Shown: positions 1 through 64,000 of the stretch, in pieces | How the letters are laid out: every line of letters begins with the position of its first letter | How positions within the stretch are numbered: the stretch's first letter is position 1 | From: Amoebophrya sp. A120 | Taxonomy: Eukaryota > Protista > Dinoflagellata | DNA length: 64,000 bases | Direction of reading: 5' to 3' | Assembly (NCBI GenBank): GCA_905178155.1 | Contig: CAJINV010000001.1 | Span: 13,842,664 to 13,906,663, forward strand | Program-made: the position numbers and the translations under genes | Notes under the pieces: model-generated | Database searches by the model: none | Told to the model about the DNA's origin: nothing | Seen by the model: only the letters and a program-made list of their open reading frames with translations

Positions 1-552
1 GGGGGGACGACGGTGCTGGCCACAAGGGGGGCGCGGCAGCGGGCTTCGGCAGAGACGGCTACCGCCCCGCGCTGGGCCCGGCGACGCGGGCTTCCAGGCC
101 GCCGGCGGAGGCCCTATCGGCGCCCGCCGGGGCTAGCCAAGCGGGCTCCGCTGGGCCTGCAAGAGTATTAAGTGCCCGCCCGCACCCCTATACCTCAGCG
201 GGCCCCAGCGCTGGGCCGCGCGCCCCGGCACCCTTGAAGCCGGCCGACCCAGCAGCAGTGCAGCGCGCCGTACTTCTGTGTCTGAGGTATAAAAATAAAG
301 GCGCTACCTGCAGTTAAGCAGTAATTATGACGTTGAGGCCTTTGCTCGCTTTTCGCTGTGTCATTGCTTTGATAGATCTGCCCCGGGCCAGTTTCTTTGG
401 TTTTTTTTGCTGATGAATGGAGCCGCCCTGGTCTTATTTCTTTGCTGGATTTTGTGCCGGGGCGCTCTTGACTGCTTCACTTTGATGGGAAAGTTGAAAA
501 CTATTCGAACTATCACAGGAAAAAGTGGGCGGAGGTGGAGCAGCCAGAGAAC

Positions 553-3500
553 ATGAGAAAGGCAAAAGAGCGGCTCGCCCCCCTCATGTGGCGCGAAGAA
601 AAAGAGGTCAGCAGGCAGATGGCGCAGCGCTTGGGGAATTTTGGCGCCCATTTTCAAGGTGCCGCTGGCAAATCGTTCCGCACGCAATTCGCCTGTTCCC
701 TGGGGGAACAGGATGGGCCCCCACTGCGCACGCAGAGCGTGGATCATGTCTCGCTTGGGCCGGCGCATGGAGTGACGCCCGCAACGGAAGGAAGGACAAT
801 AGAGTATTGCATCGCTTCACACCCGGGCTTCACCAGCGCGGACAAAAAGGGCCCCGGCGTCAGTGTTCACGGTTGCGGCTACCTCGGGCGCGGACAGTAT
901 GGGACTGTGTACAAAGCCTGGCGCCGGGAGCTGCCGACAGCGATGGGAGACAATTTGCAGAAGCCCCCACCAGGAGGGTGGGGCCTGGTGGCAATGAAGT
1001 TCAGCTTGGGAGCTGGAAGGGAATCCTGCAGACAGGCGAACAGCATAATAATGCAGCACGAAGAGAAAGAGCGCCAGCACCTCGAAGGGATCGCCCGACG
1101 TGCTCATGAGGAGCAAGAAGGCTTGCCAGCTTGGAAAAGCAGTGAGGTGAAGGCAATCCAAAAGCGCATGGAACGCGAGGAGACCGGGTCCACGCCCCAT
1201 CGAAGTCTGGCGCTGGTGCTATCACGGCTACGGAACATGGGACCGGACTCCAACAGACTGGCCATGCCGATGTTGATGGGCCACGGGTTCGAGGCGTTCG
1301 CTTACAGCACACACCATGTGCAGGTGTTTGAACTTGCGCACGGCGATCTGGAACATTTGCAGGCCAGGTATTCGCGGACGGTGCAGCTGCAGGCACTTGA
1401 GAGCAGGGGCGGCCTTGACTCCGGGGTGAAAATCAATCGTAAGCACGAAAAAGAAGACTACTTCTCTTCCCTCGGCCCCTTTGATCGTGATATGAGCCCC
1501 AATATACTGGACATAAACGCAAACGGCGACAGAAAAATCGGCCTCCCCATTCACATCGCCTACCGATTTTGTTTGCAGATGTTACAGGGGATGCGCTGGC
1601 TGAAGCACAATAACTTCATTCACACGGACCTCAAGGAGGCGAACACATTTGTCTATTTCGTTACAGCTTGGACGGCCGTTAGATTTCTGCGCGGTGAATT
1701 TCAAGTGATTTTAGCGGTCTGCAAGAATTTGGCAAGTCAAGTGGTTCTGCGGATATTTCTTCCCGGAAATATCGACATCCACCCGACGGAAAAGCCGGAG
1801 CGACATAAGTTCCAACAGGCTTCCGGTTGTGGCAGAATTTGTCAAGCAAAAAAGAAGCGGGATGGGGCGACGCAATGTCCAGCTGCATTGTCAACGCCCT
1901 AGGCTGATGAGTCATGAAGTAGCTTCGCGTCGTTGCTTTTCGTTTTGTGGGTGCTGCGGATGGTTTGCCGGGCTCGGGCGTCTGGGTCTGCCAGATGCTC
2001 TCTGCTTCGGTAAATCAAAACAATTTAATGTCTTGCGCGACCTTGTGGCGTGCTTGCATTTTGTTGCTTTCGTATTTGTGCGTGCATGCGCCAAAGGCTT
2101 CGCATTTTTTGAAGCAAATGTGGGACGATCGTTTTGGATTTGGTTTTTCGGCTCCGGTGAATTTAGAAACGAAGGCAAAATGGGTACCGGTTTGATGATG
2201 GTCTGGAATCCAGAATCAGCTCGGGGTGAATTTAGGAAATTGCCGAAATTTACTAAATTCACCGGCCTGCCGTTTCTAAATTCACCACTAAATTCACCGA
2301 TCGCAGCATGCCATCGGTAAACGGGGTACTTTTAAGCCGCTTTTTGGCGCCAAACAGCACGGCACTCCGCATCGATGATTTTTAGGAAAAAAACCATCCT
2401 CATCATACCATGGGGAATGATGTTTAAATGGAAGCTTTTCCCGATGGCAGTGCCTTTTCTTTGCGATTTTCGTTGCCCAAAATTTGAACACGGAAGTTGA
2501 AGGGTTAACAAGGAATGGAGAAGATCACGAAGAAGCCAAAAGGTCTACTTCGCGAAAAAAGACGCGGAGCAGTGTGCTAGGTTGGGCAAGGTTGCGAGGG
2601 GGATTGCCTTCAATGTGGGGGAGCCTTGGCGACGAGCACAATGCCGCCGCTACCTCTATTTGTGCTAGCCCTTGCCTCGCGAACCATAACCCCCCGAAAC
2701 GCCAGCCCCACGATTCTACTCCCCTTCTAAAATCACTAGAAATTCACCGCCCCTATATCTAATGGGCGTCCAAGCTGTAACTATTTCGACCCAAACGATT
2801 TTCCGCGGCCGCTGGTGTTTGTGAAGGGGCAGAAGATCAGATTGGACCACCACGAAAACTGGCACAAGTACCCGTCATCCGACCACCCAGAGTTGCATGC
2901 TGGCACAGGGCGGCAAGAGAGTGCGAACGATGCAGAGTTGCGCGAAGAAGAAGCAAACGCGCGGAAGAGAGACCCATTCTTCTATGGCTTCGACACCGTG
3001 GACCACTACGATCTCGAGCCGTATTTGCTAGCGTGCTCGGTGAAGATCGGTGATTTTGGCGAACTGGAGACAGCGCCGCTTGACAACTGTCCCAAGGGTG
3101 ATCAGTATCAGCCCACCTCATATCGGGCGCCGGAGGTTTTCCTGGGTGATTGGCCACTGACGCCCGCCATCGACATGTGGTCTTTTGGGGTCACGATGCA
3201 CGGGCTGTGTGTTGGCGAAAGCATTTTCGAACCGCCCAAAAGAACACTCGCTATCCCCAACACGGATCAATACAAGGACCACAAAAGGCGACTGGATCTG
3301 GAGACCCGACTTGCGGTCACCGGGCCGTGCCCGCGCAGACTGGTGGATAGGGGGCAGATGAAGCGGTTTGCTGAGAAGTATTTCCAGTTGTTGGATGCGC
3401 CGCCAGAGAAAGGGCAGCAAGATCTCCACGCGTTCAATAAGGTTGTCGAAAAGCGTGACCTTTCCCTGGGTACGCAGCCTGTCAAACAAGTGGATATTTT

Positions 3501-4566
3501 CCCCAAGCCACAGAAAAACTTCTTCCACCTCAAAAGGGCCCGAGAGCAGCTGCCGGCGCTGCGCCGGCAGCTTGCCGTTACATCTTCGATCGTGCGCCCA
3601 TTGTTGGACTCGGAAACACGCCGGCGGGTTTTTGAGCGCACATTCGTGACGGATGAACACAAGGAGCTTTGTAGGTTCTTCAGTTTTTCCCCTGCTTCGG
3701 TCGGGGTCTATGTTTACCCGACCCTTGCCCCGTTGGATAATTACTTGGACTCCCTACCTGCGAGGTTCTACGATGCATGGAGCCGAGCGCGCTCCGAATG
3801 CAAGCAAACAGGCACGACTCGTTCTCGTATTAGTGAGAAGATTTGTGATGTCTCCGGGAGCGTCTCGGTCCTTGGGGCCGACGTACTAGCCAGCAATACC
3901 GTGGCGCGGTCCGTCGACACGTTTTCGACAACAGTAGCAGGCCCCACCCCCACCCCGGCTGAGCGAGAGCCCAGAAGCTTTGCACCTGCTTCCAGCGACG
4001 CCGCTGTGTCAGCAACACCCGCGGTGCTCAGCGGAAGCGGAACTGGCGGGCCTTTCGCAGCGCCCGTAGCGGACGACCTTATTTTGCTGCAGCAGCAAGT
4101 AGAAGAAAGTCAAAGTTTCGAGAAAGCATCAGAGCAGAAGAAAACTCAAACTCTGCGGGAACAGCTTCGGGCGAAGCTTCAAGTAGAGTATTGCGACATG
4201 CTGCTAAAGATCTTCGATCTGGACAAAGAGACGCGAATTACGCCCGACGCCTTGCTTTGCCATGAGTTTTTTAAGACGTTGAGGAACCTGCTCTACTCGG
4301 AGGAAGTTTCTGGTCCGGCAGCTACTGGCGGGGCTAAGTCGCAAACAAAAAACGAGAAACAATGCCCGGCAGGCGAACAACTGCTGATGGCTGGTGAGAC
4401 AGTTCCTCCATCCGGCCAGGAAGATAACGACAAAAGTACAGCTGGAAAAACGTCCCGGCAGTGTGGCATCGGCAAGAGAAAGCGGAGCATGAGCAGCAGC
4501 AGTAGTGGGGCAGAGGGTGCAGGCGCGCCAATGGACGTAGATGCAGAGGGCGATCAAGTGCGGTAA
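553..4566 (+). CDS. Ser/Thr protein kinase, CMGC group (SRPK/DYRK-like), two exons 553-1660 and 2789-4566 (~960 aa; true start may lie further upstream)
   Basis: ORF 535-1902 has GRGQYGTV, VAMK and HTDLKEAN. ORF 2815-4566 has KIGDFG, TSYRAPEV, IDMWSFG and RITP..LLCHEFF. Removing the 1661-2780 element plus one CTATTTCG copy joins them in frame (HTDLKEANTFVYF|DPNDFPRPLVFVKG). Confidence 0.85.
1661..2780. mobile_element. 1,120-bp TIR element acting as a non-canonical intron (introner), 8-bp TSD
   Basis: Imperfect ~54-bp TIRs TTACAGCTTGGACG...GCGGTGAATTTC.AGTGATTTTAG at both ends. Perfect direct repeat CTATTTCG at 1653-1660 and 2781-2788. No transposase ORF. Confidence 0.9.
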
Positions 4567-5755
4567 CCCCTTCCACGCCAGCCCTCTGGGTGTAATTGCT
4601 TACGGTGTACTGCCTAAGGAAAATGCGACCGTCGCAGCCGCGCCGTGTCTACAACGCCACGAGACACATGCCGTGCCTTTTTTGAGTACTGAGCTACGAA
4701 ATGCGGCTGCCGCTGACGCATGTGCCTATAGTTCTTCTTTGAATTGCAATTGTTTTTTCCTTGTAAGTATGTTTCATCGTTTATGTTTTTTGCGAAAGCT
4801 CGACTTCGCCTTCCCCAAGGCCCCTAGCGCGCATGAAGTATCATGTGTCAAACCGTGCATAGTAGGACGAAAACGCGTGCCAACAAAAACATACTGAGTG
4901 TTTTGAAAATGTTGTTGATTAAAACGCTTTCGTCTCATCTGAAGCTGAAGAAACTGATTGTGATTATCCTGTACGCGGGTCGTGATTGTTTGAAAAAAAA
5001 CTCTTCGAGGCACGTTCGCAGTCGTCTTTCTGGTTGCCAAGCTGCATTATTTTGAAAGCCGACTGGTGGCATCATGTTCCGTTTGTGAATTGCAAGCGTC
5101 CCTTTTTCGTGGGAAAGCGGCTTCCCGTGAACCATGGATCTTCGTCGGGATATTCGTCTATGTCTCTATGAATAGTCGCTCGCGGTCGCGTTTGCAGATG
5201 ATCGAGGCATGCAATGTTGAAGTAAATTTATGATTCGTGTTGCTGTTCGTTGAAACTTTACATGCAAAAAATATAAATCCATAAAGAGAAACAGGAAATG
5301 CACGTTGGAATCGCTTTATGCGTGTCGTTGTCGTTGTATTTCGTGACAAAGCTTGATCAGTCGGTGCAGCTGCACTGAATTTTTAATATCGTGAGGTATG
5401 TCTATCTTCATGATCATGATCGTCTCTCACTCTCCATATCTATGCCGTTTTCGCAGGAGGTCCGTGGTCGTGCTCATGTTCAATCGCCTTATTGATGTTC
5501 TGTCATTGTGGTTTGGTTGTTGGCTATTTGTGATCATGCAATAGAGTTCTTGCGATAGCGATAGCGATTAGAGCTTATTTCCTGACGCATGTGCACTTTG
5601 TTCGCTTCATCTGCAGGGTGTTTTTTCTCTGTTGTGTGCGTGAAAAAGATTGTGCCTTGTCAGACGAAGGTGCTAGCACTGTGCGGCTACTTTACCTCAT
5701 TAATTGACTTCTGCCACACGAGGTCTGATTCAATTCCGTAACACACAGAAACAAA

Positions 5756-8700
5756 ATGGAGACGTTGGAGGAAGATCTCGATGCGGTGTTGACGCAGTCA
5801 AGATCCATCTGGAACCCTCTGAAGAAGCGGACTCTCACCCTCCGCGAGCTGCAGAGAGCAAAAGACGAGTTGCAGCGCGCCAGTGCGCCGCCGACACGAA
5901 CCGACTTCTACCACCCGCCAGCCGATGTTGCTGACGGGCTCCTGCGGACAACGAGAGGCGAGCACGATTTTTTGGATGGCGCAGAAGAAGAGAAAGGCGA
6001 CGGGTTTCTTTCCGGAGGGGACAGCACCACGAAGTCCCGCGATGTAGCTGCTGCTGGCGGCGCTCCGGGTGCGAGTCAGAACAGCCAGACCGGCCCTAAG
6101 CCCCCCGGGTTGAACTTGAACGGCGGTCAGCCGGGTCCTCTCGGGGGCAACGACTACCACTTTTCGAGTACGAGCAACACGCCGTCCGCAACGCCCCCAG
6201 CCTCGGGAAACAAGACGCAGTCGAAAGAGTCGAACGGGCCGACGTCCCAGACCCAGCAGCCCGAGAGCATTGGCGAGATGATGGAGCGGAGGCAAAAGGA
6301 CAAGCAGAAGAAGCGGTCACTTTTGGACTACATGAAGGAGTTTGAGAAGTTTCTCACCCTCGAGTCCGCGAAGAACCAAAATAAGGGCCACTTCCTGAAC
6401 GACAAGCGGCTGCTGAAAAAGCTGATGGACTTTTTGGACAAGGGGAACTTTGACATCATGGCGGATTTGGGGCAAACGAACGAACCCTACGCGGAGCCCT
6501 GGAAGCTGCTCACGGTGTACCAGCTGGCGACCCGGCACTTGCAGAAAATCAAGCACGGGCGCTGGTTCGAGGACAAGAACCTGGCGGAGTATTTGAACTT
6601 TTCCGTCGAGGAACGAACCCTTCTGCGCAGGCTCTACTTGCAGCTTTGCCAGGCACACAAGGTAAGTTAGTACTCACTGTTACTACGTGAACTTTTTCTC
6701 GTTTGCCTTTCTGATTCGAACCTCTCGGCCGCACGTTCGCTTCGATCTAGAACTGGTAGAACGCTTGCATGTCGCGGTGTTTTGTTCCAACGTCGCACAA
6801 GCTGACCGTCAATGCAATGAATTACTTGCACTACCAGGATGCCCGCATCGTGGCGCAGCTACTGCAAGGGAGGCGGAAGACCGGGAAGTTGCTGAAATCC
6901 CCAGGCAGCGACTCCGACTCGAGTTCCGCTAGCCCGAGCCCCCGGCCGTCCTCACCGGAAGAGGGCGACGTGGACAGTCTGGCGTCGGACGAACTGTTGA
7001 CCATGGACCCGGAAGACTTCGCGCCGCCGGACGTCCCGCGCGTGGCGCGTGGCTCGCCACTGCAACTGAACAAGGAAACGGGAAGATTGGAGATGCCCGA
7101 GGGCATGAAAAGTCCCAGCGGCCACACTGACCAGGTGCACTTCGATCCCAACAACCCGGAGGTCTTCAACTTTCTTCCCGGCCAGTCCTCCGCCGCTAAT
7201 TTTGGGGTGCAGTTCAGCGTCACCGAGCCGGTGGAGAAGACGAGGAGAAAGCTGTACCAGGTGCTGACCCCGCGCACCCGCAGAAACGTCCGCGCGGAGG
7301 AGAAGAAGGGCCGCATCGACGCCACCGCGCTGTCGCTGTACGCAAAGTGCGCAGTGCAGTGCTTCCGGCTGAGTCAGCAGGCGGGGAAGTGTGTGTCCAC
7401 CTTACAAAACACGCACTTTCTGGACATGAACGACGTGGCATACACCGCCGCAGACCCGGCGGCACTGCTGGTAGCCCTGGAAAACGAGCAGCTGACCGAA
7501 GAGGAGGCGGAGCGCCTGCACTACGAAGCGCAGATGTTCGATCTGATCACGCGGTCGTCCGCGAAAAACGCGGTGAGAAGGTTGCCGAGGTGTCAACCCC
7601 GGCCGGATTTCAATGAGCCGCAGCTGCCGATCGAAGTTTTGGTCAACCTGTGCTACAAATTCGGACTGGTAACCGAGCGGTTCGAGGCTCGGCGCTGCGT
7701 TACCGAGTACCTAGAGAACCACAACAAATTTCTCGAGGTTTACCCGCGAGCCAGCGGGCTGGCGAAGGAAGACCGGAGCTACGCGCAGTTCACGGAACGG
7801 GTCTCGACCGTGCTGCAGGCGCGGAAAGCACTGCAGTTTGAGGACTTTTTGAACGTGTTGTCGTGGAAGAGCAAGCACAACCTAGACTTCGGCAACGATC
7901 TGCGAGCGCTGCTGAAGGACCAATACATGAGACGGTACTTCTACATCGACGACCTTGTAGTCTAGTCGTTAAGATGATGTTCCAAGAAACCAAGAGACTT
8001 CTTCCGAAGAAGTCTCTTGGTTATGCGTTTGCGTTTTTATTTTCCATCGATCCTGTTTCATCAACTTCAACATCAATCAACAAGCATAAGCAATGCTGTC
8101 ACTCTTTTTCTTCTTCTCAAGAATAACTAACAATGAGAATAACTCGAGCTCGACCTTTCCCACAACACATCGATCTATGACAGGCACGGCATTATCGAGG
8201 TGGCGGGCGCAAAAGTTGGCGACCGGTACTCCGTTATGAACTGCAGAAGTATCGTACTAGTATAAATCGCATGACAAATTAGCTTAGCGTGACAAATGGA
8301 ATTTGTCATGCTGTTTTACCTTGGGATGAAGATTTGTAATGCATGACTGCGATTACTACGAGTGCGATACTTTTGCACAGGATATTCGTCTACCGGGACG
8401 TGTTCGATTCGCTGCCGAACATGATGAACACGGTGGAAAGCATATCCTGAGTAAAAACGTACCCACACCAGAGTTGTAATGCAAATCTGCATGCTGAAAA
8501 TGTTTCTCATGCGGAGCTCCATGAGAAGCATTCTCTAGTCATGTTTTGCAATTTGTCATGCTCCAATCAGCATGGTAGGCTAGATCTGTGATGCTGCTGA
8601 GCTAGCTCAAACAGCACTACACTACGAATCCAAATTTGTCATGCAAAACAGCCAAAACTTGTGGATTTGAAACAATATCAAGTTTGGCACGCTTGGAAAG

Positions 8701-11700
8701 TGTTCGTGGTCGCGGTGCTGGCGAAGTTATGGGCGCGCGACAAGGGGTATGCGGTTAGTAGGGGATTGCCAGGCACCCTACGTTCAGGTAAGTTCCGTCG
8801 CGACTCTGGCGTAAGACCCCCGCCCCCCCTCCCACCCTTTGCTTCTGTTGCAGAATAAGTCAAGGAGTTGCACTCTGACCGCCACGCACAAACTAAACCT
8901 TTAAGTTGTCGCCAGTCAGCAGTGACAAACAACTGGCCAATGGTTTGACATCTCCGGTCCGCGGCACTTGCCTTTTTCGCCCGTGCCGCAGGTAAGGCAC
9001 AAATGGTCCAGCCTCCCCTGTCCGGGTGGGGTTGCGGCTTAAGGGAGAGTCTCGCCCCTTAGCCCAAAGGGGTGCGTCGTCTCTTCCGTGAGAACAAAAA
9101 CTTATGGCGTAAAATGGGTCGGGTCCTGGGTCGTTCTGTATGCTGGGCTGTCGCGCTCGGCTTGCTGGCCGGGCTGTACTGATCAGGTGTGGTGGGTAGC
9201 TCCCGACTGGTTGGCACTTTTAATGGGGCGACTTGCCGTGGTAGCGCTCGGCTTTTGTATGTTGAGGTTGCCGAAAGTGCTTCCTCGCCCACCCCCCGGG
9301 GAGGGGATCCTTGACCTGTGGCGCTGGGTGCGGGTGTCCACTACATGACGATGATGATTTGTCTAGCCGATTCCCCATCTTGACTCTGGTGTGGGTACGT
9401 TTTTACTCAGGATAAAGCATGAAGACCGAGCTGCTCATTGACACGATTATGCGCGACCTGGAGGTCAAGCAGAAGCGGCGCGTGCAGGCCGCCGGTGCGA
9501 AGGGTGGCGCGCAAGCGGTGGTGACCAAACCTGACGCGATCCCGGGCGTGGTTGCTTTTGGCAAGACGAAGCCGCCCGCGCGAACCGGCACACCGACGAA
9601 CAGTAACAAGCCCGGGATGAAGCAAGGCAGCGCTCCGGGTGGAACAAAGCCCGGATCCGAAAAGAAGGGCATCTTGAAGAAGGACAAAGACGAGAAGAAG
9701 AAAAAGAAACGTGCGCTGGGCGCTCCTGCCGCCAGCCAGGTACCTTAGTTAATACATTTAGGGCATCACATTCTAGGTTACGCAGTCAGCATGCGGGCGC
9801 GCAACCTCGTGAGGACCGGGATGGGGGGACCACCATCTGTGGCCCCATCTTTGTACAAAAGGCTCCGACAACAATCGGAGCCTGTCCGTGACCAAGCCCA
9901 AGCGGTGGTCAGCGAGAGCGAGCGGGGAGGCGGCCACCCTCCCGCGGCCGCCACGCGCGCGCCCGCCAAAGCCACGTACCGTAAGGTGAAACCGTCGGCG
10001 CCGATCGTTACGTACAGGTTAGCCCTGGACGACCGGAGCGCGGGTCAAGCCGACCCAAAACCAAGACGAAAGTCTAACGAGGGACACCTCTGTGCGCCCG
10101 CCGTATACCGCCCCGCACCTCTGTGCGACGGTCCCAGCCCGAAACCCCCGGCTTCGGCGGGGGGCTAGTAGGGACTTAGGATGGAAGGCTGTGAAGTGCG
10201 TCGCGTGCATGAATCTGACAGACACTACTCCACGACACATGCAAGATTGACACACAAAGCGCAAGCATCACATACGAACGACACACACCAGCCGACCGTG
10301 TGGCACCTCTGTGGCACGGCTAGATAGGGACTGCGTAGCCACCTGTTCGCACAATTTGCGCGTAGGGCAATAGAGATCTGAAATCATGCAGCGACGTGCG
10401 TTTGAATGCCCATGGAGTGCTACCTCATTGATTTTGAGTTTGCCCATGCACGTGATCTGTTGATGCCTCTGCTTCTACTTCTACTACGAATGCTGATGGT
10501 TAACGTTTTGGCTTGACTTGGAAATGAAATGGCTCTGCACTACTTTGGTTTTTATCCAAACATTTACCACTTGATGCCTCTTTGGCTGTTTCGCCACTTG
10601 ATGTTTCTGCTTCCGCCAACGATGACGATGCTGCCTTTTCATTTGGAATTTGTTTGTGGCTCTGGAATGATAACAGCGACCATCTGATGTGCTTTTAAGT
10701 TAATAGTGCCCTACAACACACTCATAAAACTCAAAACAAACATCCGACGCTGATAGAGCAGCAAAAACTTCTTCCCTTCCTGTTTGGCAAACGAGCTTGC
10801 TGATCAACACCATACGAAATGGCGCAACCAGCAACGGCAAAGGATTACTTCAAGTTCGACGGACGGCTGTCGCTTCAGCCGCTGGGCTCGGATCTTGCGC
10901 AGAAGTTCCGGAACTTCTACCATGGCTACGACTGTGCCGGCCAGCAGGCAAAAGACGACCTGGGGCAGCTCTGTGAGCGCGTCGTAACTTCGGGGGGTGT
11001 GCAGGAGCTGACCGGACTGGACCCGGGCAACGTGTTCCAGCTGGACACGGCCACAATGACGTTTACACCGGCGCAGGCGGAAGTAGCGGCGAAGATCTGC
11101 ATGCTGCAGTTCTTCAGTGAGCGGCACGCCAACGACGGCGGCCTGTCGAAAGGATACGACATGGTCACGATGCAGAAGATGAAGGACTACGCCCTGGCGG
11201 TGCACAATCATCAAATTGCGGCGATCAACAAGCCGGGGGCTTGGACGGAACTGCTCAACACGGTCGCAGGGCAGGCCAACGCGTGGCTCGGCGTTGACAT
11301 CGACCCGGCAACGACCATCCTCATCCACACCAGCAACCAGCCTCCCACACATCAGGAAGCGATCAATGGCATGCTGGGAATCCCCAACCCGCCGGTGCCG
11401 AACCCGAACCCCAACCCGCCGCTACCGCCGGTGCTGCCGCCGGTGTTGAATCCGAACCCGCCCGTGCCGGGGCCGAACCCGAACCCGCCAGCTCCGGGAC
11501 CGAACCCGCCGGCTCCGGGGCCGAGCCCGCCGGTCCCGAACCACAACAACCCGCCGGCACCGCCGCCGGGCGGGGGACAGCAGAATCTCGCGGGAGGGCC
11601 AAACGCCGGCAACCAGCCGGCGTACATGACCATCACGCAGTCAATGGTGGATGTCCTCCGCAACATGTCGGGGCAGTCGGTGGCCGCCCCGACGAAGAAC

Positions 11701-14700
11701 AAGGTTAACTATGACGCCAGCAACCTGCACCCGGACCACGGCAAGCCGGGACATGGCGAGGTGCACACCCGCACGATGGGCGTGGTCAAGTTGACAGACC
11801 CAGTCAACCAGATCCATTGGAAGCTCAACCCGGACCCCCAGACGGCGAAGAGAAATTACGAGCTTGCGGTCGGACTCTGCTGCGACTTTAACCGCATGCA
11901 GCACTGCCAGGTGGACCACCATAATGTCCTGCTGGTGGCGGACTACGTGCAGCTCGAAGGGGGAACCTTTGCGCACAAGTTGGCGGAGGAAAGCCGCCCA
12001 CACTTCGTCGCCAAGTACAAGCTGGCCATCCTTCTCGCCGTCCTTAACGGGGTCTACGGAGAGAATGTGCTTGCGGGTTCTCGGTTGAAGCGCGCAGCCA
12101 GTGGCGTCGGGCTGGACGCCACACCGTCCGCGATCGAAAAGTGGCAAGGCGTGGGCAGCCTGAATGCCATGGACGTCAAAACGGTGGAGGACGTGCTGGT
12201 GGATGTCGCGGCCTTGCGCAACACGCGGGGCAATACGAAGCTGGACAAGGACTTCCTGGCAGGTTGCGACTTCGCGCCGGCCCACGAACTGCTTCAGCTG
12301 GTCAACCGCAGCCCGCAGCTGAAGATCGAGGACGCCCGGCTGGTGAAGTCAGTCTACACCCAAAACCGCTGGAAGCAGGTGGAGGACGCTTACACCGTGA
12401 TGAAGCAGTTCATTGCGGTCCACGACGGGCTGGAGGCCACGGCGGTCACGGATGCCCTGACCAACTTCAAGGTGCAAATCAATGCCATGAGCAAAACGGA
12501 CGCCCTTTGGCATGCCTTGCCCGTTGTGATCTTCCTGACCCAGCAACAGGAGGAAATAATCCGCATGTACGCGCCGCTAGGCGTCCCGACCCTGGCGGCG
12601 CCGATCCGCAGCGCCATGTTCATCGTCAAGCACGCCTGGACCCAGATCACCGCCCTTGTGCCGGCCCGCAAGGCGAGGTTTGGAACCGTCGCCAACCAGG
12701 ACAAGGACCAGGGGCCCAGTAGCTCGGACGATGACACTGTGGAGTCGGGGGACGAACAGGAGAAGAGCGCTGGCAGAAAGCCCCGTGGTGGCAAGCCCAC
12801 CGCGGCGGAGAAGAAGAAGGCGATGAAGCGGGAACGCACGACCCGCAGGGGCAACGGGGCGACGCAGCGTACAAAGCCGCCGGTGGATGACCTCAAGAAG
12901 GACGAGATGTGGGCCCGCATCGTGGACAACCATCCCACCGACCACAATACTGCCATCAACCGGGTCGGCAATGGCCCGGACTCGGGGGCCAGCGCACCGA
13001 TGCGCAAGAGGGACGTCGCGGACAAGATCCGCAAGGACCGGGGCGACCCGGTGTACCGCCGCTCTTGGGACAAGGTCGTAGACTGCTGCTGCATCGATGG
13101 AGTGTATTGGTTCGTGCGGGGAGGTGGCACGATCGAGCCCTCCTGCGTGGCGGAGAGCGAGAAGGCGGAGTGCGGCTCGCCGGACTCCTTCTGCCGAGCG
13201 TGGTCCAACCACAAGTGCAACCGCAGCGGAAAGTGCGAACGCCACCACTGGCTGAAGGTGAAAATCGAGAAGAAAGCGTGGAAGGAAGTCGTGCTGTCGC
13301 AGCGGGGGAACTAGTCAATGGGGCTAGCTCTAGGCATGGCCTTACCGCCTCACCTCTGTGGGACGGGCCGCCACCTCGACTACCTCTGTAGCGAGTGCCG
13401 CCACGCTTTCCACCTCTGTGGGGCGGGCCGTAATACAACCACCAACGGGGTACCCAGACGCGCAGTACGCCTGGAGCGCAAACGTGTTTCATGTAAGTAC
13501 TCGCACGCACCTTGAGCCACAAATTGAACACATGCTGCCCACAGGTTGTTTTTGAAAAAATTAAAAAAATTCAACGCGCTCGGCACTAGCTTCGTGTGGG
13601 GGCAGAACACGTAGCAGGCAGGCGCGCAGCACCCGCGCAACCGCGTACGACGTTGGTAGCAGGGCACCTCTGCAGTTTCTAAGCGTAAACGGCCCGCCAC
13701 CCTTGTGTGGCATCCTCGTACGTTTTTGTTGGTTCCCGAAACATGAAAATGGACAAATTCCCACCCTTTGCAGTAACATGAGTTGAGTTTCTAAGCGTAA
13801 ACGGCCGTGGCCCTTTTGTGCGGTTTTTTGCTGGTTCTCGTAACATGAAAGTAGAGAAATTCCCACGCTTTGCAGTGACAAAAACCGAGTTTCTAAGCGT
13901 AAACGGCCCGACACCCCCGTGCCGCATTTTCGTACGATTTCGTTGGTTCTTAGAACACGGAAGGAGACAAATAGCGACCCTTTGTAGTGTTAGCCTTTTA
14001 GTCTCCAAGCGTAAGCGGGCCACGTTTGTTGTAACTCGTTTGGCCCTTCTTTGCAATTAAACAGAACAAAGCAGGAGCACAGTAGATGCGGCCGCACTCC
14101 GCGTTTGCGGCGGTTGCCACCCGGCCGGACGCCAACCCCTTCGCCACGCAGGCCGCCGCGGGCCCTGAAGCTGCGACGCCGGGCACCGAGGAGTACCAGA
14201 AGCTACTCGATGCGGGCCTGGACGCGACAGTCAACTCCGCGGCCACACTGGAGAAGCGGGAACGGGTCTGGAAGCAATTTCTCCGCTACTGTGCCGCGAG
14301 GGCACCGCCAGTGCTTCCGGGCAACATTGAAGTGAGTCACTTCCGGTACTTCGGGCTGCAGCTGGCCGCCGACGGGGCGCCCAGTCCGAATGACACCATG
14401 GGGCAACTCATCATCAAGGCGATGGACACACCCAACGCCCTAGCACCGGACACGGCGGGGATGCGGGTGATGGAATTCGCCCGCTGCCGCAGGGACGTGA
14501 AAGCCGCCACACAAAAGAACGACCCGACGCGAGCCATCCCGGCATTCCTCACTGCAGATTTCACAACACTGCCGTGGCGGGCGGTGAAGCAGCTCGCGCT
14601 CATGATGCAGCTGGGCACGCGCATGGACACAAACTGCGCCATTCTGCCGGAGGACCTCCGCTACGAGCCCGACCGCCTGCTGGTCTATATTCGCACGGAC

Positions 14701-17700
14701 AAGGTGCGTAGCATGGAGAAGCGCACTGTGGCCATCGGTTGCAACTGTGCGCAGGAGGGTAGCAACGTCGACCGGCAGTGGTGCCTCCTCCACAACGACG
14801 CGCTGCGACCGGTGCCCCTGCCCATTCTGCTGAGCGAGTGGGGCGACGGGCATGGCAACGCAAAGCAGAAGAAGTTCCTCCAGCTCATGGGCTGGACACA
14901 GCAGAGCTTCCGCCGCTACCAAGCGCTAGCAGCCCGGTACTACATCGAAAGGCGCATGCTTACCTTCGACCTGACCGGCTGGATGCGGGGCCGGGGCTGG
15001 GGAAAACTCAGCACCTTCCTGCGGTACTCGGGGGATTTTAGTACCTGGAAGCACTACTTCGCGGAGCGCGCGAAGTGCATGCCGGTGCTGGGCGCCATCC
15101 GGCCGCATGCCGTGGCATCGGTGAAGCAGCTGGCCGCTCACCTACGGTTTTCCGGCGACGTCGTCTTCAAGGATGCAGCCGGCGGGAGCGACCAGGAGTA
15201 CAGTGGGTCAGACGGTGAGCCGGGGAAGCCGGCGGGGCAGGCACAAGAGGGACGGAAGCGCAGCAGTGTGCTGTGCGAGGAAGCGCTGGATCCAGTGGAA
15301 GACGAACCGTTCTTCAGCAAACGGGGCAAATCGGCGGTGCCGAAGCCGCACTACCTGAAGGTGCCGCATGGACTGCCGCCAGGAGTTGCGCCAGCCCTCC
15401 AGCTGGCAAGCGCGCCAGCACCCTCCACGGCCCGGCCCATGAAGACCAAGGCCGCGACGCACAGTAACCGCTCCACCGCTGGAACCAGACCCGCACTACC
15501 GGCCGAGAAGGTCGCCAGCGGCAACCTCTTCATGCACCAGGGCAGACATTACGTGAAGCGGATGGAAGTCTGCCCTGCCTGCCCTCCACATAACGTCACG
15601 AACCGCAAACACCTACGAGAGCCACCCTGTTTACGCGACAAAGCCGGCAAGATTCGCATGGCGGAGTAAAGCCACAGGGCGGCGGGATCCGGATGGAGGC
15701 ACCAGCCACGCGAACTTGGATTTGATGCAGCCTCCGCTGCGCCCGGTGTTGCCACCTCCGTGGAACACTGGAACACGGCCCGGGCCACCTCTGTGGCCGG
15801 GCAGGGGGACGCCTCGCTGCCACCTCTGTGGCACGGGCGTCACGGTGTGGTCCTCGCTGTGCGCCTCGCTGCTGTAGAGCACGGTTTGAATACTGGAACT
15901 TGCGAACGCTACAGACCCGGACCTTTTCTCGCCATTGTGAAGGGTGTGACTCACCAGACAGTACAGAAATAAACGCAGGAACTCCGGCGCCCCGACCACC
16001 CCAGCAGCGGGCAATTTGTGGAAGATTTGTGTTCCGACGAACGGATCACGTGTGAGCAGAGATCAGCACGGCAAATTTGTATCAAAATGAAATGACTCAA
16101 TCAGGTACCAGCAGGGCGGAAACGTGCGCTGGGCGCTCCTGCCGCCAGCCAGGTACCTTAGTTAATACATTTAGGGCATCACATTCTAGGTTACGCAGTC
16201 AGCATGCGGGCGCGCAACCTCGTGAGGACCGGGATGGGGGGACCACCATCTGTGGCCCCATCTTTGTCACCCCGTGGCCAGCCCTCGCCTTAGATAGTTA
16301 GGCCCAGGTAAGCGCCTATACTTAGTTTGTGTTTTGCCGGGCAGTTTCCTAACCCGATGCACGCCCCGAAGGCGGGGCGCGAGTTTAAAAAGAGCAGCCC
16401 CGGAGCCTCCGCTACGAATCCCGCTGGTAGGGTGAAGACCAACGGGCGGAAGCCTCCCAAGCTGCCCTCCCTGCACTGCCGCCCTGTTTGCAGCGACCAA
16501 CGGCGCGCGCGGACCGACCAGCGCGCAAAGCAGTATGTTTGCGTGCTATTTGAGATCCTCGCGTTAGCGTACTTTCACGGCCTTTATTGCGTGCTACAAT
16601 TCCCTGGACCTCCGTGTTGTTGTTGCCCATGACTTGCATGAAAGTTCGGTAGGAGCTCTTAGACCCTCGCGCATGTCACTCGTAGACAGTTAACTTCGGC
16701 CAGCATCTGTATCCCCTTGATCCGCAGTGTGGCGGTTGTGTTTCTACTAAACGACAGGTATAATACCAAAACATGGTCCACCCGACCTGCCCGGCCTCTC
16801 CGCCAGAAGGCCCGGAGACATTCGCACGGCCGTGCACGCAGCTGGCGCATGCGATCTACGAGGCGGTGCGATTTGTGCAAGCGGCGATTGTCATCGATAA
16901 AGCGGCCACAAGACTGCGGGACCGGCTCAAGCAGAACATGCGGGACGCAAAAACGTCACCGTTCCACTGGAAGGAACGCCTCCGCACCGCCATCATTGAG
17001 CTCAAGGAGGTGCAGGCCCGCACGGAGGGACCAAATAAGCAGTTGGTGGAGCAAGACGCTCCGCAGCACCTTCGTCCGGTTCTGACCATGGACGGCATCA
17101 CCCGCAATGTTCTCGCAATGCGGGAGCTGATCGCCCTCATAGGGCACCCGGACGTCGACTTCCCGAACAGGGTGCTCAAGGGCTTTGAGTCGATAGGCAA
17201 CACCGACGCAACGGGCCTCTTCCCAGACGACCCGAAGGCCACGCTGCAAGGACCTGACGACGCCGCGCTCTTCTTCCAGGCCGGGGTAACCCTCCGGACG
17301 CACAAGCCGTCCGGCTTCCCCGACCACTTACTCGATGCCGTACTAGACGAACAACTCGCATTCGTAAAACGCGGGTGGAGCATCCCGGTGGACCCGGAAA
17401 AACTCATATGCCAGCCGGCATATGTATTTCCAAAAGATGAGTCCACGGAAGTGCGGCAGAAGGTGCGCTGCATCGTGGACAGCCGGGCGAAGAACGAGCA
17501 CTCCGTCCTGCGGGAGAAAATTTCTCTCTATGGCACGAGAGTGCTGCAAGAAGTGCTCGCGGGGCTGATGGCGCCCATCGGACAAGAGGGCGCGGCGGCA
17601 CGCATGCCGGTCACCACAACGTCGCGCGGGGCCAATGCCAGCATGCAAGAAAATCTGGCCGCCTACAAACAGTGGCAGGCCGACGGGGAGCAGCGCAAGC

Positions 17701-20129
17701 CAGCCACGCGGGCCCAGTTACTCGCCGGCGTCCGCGAGGCCAACGACCTCCTGCAGGAGGAAGCCACCAACCACAACGGCGTGGCGGAGGCCGGCTCGGA
17801 GGACGTCTCCAAGGCCTACCATCAACTGGGGGTAAGCAGGCCGGACCACTGCCCCATCGGGGTTTGGTCGAACTTGAAGGCGGCTTATGTTTATTTTTTG
17901 TCGGTGGTGTTGAGTTTTGGCTGCCTGCACTCCGTACCCAACTGGGTCCGTGCGGCGGAGCTTTGTATGGCAATCGGCATGCACTATGGTTTAATAACAA
18001 TAATATACGTAGACGATGCTTATTTCTTCGCATTAGATCGTGAAGGCGCCGAGCTGTCCCGGGCCCTCTTCCGGCAGATTGCGGCGACTTTGGGCATCGT
18101 CCTCAGCACCAAGCCGGGCGCGCAACAGCTCTCAACAGAGGGCAACTTCCTCCGAGCCCTGGGCATCCACTACCAGTGGCACAGGTCCGCGACCAACACG
18201 ACCATCCGCATCACGGTACCAGCGGAAGCGATCACCAAGGGCACCGCCGCCATTGACGCCCTCTTGCAAGAGACCCACAGCGGCAAGATGGTGCTAAAGT
18301 CGGTCCAGCGGGTCCTGGGCCTTGGTAACTACATCGTCTGCAATACGTACTTCCGGGCGGGCTCGGAGCTTTTCCGGCACCTGTACGACTGGGCGGTGGC
18401 GGACCGCTTTGAGCGGATGCGGGGCGACCGCAAACAGCGCCGCCAGCTGCAGTCCGTCCTGCTCGCAGTGAAGTCCCTTCTGCAGGTGGTGGTCCCCATC
18501 GACATCTCAAAACAGCCACGGCAGTCCCGCATCGCCTTTATGTGGCTGGATGCCTCGTCCGATGGATCGCCAAGCGGCGGGCCGATGGGGGGCGGGGTCC
18601 TCGTCACGACGGAGGGCGTGTTTGCGTTCTCGTACGAATTCCCGGTAGACCGGATCGCCCGGTGGTGGCCGCACAAGCTAACCATCGAGCACTACGAAAC
18701 CATGACGGCCAGAATCGCGCAACTCACCTGGCGCCGCCACCTCACCGGCGCGGCGGTCTTCGGCAAGATCGACAATAGCGGGGAGCTCTTCGCGCTGGTC
18801 AAATGCAGCGCCAAAAGCCAGCTCACCGCCAACCTGGCCGCCAACGTCGCCGTGGCCGCGCACTCGATGCGCATGGCAGTTTGGTGGGAATACGTGAAAA
18901 GCGAGCTGAATATCAGCGACCCGTTCACCCGGGCCGCCCTCATGCCAGAAGCAATCCGCACATTGCGGCCCACCATGTGCCACATTCCGGAGATCGACTG
19001 GCAGCGCGAGTTTGCCCCACCGCAACTCCCGCAACCTTACGCACTCCCGGAGGAACGCCCAACGAAGGCACGGAAGTGCAAGAAGAACTGAAGCACGCGA
19101 CAGGCGCGTGCTCACAGCACAACTTGAGCCTGAGTCATGTCCTGACGTCTCTGACGCGAACTCTCTTTTTCTGTATGTAGCAGCACGATAGTGATAAGCT
19201 TAGTTTCCAGCAGGTGCGTGGAGTTCCTCCTCGACGACGCAGTGGCCGGCGAGCCACCAAACCCGGCCTACCACCGGTACCGGCAACCCGTCACCGCCCG
19301 TCGCAACCTCTGTTGTGGTGAACTTGGATTTGATGCAGCCTCCGCTGCACCCGGTGTTGCCACCTCCGTGGAACACTGGAACACGGCCCGGGCCACCTCT
19401 GTGGCCGGGCAGGGGGACGCCTCGCTGCCACCTCTGTGGCACGGGCGTCACGGTGTGGTCCTCGCTGTGCGCCTCGCTGCTGTAGAGCACGGTTTGAATA
19501 CTGGAACTTGCGAACGCTACAGACCCGGACCTTTTCTCGCCATTGTGAAGGGTGTGACTCACCAGACAGTACAGAAATAAACGCAGGAACTCCGGCGCCC
19601 CGACCACCCCAGCAGCGGGCAATTTGTGGAAGATTTGTGTTCCGACGAACGGATCACGTGTGAGCAGAGATCAGCACGGCAAATTTGTATCAAAATGAAA
19701 TGACTCAATCAGGTACCAGCAGGGCGGAAGGAGGAGAAAAAAGCAGAAGAGCCGAAGCGCCCACCTTCCACCGGGGAGGAAACCAAGGTGTCTATCGGGA
19801 TCTTGTCCAAGGTGAAAAAGTGGGCACACAAGCAGAGCACTATGTCGTCCTGGGACGATGTGGAGGAGGATGAGGTGGACGAGGACGAGCTGGATCTGGT
19901 AAAGGAGTCGCAGAAAAACGCGAAGTTCCGCTTGGGGCTGCAAATCCGGACAAATCTGGACGAAGACGCGGCCGGAAACGACGCGCGGAAGCTGTCTCTG
20001 CGCCAGCGGTGGCGCATGGAAATCCGGGACATGGACATCGTCGCCATGAAACGCGACAAGAGCGACGGGCTCGAGTCGTTTGACGACATCAAGCGGCACG
20101 TGCAGCAGGGACGCTTTTTCGTTGGTTAG
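5756..20129 (+). CDS. Host protein of unknown function (~976 aa). Predicted exons 5756-6661, 6760-7956, ~8149-8234, 8390-8442, 9420-9708 and 19730-20129; last exon interrupted by the YR retrotransposon
   Basis: GT-AG intron 6662-6759. Probable intron 7957-8148. Removing introners 8235-8384 and 8443-9414 gives a continuous GDRYSVYRDVFDSLPNMMNTVESMKTELL. Removing 9709-19729 gives in-frame KDEKKKKKEEKKAEEPKRPP, running into ORF 19788-20129. Confidence 0.7.
8235..8384 (-). mobile_element. 150-bp introner, reverse-orientation relative of the element at 44212-44361
   Basis: TATGAACTGCAGAAGTATCG...CGATACTTTTGCACAGGATA termini. Imperfect 5-bp TSD TCCGT/TTCGT. Colinear with the reverse complement of 44212-44361 and the same length. 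Confidence 0.85.
8443..9414. mobile_element. 972-bp introner with perfect 32-bp TIRs and 5-bp TSD
   Basis: TATCCTGAGTAAAAACGTACCCACACCAGAGT at 8443 and its exact reverse complement ending at 9414. TSD AAGCA at 8438-8442 and 9415-9419. Excision restores VES-MKTELL. Confidence 0.9.
9709..9854 (+). repeat. Split direct repeat A1 (146 bp)
   Basis: Identical by eye to 16122-16267. Confidence 0.95.
10819..13314 (+). CDS. gag: Gag-like protein of the YR retrotransposon (831 aa)
   Basis: First ORF of the element. Pro/Asn-rich linker, basic region and a C-terminal C-x7-C-x5-C-x3-H zinc finger (CRAWSNHKCNRSGKCERHH). Confidence 0.75.
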   Translation: MAQPATAKDYFKFDGRLSLQPLGSDLAQKFRNFYHGYDCAGQQAKDDLGQLCERVVTSGGVQELTGLDPGNVFQLDTATMTFTPAQAEVAAKICMLQFFSERHANDGGLSKGYDMVTMQKMKDYALAVHNHQIAAINKPGAWTELLNTVAGQANAWLGVDIDPATTILIHTSNQPPTHQEAINGMLGIPNPPVPNPNPNPPLPPVLPPVLNPNPPVPGPNPNPPAPGPNPPAPGPSPPVPNHNNPPAPPPGGGQQNLAGGPNAGNQPAYMTITQSMVDVLRNMSGQSVAAPTKNKVNYDASNLHPDHGKPGHGEVHTRTMGVVKLTDPVNQIHWKLNPDPQTAKRNYELAVGLCCDFNRMQHCQVDHHNVLLVADYVQLEGGTFAHKLAEESRPHFVAKYKLAILLAVLNGVYGENVLAGSRLKRAASGVGLDATPSAIEKWQGVGSLNAMDVKTVEDVLVDVAALRNTRGNTKLDKDFLAGCDFAPAHELLQLVNRSPQLKIEDARLVKSVYTQNRWKQVEDAYTVMKQFIAVHDGLEATAVTDALTNFKVQINAMSKTDALWHALPVVIFLTQQQEEIIRMYAPLGVPTLAAPIRSAMFIVKHAWTQITALVPARKARFGTVANQDKDQGPSSSDDDTVESGDEQEKSAGRKPRGGKPTAAEKKKAMKRERTTRRGNGATQRTKPPVDDLKKDEMWARIVDNHPTDHNTAINRVGNGPDSGASAPMRKRDVADKIRKDRGDPVYRRSWDKVVDCCCIDGVYWFVRGGGTIEPSCVAESEKAECGSPDSFCRAWSNHKCNRSGKCERHHWLKVKIEKKAWKEVVLSQRGN
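13675..14021 (+). repeat. Degenerate tandem repeat (three units of 102-112 bp plus a partial fourth) between gag and YR
   Basis: GTTTCTAAGCGTAAACGGCC at 13675, 13787 and 13889, variant GTCTCCAAGCGTAAGCGGGCC at 14001. The intervening sequences are also similar (GGTTC, CATGAAA, AAATTCCCAC, CTTTGCAGT). Confidence 0.85.
14086..15669 (+). CDS. Tyrosine recombinase/integrase of the retrotransposon (527 aa)
   Basis: Catalytic motifs in order: LGTR (R), RTDK (K), QSFRR (H-x-x-R with H replaced by Q), RGW (W) and FLRY (Y). Confidence 0.8.
   Translation: MRPHSAFAAVATRPDANPFATQAAAGPEAATPGTEEYQKLLDAGLDATVNSAATLEKRERVWKQFLRYCAARAPPVLPGNIEVSHFRYFGLQLAADGAPSPNDTMGQLIIKAMDTPNALAPDTAGMRVMEFARCRRDVKAATQKNDPTRAIPAFLTADFTTLPWRAVKQLALMMQLGTRMDTNCAILPEDLRYEPDRLLVYIRTDKVRSMEKRTVAIGCNCAQEGSNVDRQWCLLHNDALRPVPLPILLSEWGDGHGNAKQKKFLQLMGWTQQSFRRYQALAARYYIERRMLTFDLTGWMRGRGWGKLSTFLRYSGDFSTWKHYFAERAKCMPVLGAIRPHAVASVKQLAAHLRFSGDVVFKDAAGGSDQEYSGSDGEPGKPAGQAQEGRKRSSVLCEEALDPVEDEPFFSKRGKSAVPKPHYLKVPHGLPPGVAPALQLASAPAPSTARPMKTKAATHSNRSTAGTRPALPAEKVASGNLFMHQGRHYVKRMEVCPACPPHNVTNRKHLREPPCLRDKAGKIRMAE
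15712..16121 (+). repeat. Split direct repeat B1 (410 bp)
   Basis: Matches 19320-19729 with one visible mismatch (G15741 vs A19349). Confidence 0.95.
16122..16267 (+). repeat. Split direct repeat A2 (146 bp), abutting B1 (circle-junction mimic)
   Basis: Identical to 9709-9854. Junction GGCGGAA|ACGTGCG. Confidence 0.95.
16773..19091 (+). CDS. Reverse transcriptase-RNase H of the DIRS-order element (772 aa)
   Basis: RT motifs VFPK, KVRCIVD, DVSKAYHQL, LSFG, YVDD and LGI. DIRS-type RNase H motifs WLDAS, IEHYE, IDN and YVKSELNISDPFTR. Confidence 0.92.
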   Translation: MVHPTCPASPPEGPETFARPCTQLAHAIYEAVRFVQAAIVIDKAATRLRDRLKQNMRDAKTSPFHWKERLRTAIIELKEVQARTEGPNKQLVEQDAPQHLRPVLTMDGITRNVLAMRELIALIGHPDVDFPNRVLKGFESIGNTDATGLFPDDPKATLQGPDDAALFFQAGVTLRTHKPSGFPDHLLDAVLDEQLAFVKRGWSIPVDPEKLICQPAYVFPKDESTEVRQKVRCIVDSRAKNEHSVLREKISLYGTRVLQEVLAGLMAPIGQEGAAARMPVTTTSRGANASMQENLAAYKQWQADGEQRKPATRAQLLAGVREANDLLQEEATNHNGVAEAGSEDVSKAYHQLGVSRPDHCPIGVWSNLKAAYVYFLSVVLSFGCLHSVPNWVRAAELCMAIGMHYGLITIIYVDDAYFFALDREGAELSRALFRQIAATLGIVLSTKPGAQQLSTEGNFLRALGIHYQWHRSATNTTIRITVPAEAITKGTAAIDALLQETHSGKMVLKSVQRVLGLGNYIVCNTYFRAGSELFRHLYDWAVADRFERMRGDRKQRRQLQSVLLAVKSLLQVVVPIDISKQPRQSRIAFMWLDASSDGSPSGGPMGGGVLVTTEGVFAFSYEFPVDRIARWWPHKLTIEHYETMTARIAQLTWRRHLTGAAVFGKIDNSGELFALVKCSAKSQLTANLAANVAVAAHSMRMAVWWEYVKSELNISDPFTRAALMPEAIRTLRPTMCHIPEIDWQREFAPPQLPQPYALPEERPTKARKCKKN
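19320..19729 (+). repeat. Split direct repeat B2 (410 bp), right terminus
   Basis: Copy of 15712-16121. Confidence 0.95.
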
Positions 20130-21110
20130 TGGCGAGCAGCGCTCGACCTTCTGCTGTGTGTTGGCTTTGTTTTGCGTATCGTTTCTATCTCAGCCGATGT
20201 GGCACGAAGATTTGACATTTGTTTGACGTTTGGACATTATACTACATTCAAATACGATTCAAGTTTCTCGAAGTAAAAGTACAGTTCCTAGAAAATTCAG
20301 ATACATAGTACAAAAAAGCGCTGCTCTGTTATATAAAAATTGCAGTTGATGAACGCGATGATTATGATATACAACAACCACTTGTAGAATATGATTTGGA
20401 TGGCGATGGACGCATACTAGCTTTAGTCGTTCGTTGAACATGTACACCACTGTTTGAATGCATACGGGAAAAAGAAAAGCAATACATAGTCATACCATTA
20501 CCGACGAGCTGCAGTACAGCACTTTTAGTAAAGGACATTTTGAAGATTTTCGAGCTCAAGACGAGCGGGCAGACGTGTACTTACTTCGCTTTACGAAAGT
20601 AAGAGATTGAGATGCATATTTTTGATTTGCTCGTTTAGGGAGCGGAGTGAAAGTTCTGCCGACCGTTTCGACAGCAAGTAAGGGCGTTGCAATAGATAAG
20701 TTGCAGAGAGAAAAGTGGAGCGGCTTGTTTCTCGAGGAGAGAGGAGCACGTGATTTTGATGAACTCAGTTGTGCGGCCAGCGTGGTTGCTGTCGATTTGT
20801 TTGCATTGCAGGACCTCATTCTTGAACACATTTTCGCTACCTCAATATCCCTTGCCCTTTTTTGTGTTTCCTAAACGAAAGAATTCAAGCGTACTTCTGC
20901 ATTTTTAATTAGGCACGACATAAAATATGTGGCCAGCTGCACGTGTGCCACTCTGCTAGTGGTGTAGCAAGAGGATGGTTTGCTATTACAACGGGAAAGT
21001 TGCTTCCGTGTCGGCAAAGATGCGTGTTGATGCTTTGTCAGCGGGAAAATGTTTGGCACAGCTTCTGTGCTCCGACTAGACCCCAAATTTTTAGCCGCGT
21101 CGGCGTGAAA

Positions 21111-24100
21111 ATGGGGGGTCACTGTGTCATACGGGCACCTGCAGGGCTGACGGCTTTGCTCCTGCATGCCGCCGCGCTATTCCTGCTGTGCTCTTTGTGC
21201 ATCAGGGTCTCTGTGGCTATCACCCTGGACCAGTGGCAAATTCGAGAACCGAATGGCGCACAGCGACTGGACGTACCGGGATACGGGAACCGCATTCTGT
21301 TCTCCTTCCGCATCGACAATCCGACGACACCGACCACGCCCGCAATCCCCAGTCCCCAAACGGTTCCAAGCTTGACGTTGCTCTCCCCCCCGGGGTACAC
21401 GTTTGACGTCGGCTGCACCCGAGACGTCCAGTACCAGCACCACCTGATTTTCGACGCGACGGCGCCCCCCGCCCCCGTCACCGACTACGCGTCCCTGTCC
21501 GTCAACGCCTCCGATGCGTCGGGGTGCGTGGGCAGTGTGGAGGCCGGGACGGGGCGTGGAAAGATGGAGCTGCAGCTGCTGGACACGCAGCTGGCGATCA
21601 ACAAAATTTACCCTTTCGCCGTCCGGGTAACCAACCCGCTCCAGGACTACACGCCGACCGATAGCACCACCGCGAGCTACAACGAATGGAGCCTGTTTCT
21701 CGGGGGAACATCAAATTTCAACGCGTCGATCACAGCGTTTCCGCTCCGCCGGTTCACGAATCCAAAGGTACGGCTATCACAACGGAACCGGTCCCCCACG
21801 TGCTTGAACCCGACGGTCACGTGCCCCGTGTTAAACATCGACAACTACGACACCGGGGTCAGCTGTCTCCGCAGCGGGTGCGTCGAGGCGGCCCAGGTGG
21901 CGCTGGAGTTCGGGGCCTTCGCGGCCATCCCGGTGGGCGGGCGGTTGGAGGTGCAGCTTCCGCTGTACCACTCCGTCTCCCCCTACACCACTTGCGAGGC
22001 CTGGAAATTGCCGAAGAACGCGGACACCTGGATTCCCTGGTTGCCGAAGGATCTGCTGTGCACGGTGCTGCCCGACCTGAAGTCCATCACGATGGACTTC
22101 ACCGACAAAACGCAGATGTACTTGGAACCGGAGAGCTTCACCTACCGCTTCGAGTTCACGATCCTGCTGCCCGACGGCAACACGCACAAGGTCAGCAACC
22201 CGGCGCAGTACTACTTCTGGATTTTCGGGTACAACCCCAGCGCTGGGTTCGCGCCCTACGCAGATTCCATCGCGTACGGGGTGCAGGTACTGCGCACCGG
22301 GCCCGGCGAGTCGAGCAGCCGCGAGGCCGTGCTGGCGAGCACCGTGCCGCCGGAAACAAACGACCCACTGTTCGCGTTCTCCGGGGGCACGGGCATTCGC
22401 ACGCTCTCGAATTCTCTGTTTTCGCTGACCCCGCTGCCCCAAAACCCCTACCCCACGCAGGGGGTTCGCGTCGGCAGCCTGTCCCTGCACGACGCCTCGG
22501 ACTTCTTCGAGGTCGCCGCGCAGTCCACCGCCGGGCCGGGGCGGTTCACGCTCGGCGGAGAACCTTTGGTGATCTACTTCTTGATTCGGTTTCGCTTGGA
22601 AATCTTCCCGGGCACCCGGGTCCACCTTAGCGGGCCACTTGGCTACGATTTCTCCGCGTTCTGCACTTCGCTGGTGACCGTGATGATGGTCGACAATCTC
22701 TGGACCGACCAGGGGGCACCGGACGGTTGGGACTGCGCCGCCAGCAGAACCGAGATGGTGCTCACACGGACGGGGTATGTCGAGTTTCTCGGGCAGACGC
22801 CACTGAACCTGAAGGTGGTAGCAGCTAATCCAATGGTAGTGGAAGCCTGGAACAAGCTCGACAACTTCTGGGAACTCAGAGTTTTAGGTATAGGATAAAG
22901 TTTGGTCGTAAATCTACTAAATTTCTTATGCGCAAGCGAGTTTACTTCAGGTGCAGCAGTATTTGTATTAGAGACTCATCAAAAAATCCAACAGGCTCGT
23001 CGACGACAACCACGACCACGACAACGCCGCAGGATTGCCGGGGCTCGTGGTCAGGCTACGGCGCGCCCTTCGAGGGCACTTGGTCCGAAGGCAATTGCAC
23101 GGACCAGCTGCAGACGCGCGAGTTCACGGTGACGACGCCAGCAACTGCCGGGGGCAAAGACTGCGCGCACAGCAACGGCGCCGTGGATTCGCTTCCCTGC
23201 GCCGAGCGGAACGACGCCAATTGCACGGGGAAATTCGGTCCCTTTGACATCTGCGCGAACGGCTTGAAGCGTGCCGTGTACGGCGTCATTGCGGAGGCCA
23301 ATTCCGGCTGTCCGCACATCAGTGGGCATACGGTGACCCACTCCTGCGGCCAGAACTGCGTCGGGGGCTGGACACAGTACAGCGAATGCACGCGGAAGCC
23401 GGACGCCCTGTGCTTCTTCGGCTACCTGATCGACCCGCACACGGGGACCACGCCCATACACTACTCCGCCGTGGACTCCTTTCTCTACCACGAGTTGCTG
23501 TACAGCAACCGCAGCTACCCGGCCACGTTTCTCCGCAAGCCGTATGCCAGCCTGATGGACTACGAAGTGAACATGACCGGCGCCATCGGGTACAATCTGA
23601 ACGCTTGCCCCACCAGCGCGGCCCAGGCCAAAACCTTCGTCGATGCGGGACAGACGGGGCAACTCGTCAACGTCGTTCTCCAAGCAGAGCAATATAGGTA
23701 GAGAAGTGGAAATCTACTTGATTTGCATCTGCAAAAGGATAAAGAAACAGCACAACTCGCTCGTTATTGATTGAGTTCTGTGCTGTGGGAATGGCTATTT
23801 CCTCTGTTCGTCATACAGCTAGCCTTCTCCGAGCGGTTCAATTTCAAACTGAAAAAATCACTCAGGTACTTCGCTGTGAAAACGCGGCCATCGGACGGAG
23901 GGAAAGCTTGCGCCTTCACGCCGAACCAGATACAAACTATCGCGTGCACCGTGCAGTACTCTTCGCCGAACAGCACCACAACTACGACCACCAGCACCCC
24001 CTGCAACTGCGTGTACACACCCGGATGCAACAGTACGACCAGTACCGTCTGCGGGGCCAACTACGAAACATACGACAATCACTGCGCCGCAGCGGCTGCC

Positions 24101-27100
24101 GGGCACAGCGTGACGTTTCCGGGCGCCTGTGGGACGGGGCGCAACGTGATTCTGGAAGCCAAGTCGTTTCTCAGCTACGACATCATCCCCCAATTCCAGC
24201 AACCGGTGGTGCGTTTGACTGGTTTGAAGCGCGGCGCGGGGGTCAAGACAAAACTAGAATTTGAGTTCTACGCGCTCTCCCCGGCCAACACGCTCTACCT
24301 GTTCAGCGAACCGCAACTGGATTTGGCGGCCATCTCCTTCGCGGAAGTCGAAACCTACCACCCGCTGACGGGGGAAAGAAAGTACGAGGTCCGTACTCCC
24401 TTCGGGTATGATGCGGAGCTCGCCTACCCGTACAACCCGCTCGTGGTGGGTATTATGGCGGTGAACGCGATCACGATCCCAGGGAACTACAGTCGCACGT
24501 TCTTCCGGTTAGTAGACCTGGTTTTTCCCGTCGGCACGCAGAGCGTCCGCTACACCATCCGGAGTTTCACGGCCCGCACGCTGCGCGACGAGATGTTCTT
24601 TGAGGGGTTCACGCTTCCAGGGGGGATCAACGTGTACGATGTTTGGATGCGCGGGGCGTGGTGGCAGAAGCCGCCCTCGAGCTTGCGCTCGCAGTACATG
24701 CTTCCGCGCGTGAACGCGCGGCCGGGGCGGGCAAAAGTCGAGTTTTCCGTTGCGAACCCGAACACGAACTTCCTGGAAATTCGTTCCGGCAGCGAGATAC
24801 AGTTCGCACCCGTCGATGTCTGCCTCTACGAGAAGGGCACTGGATTGCTGGTGCCGTTGAAGTCCGTTCATGTCTACCAGGCCGCGAACTTGGACACGCC
24901 CGGAAAAATGGACGACATCCTGCACCTGGAGCTCGGCGAGCGCGGCGACACATCCACGAACCACGGCGCGGAGTTCGGGACACCAGGCACCCTGGTGTAC
25001 TTGGACCTGCAGGGCCACCTGCACGATGGAGCGACGGTGACCACGAATCTGCAAACCAACAAGGCCGCCGCGGCTGCAGCAGCGGGTACAGCCACAACAC
25101 CCGGGGCAGCTTCACTCGTCACGACATCTACCGGAGAACAACAAATGATAACCACGAGCACGACGTCGTCCACTATCGTCCCCCAGACGCCGAAGCTCCT
25201 CTTCTTCAATGAGTCGATTTCCCTCGCGCACAACCCCGCGACGTTTCCCATTCTGCGCGGGCAGCCCACCATCAACTTCGACCAGCTCCGCATCCCGATC
25301 GCGCAGGCCATGCCGGGCATGCTGCAGCTGCCCGCCCCGCAGGTGAACCCGGACTTTGTCGGGTTCGTCGCCGCCCTCGACGCGAACACGGGCGCCGCGC
25401 GCAGGTCGCTAACCACAGCATCATCAACAGCCGCCAGTACAACAGCAGCGACCCCGTCCGGAATGCTGCGGGTGGTCGCGAAGATGGAGTTCGACGTCAT
25501 TTTCCAAACGTACACCGACTGCTTTCCGAACTGGAAAATGCCGGACAGCCTCGTTGCCGTGACCCCGGTGCCGAAGGCCGTGCCGCCGGGGTTCGTCACG
25601 TCGACAACCACCACCACGACCACCTCCACCACGACCTACCTCCTGAACAACGCACCGCAGATCAGCTTCTCCTTCACGCCGTTCCAAACCGTGTTGACTA
25701 GTGCGATCGCGCGCAGCCTGTTCTGCGACAACGGAAACTACCACCTGTTTGGGTCCTACGACAAGTACTGGTCCAACGCGGACATGGCGCCGAACTGCGC
25801 GAACAAGGCACAGTACGTGTGGCAGTCGCCGCGGATCCGGGTGCTGGAAATGCGCCCGGGGCGGTACGACGACTTTGGGCACCCGCAGCCCGTGGAGTAC
25901 GACCTGTACCCGAACACCGTCGTGGGGGGCGGCTGGCAGCCCGGTGCGCTGTCCGGCAGCACGCCAAACCCCTACAGCCCCGGACTGGACGGGCCGGAGG
26001 AGTGCAAGACGCTCTGCTCCGCGCACCGGAACTGCACCATGTTCCAGTTCTTCAAGCCGGACAAAAACTGCCACTTCCGCTTCACGGATGCGCCCTGGGC
26101 GCCGACGCTCCAGATCGGGAACGACATCAATAGCTACGCGCAGCGCGGCCTGACCGTGTTCTTCGAGATCACGAAAAACGTCAGCGGCATGGAGGTGTCC
26201 GCACCGGAGCTGTACGCGCGCTTGCAGACGCGGCTGCAGAACCCGCGATCGGACTTCGTGCACGACCCCGACTTCTACCCCTTTTCGCAGCGGGTCAGCA
26301 GTCTGGTCACCGTGAAGGACGACGGCACCATCGTGCCCGCGGAAGTTGCGGCCGTGACCAGCACGACTAGTACCACGACGACGACCAGCACCACCACGTC
26401 GACCACGTGTGTGTACGCGGATCCGAACGACACCAACAGCACGATGGATTGCATTGGCGATGTACCAATACTGCCGACGAACGCGACGGCCGCGTTTCAA
26501 GAAAACGCAAATTTCACGCAGCCATGGTGGGGGAAGGACACCAGTAGCTACTTGGTGTACCGCCAGGATCTCGTGTGCCCGTCGCGCGTCGAGACGTTTG
26601 GGTTTGGAAACTACATTTTCTACAGCGACTTGCAGACGTACGGGCGGGCGCTTAGCATTCCGACGCCCCACGGGATTCTAGATCGGAAATTCGTGAACAT
26701 GAGCTACGCGTCGCCGAAGATCGCAGGGTCGACAAAACACACCTTGCAGCCGAACACGCGGTACGTTGCGGATTTCTTCATCCGCAGCCCCCAAACGGGC
26801 ACGCCGACCGAACCGTTCTCGCAAACGAAATGGGCGCTGGACACGTGGATCGACCCGAGCTTCAGTCCCACCGACCCGCAGAACATGGCGACCGGGGCGC
26901 TGCCGATCAACACGAACGATTTCCTCGATACCGGGCCGGGCGGAATTGGCGACTTGGACGCAGACAACTTCACCGAGAAAGTCACCACGGGGCACTCCCC
27001 GCCGTCGGCCTTGCTTACCATTCAACTTACCGTGCGCCCGTCGCGGTTGGGCAAGAAGTACATCCTGTACGCCGCCGAAAACTTCACGTTCGCGTCGAAT

Positions 27101-29815
27101 TTGCAGGTGCTCCAGATGCCCCAGCGGCACCCGCTGCCGACCAAGAATTTGGGGATGGCGCGGATGAGCCATTTGTACGTAAAAGAAAATGCGGTGATCA
27201 AAGCCTCCGACCCCACGGAATACTACAACAATTACCAGGTGGACACGGTGCTCCAGGGCCGGGACATGCGATTCCGGCCGAGGGACAGCCTGGAATTTAC
27301 CTGCCCGGGGGTGCGTTTGAACCCCGAGCCCGGGATCTTTCGGGACACGGATGACTGCATAGAGACCGACCCACTAAGTTTGGAGATGCAGGTGCACTCA
27401 CCCAGAAATTTGACGGCGATCACGACTTTCTTCTTCGAAAGTTACGACGGGAACGGGAACCTGTTGGCGTTTGGAGAAATCGAAGGTTTGTGAGTTTTGT
27501 ATACACTATATGCTTCTTTCTGAGAGTCTGGGTTGTGGTTGTGCTGGTTGTGCCTGTGCGCAGAGCCAGTATTTAGTGATGCTCATGCTTTTGGAAATTC
27601 GTTCTGAGTCGCCAAGGATTTTGTACTACGACCCTCAATTACAATTTTACCGATGACTCCACCTCCAGGTTTTTCCCTATCCTCCCTCGAGGCTGCGGTG
27701 ACTTTTCCGAAGATGGCAAGCATGTACCAGACCGTGGTGGGTGTGACCGTGAAAACTCGAACGGTTGTCCCGAAGCTGACCAAACTGCGCCTGAAAGCGC
27801 CCACCGGAATCTACCTCAGTTGCTACAACCTGGACGCCTTCTGGCGGTCCATCCGGACCTGCCAAAGTGCGAACGCGTGGCGCGATTTTTACATCATTCT
27901 GAACGAAACCGTTCCGGCGGGGGACACCATCAACATTGCCTCCGTCATCATGGGGCTGACCCCGGTGCACTTCTTCCCGCTGGACCGCACGTTTGACGTG
28001 TACTTGGAGAACGCGTACACCCGCGCCAACGTGGACGTGAAACACGACTTCTACGAGTCGGATGGCTTGCAGGTGGTGGAGTCTCTGTTCGTCGAACGCC
28101 CGTTCCCCCCGGGGTTACACGCGGTCGGAAACGACGTGATGCTCTACCTGCACTTTACGAGGACGTTGGGGTACAAGGTGACCCACATGGACATCGACTT
28201 CCCCGGGTTCTTGTTCCCGCCCTCCATCGATGCGCCGGAAGAAGAGGAAGCCACGGCGCCGCCAACGGCGGACTCCGTGGAGGTGACGACTTTGCCCCCG
28301 GCTATGGCGATGACCGCGCCCAACGCCACGAACGCCACGACTTCAGCATCAGCAGATGGCACTAGCAGTAGCGCTGGTAGTACTACTGCGTCAGCCACTG
28401 GAGCGGCGACAGGAGGCACGACCTCGACGAACGGCCAGATCTCCGCCGGAACCGACACAAGTAGTGCCGACGGTGCAGCAGGAGCTGGTACCAACGGCAA
28501 TGGAGCCACGACTACCGAAATCAGCACCACAACGTTCAATCCCTTCAATTACGATGCAGCAAATCCCCTCGTGTTCTACGAGAAGCAGATGATGCCAGTG
28601 GAGCTAGTGACCACGATGAACACTAAAGAGCTGAAGCGCGTCACGCTGCACATCAACCAGCCCATCGAGGAGGGGAGGTACGGGATCCGGGTCACCCTGC
28701 AGGGCAACTACTTCGAGCGTGCGCGGGGCAATCCGCGGGTGGATCGCGCCATTTACCTGCGGATGCACTTCAACAACAGCGAGTTTGCCACGTTTTTCTA
28801 CGGCGGCGGAGAGCGGTTGATGCCTTTCGAACTAGACCCGGAGTACAACGACCTGAACGATCCGCGCCCGTCGTTTAGCTCCGCGCATGGCCGCTGGTCC
28901 AAGTCATTTGAGGTGTTGTGGTTCGCCGTACTTGCTGCCTTGGCGCATTTGCTGCTCGGTTGCTCCTCTACTTCATCCGGAGATGTCGTCAGCACAAGCA
29001 GGACTTCTGCCGCTGCTAGAACAAGAGTTAGAGCAAACGGAGACCGCACTTTGGGAGCGTTAACAAAGGCAGAAGGTTTGAGCGCTTGGGGAAAAATTTC
29101 CCTCGCTGAATTCGCCTCGTTTCTTCTAGTGCTCCTTGGTGCGACGCATAGAGATGACGTGAAAGGCTGCAAAAGACTCCCGCAGGGCTCCGACGATGAT
29201 GAGCAACCCCCCGCCACAGAGTTCGAGGGTGATGGCGGCGAAGCAGATTGTGACCAATTGGTGGAAGGAGCAGAAGAAGTCGGTGACGTGAACGACTTAG
29301 AGGACCACGAAGCGCTGGCGGACCACAAGACGACTCCATCTTGTGAGTATCATGTCGAAAGAGAAATCGAAAGCGAGGCAAAAATCGAAGCCACGATAGG
29401 AGCCATGAAAATGAAAACGAGGCTTTTTTCTTTAACAGGGCAGAGTTCTTCTTCTTCATCGTCTTCTTCCAGGAGAAATTTCCTGCTTGCTCCCCGATCT
29501 GGAGACGATCCGCAGCATGGCGATGAAAATAGTGCACAAGGACCAACAAATAGATCAGCTGCCTCCACCCACAGTGATACGGACGACGGCTGTCCACAGG
29601 AGGAGCAGGCTGCAGGCGATGAGGCAGCGGGAGACGATGCACATCAGCAAAGCAGCAGAACTATTTTTCCAAAACCTTGTTTCTTGAAACCTGTACACTT
29701 TTGGCAACAAGTTCTTATAACGAGCTGCACAGCGGCGCAGTTCCAATTCTATCCGAGCAGGTCAAGGCGGAGGAAAAGAAAGAATCCGCTAAACCAACAC
29801 ATAGACCCAGGATGA
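21111..29815 (+). CDS. Large secreted/surface adhesin-like protein (~2,750 aa) with TSP1-like, Kazal and PAN/apple modules and Thr-rich linkers; exons 21111-22887, 22995-23697, 23866-27485, 27669-29815
   Basis: Hydrophobic signal peptide. DCRGSWSGYG, CTGKFGPFDIC and NCVGGWTQYSEC (TSP1-like). VCGANYETYDNHC...GAC (Kazal). EECKTLCSAHRNCTMFQF...C (PAN). Hydrophobic segment VLWFAVLAALAHLLLG. Three GT-AG introns join the ORFs with matching phases. Confidence 0.75.
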
Positions 29816-30499
29816 ACTCCAGTCGCGTCGTACGTTCTTTGCTACATCGCCACGCCGGTCCGATACGCAACATGCTTTTCATGCCGGGCATGAAGCATGT
29901 TGCTATCGGAGTGAACTGCACTTTTCCAGAATCTACTGAATCCTACTCAGCTTTCTTTTGAAGTACTTTTACACTACGCAATACAGAATGAAACAAACTA
30001 GCAGGTTCCGAGGGAGTTCCATCAGCACACCAGCTTGGATCCCCTTTCGCGAAACCGGAAAGGACTACGCGAAGCGAAGGCCGGAAAGAGACTATGATTG
30101 TTCTGCCCTTGCATCTGCTTATTTCGGTAAGACGCAACCCGAGCCTGGCCCCAATACATTCTTGTTCTATTTTTTTGCTGAGATGCTGCTACTCCTTTGT
30201 TTTTGTGGTTCATTTTGTTGGTGGAATTCCGCTCCTTGCCTGTGTTTTCGGCGGATCACATTAGTGGTCGGATGCTAACGTGAAAAACAAAATAAATCGA
30301 TCTCTCGCACGCATTCCATATGTGTCGCATGTTTTTTTTTTCAAATGTGGCTGACCTTCAGAGAGCACGGCATGGACACAGTCGCCGATTCATTAAACGC
30401 TTGATATGCATATCTTGCTCCTGTTTTTACAAACAAACTACGTCGTAAATAAGTACTTACTCACTTCAAACATTTCCATTTCGCTTCGCTGCCGCAACC

Positions 30500-31675
30500 A
30501 TGTCCGAGCCGCTCGCGTCAGTGGAGAGCCCTCTCCTTCTGGATTGGTTTCCGAAAGGAACGACGCAGCTCGATATTGCCGGACTGGGTAAAGACGGCGA
30601 GAAATTTTCCACCTCCGCCACGACATCAGCTGCGCTAAAGGTCAGGCTGCACCGAATAGCTACGTTTTGCGGGATGATCCTCGGTTTTCCGATTTATTGG
30701 ATCCTGGCCAGCATTTCGCTGACCGTCTACTGCTTGTTTTTCAGCACTTACTGGACGACCAAACTCGGCATGATTTTTTACATCGCGTTTATCTATTTCG
30801 ACGGGCCGCAGCGCATCCAGGGCACTGGGTACGACCAAAGGCTGACAAATTTTGTGACCCTCGCTAACAAGAGATTCGCGATTTGGAAAATCTGCATGGC
30901 CTACTACCCGATGCGCATTTACAAAACCAGCGAGGAGGTGGAAGACGCGGAGAAGCACCCGCGTTTGATGTTTGTCACGCACCCTCACGGAGTGTTTGGG
31001 ATCGCCACGCAGGGGAACTTGGGCACCTTTGGCTCCGGGGTAGACCGACTGTTTCCGAAAAGACCGGACTTGCCGGAAAGAATGCGGCTGATGGCGCTCG
31101 AGACACTGTTGTACTTACCCTTTGTGCGCGAATATTTCCTGCTTGGTGGGATCTACTCACCGAGTCGCGCGAGCTTCCGCCGCATTTTCGCCCGTGGCGA
31201 GTTCCCGGTTCTGAATCTGGGGGGCGCAGCGGAAAGTCTGGTCTATCAGGAGAATAACGAACTCAAAGTGATTTTGAAAAACCGAAAAGGCTTCGTCAAA
31301 GTCGCGCTGGAAAATGGCGCGAGTTTGGTCCCCTGTATCGCCTTCGAAGAAAACCAGGCGTTTCACGTGTTCCGACCGAACCCGAACTCCTTTGTGGGAA
31401 AGATGCAGAAGACGATGCAGAAAACCTTCAAGTTTGGCCTACCGCTGTTTTACGGAAACCTACTCCCGTTCCATCCCCGGAGGCATCCGCAGCCTCTGTA
31501 CATTGGTGCACCATTGGCCCCGGAGGCTCCCATTGAGAGCCCGACGCAGGCACAAATTGACGAAAAGCACACACAGTATGTACGCGCATTGCAAAAGTTG
31601 TTCGACGAGTACAAAGCGCACGCGGGACATCCTGACTGGGTGTTGAAGATTACCGATGATCAGGGTAGAGAGTAA
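30500..31675 (+). CDS. DGAT2: Diacylglycerol/monoacylglycerol O-acyltransferase, DGAT2/MOGAT family (391 aa)
   Basis: N-terminal TM segments, YYP, HPHG, GGAAE, RKGFVKVALENGASLVP and IGAP motifs. Confidence 0.9.
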   Translation: MSEPLASVESPLLLDWFPKGTTQLDIAGLGKDGEKFSTSATTSAALKVRLHRIATFCGMILGFPIYWILASISLTVYCLFFSTYWTTKLGMIFYIAFIYFDGPQRIQGTGYDQRLTNFVTLANKRFAIWKICMAYYPMRIYKTSEEVEDAEKHPRLMFVTHPHGVFGIATQGNLGTFGSGVDRLFPKRPDLPERMRLMALETLLYLPFVREYFLLGGIYSPSRASFRRIFARGEFPVLNLGGAAESLVYQENNELKVILKNRKGFVKVALENGASLVPCIAFEENQAFHVFRPNPNSFVGKMQKTMQKTFKFGLPLFYGNLLPFHPRRHPQPLYIGAPLAPEAPIESPTQAQIDEKHTQYVRALQKLFDEYKAHAGHPDWVLKITDDQGRE

Positions 31676-32489
31676 AACTTTTGCAGTGCATGTGTGCTGT
31701 GGGCGCAACATCTCTCCTGCAAAGTGATTTGTGCAAAAATTGTTCCTGTGCGTCGCAAAATGCGGGAAAAGCTTAGCATACCTGCTAGGGCACTAAAGCT
31801 AAGGGAAGCTCCTTTGTCGTACGATCTTTTCTCAGTTCCGGCAAGCACTAATTTTTGGTCGTGTCAAAATGTGTCTGGTCAAACTGTAATTTTTTCTCTA
31901 CAACAAGGCAGCTAGGGCTACCTCCAAGAAAAAAAAACATCACTGTTTTCGTACAGCTCAAACGTTGATTTCGTACAGCTCAGAGCTAACCTATTCGTGT
32001 GACGATCACCATCTTCTCTCCCGCCTTTCGTACGTCTTTTCGTTCAAAACCGTCTGGAATGATAAGACCATACTGTCCTCGTCACGGTCACAAAAAAAGT
32101 GGCCCTTCGTCCAAGTTCAGAACCCAATCGTCCCTCGGTAGTATTCGTGCATTGTCGTATGGCATCGTGTTTACATCTCGTAAAATAAAAAGGTAAAGTG
32201 AAAGTCTAGCTGTGTCTAAACCTAACTTGCGCAACAGTGACCATTATAGTCATAACCCGCATCGTGGAAGCAAAAGCTTCGTTCATGCGGACGCGACTAT
32301 TGTGTACTACACTAGTTAATCTCCTACAACTGTAGTTACTTGTCGTTGAACTTGACAACTTCACCGATTGCAATTGTTGTCGATCCATCTGATACTCCTT
32401 TTCATTTATGGTAATTGCTCGTCTTCCAGTGGTAGTTGTTTTTCTCTCTTAGGGCTAGCAGACAGCAGGGTCGGAGAGAGAAAACCACC

Positions 32490-35400
32490 ATGACGTTCGA
32501 CATGGAGCTCGGGTTCCCCGCGGTGGCGGAGCGTGGCCGGCGGTTCGAGATTTTGATCCAGGACGGTGCCATAGCAGTACCCGGAGCCCATACCGATGTC
32601 GAGCGTCTCTACGGGGACCGAGTTACGCGCCATAGCCTGGTGCTGCAGGTCCCAAACATAACCATCTGGCAACTCACTTCCGGGCAACCAAGCAGCTCGG
32701 GCATAGAACTCGAGGGAATCGGTACTGAGTTGGATAATTTCTTCGTGCTTGTTTTTTTACCACTTGTCTAAGTTGACACGTTTTGCATTTTTTCTTGTTC
32801 TGTTGTGGCCGCGGAATGCAAGAATGAAGATTTTTAACAACGCTTGTCCACCACCCTTAGAAGTGGCCAATATCGATCGGAACATTAAGTACCGTTACCG
32901 ATTCGATACGACTAGAACATACTTCACTCTCACTAAAAAAATCGCCTCAGCTACCTTCGAGCGTCTGGAGGTTGGTGCGCAAGGGGTTTCCGCCGAAGTC
33001 CGCCGCGGGAAGAACAACGCGCTCTTCATTGACCTGACCGGCTTCGATAACCTCTCTGCGGGGGATCTACTGTCTCTGAAACACCGTGGGTATTTCCCGG
33101 TCCCGCTCATCCTTTACTACACCAGTGACCACGACGCCGAGCTCAGTAAGGCGCGCAACAGTACAGCCAGAAGTTCTTCTCGAAGTAAGCGAAAGACCAC
33201 TGCCAGCGTCGATGACGACGAGTGGGAAATGGTGCAGAAACTGCACCCCATTCACCTCGAGGCTTTCGTGCACATGGATTGCCGCGTGCCGACAAACGGG
33301 GACCACCCGGACGTCGCCTGGTACCGCGGTGAGTTAGACCGCCAGATTCCGCGACTCCGCAGCGCGCACACGGCTTTGGTGGCGGAGCACAAGAAAAGGA
33401 AAGCGGAGGAAGAGAAGAAGCAAAGACTAAGAGACCGGCAAATGCTGGAAGAAGAGGAAAGAAAGGCCACTATGTACGAAGAGGAACAGAAAAGGTACGA
33501 ATCAATATCAATTTATTTTACGCATAAGTACTTTTTACCAGAGTCAATGCTGTGTGATGTTCCTTTTCCGCATCTGTCTGTCGTGATTTTTCTCGAGTTG
33601 GTTGTTTGGCTCATCTTACTTCGCAATGATACGCTCTGCGACCACGACGACTCCACGTGAACATTCGCATCGCTGCATGATGCATTCATTTTATCGCCCG
33701 AGTGTGACCACATCTTCAAAAACTCAATCAGGTTGGCCGCGATGCACGTGAAGCGTCAGAGTCAGTTGGCGGAGATATATGCGGAGCAGCAGCGTACTGG
33801 TGAGATCGTGCCGACGCCGCGGACCGGAAACACTGGCGTCAACTACGGAAACCATGGATCCTTGCAGATTATGACGCCGCGGCTGCCCTCGTCGGGCTCC
33901 TCGTCTTCCATAAGAACGCTCAGCGTGCGGGGCGCTTCGCGCCACATCGACAAGGTGTCGGTCAACAAAATCGATCTGGCCGAAGTGAAAAGTCTGGACT
34001 TCAGAAATCCAGGGCCGATCTTGCACATCAGTATAATCTTCTTGTTCACCCTTAGTTCCTTGTTGCTTTCGTCACGTTTTCATCTTTGTTGAAATCGATC
34101 TAGAATAGAGACTTGTTCTATGTTGTACTAACACGTCTTAGCGACATACAATTCCAATTGCTACGCAGTACTAGCAAGGCCAAAGGACGATGATGTAGAT
34201 CATGCACTGTTATAAAAATTTCGCTCATTGAAACCACACGACCAGGTCACACGCCACTCGCGGGTGATAACGAACCTATTCTTGACTCGCCGAAACTCGA
34301 GCCGGAGCGGATGTTTTACATGAAGCGTGACATCGTGGAGCACCAGTTGCGGGCGTTGAAGCCCACCTCTGACCTGGAGGACGAGATTGCGCTGTTGAAG
34401 CTTCGCATCCTGAAGCAGCTGATTTTCAAGAAGGCGCACGAGATTTTGGGTACGACGCACGAGGAGCGCGAGGTCTACACCTACTGCGAACTTTTCCCGC
34501 GATTGTGGGATGTCGTCCCGGAAAACCGGTTTGCGGAGAAGCCGCCAAAGCTGGCCCGCGGCTCCATGATCGTGATGACCATGAACATGCTGGCCCGGGG
34601 TTTGTCCAGCGGGCCGGCGGGCGACCCGGAACTCCGGTACATCCCGCCGAAGCCGAAGATCGTGCACAGCTTCGAGGCACCCGTGCGCACCACCACGCGA
34701 TACGGCCGGACCGTGCACGTGGAACGACCGCAGGAGTTTGTGCAGAGCAGTTCTTTGCGGTATGACACACTGTACGAGGGCGTGAATCGACCGCACAAGG
34801 CCACCTGGGTGGGGGACCATAGTCCGCGCATGATGGGCATACCGGTGGAGCCCTTGAGTCCGCGGGAGGATCTCGCCAGAGGGGGGTTGTTGCTGCGCAG
34901 AGGAGCAGGAGCAGGTGGCGCAGCTGCAACTACCGGAGGAGACCACCATATCCATCTGGGCGGCATTATGGTACCCACGATCGGCGACCCAAATCTGGTT
35001 GCACCCCAAGTCAAGACGGATCATCTTCACGAGAATGTGCACAGCGGCCAGCACGTACCGCATTTAGACTTGCCCGCGCACCTTGCCGAGCCTCCCATAC
35101 TAGCGGCGGGCGCAAGCTCGGTTCCGGTGCCACACCACCTGAAGTTTGGCGGCGGTCCCCGGCAGCAGCGCATCTCGCTCGAGGCGAGCAATATGCTACC
35201 ACCGACCGCGACGCCGCGACCATTGCATCCGGCCTTGCAGAAGTTCTCCGGCAGCGCCAGGTTGCAACTCGACCGCACCCGACTGGCAAAGCCGCAGGTT
35301 GAGCTTAAGGAAGTGCCGAGTCTGTTGGACCTGAGGGCCAAGATGATGGATGCTGTCACTCCGCGCGACGGAATGAACTCCATAGTGCCTCCGCTTATCA

Positions 35401-38400
35401 TGCAGCTAGGTGGCGGAACAAACAAGATGAACGGTACGCGTCCGGGAGCGCCGCAATGGACGAAGAATATTCCGCAGGTCACACCGCGAGGGCTTTCTCC
35501 CCGCGAGGTGCAAATGGTGCAAGGGCCGGCAACTGTCCGGACCTTCGCGGAAGGGTACCACAGGATGAGCAAGGCATCACAGTTGTCCTCCAATCCTCCA
35601 GAGGAGGAGAGGTGGAACACCGAGGACCACGAGGAACACGCATCTGGATCACTTTCCGAGGACCATGATCTGCTTGTCAGCGACAGTACCAGCAAAGACC
35701 CGAAGCCCGCCGAACAAGGGGATAGCAGCGATGCACTGCAGTCCGAGGAGCAATGGCAAGACGAAGAGATTCTCGAAATTCAGGTGACCAAAGAAAGGTC
35801 GGATGTCGGAACAACTGCCGTAGCTGGTGTCCAACAAACGGCTTCCGCCTCCGCTTCCAGCAGCGCGGCCGCTGCAGCTGCGGCGGTAGAAGAGTCAGTC
35901 CCACTCCAGGATGAGGATGAGCTGCTTCACGCACAGTCTCCATCCATTACCTTCGCTCCCGGACCTGCGCACGAAGAGATTGTTGAGATCGAAGCAGCAG
36001 ATGCGCCAGATAGTGCACGTGTGTCCCCGAGGCACAACGACGGGGAACACCAGAGAGAGGCTGAGGACATGTCGATTACTTCTCTTTCCGCGGCATCAAG
36101 TCAGAAAGAGCAGCCGCAACAGCCAGCTGTCAACCAGCAGGAGGATGAACCAGCCGTAGAGGCGCAAAATTTCGTCGCAGAGGTTCTACCGACATCATCT
36201 TCGAGCGCTTGTAGCAGTAGTGATGAAAAGCGGGTAGCGCCTATAGTTCCCATGCTGCAGTTGAGCGACTCCAGCCGCAGTCGGCAAACCCCGGCTGGCA
36301 GCCCCACCGCGACAAACAGAAATACTACAGAATTTGTCTCGCTTGCGGAGGGGCACCACGCCACGCAGATCGAGGATCTCGAGCGGCTCGGATCTGCCGA
36401 GCAACTCTACGTCGACTCGGAGGACGACCAGCCGCACACCGCGCGGACCGCGGGCGTGAAGTTTTCCGCGCGCGCGCACTTGGCCTTGGCCCGGGAAAAC
36501 CCGTGGGTGAAGACGCATACGCACCACAAGCTCCCACACACCATTCACAAGCTGCGCAACACCCACTCCGTGCTGGTGCGCCCGCCGAAATCCCCCGAGG
36601 TACCGGAGCGGCCGTTCCAGCCCGACGAGTTCCACGTCAAGCGCACCGAGATCCTGGCGAGTAGCGCGATCACGCACGGGCCCTTCAACCACACCAACGA
36701 GGTCGCGACCCCGTTCCAGCACAGCAACGTGCTGACCGGGCGCAACACGTACGGGAAGAATCTAACCCGGGGCGAACTGCTCGGCCCCGAGGCTGCCATT
36801 TTCGCGTGGGAGCTGCGCAAGTTGAAAATTGTCGAGGAGGTGTTAAGAAACGACCCCACGGTGTTTGCGGTGCAGGAGTGCGACCAATACCACGACTTTT
36901 TGAAGCCGTTCCTGGCCGAACTCGGGTACCAGGGCATGTTCTGTCCGAAGTCCAACTCCGCGTGCCTGGAGCACGGGTACTACGCGGACGGGGTCGCACT
37001 GTTCTGGAAGTACGACGCGTTTGTGCTGAAGGAGAGGTACCGTGGGCTCACGTCCGCCGGGAGCCCCTGCGTGCTGGCTGTGTTAGAGTTTTACGACGGG
37101 GACCACATCGACAAGTCGATGCACGTCGCGTCGGAAGCCGCGCACCACGGCGGCAACGCCAGTCCCACGATCGGCGGCTACATGGTCCCGCAGGACCACA
37201 GCGCGAACATCGAGCACGGTGGCACCAGCCAGGTGGCCAAGCGGGCGCAGCTCGCGTCGCGGAACACCATCATCCTGGCCAACGCGGAGGACGGGGACAC
37301 ACCCCGGGTAACCACCCCGCGCATTAAAGTTTCCTGGTCCAACTCCTTCGGGCCGGATGTGCAGAGTCCTTTCAACCGCAACGGCTCAACGACCGCGGTG
37401 GAACTGCTGCCGGATACGGATGAGGACGAGGCGAGCAAGGTGGTGCGGGCGCGACGGGACGGGAAGAGAAGGGTGATTGAGTACGAGCCGGGCTACATTC
37501 CGCCACGAAAGTCGCACCAAATTGCGAAGAGAAAGCAAGAGGAGGGCGCCGGCCACTCGACGCCGCAAACGCCGCGGATGGTATCGGACATTGCCGGAAT
37601 GATGTTCGCGAACGCGCGCCCACCTAGGTTGAGTCGCGTGGATTCCCAGCTTCCGCCCGCGTCCACGCTGTTTTCCCGCACCGCGGAGGAGACCGGCCAC
37701 TTGCGCTACGGCGTCCAGCCGGTGCACGCGGTCCTGCCCGGAGGGAACACGGTGGAAACCGCGAAATCCATCCTGGATTCGGTGCGCGAGAAGCCGCGGG
37801 AGCCAATTTTGGCGCGCCCGTGCGAGGAAATTTCGCTGCCAGACTTCGGGACCATCTTTCAGGGCAGCGTCAAGCACATTCCGCACATTGCGGGGGCAGC
37901 AGGTGCCGCACCACACTTCCTGGACCAGCCGGCGTTGCCAAGCGTCAATCTGGGTGCGCCTGCGCAGGCGCCGGCACTACTTGGAAGCAAGACGCCTTCG
38001 AAGCACGACGAACACGTGAAGAGTATTGGCTCGCTGTCAGCGAAGGAGAAGGAGCGGCAGGAAAGGCGGAGCCAGGCCTTTAAGAAGCACAAAAAGGAAT
38101 ACATCATGGTCTGCACCACCCAGCTCCGTGCGGGCATCAACGAGGAGCTCCGGCGGGTGCAAGTGGAGGCAACCTTGGACCAGATGGACGTTATGCGGAT
38201 GGCATTTGAGTCCGAGTACGGCCGCAAACTGGACGGCACGGTGCTGCTGGGGGATTTGAACTGCAACCCGTTCGACCCCTCCGGTGCGGTGGAGACGGTG
38301 CTCCGGTCAGCTGAAAATTTCCAGTCCGCCTACGATTTGCCGGGCCGGGCGAAGGATTTGGTCACGTTCGGGGGCCCCAGTCGGGGCTTGAAGGTGCCGG

Positions 38401-38669
38401 GAAAATGCCCGGCGACAACCGTGAAGGCAAGCGGGAAGAAGGACATGACCGATTACATTTTCACCTCCGGCTTCAACTGTATCTCCCGCCTGTGGATGCC
38501 CTTCGAGGATGAGGCTGGGGATGCGGGCACGTCGCTGCCAAGCAAAGCCTACCCCTCGGACCACTTTGCGATCGCGGCGCAACTGTCTTTTCGAAAAGAC
38601 AGCCCGAGGACTCCCGCAACCACTCCCCCAAAAAAGAAGCGCAGTAAGCGCGAGGAGGCAAGGCGCTAA
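32490..38669 (+). CDS. Nocturnin/CCR4-like EEP-family phosphatase with an N-terminal extension and large insertions (~1,860 aa); exons 32490-32721, 32861-33494, 33732-34030, 34246-38669
   Basis: VMTMNMLARGLS, WELRKLKIVEEV, VQECDQY, FCPKSNSAC..DGVALFW, GDLN, DYIF and YPSDH motifs. Three phase-compatible GT-AG introns. Linking the upstream exons is an inference. Confidence 0.72.
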
Positions 38670-40401
38670 GGGGGAGTAAGGCACTCATAATCATGCGCAC
38701 AGACGTGACTAAGACTACTATTTTGTGCTTAGATAGAACGTCTCTTCTTCTTCTATTCCATTTCCATGCATTGCAATTGCATCCAAGATTAAAGTATCAT
38801 GACAAAGTCGTACATTCATTCTCTGGTTTTTTTCGATTGTACTCATCCGAGGCATTATTGTGATCCTAGTCACCGAAAATCAATTTATTTTTCATGAGTT
38901 TTGCGTAAGAACAACATTTTTTTAGTTTACAATTACATTTGCACAGTTGAGTTTTAACATTGTTTTTCGATTTTGTGGCGTATTTTTTTCATATTTAGTT
39001 TAGCAATTTGAATTTCAATTTGATTTCCAACATTTACCTTCGATTGTCTTTTCATCTTTTTCATACTCAATCGGTGCGTATATGACCCAGCAGGTTTGAT
39101 ATCGCACCATTTCGATCATTTCTACCCCTCTATGACGTAGTCCGCATGCCACTTTTCATGTACAAGATTTTTGTGCCCCAATTTTCCCATTTTCGTAGTT
39201 CCACCCCAAAGAACGTTGTGTATGTTCTAGTCAGAAGCAGCAGAAGTAGAGAATGTCTATTTCTGTGTCGCAGTACTACGCGATAGCGATAAACAGTGGA
39301 TGAAGCACCTAGAACACTTCGTAGTACTACTAGCTCAATGAATGCTAGTGTCCTCTGCGGTGCGTAGTTTTATCTGCTCGACTATGTACATGCCAACAAA
39401 TGATAGACATAGACCATACACGGTTAACCTTTGAGCTTCGCAGCTTTTTTTTGCTGTCAGCTATAGCCTAGCAAAAAGAAAAATTTAAATTGCGATTGAA
39501 GTAGCAAAAAAATCGCGAATTACGATTTCCTTGACGAGGAGTCGGGTAGATGTTTTATCCCCTCTTCTGCATGGGGCGCGTGATGTTCTATGATGTCGGT
39601 GCTAGCCTTTATTTTACCCTAACATGTCCCAATGTCTTTCAGTTTCATTGGCATTCTTAGGAGTTTGCTAAAAAAGGCTCCTGCACAGCACGAACAAATG
39701 ACTCGGTAAAGACGATTTCGATTGCAATTGCTTGAAATTCGGTTTGTCACCGGCAAAGTTCGGCTGAACGTCCAGCGAACGGAAAGATAAAACGCGACGC
39801 AAACTTTTATCGGTGTACTACCATTTGCGAAGGTTTGAGAAGTCGGTTCCTGTGAGCAGTGCGCTTCCTGAAGAATAATGTATTGCCTATGAACTTCGTC
39901 TTCTGCGGTCCAACGCAATGGCTTCTGTCTCCGTCTTCGTGGACTCACTTTTATTCATCCTCTACTAATGGTAATGACAGTTTCCCTTTCCCTCATCCTT
40001 GTCCCTATCAATCTTCCCCAGCTTTTTCATGGTATGAGTGGTGGTTTGATTTTCATTGAAATTTTTCAGAGGAGTAGGAGAGTGAATCTAAACGCCAAGC
40101 CTCTTGTAGTTTGAGTCTGCACGTGGTCACTTCTGGTGGTTCTGCCCGTAGAGTCAAGAACAATTCAGATTCTGTCCGCCTGCATGAATCTAACCCACCA
40201 ACGAGCAGAGCTGAAACTAATCGTAATCAATATGAAAAAGCGATTTGAAATTGTACCCCAACGCGATAATCAATCTGAATTCACATTGTACATAGGCCGC
40301 CCCCGCCGAGGAACGTCGTTAAGGACAATTGGACCACAAAATGATGCGTTTGTGGCAGGATCTCGGTCTCATTCTGAGCAGGCTACTACCTTGCTGAGAT
40401 C

Positions 40402-43400
40402 ATGCCTCGTCCGGCTGCGGCGGCGGGGGTCACCGCCTCATCCGGGGCTGGGGCGGCAAGCTCCTCGTCCGGCCATGGGACCGCCTCCTCCCACCCAGGG
40501 AAAGGTGGACCAGTTGGCGGCATCGGTTCCTGGTTCCCGAAGAAATGGACAATCCGGGCACGAACCGGGTCACGAGAGAATAATTCTGAAGAGGTAAGAA
40601 AACCTACCTCGTTTGGCTCCGTTTGTGTGTGTTTGAATTTGGTTTGTCTTGCGGTTTGAGTTTGAGTTTGATGCAGAAGAAAATGCACATAAAGAGAATC
40701 AACTTTTTCCAAAGGAGATGCAAGGAGTAGAAGTAGAATGTATGAAAAGAAAGAAGATGCATTGTTCGCTAGTCACGCATGATATTGCAAAAAAGCTGGA
40801 TCATCGACATGGACATACAACGACTCCACCTGCAAAAAATAAACAGGGCTCCCTTGGGGACAAGCATGACGAGCGTTCAAAGGCGGCGAGGAAGGCCGCG
40901 AATGGGATCCCGGGCCTCGGGCACGCGAACGCGATGGGGCTGGTGGAAGAGTCCGTGGAGGCGGATTGGGCCGAGTACGATCGCGACGGCGACGGGGAGC
41001 TTTCCCGCACCGAACTCATGGAGGCGCTGAAGGACAACAAGCTCTGCCTGAGTCGCGGCCTGCTGTTGGAGCGGTTGCAGCTAGAGATCGAGCTGTACAA
41101 GGTGATGGTCAAGATTCTCAACTTCTTCGTGTACTTTATCTGCTTCCTGCTCGCGCTGTACCAGTTCTATCCCACGGACTCGGTCGGGAAGGTGCACAGC
41201 TACCTCCTGGACCACTTCGAGCTGGACCCGGATTCGCTCGGGGAGGTCGCCACCATCCCGGACCTCTACAGTTTCATCCTGAACTTCGAACAGCAGAACA
41301 AGCTGCTGCAGGCCACGGGCCCGGTCTACTGGTGCGATCCCCGCTACCTCGACGACCTCGGCAAAACGGCCGCGGGCGAGATCTTCTTCGCCTCCAAGAA
41401 AGGCAGTGACAATCCTCGGGCAAGGAGGAAGAGAAACCTGGATGTTGGGGCAGACGTCGCGGGAGAGGACGGCCCGGAAGGCCAGAACAGCCTTTTCGCG
41501 GGCGAAGGAGGTGAAGACAACTTCTCATCATCGGCAGAAGATGACGGGTCCTCAAATAATCCGTTTTACGAGGACCGGAAAAAGAGCTCCGTATCCCCCG
41601 AGGAGGAAGAGCAGCTGCGCGACCTCCGCCGCAAGCTCGAGGGCGGAGACATTACCGGCGACGATTTGGCGAGTGTGCTGGAAAAAATGACCGCGCTGCG
41701 TTTGCGCTACCAGAACCCGTCCCCCATGGGTTATGACCTGCACAACCACGTCTTCAACCTGTACGATTGCCAAAACAAGCAGGAGAGCCCCATCACGTGG
41801 TTCCAGAGTTTCTCCTACCCCGGCGGACTGGTGGACACAATGCGCAAGCACGGGTCCGATCCGGCGGACACGGACAATTACGAAGTGGAGTGGACGCCCA
41901 CGTACTACAAAGACGTGCCCACCATGGACGAGGACCGGAGAAAGCGAGCGTTGAAGATGCGTGATCATGTTGATGGAGCTGATGATCATGTGGCTGGCAA
42001 TGAGAACTACGATCACCACGACCATGATTTTGATGAAAGCAATTCCTTCCAGCAGGATTTGTCAGAATTGGACGAGGAGGACGCGGAGCCACTATTGCAC
42101 ACCCCAGGCAGTAAAGGCCAAACGCACCACGCGCGACGAAAGCTTGCGGAGAAGAAGCGCATGACCCGGGAGCGCTTCCCGATGCAGGAGCCGCGCCGGC
42201 TCTACCGCACGTACGCACAAGACGTGATGCACCACAACGAGCTGTATTCCCTGCGCCGCTTCCTGGCCCGCAACGGCTTCAAGCGTGAGGTGGCCGCAAA
42301 GATCGGAACTTCCCTGGAAGAGCTCGAGACCATGCCTGTTGAGCAACTCGAGCGGAAGGTTTCCAGTTTGCGGTCGCTGTCGCGGCACGACCGAAGGCGT
42401 TTGGCGGATGCGCTGAGCACGCACAGGGAGCAAACGCACACCAAATTGCAGACCTACTTCACCGGCACAGTGTACAGCGCCGCCGAGCGTCTCTGGGGTC
42501 TAGCGTTCAGCACTGGCAAGGTGTTCGAGGACGACATTGCGCAGCCGATTCGCGAGCTCTACCCGGGCAAGAACCCCGTCAGCGCCGACAAGCCCTACGA
42601 CATCGCGGCGTTGCAGCCCGACACCGAAGACGCGATCGAAAGAACCATCCGCCAGGCGGATGAACGGATCCACAAGCGCGACGCAGAGCAGGGGATCATG
42701 CTCGAAAATCAAGAAATGGACGTGAAGCCAGATGGCACCGTTCGCAGTACCAGAGAGCAGGGACGGAAAATGGGCGAGGAGAACAACCAGGATTCGACGA
42801 CGTCCAGCAAAAATGAAGGGAGGGCCACATCATCGCCGTCGAATTCTCACGCCGCCGAAGAAGATGCAAATCCGAAAGTCTCCATCAAAGCGACGCCCAA
42901 ATTTGAAATCGTGGAAAGGAAGCAGGAAGACACGCGGACTCTGGCGGCGATCAGCGAAAACTATCGGCTGTTTGCCGAGGAGCGTGCAGACACACTGTAC
43001 GACCCGTTTCTGGACGCAAAAGTGGAGCAAGACGCTGACGAGATGGACGAATTCGTGGACGATGATGGCAATGCTTTTGGAGAGGCTCCGTCCTCGCCGA
43101 ATATGTTGTTTGCTGACAGCAGCAACACTGCCGCAAGTAGCAGCGAACTCGAGCAAGCCGGTGCCTCACCGCGTTCTTTGGCGGCGACCTTCACGATCCC
43201 GACCTTCGCCGCGCCCGCGGCCTGTTCCGGCGGCTGCACGTACGCGGCCCGCACCTACCACATGTACTTCACGGTAACTGTACCGACAACCGTCACGTCG
43301 CTGGCAGGCAACGCTGCGCTCGCCAATGCCTGCAAGTCAGCGCTGAAACACGTGCTGGGCATGGTCGATGCGGATTTCAGCAGTTTCGGAGCTGTGTCCG

Positions 43401-46400
43401 TCCCCACCACGAGTTACCGCCGGCTCGCCGAGGACGGCGTCGAAGTCGAGGACCTGGATGCGGCAGAAACCAACGGCTACAACATTCCGGGCGGCAACCT
43501 GGGGCTTCCCCCGCCCATGACCGTCCCCCCGGGAGGTAAACGAGGTCCTCGTGCACTGGAAGAATACGACGCGGACAAGCCGGCCATTGCAATTGCTCCC
43601 GGAAATCTCGGCTTGCCGCCCCCGATGACTGTGCCGCCCAGTAAAATAAACACTGACGGCTCCTCCAGCAGCAACTCGAGGCGTGACCTCGCGACCGCGA
43701 GCACACACACGCTGTCCCTCGAGTACGTTTTCAGCGTCACGGGGCTGAAGGTGCGCAAAGTGAACACGGCCATCGTCACGTCCGGGTTCGGTGCGGCCGT
43801 CGCGACCAAGGCGACCACCGTATCGAAAGGAAAAATCCCCCCTCCCCATATCGAAAACGTATCCGTCTGAAAATTTCTGATGCGCATTTGTTGCCTCAGA
43901 TCCTGTCTGTCTTGCAAGAAGGCAAGTTCAGAAAGCGCTCCGCATTTTGCAGGCGGTTTGTGATGCTGTTGGGCTTAGAGCATACACGTTTGTCATGCTA
44001 GGCGCCTACGTCGAAACCTCCCGACTGAGGCTTGGCATATGCCTGCAGTCCTCTACTGCAAGACATATCTGATTTGTGTGCGGAAATCCAGCATCAGAAA
44101 CTTCGCCTCGATATGGGGAGGAGGGATTTTTCCTTTTGATGCACCGACTGGAACACGGCGAGCTCCACCGTGACTGCGGTGACGCGCGTGGCCGGGGAGG
44201 CGCTGGAAAACTATCCTGTGCAAAAGTATCGCACTCGTAGCAATTGCATTTATGCATTACAAATTTCTTTTTCAAGGTAAATCAGCATTACAAATTTCAT
44301 TTGTAATGCTAAGTCAATTTGTAATGCAATTTATACTAGTACGATACTTTTGCAATGCATAAAAACTACATGGTGCTGATGTCGTTCGCGGGGACGGAGG
44401 CCTACGACTCCTTCACTGCGGAGTTCCTCGCCGCCAACGCAACTTTTGTGTCCTCGATGAAGATATCAAATGCAAAAGTGTCTGGGTCTGGAAGAATGCA
44501 AGTCTGTCATGCTTGTCTGGCATGACTCGAGAAGCTGTGTTGCATAGGCACGAAAAGGCCCTCTTGCCTGTCATGCAAAAACGCAGTTTGCCATGCGGAA
44601 TACGTAATACATGGCAGCCAAAAAATTTGGCCTGCGTAGCTGCGTATTGCAGTGCGTCTATCATTCACTTTTGGCATTACAAGTTTCCAGACCCAGACAT
44701 ATTTGCAATGCATAGAAGACAGCGCTGACGAACGCTTTGGGACTCACCGGCAGCGACGTGTACGTGAACAATATCCGCAAGGCGCCGGTCCGGACCTCTG
44801 CGGCGCACCGACTGAGGCGAAGGCTGGGGGAGCAGCAAGACGTCGATACAACAGCATCATCACGCGAGGAAGCGAAGGAGCTCGACGATCTGGATCTCCC
44901 GGAGGACGGGAGTAGAACACCGAGTTACGGTAAGGTGCCGCACTTCTACCCGGACTTCGATCCCCACGCCTACTTGTCCCAGCGCGTCGAGGCCGCGCCC
45001 GAGCTGGAGGTGCTCCGCCGCCACGAGGCGGAGCAGGACACCATGCGGCGCCTGAGTGACGACGAGCTGACGCAGTTCGACGAGACCGGGTCGCTGGTGG
45101 AGGGCAGCATGCTCAACAACCGGCTCCTGGTCTCCGGCACGGATCAAAATACGGACCCCGTGGATGTGGACGCCGTGCGGCGACAGCTCGGGGCGTCCTC
45201 TTCCTCCACGGGCACCACGTACTCAACGCTGACGCTCGAGGTCGACTTCCAGGTGGACGGGCTGACCAGCACGCGGTACAGTGAGAAGCTGCGCAGGAAG
45301 CCGGACTACATTCTGCCGGTTTTGAAAACGAATTTGAACACGCAGTTCAACAGCACCTTCCCGACCGAGTACGCGAGCCACATGTCCGTGAAGAACATCT
45401 ACGCCTTCACCCACGACAAGGCGCTCAGCATGCGGCTGCATTTGTACGCGCCGTGCGGGGACACCGCGTACACGCTCAGTCACAACAGCACCTTTCTCGG
45501 GTGGCTGGACGCAGCCATGGTCGCGGAGTTCGGGATTGACGTCGTGAACAAGGGCGACTACTTTTTGATCACCTCGATTACGGACAGCTCTCTGGCTGCC
45601 ACGCTGAGCGGCGGCAGTGCTTCTTCCGCGCACTTGCGGCAGCGCCGGCTGCTGCGCGAGGCCGAGGAGGAGCAACGGAAACTCGCCCCGAGCGGCTCCA
45701 CGACGAACACGTCGGCCGCGAACTTTGGTCACGCAATGCCGTACCCGGACGGGTTTTGCCCCGGCGCCATCACGGTTTCAGGATCTAGTGGCGCGCACCG
45801 CCGCATGCTGGCGCCGTCGTCGAGCAGCGTGACGTACGCCGTGCCCGCGAATTCGCACATGGTGTCCATGGACATTACGTTTGTGGTCGGGGCGTCGTTG
45901 AGCGAGGTGGTGAAGCAGACCATGAAGAGCGACGTGTTTGACGCGACCATGGTGGCGAAGATGAACACGAAGCTGCCGACCACGTACTTCCTGGCGACCA
46001 TGGCGGGGTCCCGGATTGACCGGGATTTCACCTTGTACTTCAAACTGAACGCGCCGGACAACACCACGGCGACCGTCCTGGACGGCCCGAGTCACGTCTT
46101 CCGCCACACGGTGTTGCCGAAGGCCTTGTTCGCCGCGTTGGGCGGCGCCAGCAAGGACAACATCTTCATCAAGTCGGTCTACGACAAGCCGGTCGCGACC
46201 ACCACCACGAACGGCGACGCGTACCGGCGGGTCCTCCTACAAAACGGAGCGGACGAGTCCTCCCTCGGGATGGAGCTGCCCGATGAGGACGAGGTGGCGC
46301 GGCGCGAGGAAAGAACGCAGGAGGCTCTACGTCGACTCGCCGCGTCAACATCATCTTCTGCCACGACCAGTACAACCGCGGACCTCACCCAGGGCGTGAA

Positions 46401-49400
46401 CCTCACCCTCGGTGTGGACTTTCAGGTGCTCGGCATTCAGGTGGCGCAGTCGCTCGATTCTATCGGCTTGCCCGCCAGCTTCATGACCAACTTCCAGAAC
46501 GGCATGGTTTCCGCTCTCGCGACGGCCTACAACAACACGGGACAGAGCTGGAACTTCATGAGTGTGGAAAGTGTGCCGGCGATGACGGCTAAACCGGTGG
46601 TGAGCTTCCAGTTCATTGGGCCCCGCGGCACCAAGGCCACCCAGATCCCCGCGGAGGTGCAGAAGGCGATCGAGAAAGCGGTGTACAAGGTCGGTGTGCA
46701 ACAGGGCGCCACGGGGTCCCTCGCGGTCACCACGGACCTGAAGCTCGCGCACGTGAACCGCGCGGCGTCGGTGGAGATGAAGTGCCGCTGCAAGGAAAAC
46801 TGGAATTACGTGGTTCCCTCTTGGGGCTACAACTGCACCAACATGAAGGGCTGTACCGCCGGCGAGCCCGGCATGGGCTGCGCCGAGCCGCCCAACACGC
46901 CCTACGTCGAGCACACCTATCGGTGGTGCGTGCAAGACAAGAATTGGTGCGAAAACGACGCGAGCGCGTACGGAAGTGCCAACACCTACTTCTGCCCGAT
47001 CGACCCACGCTACGAGAATCTCTCCTGGCGGACGAAGTATCCGAGCTTGGATTTTCTCACCACGGAATACTTGGACTTGGATGTGGATTTCGTTGTGAAA
47101 AGTTCCCAGACTTTCGGGATGATGGAGCGGTTTCAAGCCATTATGTCCGAGGACAAAATGTACCTGCTGACCAACGAAGTGAACACGCAGCTGAAGACCA
47201 CGCCCTACAACAACACCTACAACTGCACCGAGACCGTGTATCGGAGCTACGGGTCGTACTCTTTCCTGACCAAGTTCGACTCGCTCCCCACCGGCACGAC
47301 CCTGGCCGCGATGGAGGCCAACCGGAACGTGCGGCAGGCGCTGCTGAACGGTATCGAGAAGACGCTGCACATCCCGGCCGACGATCTGGGCATCGGGGAC
47401 ATCCGGGCGCCCTTGGCGTCCGTCGCGCACGCCACCGGGGGGCACCGGCGGTTGCAGGAAATGGTGCGGGACATGGAGCGGTCGAACAACGGCCTACCCG
47501 TCTACGGATTGGAGGAACTTCTGGAGGAGGAGGCGGCAGAAATGCGTGAACTGGCTGTTTCGAGTGGAACTACAACCTCCTCTTCGAACGCCACCACCGC
47601 AACTGCCACCTACATGCAGCTCGACGTGTTGGTCCCCTACTACTTTGCCACCGACATCAACCACTACCTGGAGCGGTCCAAGATGCGGTACACGCTGACG
47701 CACGACTTGAACGAGGGCCTGGGATATGGATTGCAAAAATGTCTGGGTCTGGAAGATTGCAACTTGTAAATGCTGTCTTTGGATTCCAAAAAAATCTGTA
47801 TTGCATGACCAGCAACAGGACTCCAGTTTGTGTTACGCGGGGAGGGCATTTCTCATGCGGAATAGGCATTAGGAAGCCCTCTAAAAATCTGTGTTGCTAG
47901 ATTCTGCATTAGAGGTCTCAATCATCATACAAAATATGCATGACAAGTCTGCATTTTTCCAGACCCAGACATTTTTGCATTTGATATGGGACACAGCTAC
48001 CACATTTCGGAGGTGGCGTCGTTCACGGAGAACCTGCTGCGGACCTACTTCGTCGACATTGACACTCTGCGGGTCCCCTCGTCGATTTTGACCGCGCCGG
48101 ATCTGAAGAAGAACGTCGGCATGAAGAAAGCTATCACCAACGCGTTTTACAAGGCCACGAACATCGTAACGAAATCGGCGATCCACCTTTTGAAAATCGA
48201 CACTTACACGCCCGCGGCGGCGGGGAGCACCGGCGGAGGACACCGGCGGGGGCTCGCTCCCAGCAGCACGACGGCCGCGTCGACGACCGCCACGACCTCG
48301 GTGACGCTCGCGCCCGCCGTCCCGTCGCCCTACGCCGGCACGACCCCGAAGCAGAAGCAGACGGTGAGTGGCTTGGTGAACGTGGACTCGGGATCCGAAT
48401 ACTTCAACCTGGAGGGGGAGCTGAAGCTGTACCCCGCGGGCACCACCCGGGACCTCCACAACGTGCGGCTCACCATCGAAGTGCTCCCGGCGGATTCCCT
48501 GCCGGTCGAGATCATCCGGCTGTCGACCGACGCGGCGGTGAAGGCGAAATTCGCGACCGACTTCCAGAAGGAACTGAACAACGAGTTCGCAACGCACCCG
48601 CTCACGCTCGGGAGCGTCTACTACATCCGCACGATGCCCACGGGGATGGCGCTGTCGGCGCAGGTGGACCACGACTTCCTGGTGAAGCTGGGGATGGTGT
48701 TCCCCGCGGGCCACGACGTGAAGGAGCTGGAAATCCAGAGCCAGTTCACGCAAACCATGAACTACGCCTCACTGGACGCCTTCAAGCGCGCGCTCGCCTC
48801 CGGACTGGACATGACCACACCGGGCAGGTTGTCGCTCTACCACAGTTCCGACGTGACCACCTACACGGGCACCAGCTCCGGCTGCAAGACAAAGGCTCGA
48901 GCCCGCCGGGCGCTGCAGGAGGGCGGGAACCCATTCGTATGTAGTGAGGTCACCGAACGGTTCTAACCGGGGAGTTTTTTTGACAGCTCCCGTGAAAAAC
49001 GGCCGGCAGTTTTCAAGCGGCCGGAAGTGTTTTTGAACATAAAAAATTTCCAATTATCAAGCGGGCGGGGCTTTGCTGGCAAACAAGCCCGGTCGAAAAC
49101 TATCGATTCGCACTTGATAAAACGACGCAGGGGAGCCGGCAAAAGGGGCGCCCTTCTGAGGCGCCCGCCGCCTTAGTTTCTGGCGATTTGGGGCGCCCAA
49201 AAAGGGGCGCGCAAAAAACGCGCCCAAAATCAGAACAGCGAAACAGCATGGCACGGCCGCGATTTCGGAGCATTTTGGGCGGCCGCGAAAGCGGCCGCCT
49301 TTTCGCCGGTTTTAGAGCCTGGGAAGCTTTGCAAAAAGCGCCGGCGTGAAAAATAAAAACGCGAAAAATAAAAAGCGCACCAGACGCGCAAAGCCAATCC

Positions 49401-52400
49401 GCATGCTATGGGCCCGGTTTTTCTTCACTTTTTTGGCGCCCCCCTTGGCACCCGGATCGGCCCCATAGCATCGGGGCTGGCTTTCGGAAAGGAATTTTGG
49501 AAATGTGCCAAAATTTGCGACGTTTCCCAAGTGGCCGCCATACCGTGCGGCATAACGTTACTCACGGTGGTATGGCGAGCCCATAAAAAGCAACGCCGCG
49601 GCCAAGGCTGCGGTCGGCAATCAAAAAAACACCCACGACCTCACTACCCCCGCGGACGCGGCTATTATTGGTAGTAGAGAACTACGCGGAAGACGAGCAC
49701 GATGAAACAAGCCCGCGAAGGGCCTCGTCCGCCCTGGGTCCCATCGAGCGCGAGTTCGCCGAGCAGCGGAAGCAAAATCCCGAGGTCAAGCCGTTCGCGA
49801 AGCTCAGGCCAAAGTTTCTTGACGAAAATGGTGCTCTGAAAGATGAACAAATTCGGCCGGAAGTTGTAGATTCTAACGAAAACGACATCATTCGCCGAAA
49901 CCTCGCGGGGAGCACAGTGTATTTGGACGACAACAAGATCGAGCTCGACTTCAGTATCAAGGACGTGGAGTACGACCGCGTGATTGCCGCGCTGAACACG
50001 CTCAATCACGACTTCACCAACGTAGAGTACGCGTTCCAGTCCTACATCGACCAGGAGCCGACGCTGAGCTACTGGGGCTCCAGTATTCACAACATCCTGA
50101 TGCTCGAGGAGAAATTCATCGAACTGCAGCCGGCCCCGGACGACATGTACGTGGCCACCGTGTTTTCCTTGTCCGTCCCGAAGTCGCAGGGACTCACCCC
50201 CGCCCACGTGGAAGCGGAGCCGGGCTTCATGGAGGCCTTGAAGACGGGGATCTGCAAGGCGCTGCACATTCCAACGAGCGATTACAAATTGTACGCGCTG
50301 TACGAGTACGCGGGGACCATTCACGAGTCCTCCTACGTTGGCACATCCACTTCTTCCAACAGTACGAATTCCTCCTCGCGTCGGGAGCTCGCCTCTCTGG
50401 CGACGCTTCGCGGCGGACCCGCGGACATTTACTACCAGATTACCTTCCAGGTGAAAAGCAACGGAATCGCGGGGGATGCCAGCAATTCCGTACGCGTGGT
50501 GGAAAACGACATGGCCTGCGACCCGCTTCTCAAGGAACACATTCAGGAGGAGATCGAAAAAGAACTCAAGAAGACGCAGGGAGCGTATAAAATTTTTTTT
50601 GAAGAATTTTTTCAATTTCCGTCGTGACTCTGATCATTTGTAAAGGAGGGACTTAGGAGGTCGTGAACGTGCTGGATATAACTGAGCGAAACGGAGTTAC
50701 TCGGTCGCGTGAAGAAGCGATGTTGTCTTCAGCTGATTGGTTCGTCATAGAAATTGAAATTTCCATTTAAAAAAAAACAGGTTCAAGGTGAAGTATGTGA
50801 ACAAGTTTTATGTGGACACGAGTTACGAGATGAAGTTCTACATGCAGGTCCCGCCCTCGGTGACCGGCTTAGGCCTGAACTACAACGCGGCGTTTTACGA
50901 GATGTACGAGTGCGGTATGGAAGCCGCCGTGGAGAAGGAGACCGGGGTGCACGCAGTGATGATCCCCCTCCATTTCTCCGAACAGGCGGACGCCAACGGG
51001 AACGGCGGATCCACCCGGCAGCTGGCCGCCACCGCGGCCGCGAGCACAACGGCAGAGGAGGCCAACGTGGCCGCGGGCGGCGAGGCGGTGTACCAGGCCA
51101 CACGCATCAAGTGGGAGCCCCGCAGCCCCAAGGTGATCCACGTGGTGGCCACGTTCAGCGTGATTGCCCCCTACGTCGGGGCGGTCAACGACTTCTTCCG
51201 GCTCGCGGACCCGACGGCGCTGAAGCGCGACCAGCTGGCCCGCATGGCCCACGTCGCGACCGAGACAAATGCGTGCATCCAGGCGAAGTACGTGAACACG
51301 CTTGCCGGGTACACCATGACGGTGGTGGACTACCTGCAGCCGAAGCTTGACGTGGAGTTGCTCATGATATTGAACATGGAGGTGGCGACCGGGTTGCAAC
51401 TCAGTGACTTGAACAACTCCGGGGAGTTCCGCAAGGTCCTGCAGAAAACCCTGGCCACGGTGTTCGACGACGGTACTGTGAGGAAAAATCCCCCCTCCCC
51501 ATATTGAAAAGGTATGTTTCCAAAAATTTGTGTTGCGGATTTGAGGTCACAAATCACATCTGTCTTGCAAGAAGACAAGGGCAGAAGCTTCCGCCCCATT
51601 ATGGAAGCGATTTGTCATGCTGTTGGGCCTAAAGGGGAGCCGTTTGCCATGCTGGACAACTAGACCCATACGCCCCCACCTAGACTGGGGATCTGGCCGC
51701 CATGCCTCCCTGCAATACAGAGCTGATTTGTGGCCACAAATCAGCATCACAAATTTCCGTTTTGATATGGGGAGGGGGGGTTTTTCATTTTAATAGACGG
51801 CACGGCCAACCCACTAACCCAGTGGGACATCCAAGTTCGATCCATGCAGGCTCCCGTGGCGAATGGAAACCGCCGCTTGGTCATGGTCGACGCTGCAGAA
51901 GTGGAGCTACCGCCAGCACCAGCAGCATCTTCACAGGAACAAGATAGCGCAGCTTCTCTAGACCAGCACGACCGCAAGTTGGCGGCTGCTGGTGCAACCG
52001 CTAGTGGCTCTTCTTCCTCCTCCGGAATGACCAAGCTAGACGCGGCGATTGTGTTCAGACTCGTCGCCGGCTCCGGGGCTGCGGACATGGCGATGGGAAT
52101 TCCGACGTTCGACTATCAAAATGAAAAATCCCCCCACCCCATATCAAAACGAAGTTTGTGATGCTGGATTTGCGTACACAAATCAGATTTGTCTTGCTGG
52201 AGAGGACTGCAGGCCCATACTAAGCCTGAGCAGAGAATTTTTGGGCCAGGCTCTTAGCATGAGAAACGTCTGCGCTGTAGGCCCAACAGCATCGCAAATC
52301 GCCTGCATAAAGCTGCGGAGCCTGTGGAGTTGCCTTCTTGCAAGACAGAGATGATTTGTGGTCGCAAATCAGCATTGCAAGTTTTCTGCCACGTACCTTT

Positions 52401-55400
52401 TCGATATGGGGAGGGGGAATTTTTCCTCACAATATCGACGCCACTTTGTTCAGCACGATGTACGCAGACATCGAATACAACGACGAGATCCGAAAGATCT
52501 ACGAGCTAAAGTCGATCGAGAAGGCGGACGTGCTGCGGAATGTGGAGGCGAAGGTGCGCGTGGCTTTCCGCTACAACCATGCGACCGTGAAGCCGTACCA
52601 GATGATTACCGACGCGAACTTCAAGACCGCCTTCACGAAGGCGATGAGCAACGCGATCGCGGCCGAAGACAAAAACGGCCAGTTGGAAGACATCAGTGAC
52701 AAGATTCTCGTTTCCATCGTCGACATTGCGCGCAAGAGCAGGTACCCGTCGGAGCTGAAAAGCGACTTGCCGCCGCCTAAATCTGGTGCACGCCAACTGC
52801 TTTTCGATGAAGACAATATCGCGAGAAGCACTGATGCCGTCGTCCAAGGTGGAGTCCGGAAGGCGAAGAAGCGCGACGAACGGAAGGAGAGCTGGATGAC
52901 GCGGTATCTGGGGCAAATCGCCGCCTCGGGCTCGGGGGGGTCTGCGACCGAAAGTAAAGAGGAGGAGGAAACGAGGTTGCAGATTGCCTGGGATGAGATG
53001 CGATTCCAGATGGATTGGAACGATGAAGATAACCCGTACGGAACCCTGTTGCAGCACCCGGGTGCGGATGTCGATCCGTTCTCTGACGAGGTGCAAAGCC
53101 AGGTCCTGAAGGCCACGCGGGAGAGAAACAGCAACAGCGATCAGCACCAGCGGCCCAGGAGGAGGAAAACAATAACTCATGGAAGAACTACTTCTTCCAC
53201 GAGAAGCAGCAGGCCGTCGTTCTCTGGGCGTGAGCTCGCCGTCGCACCCACGGGGGGCGCACCAGCCACGGTGAACGACTATGGTGGAGATGCCTCCCAG
53301 CACACCACCAAGGCAGCTACCTACTTAGCCCGCGCCACGCTTCCCGACGGCACGGTGGAGTGGGACATCACTTACTTCGTCAATAAGCGCTTCTACCTGC
53401 AGGTCGTGGGTGCCCTGACGAAGAGCAACTTTACGAACATCTTTGAGAACGAGTTCAAGGCGCAGATCGCCGCGATCCCCGCCCTGGCCGCGAAACTCCC
53501 CCCGGAGTACATCAAGGTCACGAAGAGCAGCCGGCGGTACGCGTTCAACACCACGTATTTGCCCGTGAAGCCGGAGACGGGACGCGGGGCGTGGCAGTGG
53601 GACGCACCGCTGGACGCCTACAAGGTGTACATCAAGAACAAAGCGGCGTGGCACCACCCTGAGATGCCGCTGATGGGGCAGTACTACCAGCGAAACAAGT
53701 TTCCCTACCGGCAAGTCGCCCTCCTCGACACGCTGGTCTACCAGACCCGCGCGACCCTCGAGGAGTGCCCCCACGAGGCCTATTCCTACCGCTACGTGAC
53801 CCAGTACGCGAACCGGCGGGCGAGCATCTACGGAATCAACGCGCCGAAGGCGACCGACATTTTCAACTGCGTCACCGATGAGATGCAGGATCTGGCCTAC
53901 GACCCGTCCATCGACACCGAGGGCTTTTCCTACCTGGGCAACACCGTGTACGCCCGGTTCGTCGGCATGGAGGGCGACCACACGGCCGGCGACATCGACG
54001 AGTGGTGGCGGATCGGGTGGCTGGACCTGCAGACCACCAAGGTGGTGGTCTCCACCATGGTGTACACGCAGCAGGAGGAAATCTACACCTCGGTGTCCGC
54101 GCAGTTCGAGGTGGACCCTTCGGGGAAAGTCGAGGGGTTGTCCCGCTTCAAGTCCTACGTCGACTTGGAAGGCACGGGCCGGGCCGGCACCTTCATGGCG
54201 CTCGCGATCATCACGATTCTCTCCGTGCTGATCGGGACCGCGCACAGTCTGTACCTGGTCGCCTGCGGCAACCGGCCCACCATGGGGGTGATCTTCGAGT
54301 TCGTCAGCCGCATAATCCTCCTCGTCTTCAGCATCTGGCTGTTTGTCGGGTGGAACGGTCTGGCGGACTTCGTGGAAAAGTACGACAACCTGCTCGGGAC
54401 CTTTTTGCGGCTCAAGGACTTTGACCACTTGGGCCTCGTCGTCGCCATCGCGCGCTTTTTCATCGTGAAGGAAAAGATCCACAACGAGGTCTCCATGATC
54501 GAGCAGTACCGCATCATGGGCTTCTTCGTGGTCTTCATCCAGTTCCTCCAGCTGGTTTCCTACATGAACGTGCACCCCCGCGTCGCCGTGCTCACGTCCA
54601 CGCTGTCGAAGTCCGTGGACAACATGTGCCACTTTTTTCTCGTCTTTTTGATCCTCTACGTCGTGCTCGCCTACCTCGGGCACTGGATTTTCGGGGCGCT
54701 GGCGCCCGACGAGTTCGGCACCTTCGGGGAGGCGATGAGTTCGCAGTTCAAGATGATCATCGGGGAGTTTCCCTTCGACAGTTCTGGATATATGAACACG
54801 CTGGAGCAGAACATGTTTTTGCTCTACCTCTTCATGTACGCGATCATCGTGTTCTTCACCCTGATGAACTTCTTCCTCGCCATCGTGGTCGACGCCTTCA
54901 TCGTATCAAATGTAAAAATGTTTGGGTCTGGAGGAATGCAACTTGTCATGCTGTTTTTGGATTCTAAAAAAATTAGTGTTGCATGACCAGCAAGAAAGGT
55001 CCAGTTTGTGCTACGCGGAGAGGGCATTTCTCATGCGGAAGGCGCATCAGGAAGCCCTCTAAAAGTCTGTGATGCTATGTCCTGCATTCCAGGCTTCATG
55101 GGTCATGAAAAAACTGCATGACAAATCGCGCATTCTTCCAGACCCAGACATTTTTGCATTTGATACATCGAGGTGAAGGCGGAGATCGAGAACCAGGTCA
55201 CGGAGCGGTCCTTCCCCTTCGACTGCTATGCATTGCAAATATGTCTGGGGCTGGAAAAATGCCAGGTTTGTCATGCTCTGCTAGCATGACTGTCAAGTCT
55301 GTCATGTAAGGTACCCAAAACCGCCACTTTTGTGTCATGCAAAAATCCAGTTTCTCATGGTCATGCAAAATAGGCAACACCTAGCCTAGCGACTCAAAAA

Positions 55401-56738
55401 GCCGTCATTCCTGGCGTTCTCTTGATTCGCCAACCAGCATCACAAGTTTCCAGACCCAGACATACACATATTTGCATTTCATAACTGCGGGGACATGATC
55501 AAGGACGTCTACTGCCGCGCGTTCCGCCCCGGGTACGCGGACATCCACTCGTTGGCAAAACTGCTCGAGGAGGAGGAGGAGCGCGACGCGCCGGTGGCGG
55601 CTTTGTACGAGCAGGAGCGCAAATCGGCGGACGCGCCCTTCCACTACCCGGTCAACATGGCCGAGGTGATCGAGCTCATATCCGAGAAAAAAACGTTGTT
55701 AGTGTAAATTTGTGATGCGCAACATGCAAGATGATTGCGTCTGTCATGCTTGGCATGCGTCGTAGGGTCCATTAAAGGGCATTTTCACGCACTACCTGCG
55801 CGTGACAGGTTTTTGCTGTCATGCCAGACAAATTTGTAATGCTGTTCCTCCAAAAAAGTTACACCTACAGCGTTTTTTTTCTTGGATAGCTCACCTCCAT
55901 CTACCAGTACCCGAACGGCCCGCTGACGGAGGAGAACGCCATGGACTTTCTTGCACGCTACGGGGTGAAGATCCCGGACATGGTGAAGAAGTTCCACCGC
56001 TGCGAGCCCATGAAGGTGCTGTGCGTGCACGGCCGCGAGCTGATGAACGCGCACGGCGCGACGGGGCCGCAGGACTTGAACGCCGAGTGCAAGCAGGCTT
56101 TGTTGGACGAGGTGATCCACTTCACGGACAAGAGGCGAAAGTTGCGGGAGAAGTTCGAGACCCTTTCGAGCACCTCGGATCGCGGGAATCAGGACCGGAA
56201 GTTGCGCACCATGCGGTCGGCCTTGATGCAGGACGTGCTGGACAGAACGAGAACCTCTATGGGGGGGAGCAGTCCGGACAAGAACATCGACCCGACGTTG
56301 ATAGACCCCGCCACGGGCGAGAAGCTGTCCGTGGAACAGGTTAACCTGCAGATTCGCAACTCGAACAGTAAGACCGGGACGCCGGGCAAGTTTTTGTCCA
56401 AGGACCACAGCTACTCGCAGGACACGCTTAGCCGAATAGACGAACAGGGGCGGATAGAACAAAGACAGCCGAGTAAGCTCGACAGCAACATGGACTTCTT
56501 TGACCAGAACGGGTCGGGGTCAGAGGACGAAGCGGCAAAAAAGGCGCTGCCCGAGGGCGAAGCTGAGGAGGACCCGGAAGCCATGATGATAGCAAACAAG
56601 CCAAGTAGAGTGTTGGGCAAGCCCGGCGCGAAAGCCAAGACCCCGGTGTCTGTGGAGAAAAAGTTTATGGGACTCGAGGACGAGGCAAGTAGCGACGAAG
56701 AGGGGTGGGGCGAGCTCAAGGAACTCAAGAAGAAATAA
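40402..56738 (+). CDS. Giant polycystin-2/TRPP-like cation channel (~4,260 aa). Exons 40402-40593, 40847-43820, 44147-44211, 44367-44463, 44720-47724, 47992-48940, ~49648-50584, 50781-51473, 51801-52113, 52440-54903, 55171-55226, 55489-55678, 55894-56738
   Basis: EF-hand DRDGDGELSRTEL, S1 ILNFFVYFICFLLALY, polycystin-domain motif GWLDLQTTKVVVSTMVY, S2-S6 with HPRVAVLTSTL, pore FGTFGEAMSSQFKMIIGEF and S6 LMNFFLAIVVDAF. Exon sum 12,780 nt, with every junction in frame. Confidence 0.82.
43821..44141 (+). mobile_element. 321-bp introner (~320-bp family), TSD CACCG
   Basis: TIR TATCGAAAGGAAAAATCCCCCCTCCCCATATCGA. TSD at 43816-43820 and 44142-44146. Excision gives ATT-DWNTASS in frame. Confidence 0.9.
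44212..44361 (+). mobile_element. 150-bp introner, TSD AAAAC
   Basis: TATCCTGTGCAAAAGTATCG...CGATACTTTTGCAATGCATA. TSD at 44207-44211 and 44362-44366. Excision gives LEN-YMVLM. Confidence 0.9.
44464..44714. mobile_element. 251-bp introner (~260-bp GTCTGGGTCTGGAA family), TSD GAAGA
   Basis: TIR TAT....TGCAAA..TGTCTGGGTCTGGAA. TSD at 44459-44463 and 44715-44719. Excision gives SMK-TALTNALG. Confidence 0.9.
47725..47986. mobile_element. 262-bp introner (~260-bp family), TSD TGGGA
   Basis: TIRs as above. TSD at 47720-47724 and 47987-47991. Excision gives EGLG-HSYHI. Colinear with 54904-55165. Confidence 0.9.
48941..49647. mobile_element. 707-bp intronic element with 11-bp TIRs and no evident TSD
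   Basis: GTAGTGAGGTC at 48941 and GACCTCACTAC ending at 49647. Exact removal keeps the frame. A GT-AG intron 48941-49674 is also frame-compatible. Confidence 0.55.
50585..50780 (+). other. 196-nt GT-AG intron with degenerate terminal inverted repeats
   Basis: GC|GTATAA...AAAAACAG|G joins ORFs 49668 and 50788 in frame. T8...TTTCAATTTC at the 5' end is complementary to GAAATTGAAA...A9 at the 3' end. Confidence 0.65.
51474..51795 (+). mobile_element. 322-bp introner (~320-bp family), TSD GACGG
   Basis: TSD at 51469-51473 and 51796-51800. Colinear with 43821-44141. Excision gives FDDG-TANPLTQW. Confidence 0.9.
52114..52434 (-). mobile_element. 321-bp introner (~320-bp family) in reverse orientation, TSD TCGAC
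   Basis: TSD at 52109-52113 and 52435-52439. Its reverse complement is colinear with 51474-51795 and 43821-44141. Excision gives PTFD-ATLFSTM. Confidence 0.9.
54904..55165. mobile_element. 262-bp introner (~260-bp family), TSD CATCG
   Basis: TSD at 54899-54903 and 55166-55170. Excision gives VDAFI-EVKAEIEN directly after S6. Confidence 0.9.
55227..55483. mobile_element. 257-bp introner (~260-bp family), TSD ACTGC
   Basis: TSD at 55222-55226 and 55484-55488. Interior resembles 44464-44714. Excision gives PFDC-GDMIKD. Confidence 0.9.
55679..55888. mobile_element. 210-bp introner, TSD GCTCA
   Basis: TIR TATCCGAGAAAAAAACGTTGT / ACAGCGTTTTTTTTCTTGGATA. TSD at 55674-55678 and 55889-55893. Excision gives IEL-TSIYQYPNG. 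Confidence 0.9.
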
Positions 56739-58237
56739 AAGAGAAATGTGTGAACTTATGTACTATGGGAATGATGTACCTCAAATTACTCAAATCCAAA
56801 TTTCTACCCAAGTTTTTAGTCCTCAATACCAGCATCGTAATTCTATTATGCATTTTCTGCTTCTTCCACCACGTTTTTTTTTCAAGACTCATTTCGAGTT
56901 TAAGCTTTGTGTACGTTGATGTTGTAGTTTCTAGCGTTTTTAACGTTGAGTGTAGCTGTCACAACAAGATCCTGTTTCCTTATACCGGTTTCTCATCAGC
57001 TTCAGCTATCAGTTTCTTTATCCTTACTTTGTACACACTGTTGGTCTATTGCATTTTTCTAACATTGTTCGGTGTAAAATCAGTGGTGTATGCTCTTCGA
57101 GCCCCGAGCATTGATTTCACGATTAGGTTTCCTCTTCTCTCGATAGCAGAACTACTTCGCGGATGCTTTGTTTCTTGAGTGATTTAGTAGAACTGCAGGT
57201 AGCATCAACAGCTCTTTTGACGGTTAGCTCGTGTAGCTTGTGTAGGATGAGCCTGACGCGTCATGGCTGCAGATACTTATGATGAATATGTGATTCCTTT
57301 TGACATTGTGACTGTTTTTCTGTTCTTGAAATTTTTTGACTGTAACCTAAAAACTTTATCGCCATACCACTAGTTTTTTCCGAAGCTGTAGACGATGAAC
57401 AGCAACCAATGCTAGCGAAGCAATACGCAAACGTATACAAGTTTTTTCCGCGTATGCAGCAAGGGCAATAAGGCGTATTGCGATCAACTTGCACTATTTC
57501 GTAGTTGTTTCTCAAAGAGAAGTGCGGGTGACTTTCTCTTTTGAACTTCTTTTTGCTTATATAAAAATCTACTCTCAACGTCAACAACAGATGAACTTGC
57601 AAGTTTGTAACTGTGATTCATCTGCTGGCGAAGAGCATGAAGGTATCTACGACATCAAAAACTTGCACAAGTTGCAGGCGTTATCTTCTGCCGAGTGGTA
57701 AGGCAGTTTGCGACTTGTTTCCTCACAGTGTGTTTCAGATATTTCAAGACGGGGCCGATGCATCAATATCATGTTGCCGTCGAATCTGAGCTAGTAATAC
57801 ATACTCGCCTCTTTGACCTTGTTGTTGTTTGTGTTTCCTCTTTTTGGGTCTTCTATTCGGGTCTTCTGCTTTCGGTGCAAGATTTTTTCCTTCCCGTGAT
57901 GATTGTTGTGCATTTTTTGGAAATTAATGGTCAACGAACTTGATATTCTGATGTTGGAAACGAGACGTTTGGAAGGCAAAGCTACAGAACTCGGTTTCTT
58001 TCTGCAGATCGTTTCTACACACCGTTCATGATCGTTGGACGGGCGACAAATCGCAGATCTATTTGTTTGCTGCAACTTAAACCGTGCTTTGCTGAGGTTG
58101 GTTTTGCGAGGAAAAACGGCAAAGTTTTAGTGGGTCCGTCTTCCGCATGGCATAAGGATGATCTGATGCAATAAAAGAAAAGGGACCACAGCTGGTTCTG
58201 GTACAAGATTAAGATACGAGATACACCGTCATCGAAG

Positions 58238-61200
58238 ATGGAAGAAGTTGTTCTTGACGCACATGAACAAGAGCAGGAGGCCGAGCATGAAGGAGCGCCC
58301 GCATCCAGCTTTTCTCTACCGCCGATGTCGTTGACGTCTGTAGCAGGCGTAGCGGCGGCGCATCGCAGCAGACTGAGCACTTTGCTCGCTCCGAAAAATG
58401 TTGCGGGCCAACATGCTGCTACACCGGGTGGAGCTTCTGCTTCAGGAGCGTTGATTGCAGCAGGGGGCTCAGGAGCCTGGAACTTTTTGGGCGGCAGGAG
58501 AAGCGTACAGTTCGCACGACCTCGCGGACATAGCATTGCAGCCCCGCAGTCATATGTGTTCCAGCAGGCCTGCGGCGCCGACGTTTTTGCGACAAGTAGC
58601 ACAGGAGCTCGTGCTCCTCCAAGCCAGGTTGCAGAGCACGAAGATCGCGGTTTCCTTCTTGGAGGGACACCGAGCGCTAGCACCGGAACTCCATCTCGGA
58701 CATCTATGGCGCCCCTGTCATTGTTGCGAAGAGAAGAGCAAGACCAGAATTTTGTCGGGAGACTTGCAACTACAGGATCCACGACCGTTGAAAGCAGGGA
58801 TCTGATGCACACACACCAGACAGGAAGTGGACGAGAGCAGCTCTCCAGTAGCTTTTTACTCAGCAGCAATGCTACCCGCGCAGCTGGTCATCGGGGGAGT
58901 GTGCAGCCCTTGTCCTCGGGGTCTTTCGGGAGCCGTCCCCGTGGCGCTTCGTTTGCGGTACTGTCCTCGGCAACATCTGGAGGATCATTCAAAGCTCCGC
59001 AGCTTTTGGCAGCACAAAATATGAGTGCTGCTGGTGTGGGACCGGACGAGGATCGGCCTAGTACCGGCACGGCGACGGTTGCGGATGGCGGTTTTTCTAG
59101 CGAATCCGGACAACTACATCTCTCCACTGCGAAGGGCGAAACTACCGGAAGGCACGAGGAAGAAAAGACAGGAACTGCCAGATCAGATGCATATGCAGGT
59201 GTTCCTCTTCCTACCCGCAAGACCACTGCGGGAGCTGCACGCCGACTGGCTGGAACCGGAATCTCTTATGGCGGGGATGCGTGGCGCGCGGCTGTGATCA
59301 TTCAAAAGTGGTTTCGCGGGGATCGAACAAGGAGGAAAGCCCAGGCGTTGCACCACGAATGGCAGACTTTGTTCCGGCAGTTGCACGCAATGGAGCGCAG
59401 GTGCAGTAATCCCTACGCAAACAGGTCCTGGCTTCGCGAGCACTCGGTGCCGGCGAAGCAGGAAAGGGACCTGTCGCTCGACAAATCTAGTAAGCGTGCG
59501 TCCGGGGGTTGTACTGCACGACCCACAAATAAAAACAACCGGAGTAGTCAGCAGGGACGACGGAACAACTCTAGCTCGGCAAATCGAGGAAGTAGCAGTA
59601 GCACCTCCGGCGCACCGGCGGACGCCGAGTCTGGTTCTGGCGAGGTGCAGATTTTCGTTCGATCACCGCGGAAAAAGTCGGTTTTTCGAAAGCTAGAACT
59701 CGATATGGGCAGCGGCGCGTGGTCCGTTGTGGCGCCCGCCGAAAGTGCTCCTGTGCCAGGTGGGACGACGACGCGTAATAGAGCGAGCACCGCGATCAAC
59801 GGCGCTCTATCGCCAGCAAGGTCGGGCTCTCTGTCCCCCGCGTCGAGCGTTGGAGGGGGCAGCGGTAGTACGAAAAACAAGTCTGCACTCGCACAAGTCT
59901 CTACTACCTTTACTTCACCACTGGCTCCGACTAGGCGAAGTCGAGCACTAGTGTCGTGTGATGGCAGCACAAAAATAAAGCCGACTGAGAACAGCACTAG
60001 ACGGCCTTCTCCTGTTTCCCAGCAAACAAAGGCGAATGTTGTTCCTGTGGTTCCACCTTCTCCGACGTCAAACGCAACTGCAAGTGCAAGGAGAGGCCGA
60101 GCAACAAGTGACAAAAAACCTACTCATTCAACATCCGGGTCTCGCTCCCCCTCACCAAGTCCAAGCCCGAGCAGCAACGCGACAAGCAGGCCGCGTGCAT
60201 CAACTAGCTCCGCTGCAGGTGGGAACGATAGTACAGTGGAAAAAAAGAAGTCGAGTTCCTCCAGCGCTTCTCGCGGAAGGAACAACATGAAGGATACGCC
60301 GAACGCAGACGGCAGCAATAGGAGGCCGCTGAAGGATAGCGAGAAGCGCATGATGACGGCAAGCGTGCAGCAGGCGCTGGCCTTGGCGGTGGCCGCGACT
60401 CCGAAAAATTTGAGTCCGCGCAACAGCCTGACGCCTCGCAACCTGAGTCCGCGGGGCAGCTTGACGCCGCGCAGCAGGGCGGGCAGCCTGTCGCCACGCA
60501 GTGCGAGCCCGCGGGGCAGCTTCAGTTTGCCGAATGGGAAATCTCTGGAGGAAACGCTGGGGACGCAGAAGGAGGTCCCGATCATGCAAGCGGACGGGGT
60601 GCTGCTGTTCCCGAAGCGTGAGGTACGCGCCTCGGACAGCCGAAGGTCCTCCGTGGCGGGGAGCGAGCGGTCGGATGACTCTGCCCCAGATATTCCCATG
60701 GATGAGAACCTGATTTTGGAAGAGCAAGAGAGCAGTAGAGCGATGAAGCAGAAGCTGCACCCGCAGGACAAAAACGAAGAGAAAAGCGTAGCGGAGCCGG
60801 AAAAGGGGGTAGAAGTGCCAACTTTGAGTGCGCGGGAAAACACCGATGAAATAAATGGGACCGCCACGACTTCGGAGGAAGTACAGGATGGCGAAAAATC
60901 TGAAAGAAACTTAACCCGTCCAGAAGAAGTAGAAGATCAAGACTCTAAGTCCTCAAAAATACAGACCACGACGACTAGCAACGACAATAAAACTTCTGAG
61001 CAAGGGAACAAAAACAAAAATTCCAACATCCCACAGAAAATATCTTCTACTTCTTCCGTTCCGACCGGTAGTCCTTCTTCCGTTCCGACCGGCAGTCCTT
61101 CTCCGACAGCACAGCAATGCGAGACCGATCGATTACTGCAGTCCGCGAACAGCAGCTCGACGTCTAACTCGAAAGAAAAAAGTTGGCGCCCATCGGTTCT

Positions 61201-63016
61201 CCGATTTGACGGCATTCGCCAGCGTTCGTTCGGTAGCAAAGAGAAGGACGGTGTCAACAGTAGCAGTCGCGGCAGCAAGGATCTTGTCCAAAACGCGACG
61301 GTGCGCATCGCAGCGTCGGGTGACGAAGCTGAAGAAATGATGGCGGAGATGGACCATGTTGAACAAGAACAGATGGAGAATGTTGGACAAGGCCCGTCTT
61401 CAGATGAGGACGATGAGGACCACCTCCCAGGTCGTGGTACAGCGAGGACGAATTATGGGCCACGCGTGGATCGGAAAAGTAAGAAGACACGCGTTCGTGT
61501 AGTTTCTTCACCGAAAGAGCACAAAAATAGTGAACCACGCGAAAGTTGTTCCACTTTTGCAAGCAGGTCGAAATTGCGACCTTTCGAGATAACAAGCCCG
61601 TCGCTCGCACGCCTGGCTTCGCCAGTCCCGAAAGCGCGACGCGACCCATCGCCACTCACGCTCCAGCCCTGCAGAAGCAGTCTGAGAATATTGCTGGGAG
61701 GAGGCGGGTACAACATGGGAAGTCCATCGTCCAGCCCGGCGACCGCAAAGAGCAAGCCCGTCGAGCAAGGTAAAGCAACGGCAGATGGGGCTGATGCCAC
61801 AAAGGCAAGTGGTGCAACAAAACCAGAAAAGGAAATCAAAATCGTCCCGTTTGCAGAGCAGCTTTTCGTGGACACGCCGGACAAAAGAAAGTTTGCAACG
61901 GCACTTGCAAAGACTGCCGGCCAGAACATGATGAATTTGTTGCTTTTGCTCGAGGAGACCCAGCAGAAGGAGCGTTGCCGCGGATCTTCCAGTGTGAAAA
62001 AGGATAAAGAATCGCTGTTGATGTCGAACGGAGAAATAACGAAGCCACGACGGCCCCGGCCGCTTTCACGCGGGCCGAGCTCTCATTCAGAAGCACAAGA
62101 GAAGCCGCGCACGTCGACGCAGTCACCCCGGGGTCGCAGTCGTAGCTTGAGTCGTAAGGCCTCCTCATCTCCCTCTTGTCGGATCAGTAGCAGAGGAGCT
62201 AAAACAGCACGGGGATATGGGTCGCGCGCTTCTCGAAAAATGTCCAGGTCTCCTGACTCGTTCACTTCATCTGCGATGAAGCTGAAAGGAAGTAGTATCT
62301 CGACACCCAGTGGCGGCAAGGGGGCTAGCGAAAGCGCGAGTGCAGCAACGCGGTATTCCGTCGCAGACTTCAAAACTGGATGGAAACGGTTGGCAGATTC
62401 GCGCAACCCCAGCGAGTGGGGAGGTCCAGCGGTTGTACGCCGCACGCGTATTTTCAAGGAGGACAGTATTCTTGGCAGCGACAATTTGCAGGGAGTTACT
62501 GGAGTAGACCAAAGACAATCCCTAGACGACAAATTAGAAAGCCTCCTCCAACAGGAACGGCACGATCCGAACCGTGCCCGATTGTCAATGGATTTTTTGC
62601 CCAGAGCTTTCGAAGTGCTCGAAGGCGGTGCTGGCACCTTTCGCACGGAAAAGAAGGCACTGAACACCCAGGAATCTTCATCAGGCGACAACAGAGCATC
62701 CATTTGGTCGTCTCCGAACACAAAAAAACACCACGTACGCATTCCAGGCGTGGACGGCTTTGTGTTCTATCACGAGCGGTTGCGTCTTACGGGGGACACC
62801 ATTGCCGGAAAGGGTGGGGGGAACCACCAACACAACGTGGGCTTCATCGGTAGCACTCCGATAGGATCCCGCGGCAAAAATAAGGCAGCAGCGACCCTAC
62901 AAACGCGAGGACATCAGACGATCTTGGACAAGGTTCTGTTGCAGCCGTTGTCATTACAGCTGCCCACGAGCCTCGACTTGAAGAAAAATCACGGCGGTGC
63001 ACCAGCATTGGAGTGA
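58238..63016 (+). CDS. Large Ser/Arg-rich, probably disordered protein with one IQ calmodulin-binding motif (1,592 aa)
   Basis: 4.8-kb uninterrupted ORF. AAVIIQKWFRGDRTRRK fits the IQ consensus. Many SP/TPR repeats. Confidence 0.7.
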   Translation: MEEVVLDAHEQEQEAEHEGAPASSFSLPPMSLTSVAGVAAAHRSRLSTLLAPKNVAGQHAATPGGASASGALIAAGGSGAWNFLGGRRSVQFARPRGHSIAAPQSYVFQQACGADVFATSSTGARAPPSQVAEHEDRGFLLGGTPSASTGTPSRTSMAPLSLLRREEQDQNFVGRLATTGSTTVESRDLMHTHQTGSGREQLSSSFLLSSNATRAAGHRGSVQPLSSGSFGSRPRGASFAVLSSATSGGSFKAPQLLAAQNMSAAGVGPDEDRPSTGTATVADGGFSSESGQLHLSTAKGETTGRHEEEKTGTARSDAYAGVPLPTRKTTAGAARRLAGTGISYGGDAWRAAVIIQKWFRGDRTRRKAQALHHEWQTLFRQLHAMERRCSNPYANRSWLREHSVPAKQERDLSLDKSSKRASGGCTARPTNKNNRSSQQGRRNNSSSANRGSSSSTSGAPADAESGSGEVQIFVRSPRKKSVFRKLELDMGSGAWSVVAPAESAPVPGGTTTRNRASTAINGALSPARSGSLSPASSVGGGSGSTKNKSALAQVSTTFTSPLAPTRRSRALVSCDGSTKIKPTENSTRRPSPVSQQTKANVVPVVPPSPTSNATASARRGRATSDKKPTHSTSGSRSPSPSPSPSSNATSRPRASTSSAAGGNDSTVEKKKSSSSSASRGRNNMKDTPNADGSNRRPLKDSEKRMMTASVQQALALAVAATPKNLSPRNSLTPRNLSPRGSLTPRSRAGSLSPRSASPRGSFSLPNGKSLEETLGTQKEVPIMQADGVLLFPKREVRASDSRRSSVAGSERSDDSAPDIPMDENLILEEQESSRAMKQKLHPQDKNEEKSVAEPEKGVEVPTLSARENTDEINGTATTSEEVQDGEKSERNLTRPEEVEDQDSKSSKIQTTTTSNDNKTSEQGNKNKNSNIPQKISSTSSVPTGSPSSVPTGSPSPTAQQCETDRLLQSANSSSTSNSKEKSWRPSVLRFDGIRQRSFGSKEKDGVNSSSRGSKDLVQNATVRIAASGDEAEEMMAEMDHVEQEQMENVGQGPSSDEDDEDHLPGRGTARTNYGPRVDRKSKKTRVRVVSSPKEHKNSEPRESCSTFASRSKLRPFEITSPSLARLASPVPKARRDPSPLTLQPCRSSLRILLGGGGYNMGSPSSSPATAKSKPVEQGKATADGADATKASGATKPEKEIKIVPFAEQLFVDTPDKRKFATALAKTAGQNMMNLLLLLEETQQKERCRGSSSVKKDKESLLMSNGEITKPRRPRPLSRGPSSHSEAQEKPRTSTQSPRGRSRSLSRKASSSPSCRISSRGAKTARGYGSRASRKMSRSPDSFTSSAMKLKGSSISTPSGGKGASESASAATRYSVADFKTGWKRLADSRNPSEWGGPAVVRRTRIFKEDSILGSDNLQGVTGVDQRQSLDDKLESLLQQERHDPNRARLSMDFLPRAFEVLEGGAGTFRTEKKALNTQESSSGDNRASIWSSPNTKKHHVRIPGVDGFVFYHERLRLTGDTIAGKGGGNHQHNVGFIGSTPIGSRGKNKAAATLQTRGHQTILDKVLLQPLSLQLPTSLDLKKNHGGAPALE

Positions 63017-63686
63017 TTGACCGTGTTGTATACATCATCTCCTGGATCTGTGTCTTGTAAACTCATCTCTTGGAACACTACGAAGATGCCGTAGCGACTT
63101 TGCTAATGTACTTTTTTGTTTGTCACACTTTTCCTTTTGTTGTTGTTTGTAAATAGAAGTAGCTTCAGATTCAGTGCCAATACCCATAGTTTCAGCTAGG
63201 TTAAAACAGTAATACAGTTTCCATCAGGATTAGTGCACGCAAAAGTAAAAGAGTAAGAGTCATCATCATACATGAATGAATGTTAAGAAAGTTAAAGTGA
63301 AATGCACACAGTCTGAGTTTATTGATCATGGTTAATAGTTTTCAAAGTTTCAGAACGCCTTGCCTTTGCGTGGTGGACAGAAATCTGTACGACGAAGGAA
63401 TCTTTTTTTGCGGTTCAATGCAGCAGAGTGTTGCAGCAGCTGGACGAATGAATCCAAGCGCTACGATGTGTGTCAGCCGCAGCCCGGAACGGTTTTGAAA
63501 GCTGCACGATGAACTCGTTATCGAGTTTTGATGGAGAGTGAGTTGTTGCTCGAGACAGTTTTGCTTGATTATGCTGCAGCTTGAGCGCTAGCTACGCATA
63601 GAGGGTGCACGAGGGCAGATGACTTGAAAAATTTGTTGATGAGAGGTTGTTGTTTGATTCTCCCCTTAGTATGTACGCAGACCATC

Positions 63687-64000
63687 ATGGCGCCATCGAT
63701 ACGGCCTCACTGTGCAACAACTGCCGCTGCATTCTGGCCTCGGAAGTCGTGCTACGGGACGCGTTTGTTCTTCCACGGGAAGATGCTAGTATCACTTCTG
63801 CTCTATCTTCACGGTCTAGGTGCGCCAGCCGCCGCAGGAACAACCGACGCACTGAGCACCGTGTTCTCCGCCGGAGATGAGACGCACGACAGCGCCGCGC
63901 TGACGGCAGAGCTCCTGCGGGACACGGAGGTGTTACGGTATGCCATGCCGGACGTGAAAGTTCTGGAGAACGGGTGCTCGGTTTCGCAGTACGAGACGGT
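63687..64000 (+). CDS. 5' part of a gene running off the window, possible signal peptide
   Basis: ATG at 63687 opens a frame without stops to the window end (MAPSIRPH...MLVSLLLYLHGLGAPAAAG...YAMPDVKVLENG). Confidence 0.45.
   Translation, partial: MAPSIRPHCATTAAAFWPRKSCYGTRLFFHGKMLVSLLLYLHGLGAPAAAGTTDALSTVFSAGDETHDSAALTAELLRDTEVLRYAMPDVKVLENGCSVSQYET

Follow-up and report, generated by a model that had tools for sequence, protein, structure and literature searches.

The window analysed here, a stretch of 64,000 nt from Amoebophrya sp. A120, contains a gene (GSA120T00018532001) in which a coding exon is interrupted by a long retrotransposon lying in the sense orientation. Coordinates of all features are given in Table 1.

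Table 1. Features of the retrotransposon insertion and its host gene (window coordinates)
Feature	Position	Strand	Remarks
Host gene GSA120T00018532001, upstream part	5756..9739	+	tblastn of CAD7928381.1 on the window
Host exons	~5756-6661, 6832-7950, 8182-8235, ~8390-8444, 9416-9739	+	tblastn of CAD7928381.1
GAA crossover triplet	9706..9708	+	common to host target, left border and internal joint; right counterpart 19727-19729
Repeat A1	9706..9854	+	100% identical to A2 at 16119-16267
Whole retrotransposon, family 1	9709..19729	+	10,021 nt; sense insertion in host coding exon; defined by repeat structure
Left remnant, 31 nt	9709..9739	+	kept in mRNA; encodes RALGAPAASQ; present in CAD7928381.1
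GT..AG intron	9740..19712	+	9,973 nt, the element minus 48 nt
ORF1	10819..13314	+	831 aa; gag-like by position only; no Pfam match
ORF2	14086..15669	+	527 aa; tyrosine recombinase
Repeat B1	15712..16121	+	matches B2 at 19320-19729 with one mismatch
Internal 48-nt joint (B end + A start)	16105..16152	+	acceptor AG 16103-16104, donor GT 16153-16154
ORF3	16773..19091	+	772 aa; reverse transcriptase / RNase H; YVDD motif
Right remnant, 17 nt	19713..19729	+	kept in mRNA; encodes VPAGR-K
Last host exon	19713..20129	+	138 codons + stop

Architecture and classification of the element

The two pairs of direct repeats are identical or nearly identical, so the insertion is recent. The internal joint between B1 and A2 corresponds to the right end followed by the left end and has GAA in common with the host target; this triplet was defined by aligning the left end, the right end and the internal joint. 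The joint, lying between an acceptor and a donor, represents a potential micro-exon. A repeat search of positions 9000-20500 returned one unrelated internal inverted pair but neither a terminal inverted repeat nor a hairpin at the ends of the window element, and the two end sequences are not complementary to each other. A second full copy of the same family, about 91-96% identical to the window element, is located at C4:10754345-10764516.

Pfam searches of the three ORFs, with E-values up to 10, gave a weak ALOG match for ORF2 (E 0.14) as the sole result, and PDB sequence and profile searches with the element proteins were blank. The nearest Atlas clusters of ORF2 carry ALOG and Phage_integrase (score 0.94), and five positions of its homologues (R179, K206, (H/Q)xxR276, W305 and Y314) are invariant across four families; an AlphaFold model of the recombinase, built on a 5-sequence alignment, was too poor for use (mean pLDDT 37). 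For ORF3, which has 24 reverse transcriptase (RT) matches in the genome, the nearest named Atlas clusters are RVT_1 / RT_RNaseH (score 0.96-0.98), and its assignment as RT / RNase H (RH) rests on the motif together with these language-model features. A 44%-identical RT was also noticed on a 13.8-kb NCBI contig (P0002).

Judged by these sequence features, the window element is a tyrosine-recombinase (YR), DIRS-order-like retrotransposon with split direct repeats. ORF3 provides the RT/RNase H, ORF2 provides a tyrosine recombinase in place of a DDE integrase, and the split direct repeats with their internal joint recur in family 3. The usual gene order of the group (gag - RT/RH - YR) was not found; the order gag - YR - joint - RT/RH observed here marks the element as a DIRS-order variant, not a typical member. 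Two insertion footprints could be distinguished. The window copy, the second full copy and several short copies have GAA alone in common with the target, and 10 other insertions (11 with L031b, a copy within a host tandem repeat) show target duplications of 26-60 nt and variable 5' truncation.

Splice sites and the 48-nt remnant

An earlier note on this DNA had claimed that the termini of the element carry a matched donor and acceptor which leave a stop-free scar of 48 nt, and every statement of sequence in that claim was verified. The donor side reads ...GCCAGCCAG/GTACCTTAG (slashes mark exon-intron borders), with the G of GT at 9740 and 31 nt of the element before it, and the acceptor side reads ACTCAATCAG/GTACCAGCAGGGCGGAA, where AG occupies 19711-19712 and is followed by 17 nt of the element. 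An AG/GT thus lies 31 nt in from the left end and a CAG/GT 17 nt in from the right end, and the 48 nt left behind are free of stop codons in all six frames. It should be noted that the absence of stops is by itself a weak argument, as about half of random GC-rich 48-mers are estimated to be stop-free in three frames. The repetition of CAGGTACC at both intron borders leaves an ambiguity of 8 nt in the cut register of the window copy.

Three copies of the 11-mer ACTCAATCAGG are present in the window, against 0.01 expected: two are in the element and one is at 33722-33732, where it ends a candidate host intron that starts with AG/GTACG at 33495. Both likenesses to host introns pointed out previously, namely the identical 11-nt acceptor of 33495-33731 and the GTACT at 32722, are present in the sequence, the introns at these two places being candidates. 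The possibility that the candidate host intron 33495-33731 is a decayed copy of the element was ruled out, since only 12 nt are in common and the rest is dissimilar.

Across the junction the host frame reads KKKKK-RALGAPAASQ-VPAGR-KEEKK and then stays open for 138 codons to the stop, in agreement with the proposal that splicing rescues the C-terminal ~130 aa of the host protein. A public gene model of Amoebophrya sp. A120, CAD7928381.1 (GSA120T00018532001.1, 947 aa), matches the window exon 19713-20126 with 100% identity and contains ...KKKKKRALGAPAASQVPAGRKEEKK..., which is exactly the predicted junction peptide (…AASQ/VPAGR…); its exon ends were placed at 9739 and 19713 by tblastn on the window. 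In the A120 annotation, intron borders were taken from assembled-transcript alignments, not from ab initio prediction (PMC7789003), and CAD7928381.1 has no conserved relatives that might have guided the model. The removal of the window copy at the predicted sites, with 16 residues added to the host protein, is therefore supported by a transcript-built gene model, in which the spliced product anticipated from the sequence could be found. A homologous-protein search with the last host exon and the ORF upstream of the second full copy was blank, which is explained by the length window and low complexity, and Pfam searches of nine host ORFs beside insertions gave nothing useful, which fits the fast-evolving proteome reported for this organism.

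Distribution and conservation of related copies

Searching the genome with the right-end core gave 27 matches, compared with 0 for the control, and these represent about 20 independent sites. Similar copies were found in introns of unrelated genes, about 12 of them in different sense ORFs. In two sister families both splice sites are retained in approximately 20 insertions, most of which lie in sense orientation within ORFs, as would be expected from the exon bias that the earlier note had proposed to look for. Its second expectation, conservation of the sites in relatives, was borne out by all donor-bearing copies (17/17 with AG/GT and CAG/GT). In an ungapped comparison, the last 6 intron bases were 97% conserved and the right remnant 96%, whereas the intron interior reached 41-63%; however, a recombinase site would be kept in any case, and if the 48-nt core is that site, part of this conservation is not evidence for splicing.

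Sense ORFs run across the predicted junction with 184/602, 285/502, 192/149, 306/34 and 108/138 codons. A codon-usage score, for which ORFs from three of the same loci served as the training set, favoured the sense strand in about 11-12 of 17 copies and the antisense strand in one. Five copies lie in contexts without clear coding signal, and one copy may be antisense. Among the copies with long duplications in a coding context, the length added to the exon (51, 60, 78, 84 and 87 nt) was a multiple of three in all five cases (probability 0.004 by chance, at 1/3 each). The flanks of four copies truncated beyond the donor have no coding signal. The assertion that any insertion costs only 16 aa goes too far: it holds for the window copy, whereas many copies duplicate 29-60 nt of host exon and cost 17-29 aa. 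At another site (C10:1260735), what seems to be a 43-nt remnant stands alone, with no intron beside it; this would be a case of intron loss with a coding scar.

Three more distant families keep the acceptor-joint-donor layout, with joints of 39, 45 and 45 nt. The RT is 45% identical in the lineage with the 39-nt joint and 30-35% identical in the two lineages with 45-nt joints. Hence, the stop-free remnant with a length divisible by three, which had been suggested as a test in related families, holds in five lineages (48, 48, 39, 45 and 45 nt); with three independent joint lengths, however, divisibility by three would arise by chance with a probability of ~1/27, which limits the weight of this point. 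One family-3 copy (11.3 kb) is located within a sense ORF (68 and at least 499 codons). The direct repeat at the borders is as short as 5 nt in some lineages, with the GT-AG register kept.

Removal of short copies in RNA-like contigs

On contig C28 (locus L031), an 892-nt assembled contig aligned without mismatch as 2914-3371 / 4196-4276 / 4836-5188, skipping 824 and 559 nt; both skipped segments are GT..AG, and their lengths had been predicted beforehand. The 824-nt skip was repeated in a second sample, and zero depth was seen in the introns and in the flank outside the gene, as expected of RNA. We call these contigs RNA-like because their source runs (X1 and X2) are labelled 'RNA?', which is a guess; the true RNA-seq runs X9 and X10 had 2 and 0 reads, respectively, at this locus. 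The contigs are strandless, so the strand of the host gene rests on ORFs and codon usage, and the border repeat leaves the cut register at these junctions ambiguous by 7-8 nt. The contigs do not represent an empty-site allele, which would lack 607 and not 559 nt and would have no 48-nt remnant.

A third spliced copy is indicated by a loose contig end, in which the 30 nt before the donor of L034 are joined to AG/GTACCAACAGG. Removal from mRNA at defined borders was thus observed for the two C28 copies and the L034 end, and for the window copy through its gene model. In addition, a contig with a 607-nt back-jump reads the B end into the A start, which means that the RNA-like data also contain a full copy's joint in unspliced form.

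Proposed mechanism and alternative explanations

On the basis of these results, it is highly probable that the window harbours a tyrosine-recombinase retrotransposon whose ends are intron borders and whose stop-free joint, a multiple of three in length, is left in the exon. The ends of the element would double as intron borders, the 5' splice site being set 31 nt in from the left tip and the 3' splice site 17 nt in from the right tip. The stretch from acceptor to donor would form the joint of a circular or tandem intermediate and is for this reason probably the recombination site, the 48 nt being the likely site of the recombinase. When the element lands in sense at GAA in a coding exon, the spliceosome would remove all but 48 nt, the frame would be preserved and the host protein would gain 16 residues. 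Short non-coding derivatives of 0.6-1.3 kb with the same ends have reached about 20 sites, where they would behave as ordinary introns (introners). Removal probably proceeds through the ordinary GT-AG spliceosome, and the layout appears to reflect adaptation on the part of the element, not the filtering of its insertions.

The last point could be disputed. It is conceivable, though unlikely, that no design is involved and that AG/GT is a by-product of the recombinase site (a GGTACC palindrome follows AG in families 1-2), the rest being due to survivorship of insertions that were spliceable and in frame. As the joint of the replicative form, the 48 nt would be conserved for recombination, GGTACC is found at both borders, and selection on insertions is evident. 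However, families 3-5 keep AG/GT on both sides and a stop-free joint divisible by three despite their different joint sequences (family 3 is without GGTACC, and families 4-5 are without it at the donor), and the L033 copy has lost the palindrome but kept GT. Moreover, joint length is a property of the lineage and not of single insertions, so insertion survivorship alone fails to give 48, 39 and 45 nt. The maintenance of a stop-free joint of such lengths in five lineages argues for selection on the element for harmlessness in genes, a quality that suits a compact, gene-dense parasite genome in which safe intergenic landing sites are scarce.

A rather improbable alternative is that the splice sites serve the expression of the element itself, as in retroviruses, with host rescue as a side effect. 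The element would then contain two donor/acceptor modules, and splicing from 9740 to 16104 or from 16153 to 19712 would yield gag/recombinase versus RT messages. The internal joint does bear the same acceptor and donor, its unspliced form in a full copy is present in an RNA-like contig, and the ORFs begin 0.6-1.1 kb behind each donor; but non-coding short copies keep both sites equally well, no partially spliced product was seen, and an open joint divisible by three is irrelevant to sub-genomic messages, yet occurs in all five lineages. Such a use of the sites is compatible with the intron-border mechanism proposed above and does not exclude it.

More than 60% of introns in this organism are non-GT-AG and are removed by a non-canonical route (PMC7789003), and introners published from this species have direct repeats of 3-5 nt across their borders (PMC7789003). 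Removal of the present elements by that hairpin-introner route, using the border repeat instead of GT-AG, would accord with the 7-8 nt ambiguity of the cut register, as the repeat at both borders makes GT-AG only one of several possible registers. We consider it very improbable, given that the ends of the window element showed neither a terminal inverted repeat nor a hairpin and that the GT-AG register is available in every copy of all five lineages, even where the repeat is 5 nt. Finally, it is scarcely credible that the window copy is unspliced and the gene model a fusion of unrelated transcript pieces from a gene broken by a young insertion: the insertion is indeed recent and the evidence for this copy is a gene model with no homologues found for its last exon, but the GT and AG of the model are exactly those predicted from the sequence, with 138 open codons behind them, its borders come from transcript alignments, and identical termini are spliced on C28. 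The interpretation of the earlier note, an element with built-in intron borders, is largely supported overall.

Comparison with known systems

The origin of introns is an old question, to which specialized transposons (introners) are the current answer, and the list of classes involved has recently been widened. Huff and colleagues reportedly described introners as intron-generating transposons in 2016. Exon insertions of maize Ds/dSpm and C. elegans Tc1 are also spliced out via sites in or near their ends, which softens the mutation; as a rule they are excised imprecisely or through cryptic sites, and to our knowledge no conserved in-frame remnant is common to whole families of these elements.

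The Amoebophrya hairpin introners (Farhat et al., 2021, PMC7789003) resemble the present elements in genome, in forming repeated introns and in their transposon-like spread, and a short direct repeat of 7-8 nt over both borders was also found here (CAGGTACC in family 1, AGGTACC in family 2). The published hairpin introners, from an analysis limited to introns of 40-1000 bp, have terminal inverted repeats of 8-20 nt and mostly non-GT-AG, variable borders (PMC7789003). In contrast, no inverted repeat of 8-20 nt was found between the intron ends here, a GT-AG register is always present, a retroelement partner exists and introns reach 10-11 kb.

With DIRS-order elements that have split direct repeats (Ngaro/PAT-like; for the DIRS-1 mechanism see PMC7192593), the window element shares RT/RNase H and a tyrosine recombinase, the arrangement A1...B1A2...B2, an internal joint that reproduces the joined ends and, in the window copy, the absence of target duplication beyond the triplet. 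It differs in that gag-YR and RT/RH stand on opposite sides of the joint, the proteins are too divergent for Pfam and splice sites flank the joint; the target duplications of 29-60 nt and the 5' truncations of many short copies are likewise unexpected for insertion by a recombinase.

Introners are intron-generating transposons of many classes, also in this species (Gozashti et al., 2022, PMC9860276; Gozashti et al., 2025, PMC12130899). The published source classes comprise TIR, LTR, non-LTR, Helitron and Crypton (PMC12130899), and introners derived from non-LTR, LTR and TIR elements are attributed by name to Amoebophrya sp. A120 (PMC9860276; PMC12130899). DIRS/Ngaro is absent from the main text of PMC12130899, although the window family may be listed in its Dataset S2 as unclassified or as 'LTR', and our literature search for a DIRS-order introner returned no relevant paper and none with a translatable junction. 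On balance, it is probable that a clade of Amoebophrya YR-retrotransposons has made its joint into a translatable, stop-free mini-exon divisible by three and set between a 3' and a 5' splice site, that autonomous copies of 10-20 kb as well as short copies persist as introns in exons, that this is the first DIRS-order source of introners, and that a second, LINE-like insertion mode duplicates 29-60 nt of exon sequence. The system is testable, as it offers young 10-kb autonomous copies in expressed genes, short derivatives, two insertion footprints and the remnant at C10:1260735. Like known introners, these are multicopy mobile elements, autonomous and non-autonomous, whose exon insertions are probably removed as spliceosomal introns; unlike them, they carry both splice sites internally, at fixed offsets, and leave their own joint in the exon, stop-free and divisible by three.

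Splice sites and probable removal of the window copy

Re-reading of the termini of the window element bore out everything that the earlier note had stated about the sequence (slashes mark splice borders). The donor GT (CCAG/GTACCT) starts at 9740, with 31 nt of the left end before it, and the acceptor AG (CAATCAG/GTACCA) occupies 19711-19712, with 17 nt of the right end after it. The remnant after removal of 9740-19712 is 48 nt long and stop-free in all six frames, and the host frame runs from an ATG at 9419 through the remnant and for a further 138 codons. A candidate host intron elsewhere in the window (33495-33731), which starts AG/GTACG and ends AACTCAATCAG/G, has 12 nt in common with the element acceptor region and nothing else (3 matches in the window versus 0.01 expected).

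When the last host exon was searched alone against protein representatives, it matched residues 810-947 of a 947-aa protein of Amoebophrya sp. A120 with 100% identity (CAD7928381.1, GSA120T00018532001.1). This protein contains the predicted junction, RALGAPAASQ being directly followed by VPAGRKEEKK. The A120 annotation was made from assembled-transcript alignments, since ab initio tools failed on the genome (PMC7789003), and no conserved relatives able to guide the gene model were found among the protein representatives searched. Thus, the public gene model provides strong but indirect evidence that a transcript with the window junction was assembled. The same model also skips ~8236-8390 (window 8230-8444), the site of a 150-bp introner noticed earlier, where the tblastn pieces overlap.

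Structure and proteins of the element

A single mobile element spans 9709-19729, and its repeats are split (see the table). At the internal joint, where the first B repeat (B1) meets the second A repeat (A2), the sequence is exactly that of the right end running into the left end. The triplet GAA both closes B and opens A, and it is shared with the host target. This layout is that of tyrosine-recombinase retrotransposons with split direct repeats. Three long ORFs were identified. ORF3 has a YVDD motif, and its nearest named protein-atlas clusters carry RVT_1 and RT_RNaseH. Alignment of ORF2 with homologues of three other families in the same genome revealed invariant R179, K206, (H/Q)xxR276, W305 and Y314, the pattern of tyrosine recombinases. 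Protein-atlas neighbours of ORF2 showed ALOG and Phage_integrase, Pfam gave a weak ALOG match, and a firmer assignment was not obtained from Pfam, PDB sequence searches or an AlphaFold model. A 5'-truncated fragment elsewhere (L039, G000:C3:7233001-7241000, element part 3702-4696), corresponding to element positions 5420-6414, ends exactly at the B1 end. Thus, module 1 (gag-YR-B) can end by itself, a hint that each module was possibly a separate unit in the past, or still is one, the two being joined at their common site.

Features of the window element, its host gene and related copies
Feature	Position or loci	Size	Details	Basis
Repeat A	window 9706-9854 (left end), 16119-16267	149 nt		repeat comparison
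Repeat B	window 15712-16121, 19320-19729 (right end)	410 nt		repeat comparison
CAD7928381.1 exons	window 5756-6661, 6832-7950, 8182-8235, ~8390-8444, 9416-9739, 19713-20126			tblastn
Sense ORF across predicted junction	window copy	108/138 codons before/after		
Sense ORF across predicted junction	L034	184/602 codons before/after		
Sense ORF across predicted junction	L035	285/502 codons before/after		
Sense ORF across predicted junction	L036	192/149 codons before/after		
Sense ORF across predicted junction	L031a	306/34 codons before/after		
Duplication-bearing insertions	L014, L020, L022, L023, L025, L029, L030, L032, L035, L036		contigs C6, C45/C25, C8, C5, C2, C4, C15	
Family 3		11.3 kb, same split repeats; joint 39 nt	ACAG/GT...CCAG/GTATAG	RT 45% identical to window
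Family 4		17-20 kb; joint 45 nt	TCAG/GTACCG...GCAAG/GTATAC	RT 30-35% identical to window
Family 5		joint 45 nt	ACAG/G(T/C)ACGCG...GCGAG/GTATAA	RT 31-34% identical to window

Related copies in the genome

A search of the 115.5-Mb genome with the B1/A2 joint revealed a second full copy on contig C4, a few fragments and many short elements (0.6-1.3 kb) whose ends are related. For the 20-nt core of the right end, 27 genome matches were obtained versus 0 for the reversed control, representing ~20 independent insertions. A second, non-coding family (family 2) has another interior and the same geometry as the family of the window element (family 1), with 31 nt ending CACAAG/GTACCT on the left and 17 nt after GGATCAG/ on the right. 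Every one of the 17 copies extending as far as the donor keeps AG/GT and CAG/GT. In an ungapped comparison, conservation peaked at the 3'-terminal six bases of the intron (97%) and in the right remnant (96%), and was much lower in the intron interior.

At many copies the predicted junction is spanned by a sense ORF (see the table for five of them). The expectation that other copies would lie mostly in sense within ORFs was supported by a simple codon-usage score, for which ORFs of three of the same loci served as training set: sense was favoured for ~11-12 of 17 copies and antisense for one (L023), the remaining five being flat. The 10-kb copy on C4 also lies in a sense open frame, within a GAG repeat. 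L023 (G000:C5:735105-738260) is possibly antisense to a host ORF (109/62 codons; codon score positive on the opposite strand), and despite this possible placement it adds 84 nt, a multiple of three. All four copies truncated beyond the donor (L014, L028, L029 and L039) have flanks without coding signal; a hand-calculated Fisher's test gave ~0.02.

For part of the insertions, GAA is the sole sequence in common with the target. Ten others carry direct host duplications of 26-60 nt that start at GAA, and L031b on contig C28 is an ambiguous eleventh case because it lies within a host tandem repeat. The right (3') end of the duplication-bearing insertions was always exact, and the left (5') end varied, with 31, 17, 10, 4, 2 or 1 nt before GT or truncation beyond it. 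This footprint is LINE-like and resembles target-primed rather than recombinase insertion. The five duplication copies in coding context add 51, 60, 78, 84 and 87 nt to the exon, all multiples of three (chance probability 0.004), and three in unclear context add 92, 74/75 and 90/91 nt. Thus, the cost of 16 aa per insertion proposed earlier is often exceeded owing to duplications, whereas the frame rule holds in coding context.

RNA-like evidence for splicing

Contig C28, which carries a short family-1-type copy and a family 2 copy 81 nt apart in one ORF, was selected for a splicing test. Both copies have termini that match the window-element termini exactly or closely, and introns of 559 and 824 nt were predicted. 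One 892-nt contig from run X1 aligned without mismatch in three pieces, leaving out precisely 559 and 824 nt. The alignment assigned GT..AG borders to each gap, the register being ambiguous by 8 and 7 nt, and the 824-nt skip was seen again in run X2, from another sample. Depth was zero in the intron interiors and in the flank beyond the gene, which would be expected for RNA but not for DNA. It should be noted that X1 and X2 were labelled 'RNA?' by guess, and that two definite RNA-seq runs carried too little parasite for the test. An empty-site allele was rejected, since such an allele would be 607 nt shorter and would have no 48-nt remnant. In addition, a loose end at 4283 corresponds to the 30 nt that precede the donor in another copy, L034, joined to AG/GTACCAACAGG, so the L034 copy is spliced too. 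A further contig of run X2 (L031:4265-4871) 'goes back 607': the end of B passes immediately into the beginning of A, the two overlapping by three nucleotides (GAA). This contig represents either the unspliced internal joint of a C4-type full element or a circular or tandem form.

Distant families

Using the RT ORF, we identified three further families; the joint length in the table is the acceptor-to-donor stretch of the internal joint. As the earlier note had anticipated for relatives, the sites are kept and the joints of families 3, 4 and 5 are multiples of three, stop-free in the three sense frames, with sequences unlike that of family 1. One family 3 copy has a sense ORF of 68 plus at least 499 codons across a predicted 11,269-nt intron. 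Thus, the layout is a trait of the clade and not of one element, and this clade-wide presence is our main argument that it would be selected at the element level.

At G000:C10:1260735-1260777, the left and right remnants of family 4 directly adjoin each other in genomic DNA, on the basis of the overlapping pattern matches ...GGCGGCAAGGTAC and AAGGTACCGACC..., forming a spliced scar without intron. This site is a candidate for intron loss via spliced RNA, or for a retrocopy. Genome-wide, all family 4 pattern matches (7 of 7 left-end and 9 of 9 right-end, on five contigs) were on the forward strand, which may be due to the gene clusters of this genome, which run in one direction, or to chance.

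The palindrome GGTACC is present on both intron borders in all family 1 and 2 copies (window 9739-9745 and 19712-19717), so that, wherever the donor side is GTACCT, the same deletion has GT..AG borders on the other strand too; in the placement of the C28 contig, GT..AG was assigned to the strand opposite the ORF. This reading fails for family 3 and, judged by eye, probably also for families 4 and 5; it is possibly coincidental.

Comparison with known introners

Reports of 2022 and 2025 describe introners derived from many classes of transposon, with A120 singled out for non-LTR, LTR and TIR sources, and autonomous LTR elements forming introns have been described (PMC12130899). In its main text, the 2025 paper (PMC12130899) describes no DIRS-order introner, and full-text literature searches that combined DIRS with introners, or with splicing and exons, brought up no relevant paper. 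A public gene model already includes the window junction, and the meaning of this intron seems to be undescribed. Farhat et al. reported hairpin introners in the same genome; their analysis covered only introns of 40-1000 bp (PMC7789003), whereas the intron described here is 10 kb long.

Follow-up and report, generated by a model that had tools for sequence, protein, structure and literature searches.

A probable autonomous DIRS-order retrotransposon of Amoebophrya sp. A120 with its internal repeat junction between the recombinase and reverse transcriptase genes

Tyrosine-recombinase (YR) retrotransposons are the least understood retroelements, and the model of their replication rests on the position of an internal junction of repeats. 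In the literature searched, this junction lies downstream of the reverse transcriptase (RT) gene in every described group, and the initial annotation of the present DNA had given this as the general rule: it follows the YR gene in Ngaro and VIPER, and falls between the methyltransferase and YR genes in nematode Pat1 and in Kangaroo (PMC4157794, PMC6681497). A layout with the RT gene behind the internal junction was not found in the literature searched. Such a layout is seen at a locus of Amoebophrya sp. A120 within a window of 64 kb (the whole stretch of DNA that was analysed), where B1A2 (15712-16267) is situated between the recombinase and RT genes, upstream of the latter (Table 1). We consider it probable that the locus holds one autonomous DIRS-order retrotransposon, recently inserted in sense orientation, with its B1A2 junction between YR and RT. 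What is new is the shift of the junction to a position upstream of RT; a gene inside A2..B2 and the order gag-YR-RT are already known.

The element resembles VIPER and TATE in having three ORFs in the order gag-like, YR, RT/RNase H (RH), split direct repeats and no methyltransferase (PMC6681497). This gene order, for which VIPER was correctly cited as a precedent in the initial annotation, recurs in all three Amoebophrya families described below. SIRE, the short non-autonomous partner of VIPER, equals one A..B interval, like the short families found here (PMC6681497). However, in VIPER B1, A2 and B2 are all located 3' of RT and A2..B2 is non-coding, whereas the Amoebophrya element lacks this 3' cluster and its A2..B2 holds the RT gene. 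The likeness rests on layout, the hosts being kinetoplastids in the one case and a dinoflagellate in the other, and the termini of VIPER are not reported to have splice sites such as those described below for the Amoebophrya element. Pat1 and Kangaroo have the internal junction inside the coding part and a gene between A2 and B2 (PMC4157794), a feature of the PAT group (Pat1, Kangaroo, Toc3) that the Amoebophrya element shares with RT/RH as the enclosed gene. They differ in that YR stands behind the junction, in the order gag, RT/RH, methyltransferase, YR, whereas here RT/RH stands behind it and YR before it, and the methyltransferase that follows RT/RH in the PAT group was not detected. The proposal of two tandem cassettes therefore holds in so far as the RT gene does lie between A2 and B2, but it is not a new principle, since Pat1 and Kangaroo carry YR in that place. 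Ngaro shares the A1..B1A2..B2 arrangement, a Cre-like recombinase, the lack of a methyltransferase and the lack of a target duplication at full copies, but its genes run gag, RT/RH, YR and its internal repeats come after YR at the 3' end (PMC4157794), an arrangement that the Amoebophrya element does not follow. The terminal repeats and internal copy of the circle junction typical of the DIRS order, without target-site duplication, are all present.

Repeats and encoded proteins

Comparison of the repeats confirmed that the two A copies are identical and that the two B copies have a single mismatch over 410 nt (15741 G vs 19349 A). The 146 bp originally given for A is the same repeat as the 149 nt in Table 1, minus the GAA at 16119-16121 that is common to the end of B1 and the start of A2. 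The left flank reads ...AAAAA and is followed by the GAA of A1; on the right, B2 ends in ...GGCGGAA and is followed by GGAGGAG. No further similarity to the element was found in the 64-kb window beyond the element itself. The three ORFs are intact, non-overlapping and all on the + strand, in the order gag-like, Cre-like YR and RT/RNase H, and their coordinates bear out the earlier description, including the position of the whole RT gene between A2 and B2. Altogether, the view of a real, young YR retrotransposon with split direct repeats and the order gag, YR, RT is supported.

Table 1 Features of the element and of the surrounding host exon (positions in the window)
Feature	Start	End	Strand	Description
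Host coding exon	9419	9739	+	From ATG, runs into the head of A1, ends in phase 0; 107-108 codons open
Whole element	9706	19729	+	10,024 bp with GAA at both ends; based on repeat limits and flanks
A1	9706	9854	+	149 nt, 100% identical to A2; first 34 nt end ...CCAG, GT donor at 9740
Skipped segment, GT..AG	9740	19712	+	9,973 nt; 48 nt of the element left in the message
ORF1	10819	13314	+	831 aa; gag-like by position; proline-rich middle; C-terminal CCCH-type zinc finger
Three degenerate direct repeats	13674	14018	+	About 102-131 nt each, 63-77% identity; between ORF1 and ORF2
ORF2	14086	15669	+	527 aa; predicted two-domain Cre-like tyrosine recombinase, disordered C-terminal tail
B1	15712	16121	+	410 nt; AG acceptor 16103-16104, 17-nt tail; acceptor motif same as in B2
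B-tail + A-head segment	16105	16152	+	48 nt, from B1 acceptor to A2 donor; internal copy of both termini
A2	16119	16267	+	149 nt, 100% identical to A1
ORF3	16773	19091	+	772 aa; RT (YVDD) and RNase H (DAS...E) motifs
B2	19320	19729	+	AG acceptor 19711-19712; 17-nt tail 19713-19729
Host frame continuation	19713	20126	+	From the B2 tail, 138 codons, phase 0

ORF1 is termed gag-like solely for its position and its C-terminal finger (C-x7-C-x5-C-x3-H); it is 95% identical to its counterpart in a second copy on contig C4 and 22-29% identical to that of a sister family (family 2). For ORF2, an AlphaFold model was built with 66 homologues from a profile search, an earlier model from 7 sequences (pLDDT 39.6) having been discarded. 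The model has pLDDT >90 across about residues 50-350, and Foldseek aligns it with both domains of Cre recombinase (E 4e-07, probability 1.0). Among the 66 homologues, residues R179, K206, R276, W305 and Y314 vary little or not at all; the nearest Atlas clusters carry Phage_integrase, and the closest homologues of the recombinase come from Amoebophrya A25 and AT5.2. ORF2 is thus predicted to be a Cre-like tyrosine recombinase in place of a DDE integrase, and neither the ORF list nor Pfam revealed an integrase-like ORF in the element. In family 1, to which the studied copy belongs, and in family 2, the usual His of the HxxR box is replaced by Gln (Q273), so the activity of the predicted recombinase is not assured.

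ORF3 is a probable RT/RNase H by its motifs; the Atlas (language-model) clusters nearest to it carry RVT_1 and RT_RNaseH (0.96-0.97), although Pfam and PDB searches with this protein were blank. More generally, a Pfam scan of all three ORFs with E up to 10 gave nothing useful (a weak ALOG match, 0.14), and PDB sequence and profile searches with the recombinase and the RT returned no match. Word-indexed searches for RT homologues, with a single sequence and with a profile, retrieved two Amoebophrya-type proteins only; for RT and YR together, the homologues found were confined to Amoebophrya and marine metagenome proteins. No methyltransferase ORF or domain was detected. Since Pfam missed the RT and YR as well, this absence rests mainly on the lack of coding room, the gap from the end of ORF3 to B2 being 229 nt.

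Copies, sister families and short derivatives

The copy on contig C4 is full length and about 10% diverged (89-91% DNA identity), and in it the two A repeats, like the two B repeats, are nearly identical to each other and occupy the equivalent places; its RT is 96% identical to that of the studied copy. Two sister families with three copies each occur in the same genome: family 2 on C11 and, twice, on C5 (RT 45% identical), and family 3 on C10, C16 and C2 (RT 35% identical). In both, the RT gene has a copy of B on each side, and likewise of A where seen; for family 3, no A1 was detected in the DNA examined around the copies. The module order is the same in 8/8 full copies, at eight loci on seven contigs, and every RT match of the three families has a YR just upstream. 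The two halves of the element diverge in step (89.1 vs 91.2%, 99.3 vs 99.2%, 98.6 vs 99.2% and 94.3 vs 94.3%). The layout is inherited across the three families: the halves are linked in every case, keep a single order and have diverged jointly. Because the order is constant in all eight copies and the halves diverge in step, we read them as one element.

Repeats always carry a general risk of misassembly, and the layout might be ascribed to an assembly artefact or to two unrelated elements nested or adjacent. However, the same layout at so many loci in three families, each copy with its own matched A and B pairs, refutes artefact and chance adjacency and leaves this explanation with practically no probability.

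The initial annotation had also suggested a bipartite or segmented element, whose gag-YR and RT halves would be separate replicons, circularising and integrating alone, and fused here by the recombinase. Two short non-coding families, one per half, are in line with this. M1 (about 1.29 kb) keeps the sequence adjoining A1 and adjoining B1, and M2 (about 0.87 kb) keeps the sequence adjoining A2 and adjoining B2; what they have in common is A at 93-95% and B at 91-97%. They reside at different loci with different flanks (about 8 loci for M1, about 15 for M2). Furthermore, locus L001 has a 5'-truncated fragment, comprising the YR 3' region and B, without an RT half behind it. Single units are, however, also expected from RT template switching, or from in-place recombination, between A or B repeats, and a search of the genome found no solo half with intact genes. 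Together with the single order of the halves in the eight copies, their divergence in step and the YR just upstream of every RT gene, this makes separate replicons improbable, and for the autonomous element the bipartite reading fails. The search for solo units thus had a divided outcome, with no gene-bearing half on its own but with short non-coding derivatives of each half dispersed separately. No other module order was seen in the three families, the order always being gag-YR-RT. While the autonomous form is best read as one element, a single A..B unit appears to suffice in cis, because the short derivatives of each half form separate dispersed families.

Insertion and intron-like removal

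Full copies join their target at an overlap of 0-3 nt (GAA in the studied copy), and a long target duplication is absent from the studied copy as well as from those on C11 and C5. This is as expected for conservative recombination of the circle junction B|A with the target. The A-pair and B-pair identity is 98-100% within a copy but only 90-94% between copies, and the repeats are therefore renewed at each transposition. Under the split-direct-repeat model, credited to Goodwin and Poulter in PMC6681497, the internal B1A2 junction would be the template that restores the termini absent from the RNA intermediate. Insertions of the short copies are of two kinds, either exact at GAA or with one exact end and a target duplication of 26-56 bp.

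The studied element appears to be a recent insertion in a host coding exon, which it entered in sense orientation at a stretch rich in lysine and glutamate; the host exons were translated separately and their frames compared by arithmetic. Searching with the downstream exon for an annotated host protein gave no match, probably owing to the length filter. Removal of the element as an intron is possible because a GT donor follows base 34 of A and an AG acceptor precedes the last 17 nt of B. One contig of run X3, which is RNA by guess, joins 9739 to 19713 exactly at a depth of 58.6, and its loose end is the upstream flank of A1. In the same run, an unspliced contig of B2 and its flank has a depth of 11 and the contig of the downstream flank (exon) a depth of 230, and no contig covers the B1/A2 junction. 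Three raw RNA runs returned no reads for the locus and are given no weight. The C4 copy and the short families have retained the donor motif of A1. The acceptor-to-donor segment measures 48, 48, 39, 39, 45, 45 and 45 nt in seven copies of the three families, with differing sequences, and in all three families its length is a multiple of 3. Absence of stop codons from the 48-nt segment in three frames was rejected as evidence, 42-48% of shuffles also being stop-free. At 6/8 short-family loci with long duplications the exonised net length is a multiple of 3 (binomial P about 0.02), and several short copies lie between ORFs of the same phase (285/429, 192/149 and 117/82 codons). These data go part of the way to showing that host splicing can take out 9,973 of the 10,024 nt as an intron and retain a 48-nt segment in frame.

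The 9739-19713 joint might instead be the footprint of a DNA deletion or excision between the CAGGTACC repeats of A1 and B2 in part of the population. These 8-nt repeats are common to A1 and B2 at the joint, so that the same sequence would result, and GGTACC is palindromic, as recombinase cores often are; moreover, the joint rests on a single contig, from a run that is RNA only by guess. The depths across the locus are, however, very uneven (0 to 230), which is RNA-like and unlike culture DNA. In family 2 the A and B motifs share only CAGGT, which is the splice consensus and too short to recombine. The multiples of 3 among the segment lengths of three families and the six in-frame insertions among eight with duplications point to selection on messages. 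We consequently attach a low probability to a deletion and favour splicing. It is likewise shown in part that any one A..B interval forms a full unit of insertion and splicing, and that the autonomous element is a tandem of two of these units.

The A120 genome is known for introners, which are intron-creating transposons (PMC7789003, PMC12130899). The A120 introners published so far are assigned to TIR, LTR and non-LTR elements, with tyrosine recombinases only as Cryptons, and the main text of PMC12130899 has no mention of DIRS or Ngaro. The present element resembles introners as a mobile element within a coding exon, in its probable removal from the message and in its short non-autonomous copies, several of them apparently in genes, but it differs in being autonomous and 10 kb long, with GT..AG sites set in from the two ends by 34 and 17 nt and a fixed in-frame segment.

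The RT message and the wider meaning of the layout

The shifted junction could be accounted for if A2 were a second promoter driving a separate RT transcript, as was proposed initially. A2 is identical to A1 and precedes the start codon of RT by about 500 nt, and one contig extends from A2 to the RT side. The contigs show no transcript start, however, and the B1 acceptor offers an alternative route to an RT message, so a promoter in A2 seems rather doubtful. Judging by its place just upstream of RT, the B1 acceptor could give a subgenomic RT message, through cis-splicing with the A1 donor or through the addition of a spliced leader, and the shifted junction would then be explained no less well than by a promoter in A2. 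Dinoflagellates can release individual messages from longer transcripts by adding the spliced leader. The spliced leader is found on 37.8% of A120 transcripts (PMC7789003).

It is conceivable, though unlikely, that the A..B interval is itself a self-sufficient mobile and splicing unit and that the element is a heterodimer of a gag and recombinase unit with an RT unit, the cis-module being an intron. Sense-oriented elements in host transcription units would then yield read-through host RNA carrying complete units, so that the copying of single units (M1, M2) would not need split repeats. Units would be separated and rejoined by the recombinase or through template switching of the RT, and the tandem would persist because the B1 acceptor gives RT its own spliced message. 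If true, this would be a retroelement with an intron as its cis-module.

The junction is kept upstream of RT in three diverged families, and its position is therefore free to shift if one B|A is kept. The shifted junction provides a natural test of whether both junctions of the circle are used, with only one order seen. The short families, each derived from one half, represent SIRE-like partners for both halves, and the two signatures left by their insertion are informative about the integration of such elements. The host genome is compact, with one-directional gene arrays. Terminal splice sites would let a 10-kb autonomous element live in coding exons, and would extend intron-generating transposons to the DIRS order.

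Layout of the element and its copies

The three ORFs of the window element, a gag-like ORF1, a tyrosine recombinase (YR) ORF2 and a probable RT/RNase H ORF3 of 831, 527 and 772 amino acids, lie intact and without mutual overlap on the + strand; the two A repeats show no differences and the two B repeats a single mismatch, as the initial annotation had described. GAA is common to B1 and A2. Ahead of the GAA of A1 the left flank ends in ...AAAAA; on the right, B2 closes with ...GGCGGAA and the flank continues with GGAGGAG. All ORFs of at least 250 amino acids in the window are on the + strand or opposite a longer + strand ORF, so the element stands in sense orientation within a one-directional gene array. 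One of these ORFs, of 1,452 amino acids with an endonuclease/exonuclease/phosphatase domain at residues 833-922, may belong to a LINE-type element or be a host gene. Short GC-rich hairpins of the CCAC-loop-GTGG type occur in A and at several sites in B.

Coordinates of the element, its short relatives and neighbouring features (window positions unless a locus or contig is named)
Feature	Position	Size or remark
Element	9706-19729, +	10,024 bp
A1	9706-9854	149 nt
A2	16119-16267	149 nt
B1	15712-16121	410 nt
B2	19320-19729	410 nt
Hairpins in A	9830-9842, 16243-16255
Degenerate direct repeats between gag-like and recombinase genes	13674-14018	three, ~102-131 nt each
Segment skipped in presumed RNA	9740-19712	GT..AG
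Second joint in presumed RNA	16157 to 19711	TT..TC
ORF with endonuclease/exonuclease/phosphatase domain	34311-38669	1,452 aa
M1, example	L006:1382-2667
M2, example	L025:1062-1934
Family 1 deletion derivative and M2 copy (L019/L004/L007)	G000:C28:246360-247874, -

Further copies were found by protein searches of the A120 genome, and their repeats by self-comparison of the loci. The second full copy, on contig C4, is 95% (gag), 90% (YR) and 96% (RT) identical to the window copy and forms family 1 with it; family 2 (three copies of 11.3 kb, RT 45% identical) and family 3 (three copies, RT 35% identical) are more distant. In the C4 copy A stands at the 5' end and again after B1, and B flanks RT on each side. 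The A (240 nt) and B (450 nt) repeats of family 2 are placed in the same way, and in family 3 B (405-488 nt) likewise flanks RT on each side, the region of A1 lying beyond the DNA compared. The layout of a gag-YR half and an RT half, with the internal junction (B1/A2) upstream of RT, is thus inherited. Repeat pairs inside one copy are 98-100% identical for both A and B, but the window and C4 copies, compared with each other, show 94% identity in A and 90% in B. Each transposition thus renews the repeats, in line with the split-direct-repeat model (PMC6681497).

The initial annotation had raised the possibility of a bipartite element with independently integrating halves. The gag-YR and RT halves, however, diverge in step in four copy pairs (window vs C4, 89.1% and 91.2%; C11 vs C5a, 99.3% and 99.2%; C11 vs C5b, 98.6% and 99.2%; C10 vs C16, 94.3% for both), and gag-YR precedes RT in all eight copies. 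If both junctions of a two-junction circle were usable for integration, about half of the copies would be expected to be permuted, and none of the eight is. Moreover, YR lies directly upstream of every RT match of the three families in the genome protein search, and searches of the A120 genome found neither a solo half with intact genes nor another module order. It follows that the autonomous element is propagated as a whole, and the bipartite reading is not borne out.

Encoded proteins

Pfam and PDB sequence searches with the element's proteins gave no identification. Alignment of ORF2 from seven copies of the three families revealed invariant G177-x-R179, D205-K206, S274-x-R276-R277, R303-G304-W305 and Y314, and a profile searched against 1.8 billion representatives yielded 102 homologues. 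In 66 of these, R179, K206, W305 and Y314 never vary and R276 hardly does; Pfam matches were obtained to Phage_integrase for two of the 66 and to ALOG for one. Amoebophrya sp. A25 and AT5.2 supply the closest named homologues, and marine metagenome contigs the others. The AlphaFold model built on the homologue alignment has pLDDT >90 over most of residues 50-350, and Foldseek placed Cre recombinase structures at the top (E 4e-07, ~320 columns), with XerA, Tn1549 integrase and lambda integrase ranking next. Together, the catalytic residues and the model matching Cre indicate that ORF2 is a two-domain Cre-like tyrosine recombinase. Residue 273, in the HxxR box, is Gln in families 1 and 2 and His in family 3 and most of the 66 homologues. 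The conserved cysteines C219, C221 and C233 may bind a metal.

ORF3 contains a YVDD motif together with a DAS...E pattern resembling RNase H, and its nearest language-model clusters bear RVT_1 and RT_RNaseH. In all three family 3 copies (L039, L041 and L043, on C10, C16 and C2) RT occupies two overlapping or adjacent frames of ~444 and 504 amino acids, which suggests a kept frameshift or a short intron. ORF1 is termed gag-like on two grounds, its position and a C-x7-C-x5-C-x3-H finger, to which family 2 has a similar motif.

Short families, insertion sites and probable splicing

A DNA search of the genome uncovered two short non-coding families among loci L006-L030, M1 (~1.29 kb, at least eight loci) and M2 (~0.87 kb, ~15 loci), each derived from one of the halves of a related element. 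M1 consists of A, ~290 nt matching sequence beside A1, ~90 nt matching sequence before B1, and B; M2 of A, ~24 nt matching sequence after A2, ~33 nt matching sequence before B2, and B. Between the two families A is 93-95% and B 91-97% identical, and each is ~75% identical to the window element. Copies diverge from one another by 10-20% and lie at separate loci with differing flanks. A single A..B unit from either half has thus spread alone, in the manner of SIRE, which spreads beside VIPER as its single-unit partner (PMC6681497). The earlier idea of two cassettes is accordingly supported in cis, M1 and M2 being dispersed separately, but this support does not extend to separate lives of the gene-bearing halves. 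The single units could also have arisen by RT template switching between repeats or by in-place recombination between them. On contig C28, a family 1 deletion derivative (A, 63 nt, B) sits immediately upstream of an M2 copy; the only sequence between them is a 43-nt stretch that recurs behind M2.

Insertion is exact, with complete A and no target duplication, for the full-length copies and for four to five short ones; in most of these the target ends in ...GAA. Long duplications (26-56 bp or more) occur at many of M2 loci L017, L019, L021, L027 and L029, M1 loci L006 and L009, and L001 and L002. At eight short loci a target duplication of 26-56 bp accompanies a 3' end exact at ...GGCGGAA, with the head of A trimmed to 1-33 nt (one locus, whose duplication boundary is uncertain, keeps 49 nt) and microhomology at the left joint; target GAA directly precedes the duplicated stretch in five of seven duplicated loci. 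L001 is a 5'-truncated end (3' part of YR plus B; duplication of at least 55 bp), and at L002 the A end is exact, internal sequence is deleted and B is missing, with at least 41 bp of target duplicated. One possible explanation is that the recombinase joins one end exactly at GAA and host repair would join the other.

Contigs of run X3 (Logan), tentatively taken to be RNA, were compared with window 13800-19790 (5,991 letters). One contig, of depth 58.6, joins position 34 of A to 19713; in it the upstream flank of A1 is a loose end. On the window, this single contig of presumed RNA would retain 48 nt of the element in the message. Depth is 11 for an unspliced B2/flank contig, 0-11 in the element interior and 230 in the downstream exon. 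With the exons translated separately, the upstream one, from ATG 9419, finishes at 9739 in phase 0, and the host frame is open again from 19713 over 138 codons. The second joint (depth 6.4) may come from another copy or a non-canonical splice.

The putative splice motifs, a donor in A and an acceptor in B, recur in all three families: CCAG/GTACC and ATCAG/GTACC in family 1 and the short families, GCCAG/GTATAG and TACAG/GTGGG in family 2, and GCAAG/GTATAC and CTCAG/GTACC in family 3. At the internal junction the acceptor-to-donor segment measures 48, 39 and 45 nt in the three families, multiples of three despite differing sequence. That it is stop-free in all three frames was given no weight, since 42-48% of shuffles are equally so. 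Net message length at the eight duplicated loci is in frame at six (84, 90, 78, 87, 51 and 81 nt; P ~0.02), ambiguous at one (74 or 75) and 92 at the last. Several short copies have clear same-phase ORFs on both sides; open codons flank the C11 copy in one phase (68 upstream, 926 downstream) and the C4 copy (297 upstream, 62 downstream), and the C5a copy is outside any ORF.

Relation to known groups

The gene order and split repeats seen here also occur in VIPER and TATE, but there B1A2B2 follows RT (PMC6681497). Nematode Pat1 and Kangaroo also have a junction within the coding part, although YR lies behind it and a methyltransferase is present, and in Ngaro RT precedes YR (PMC4157794). The literature searched contained no report linking Amoebophrya with DIRS-type elements; in the main text of an introner survey tyrosine recombinases appear only as Cryptons (PMC12130899). 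The layout of the window element is new as a variant of a kind of element that is already known.
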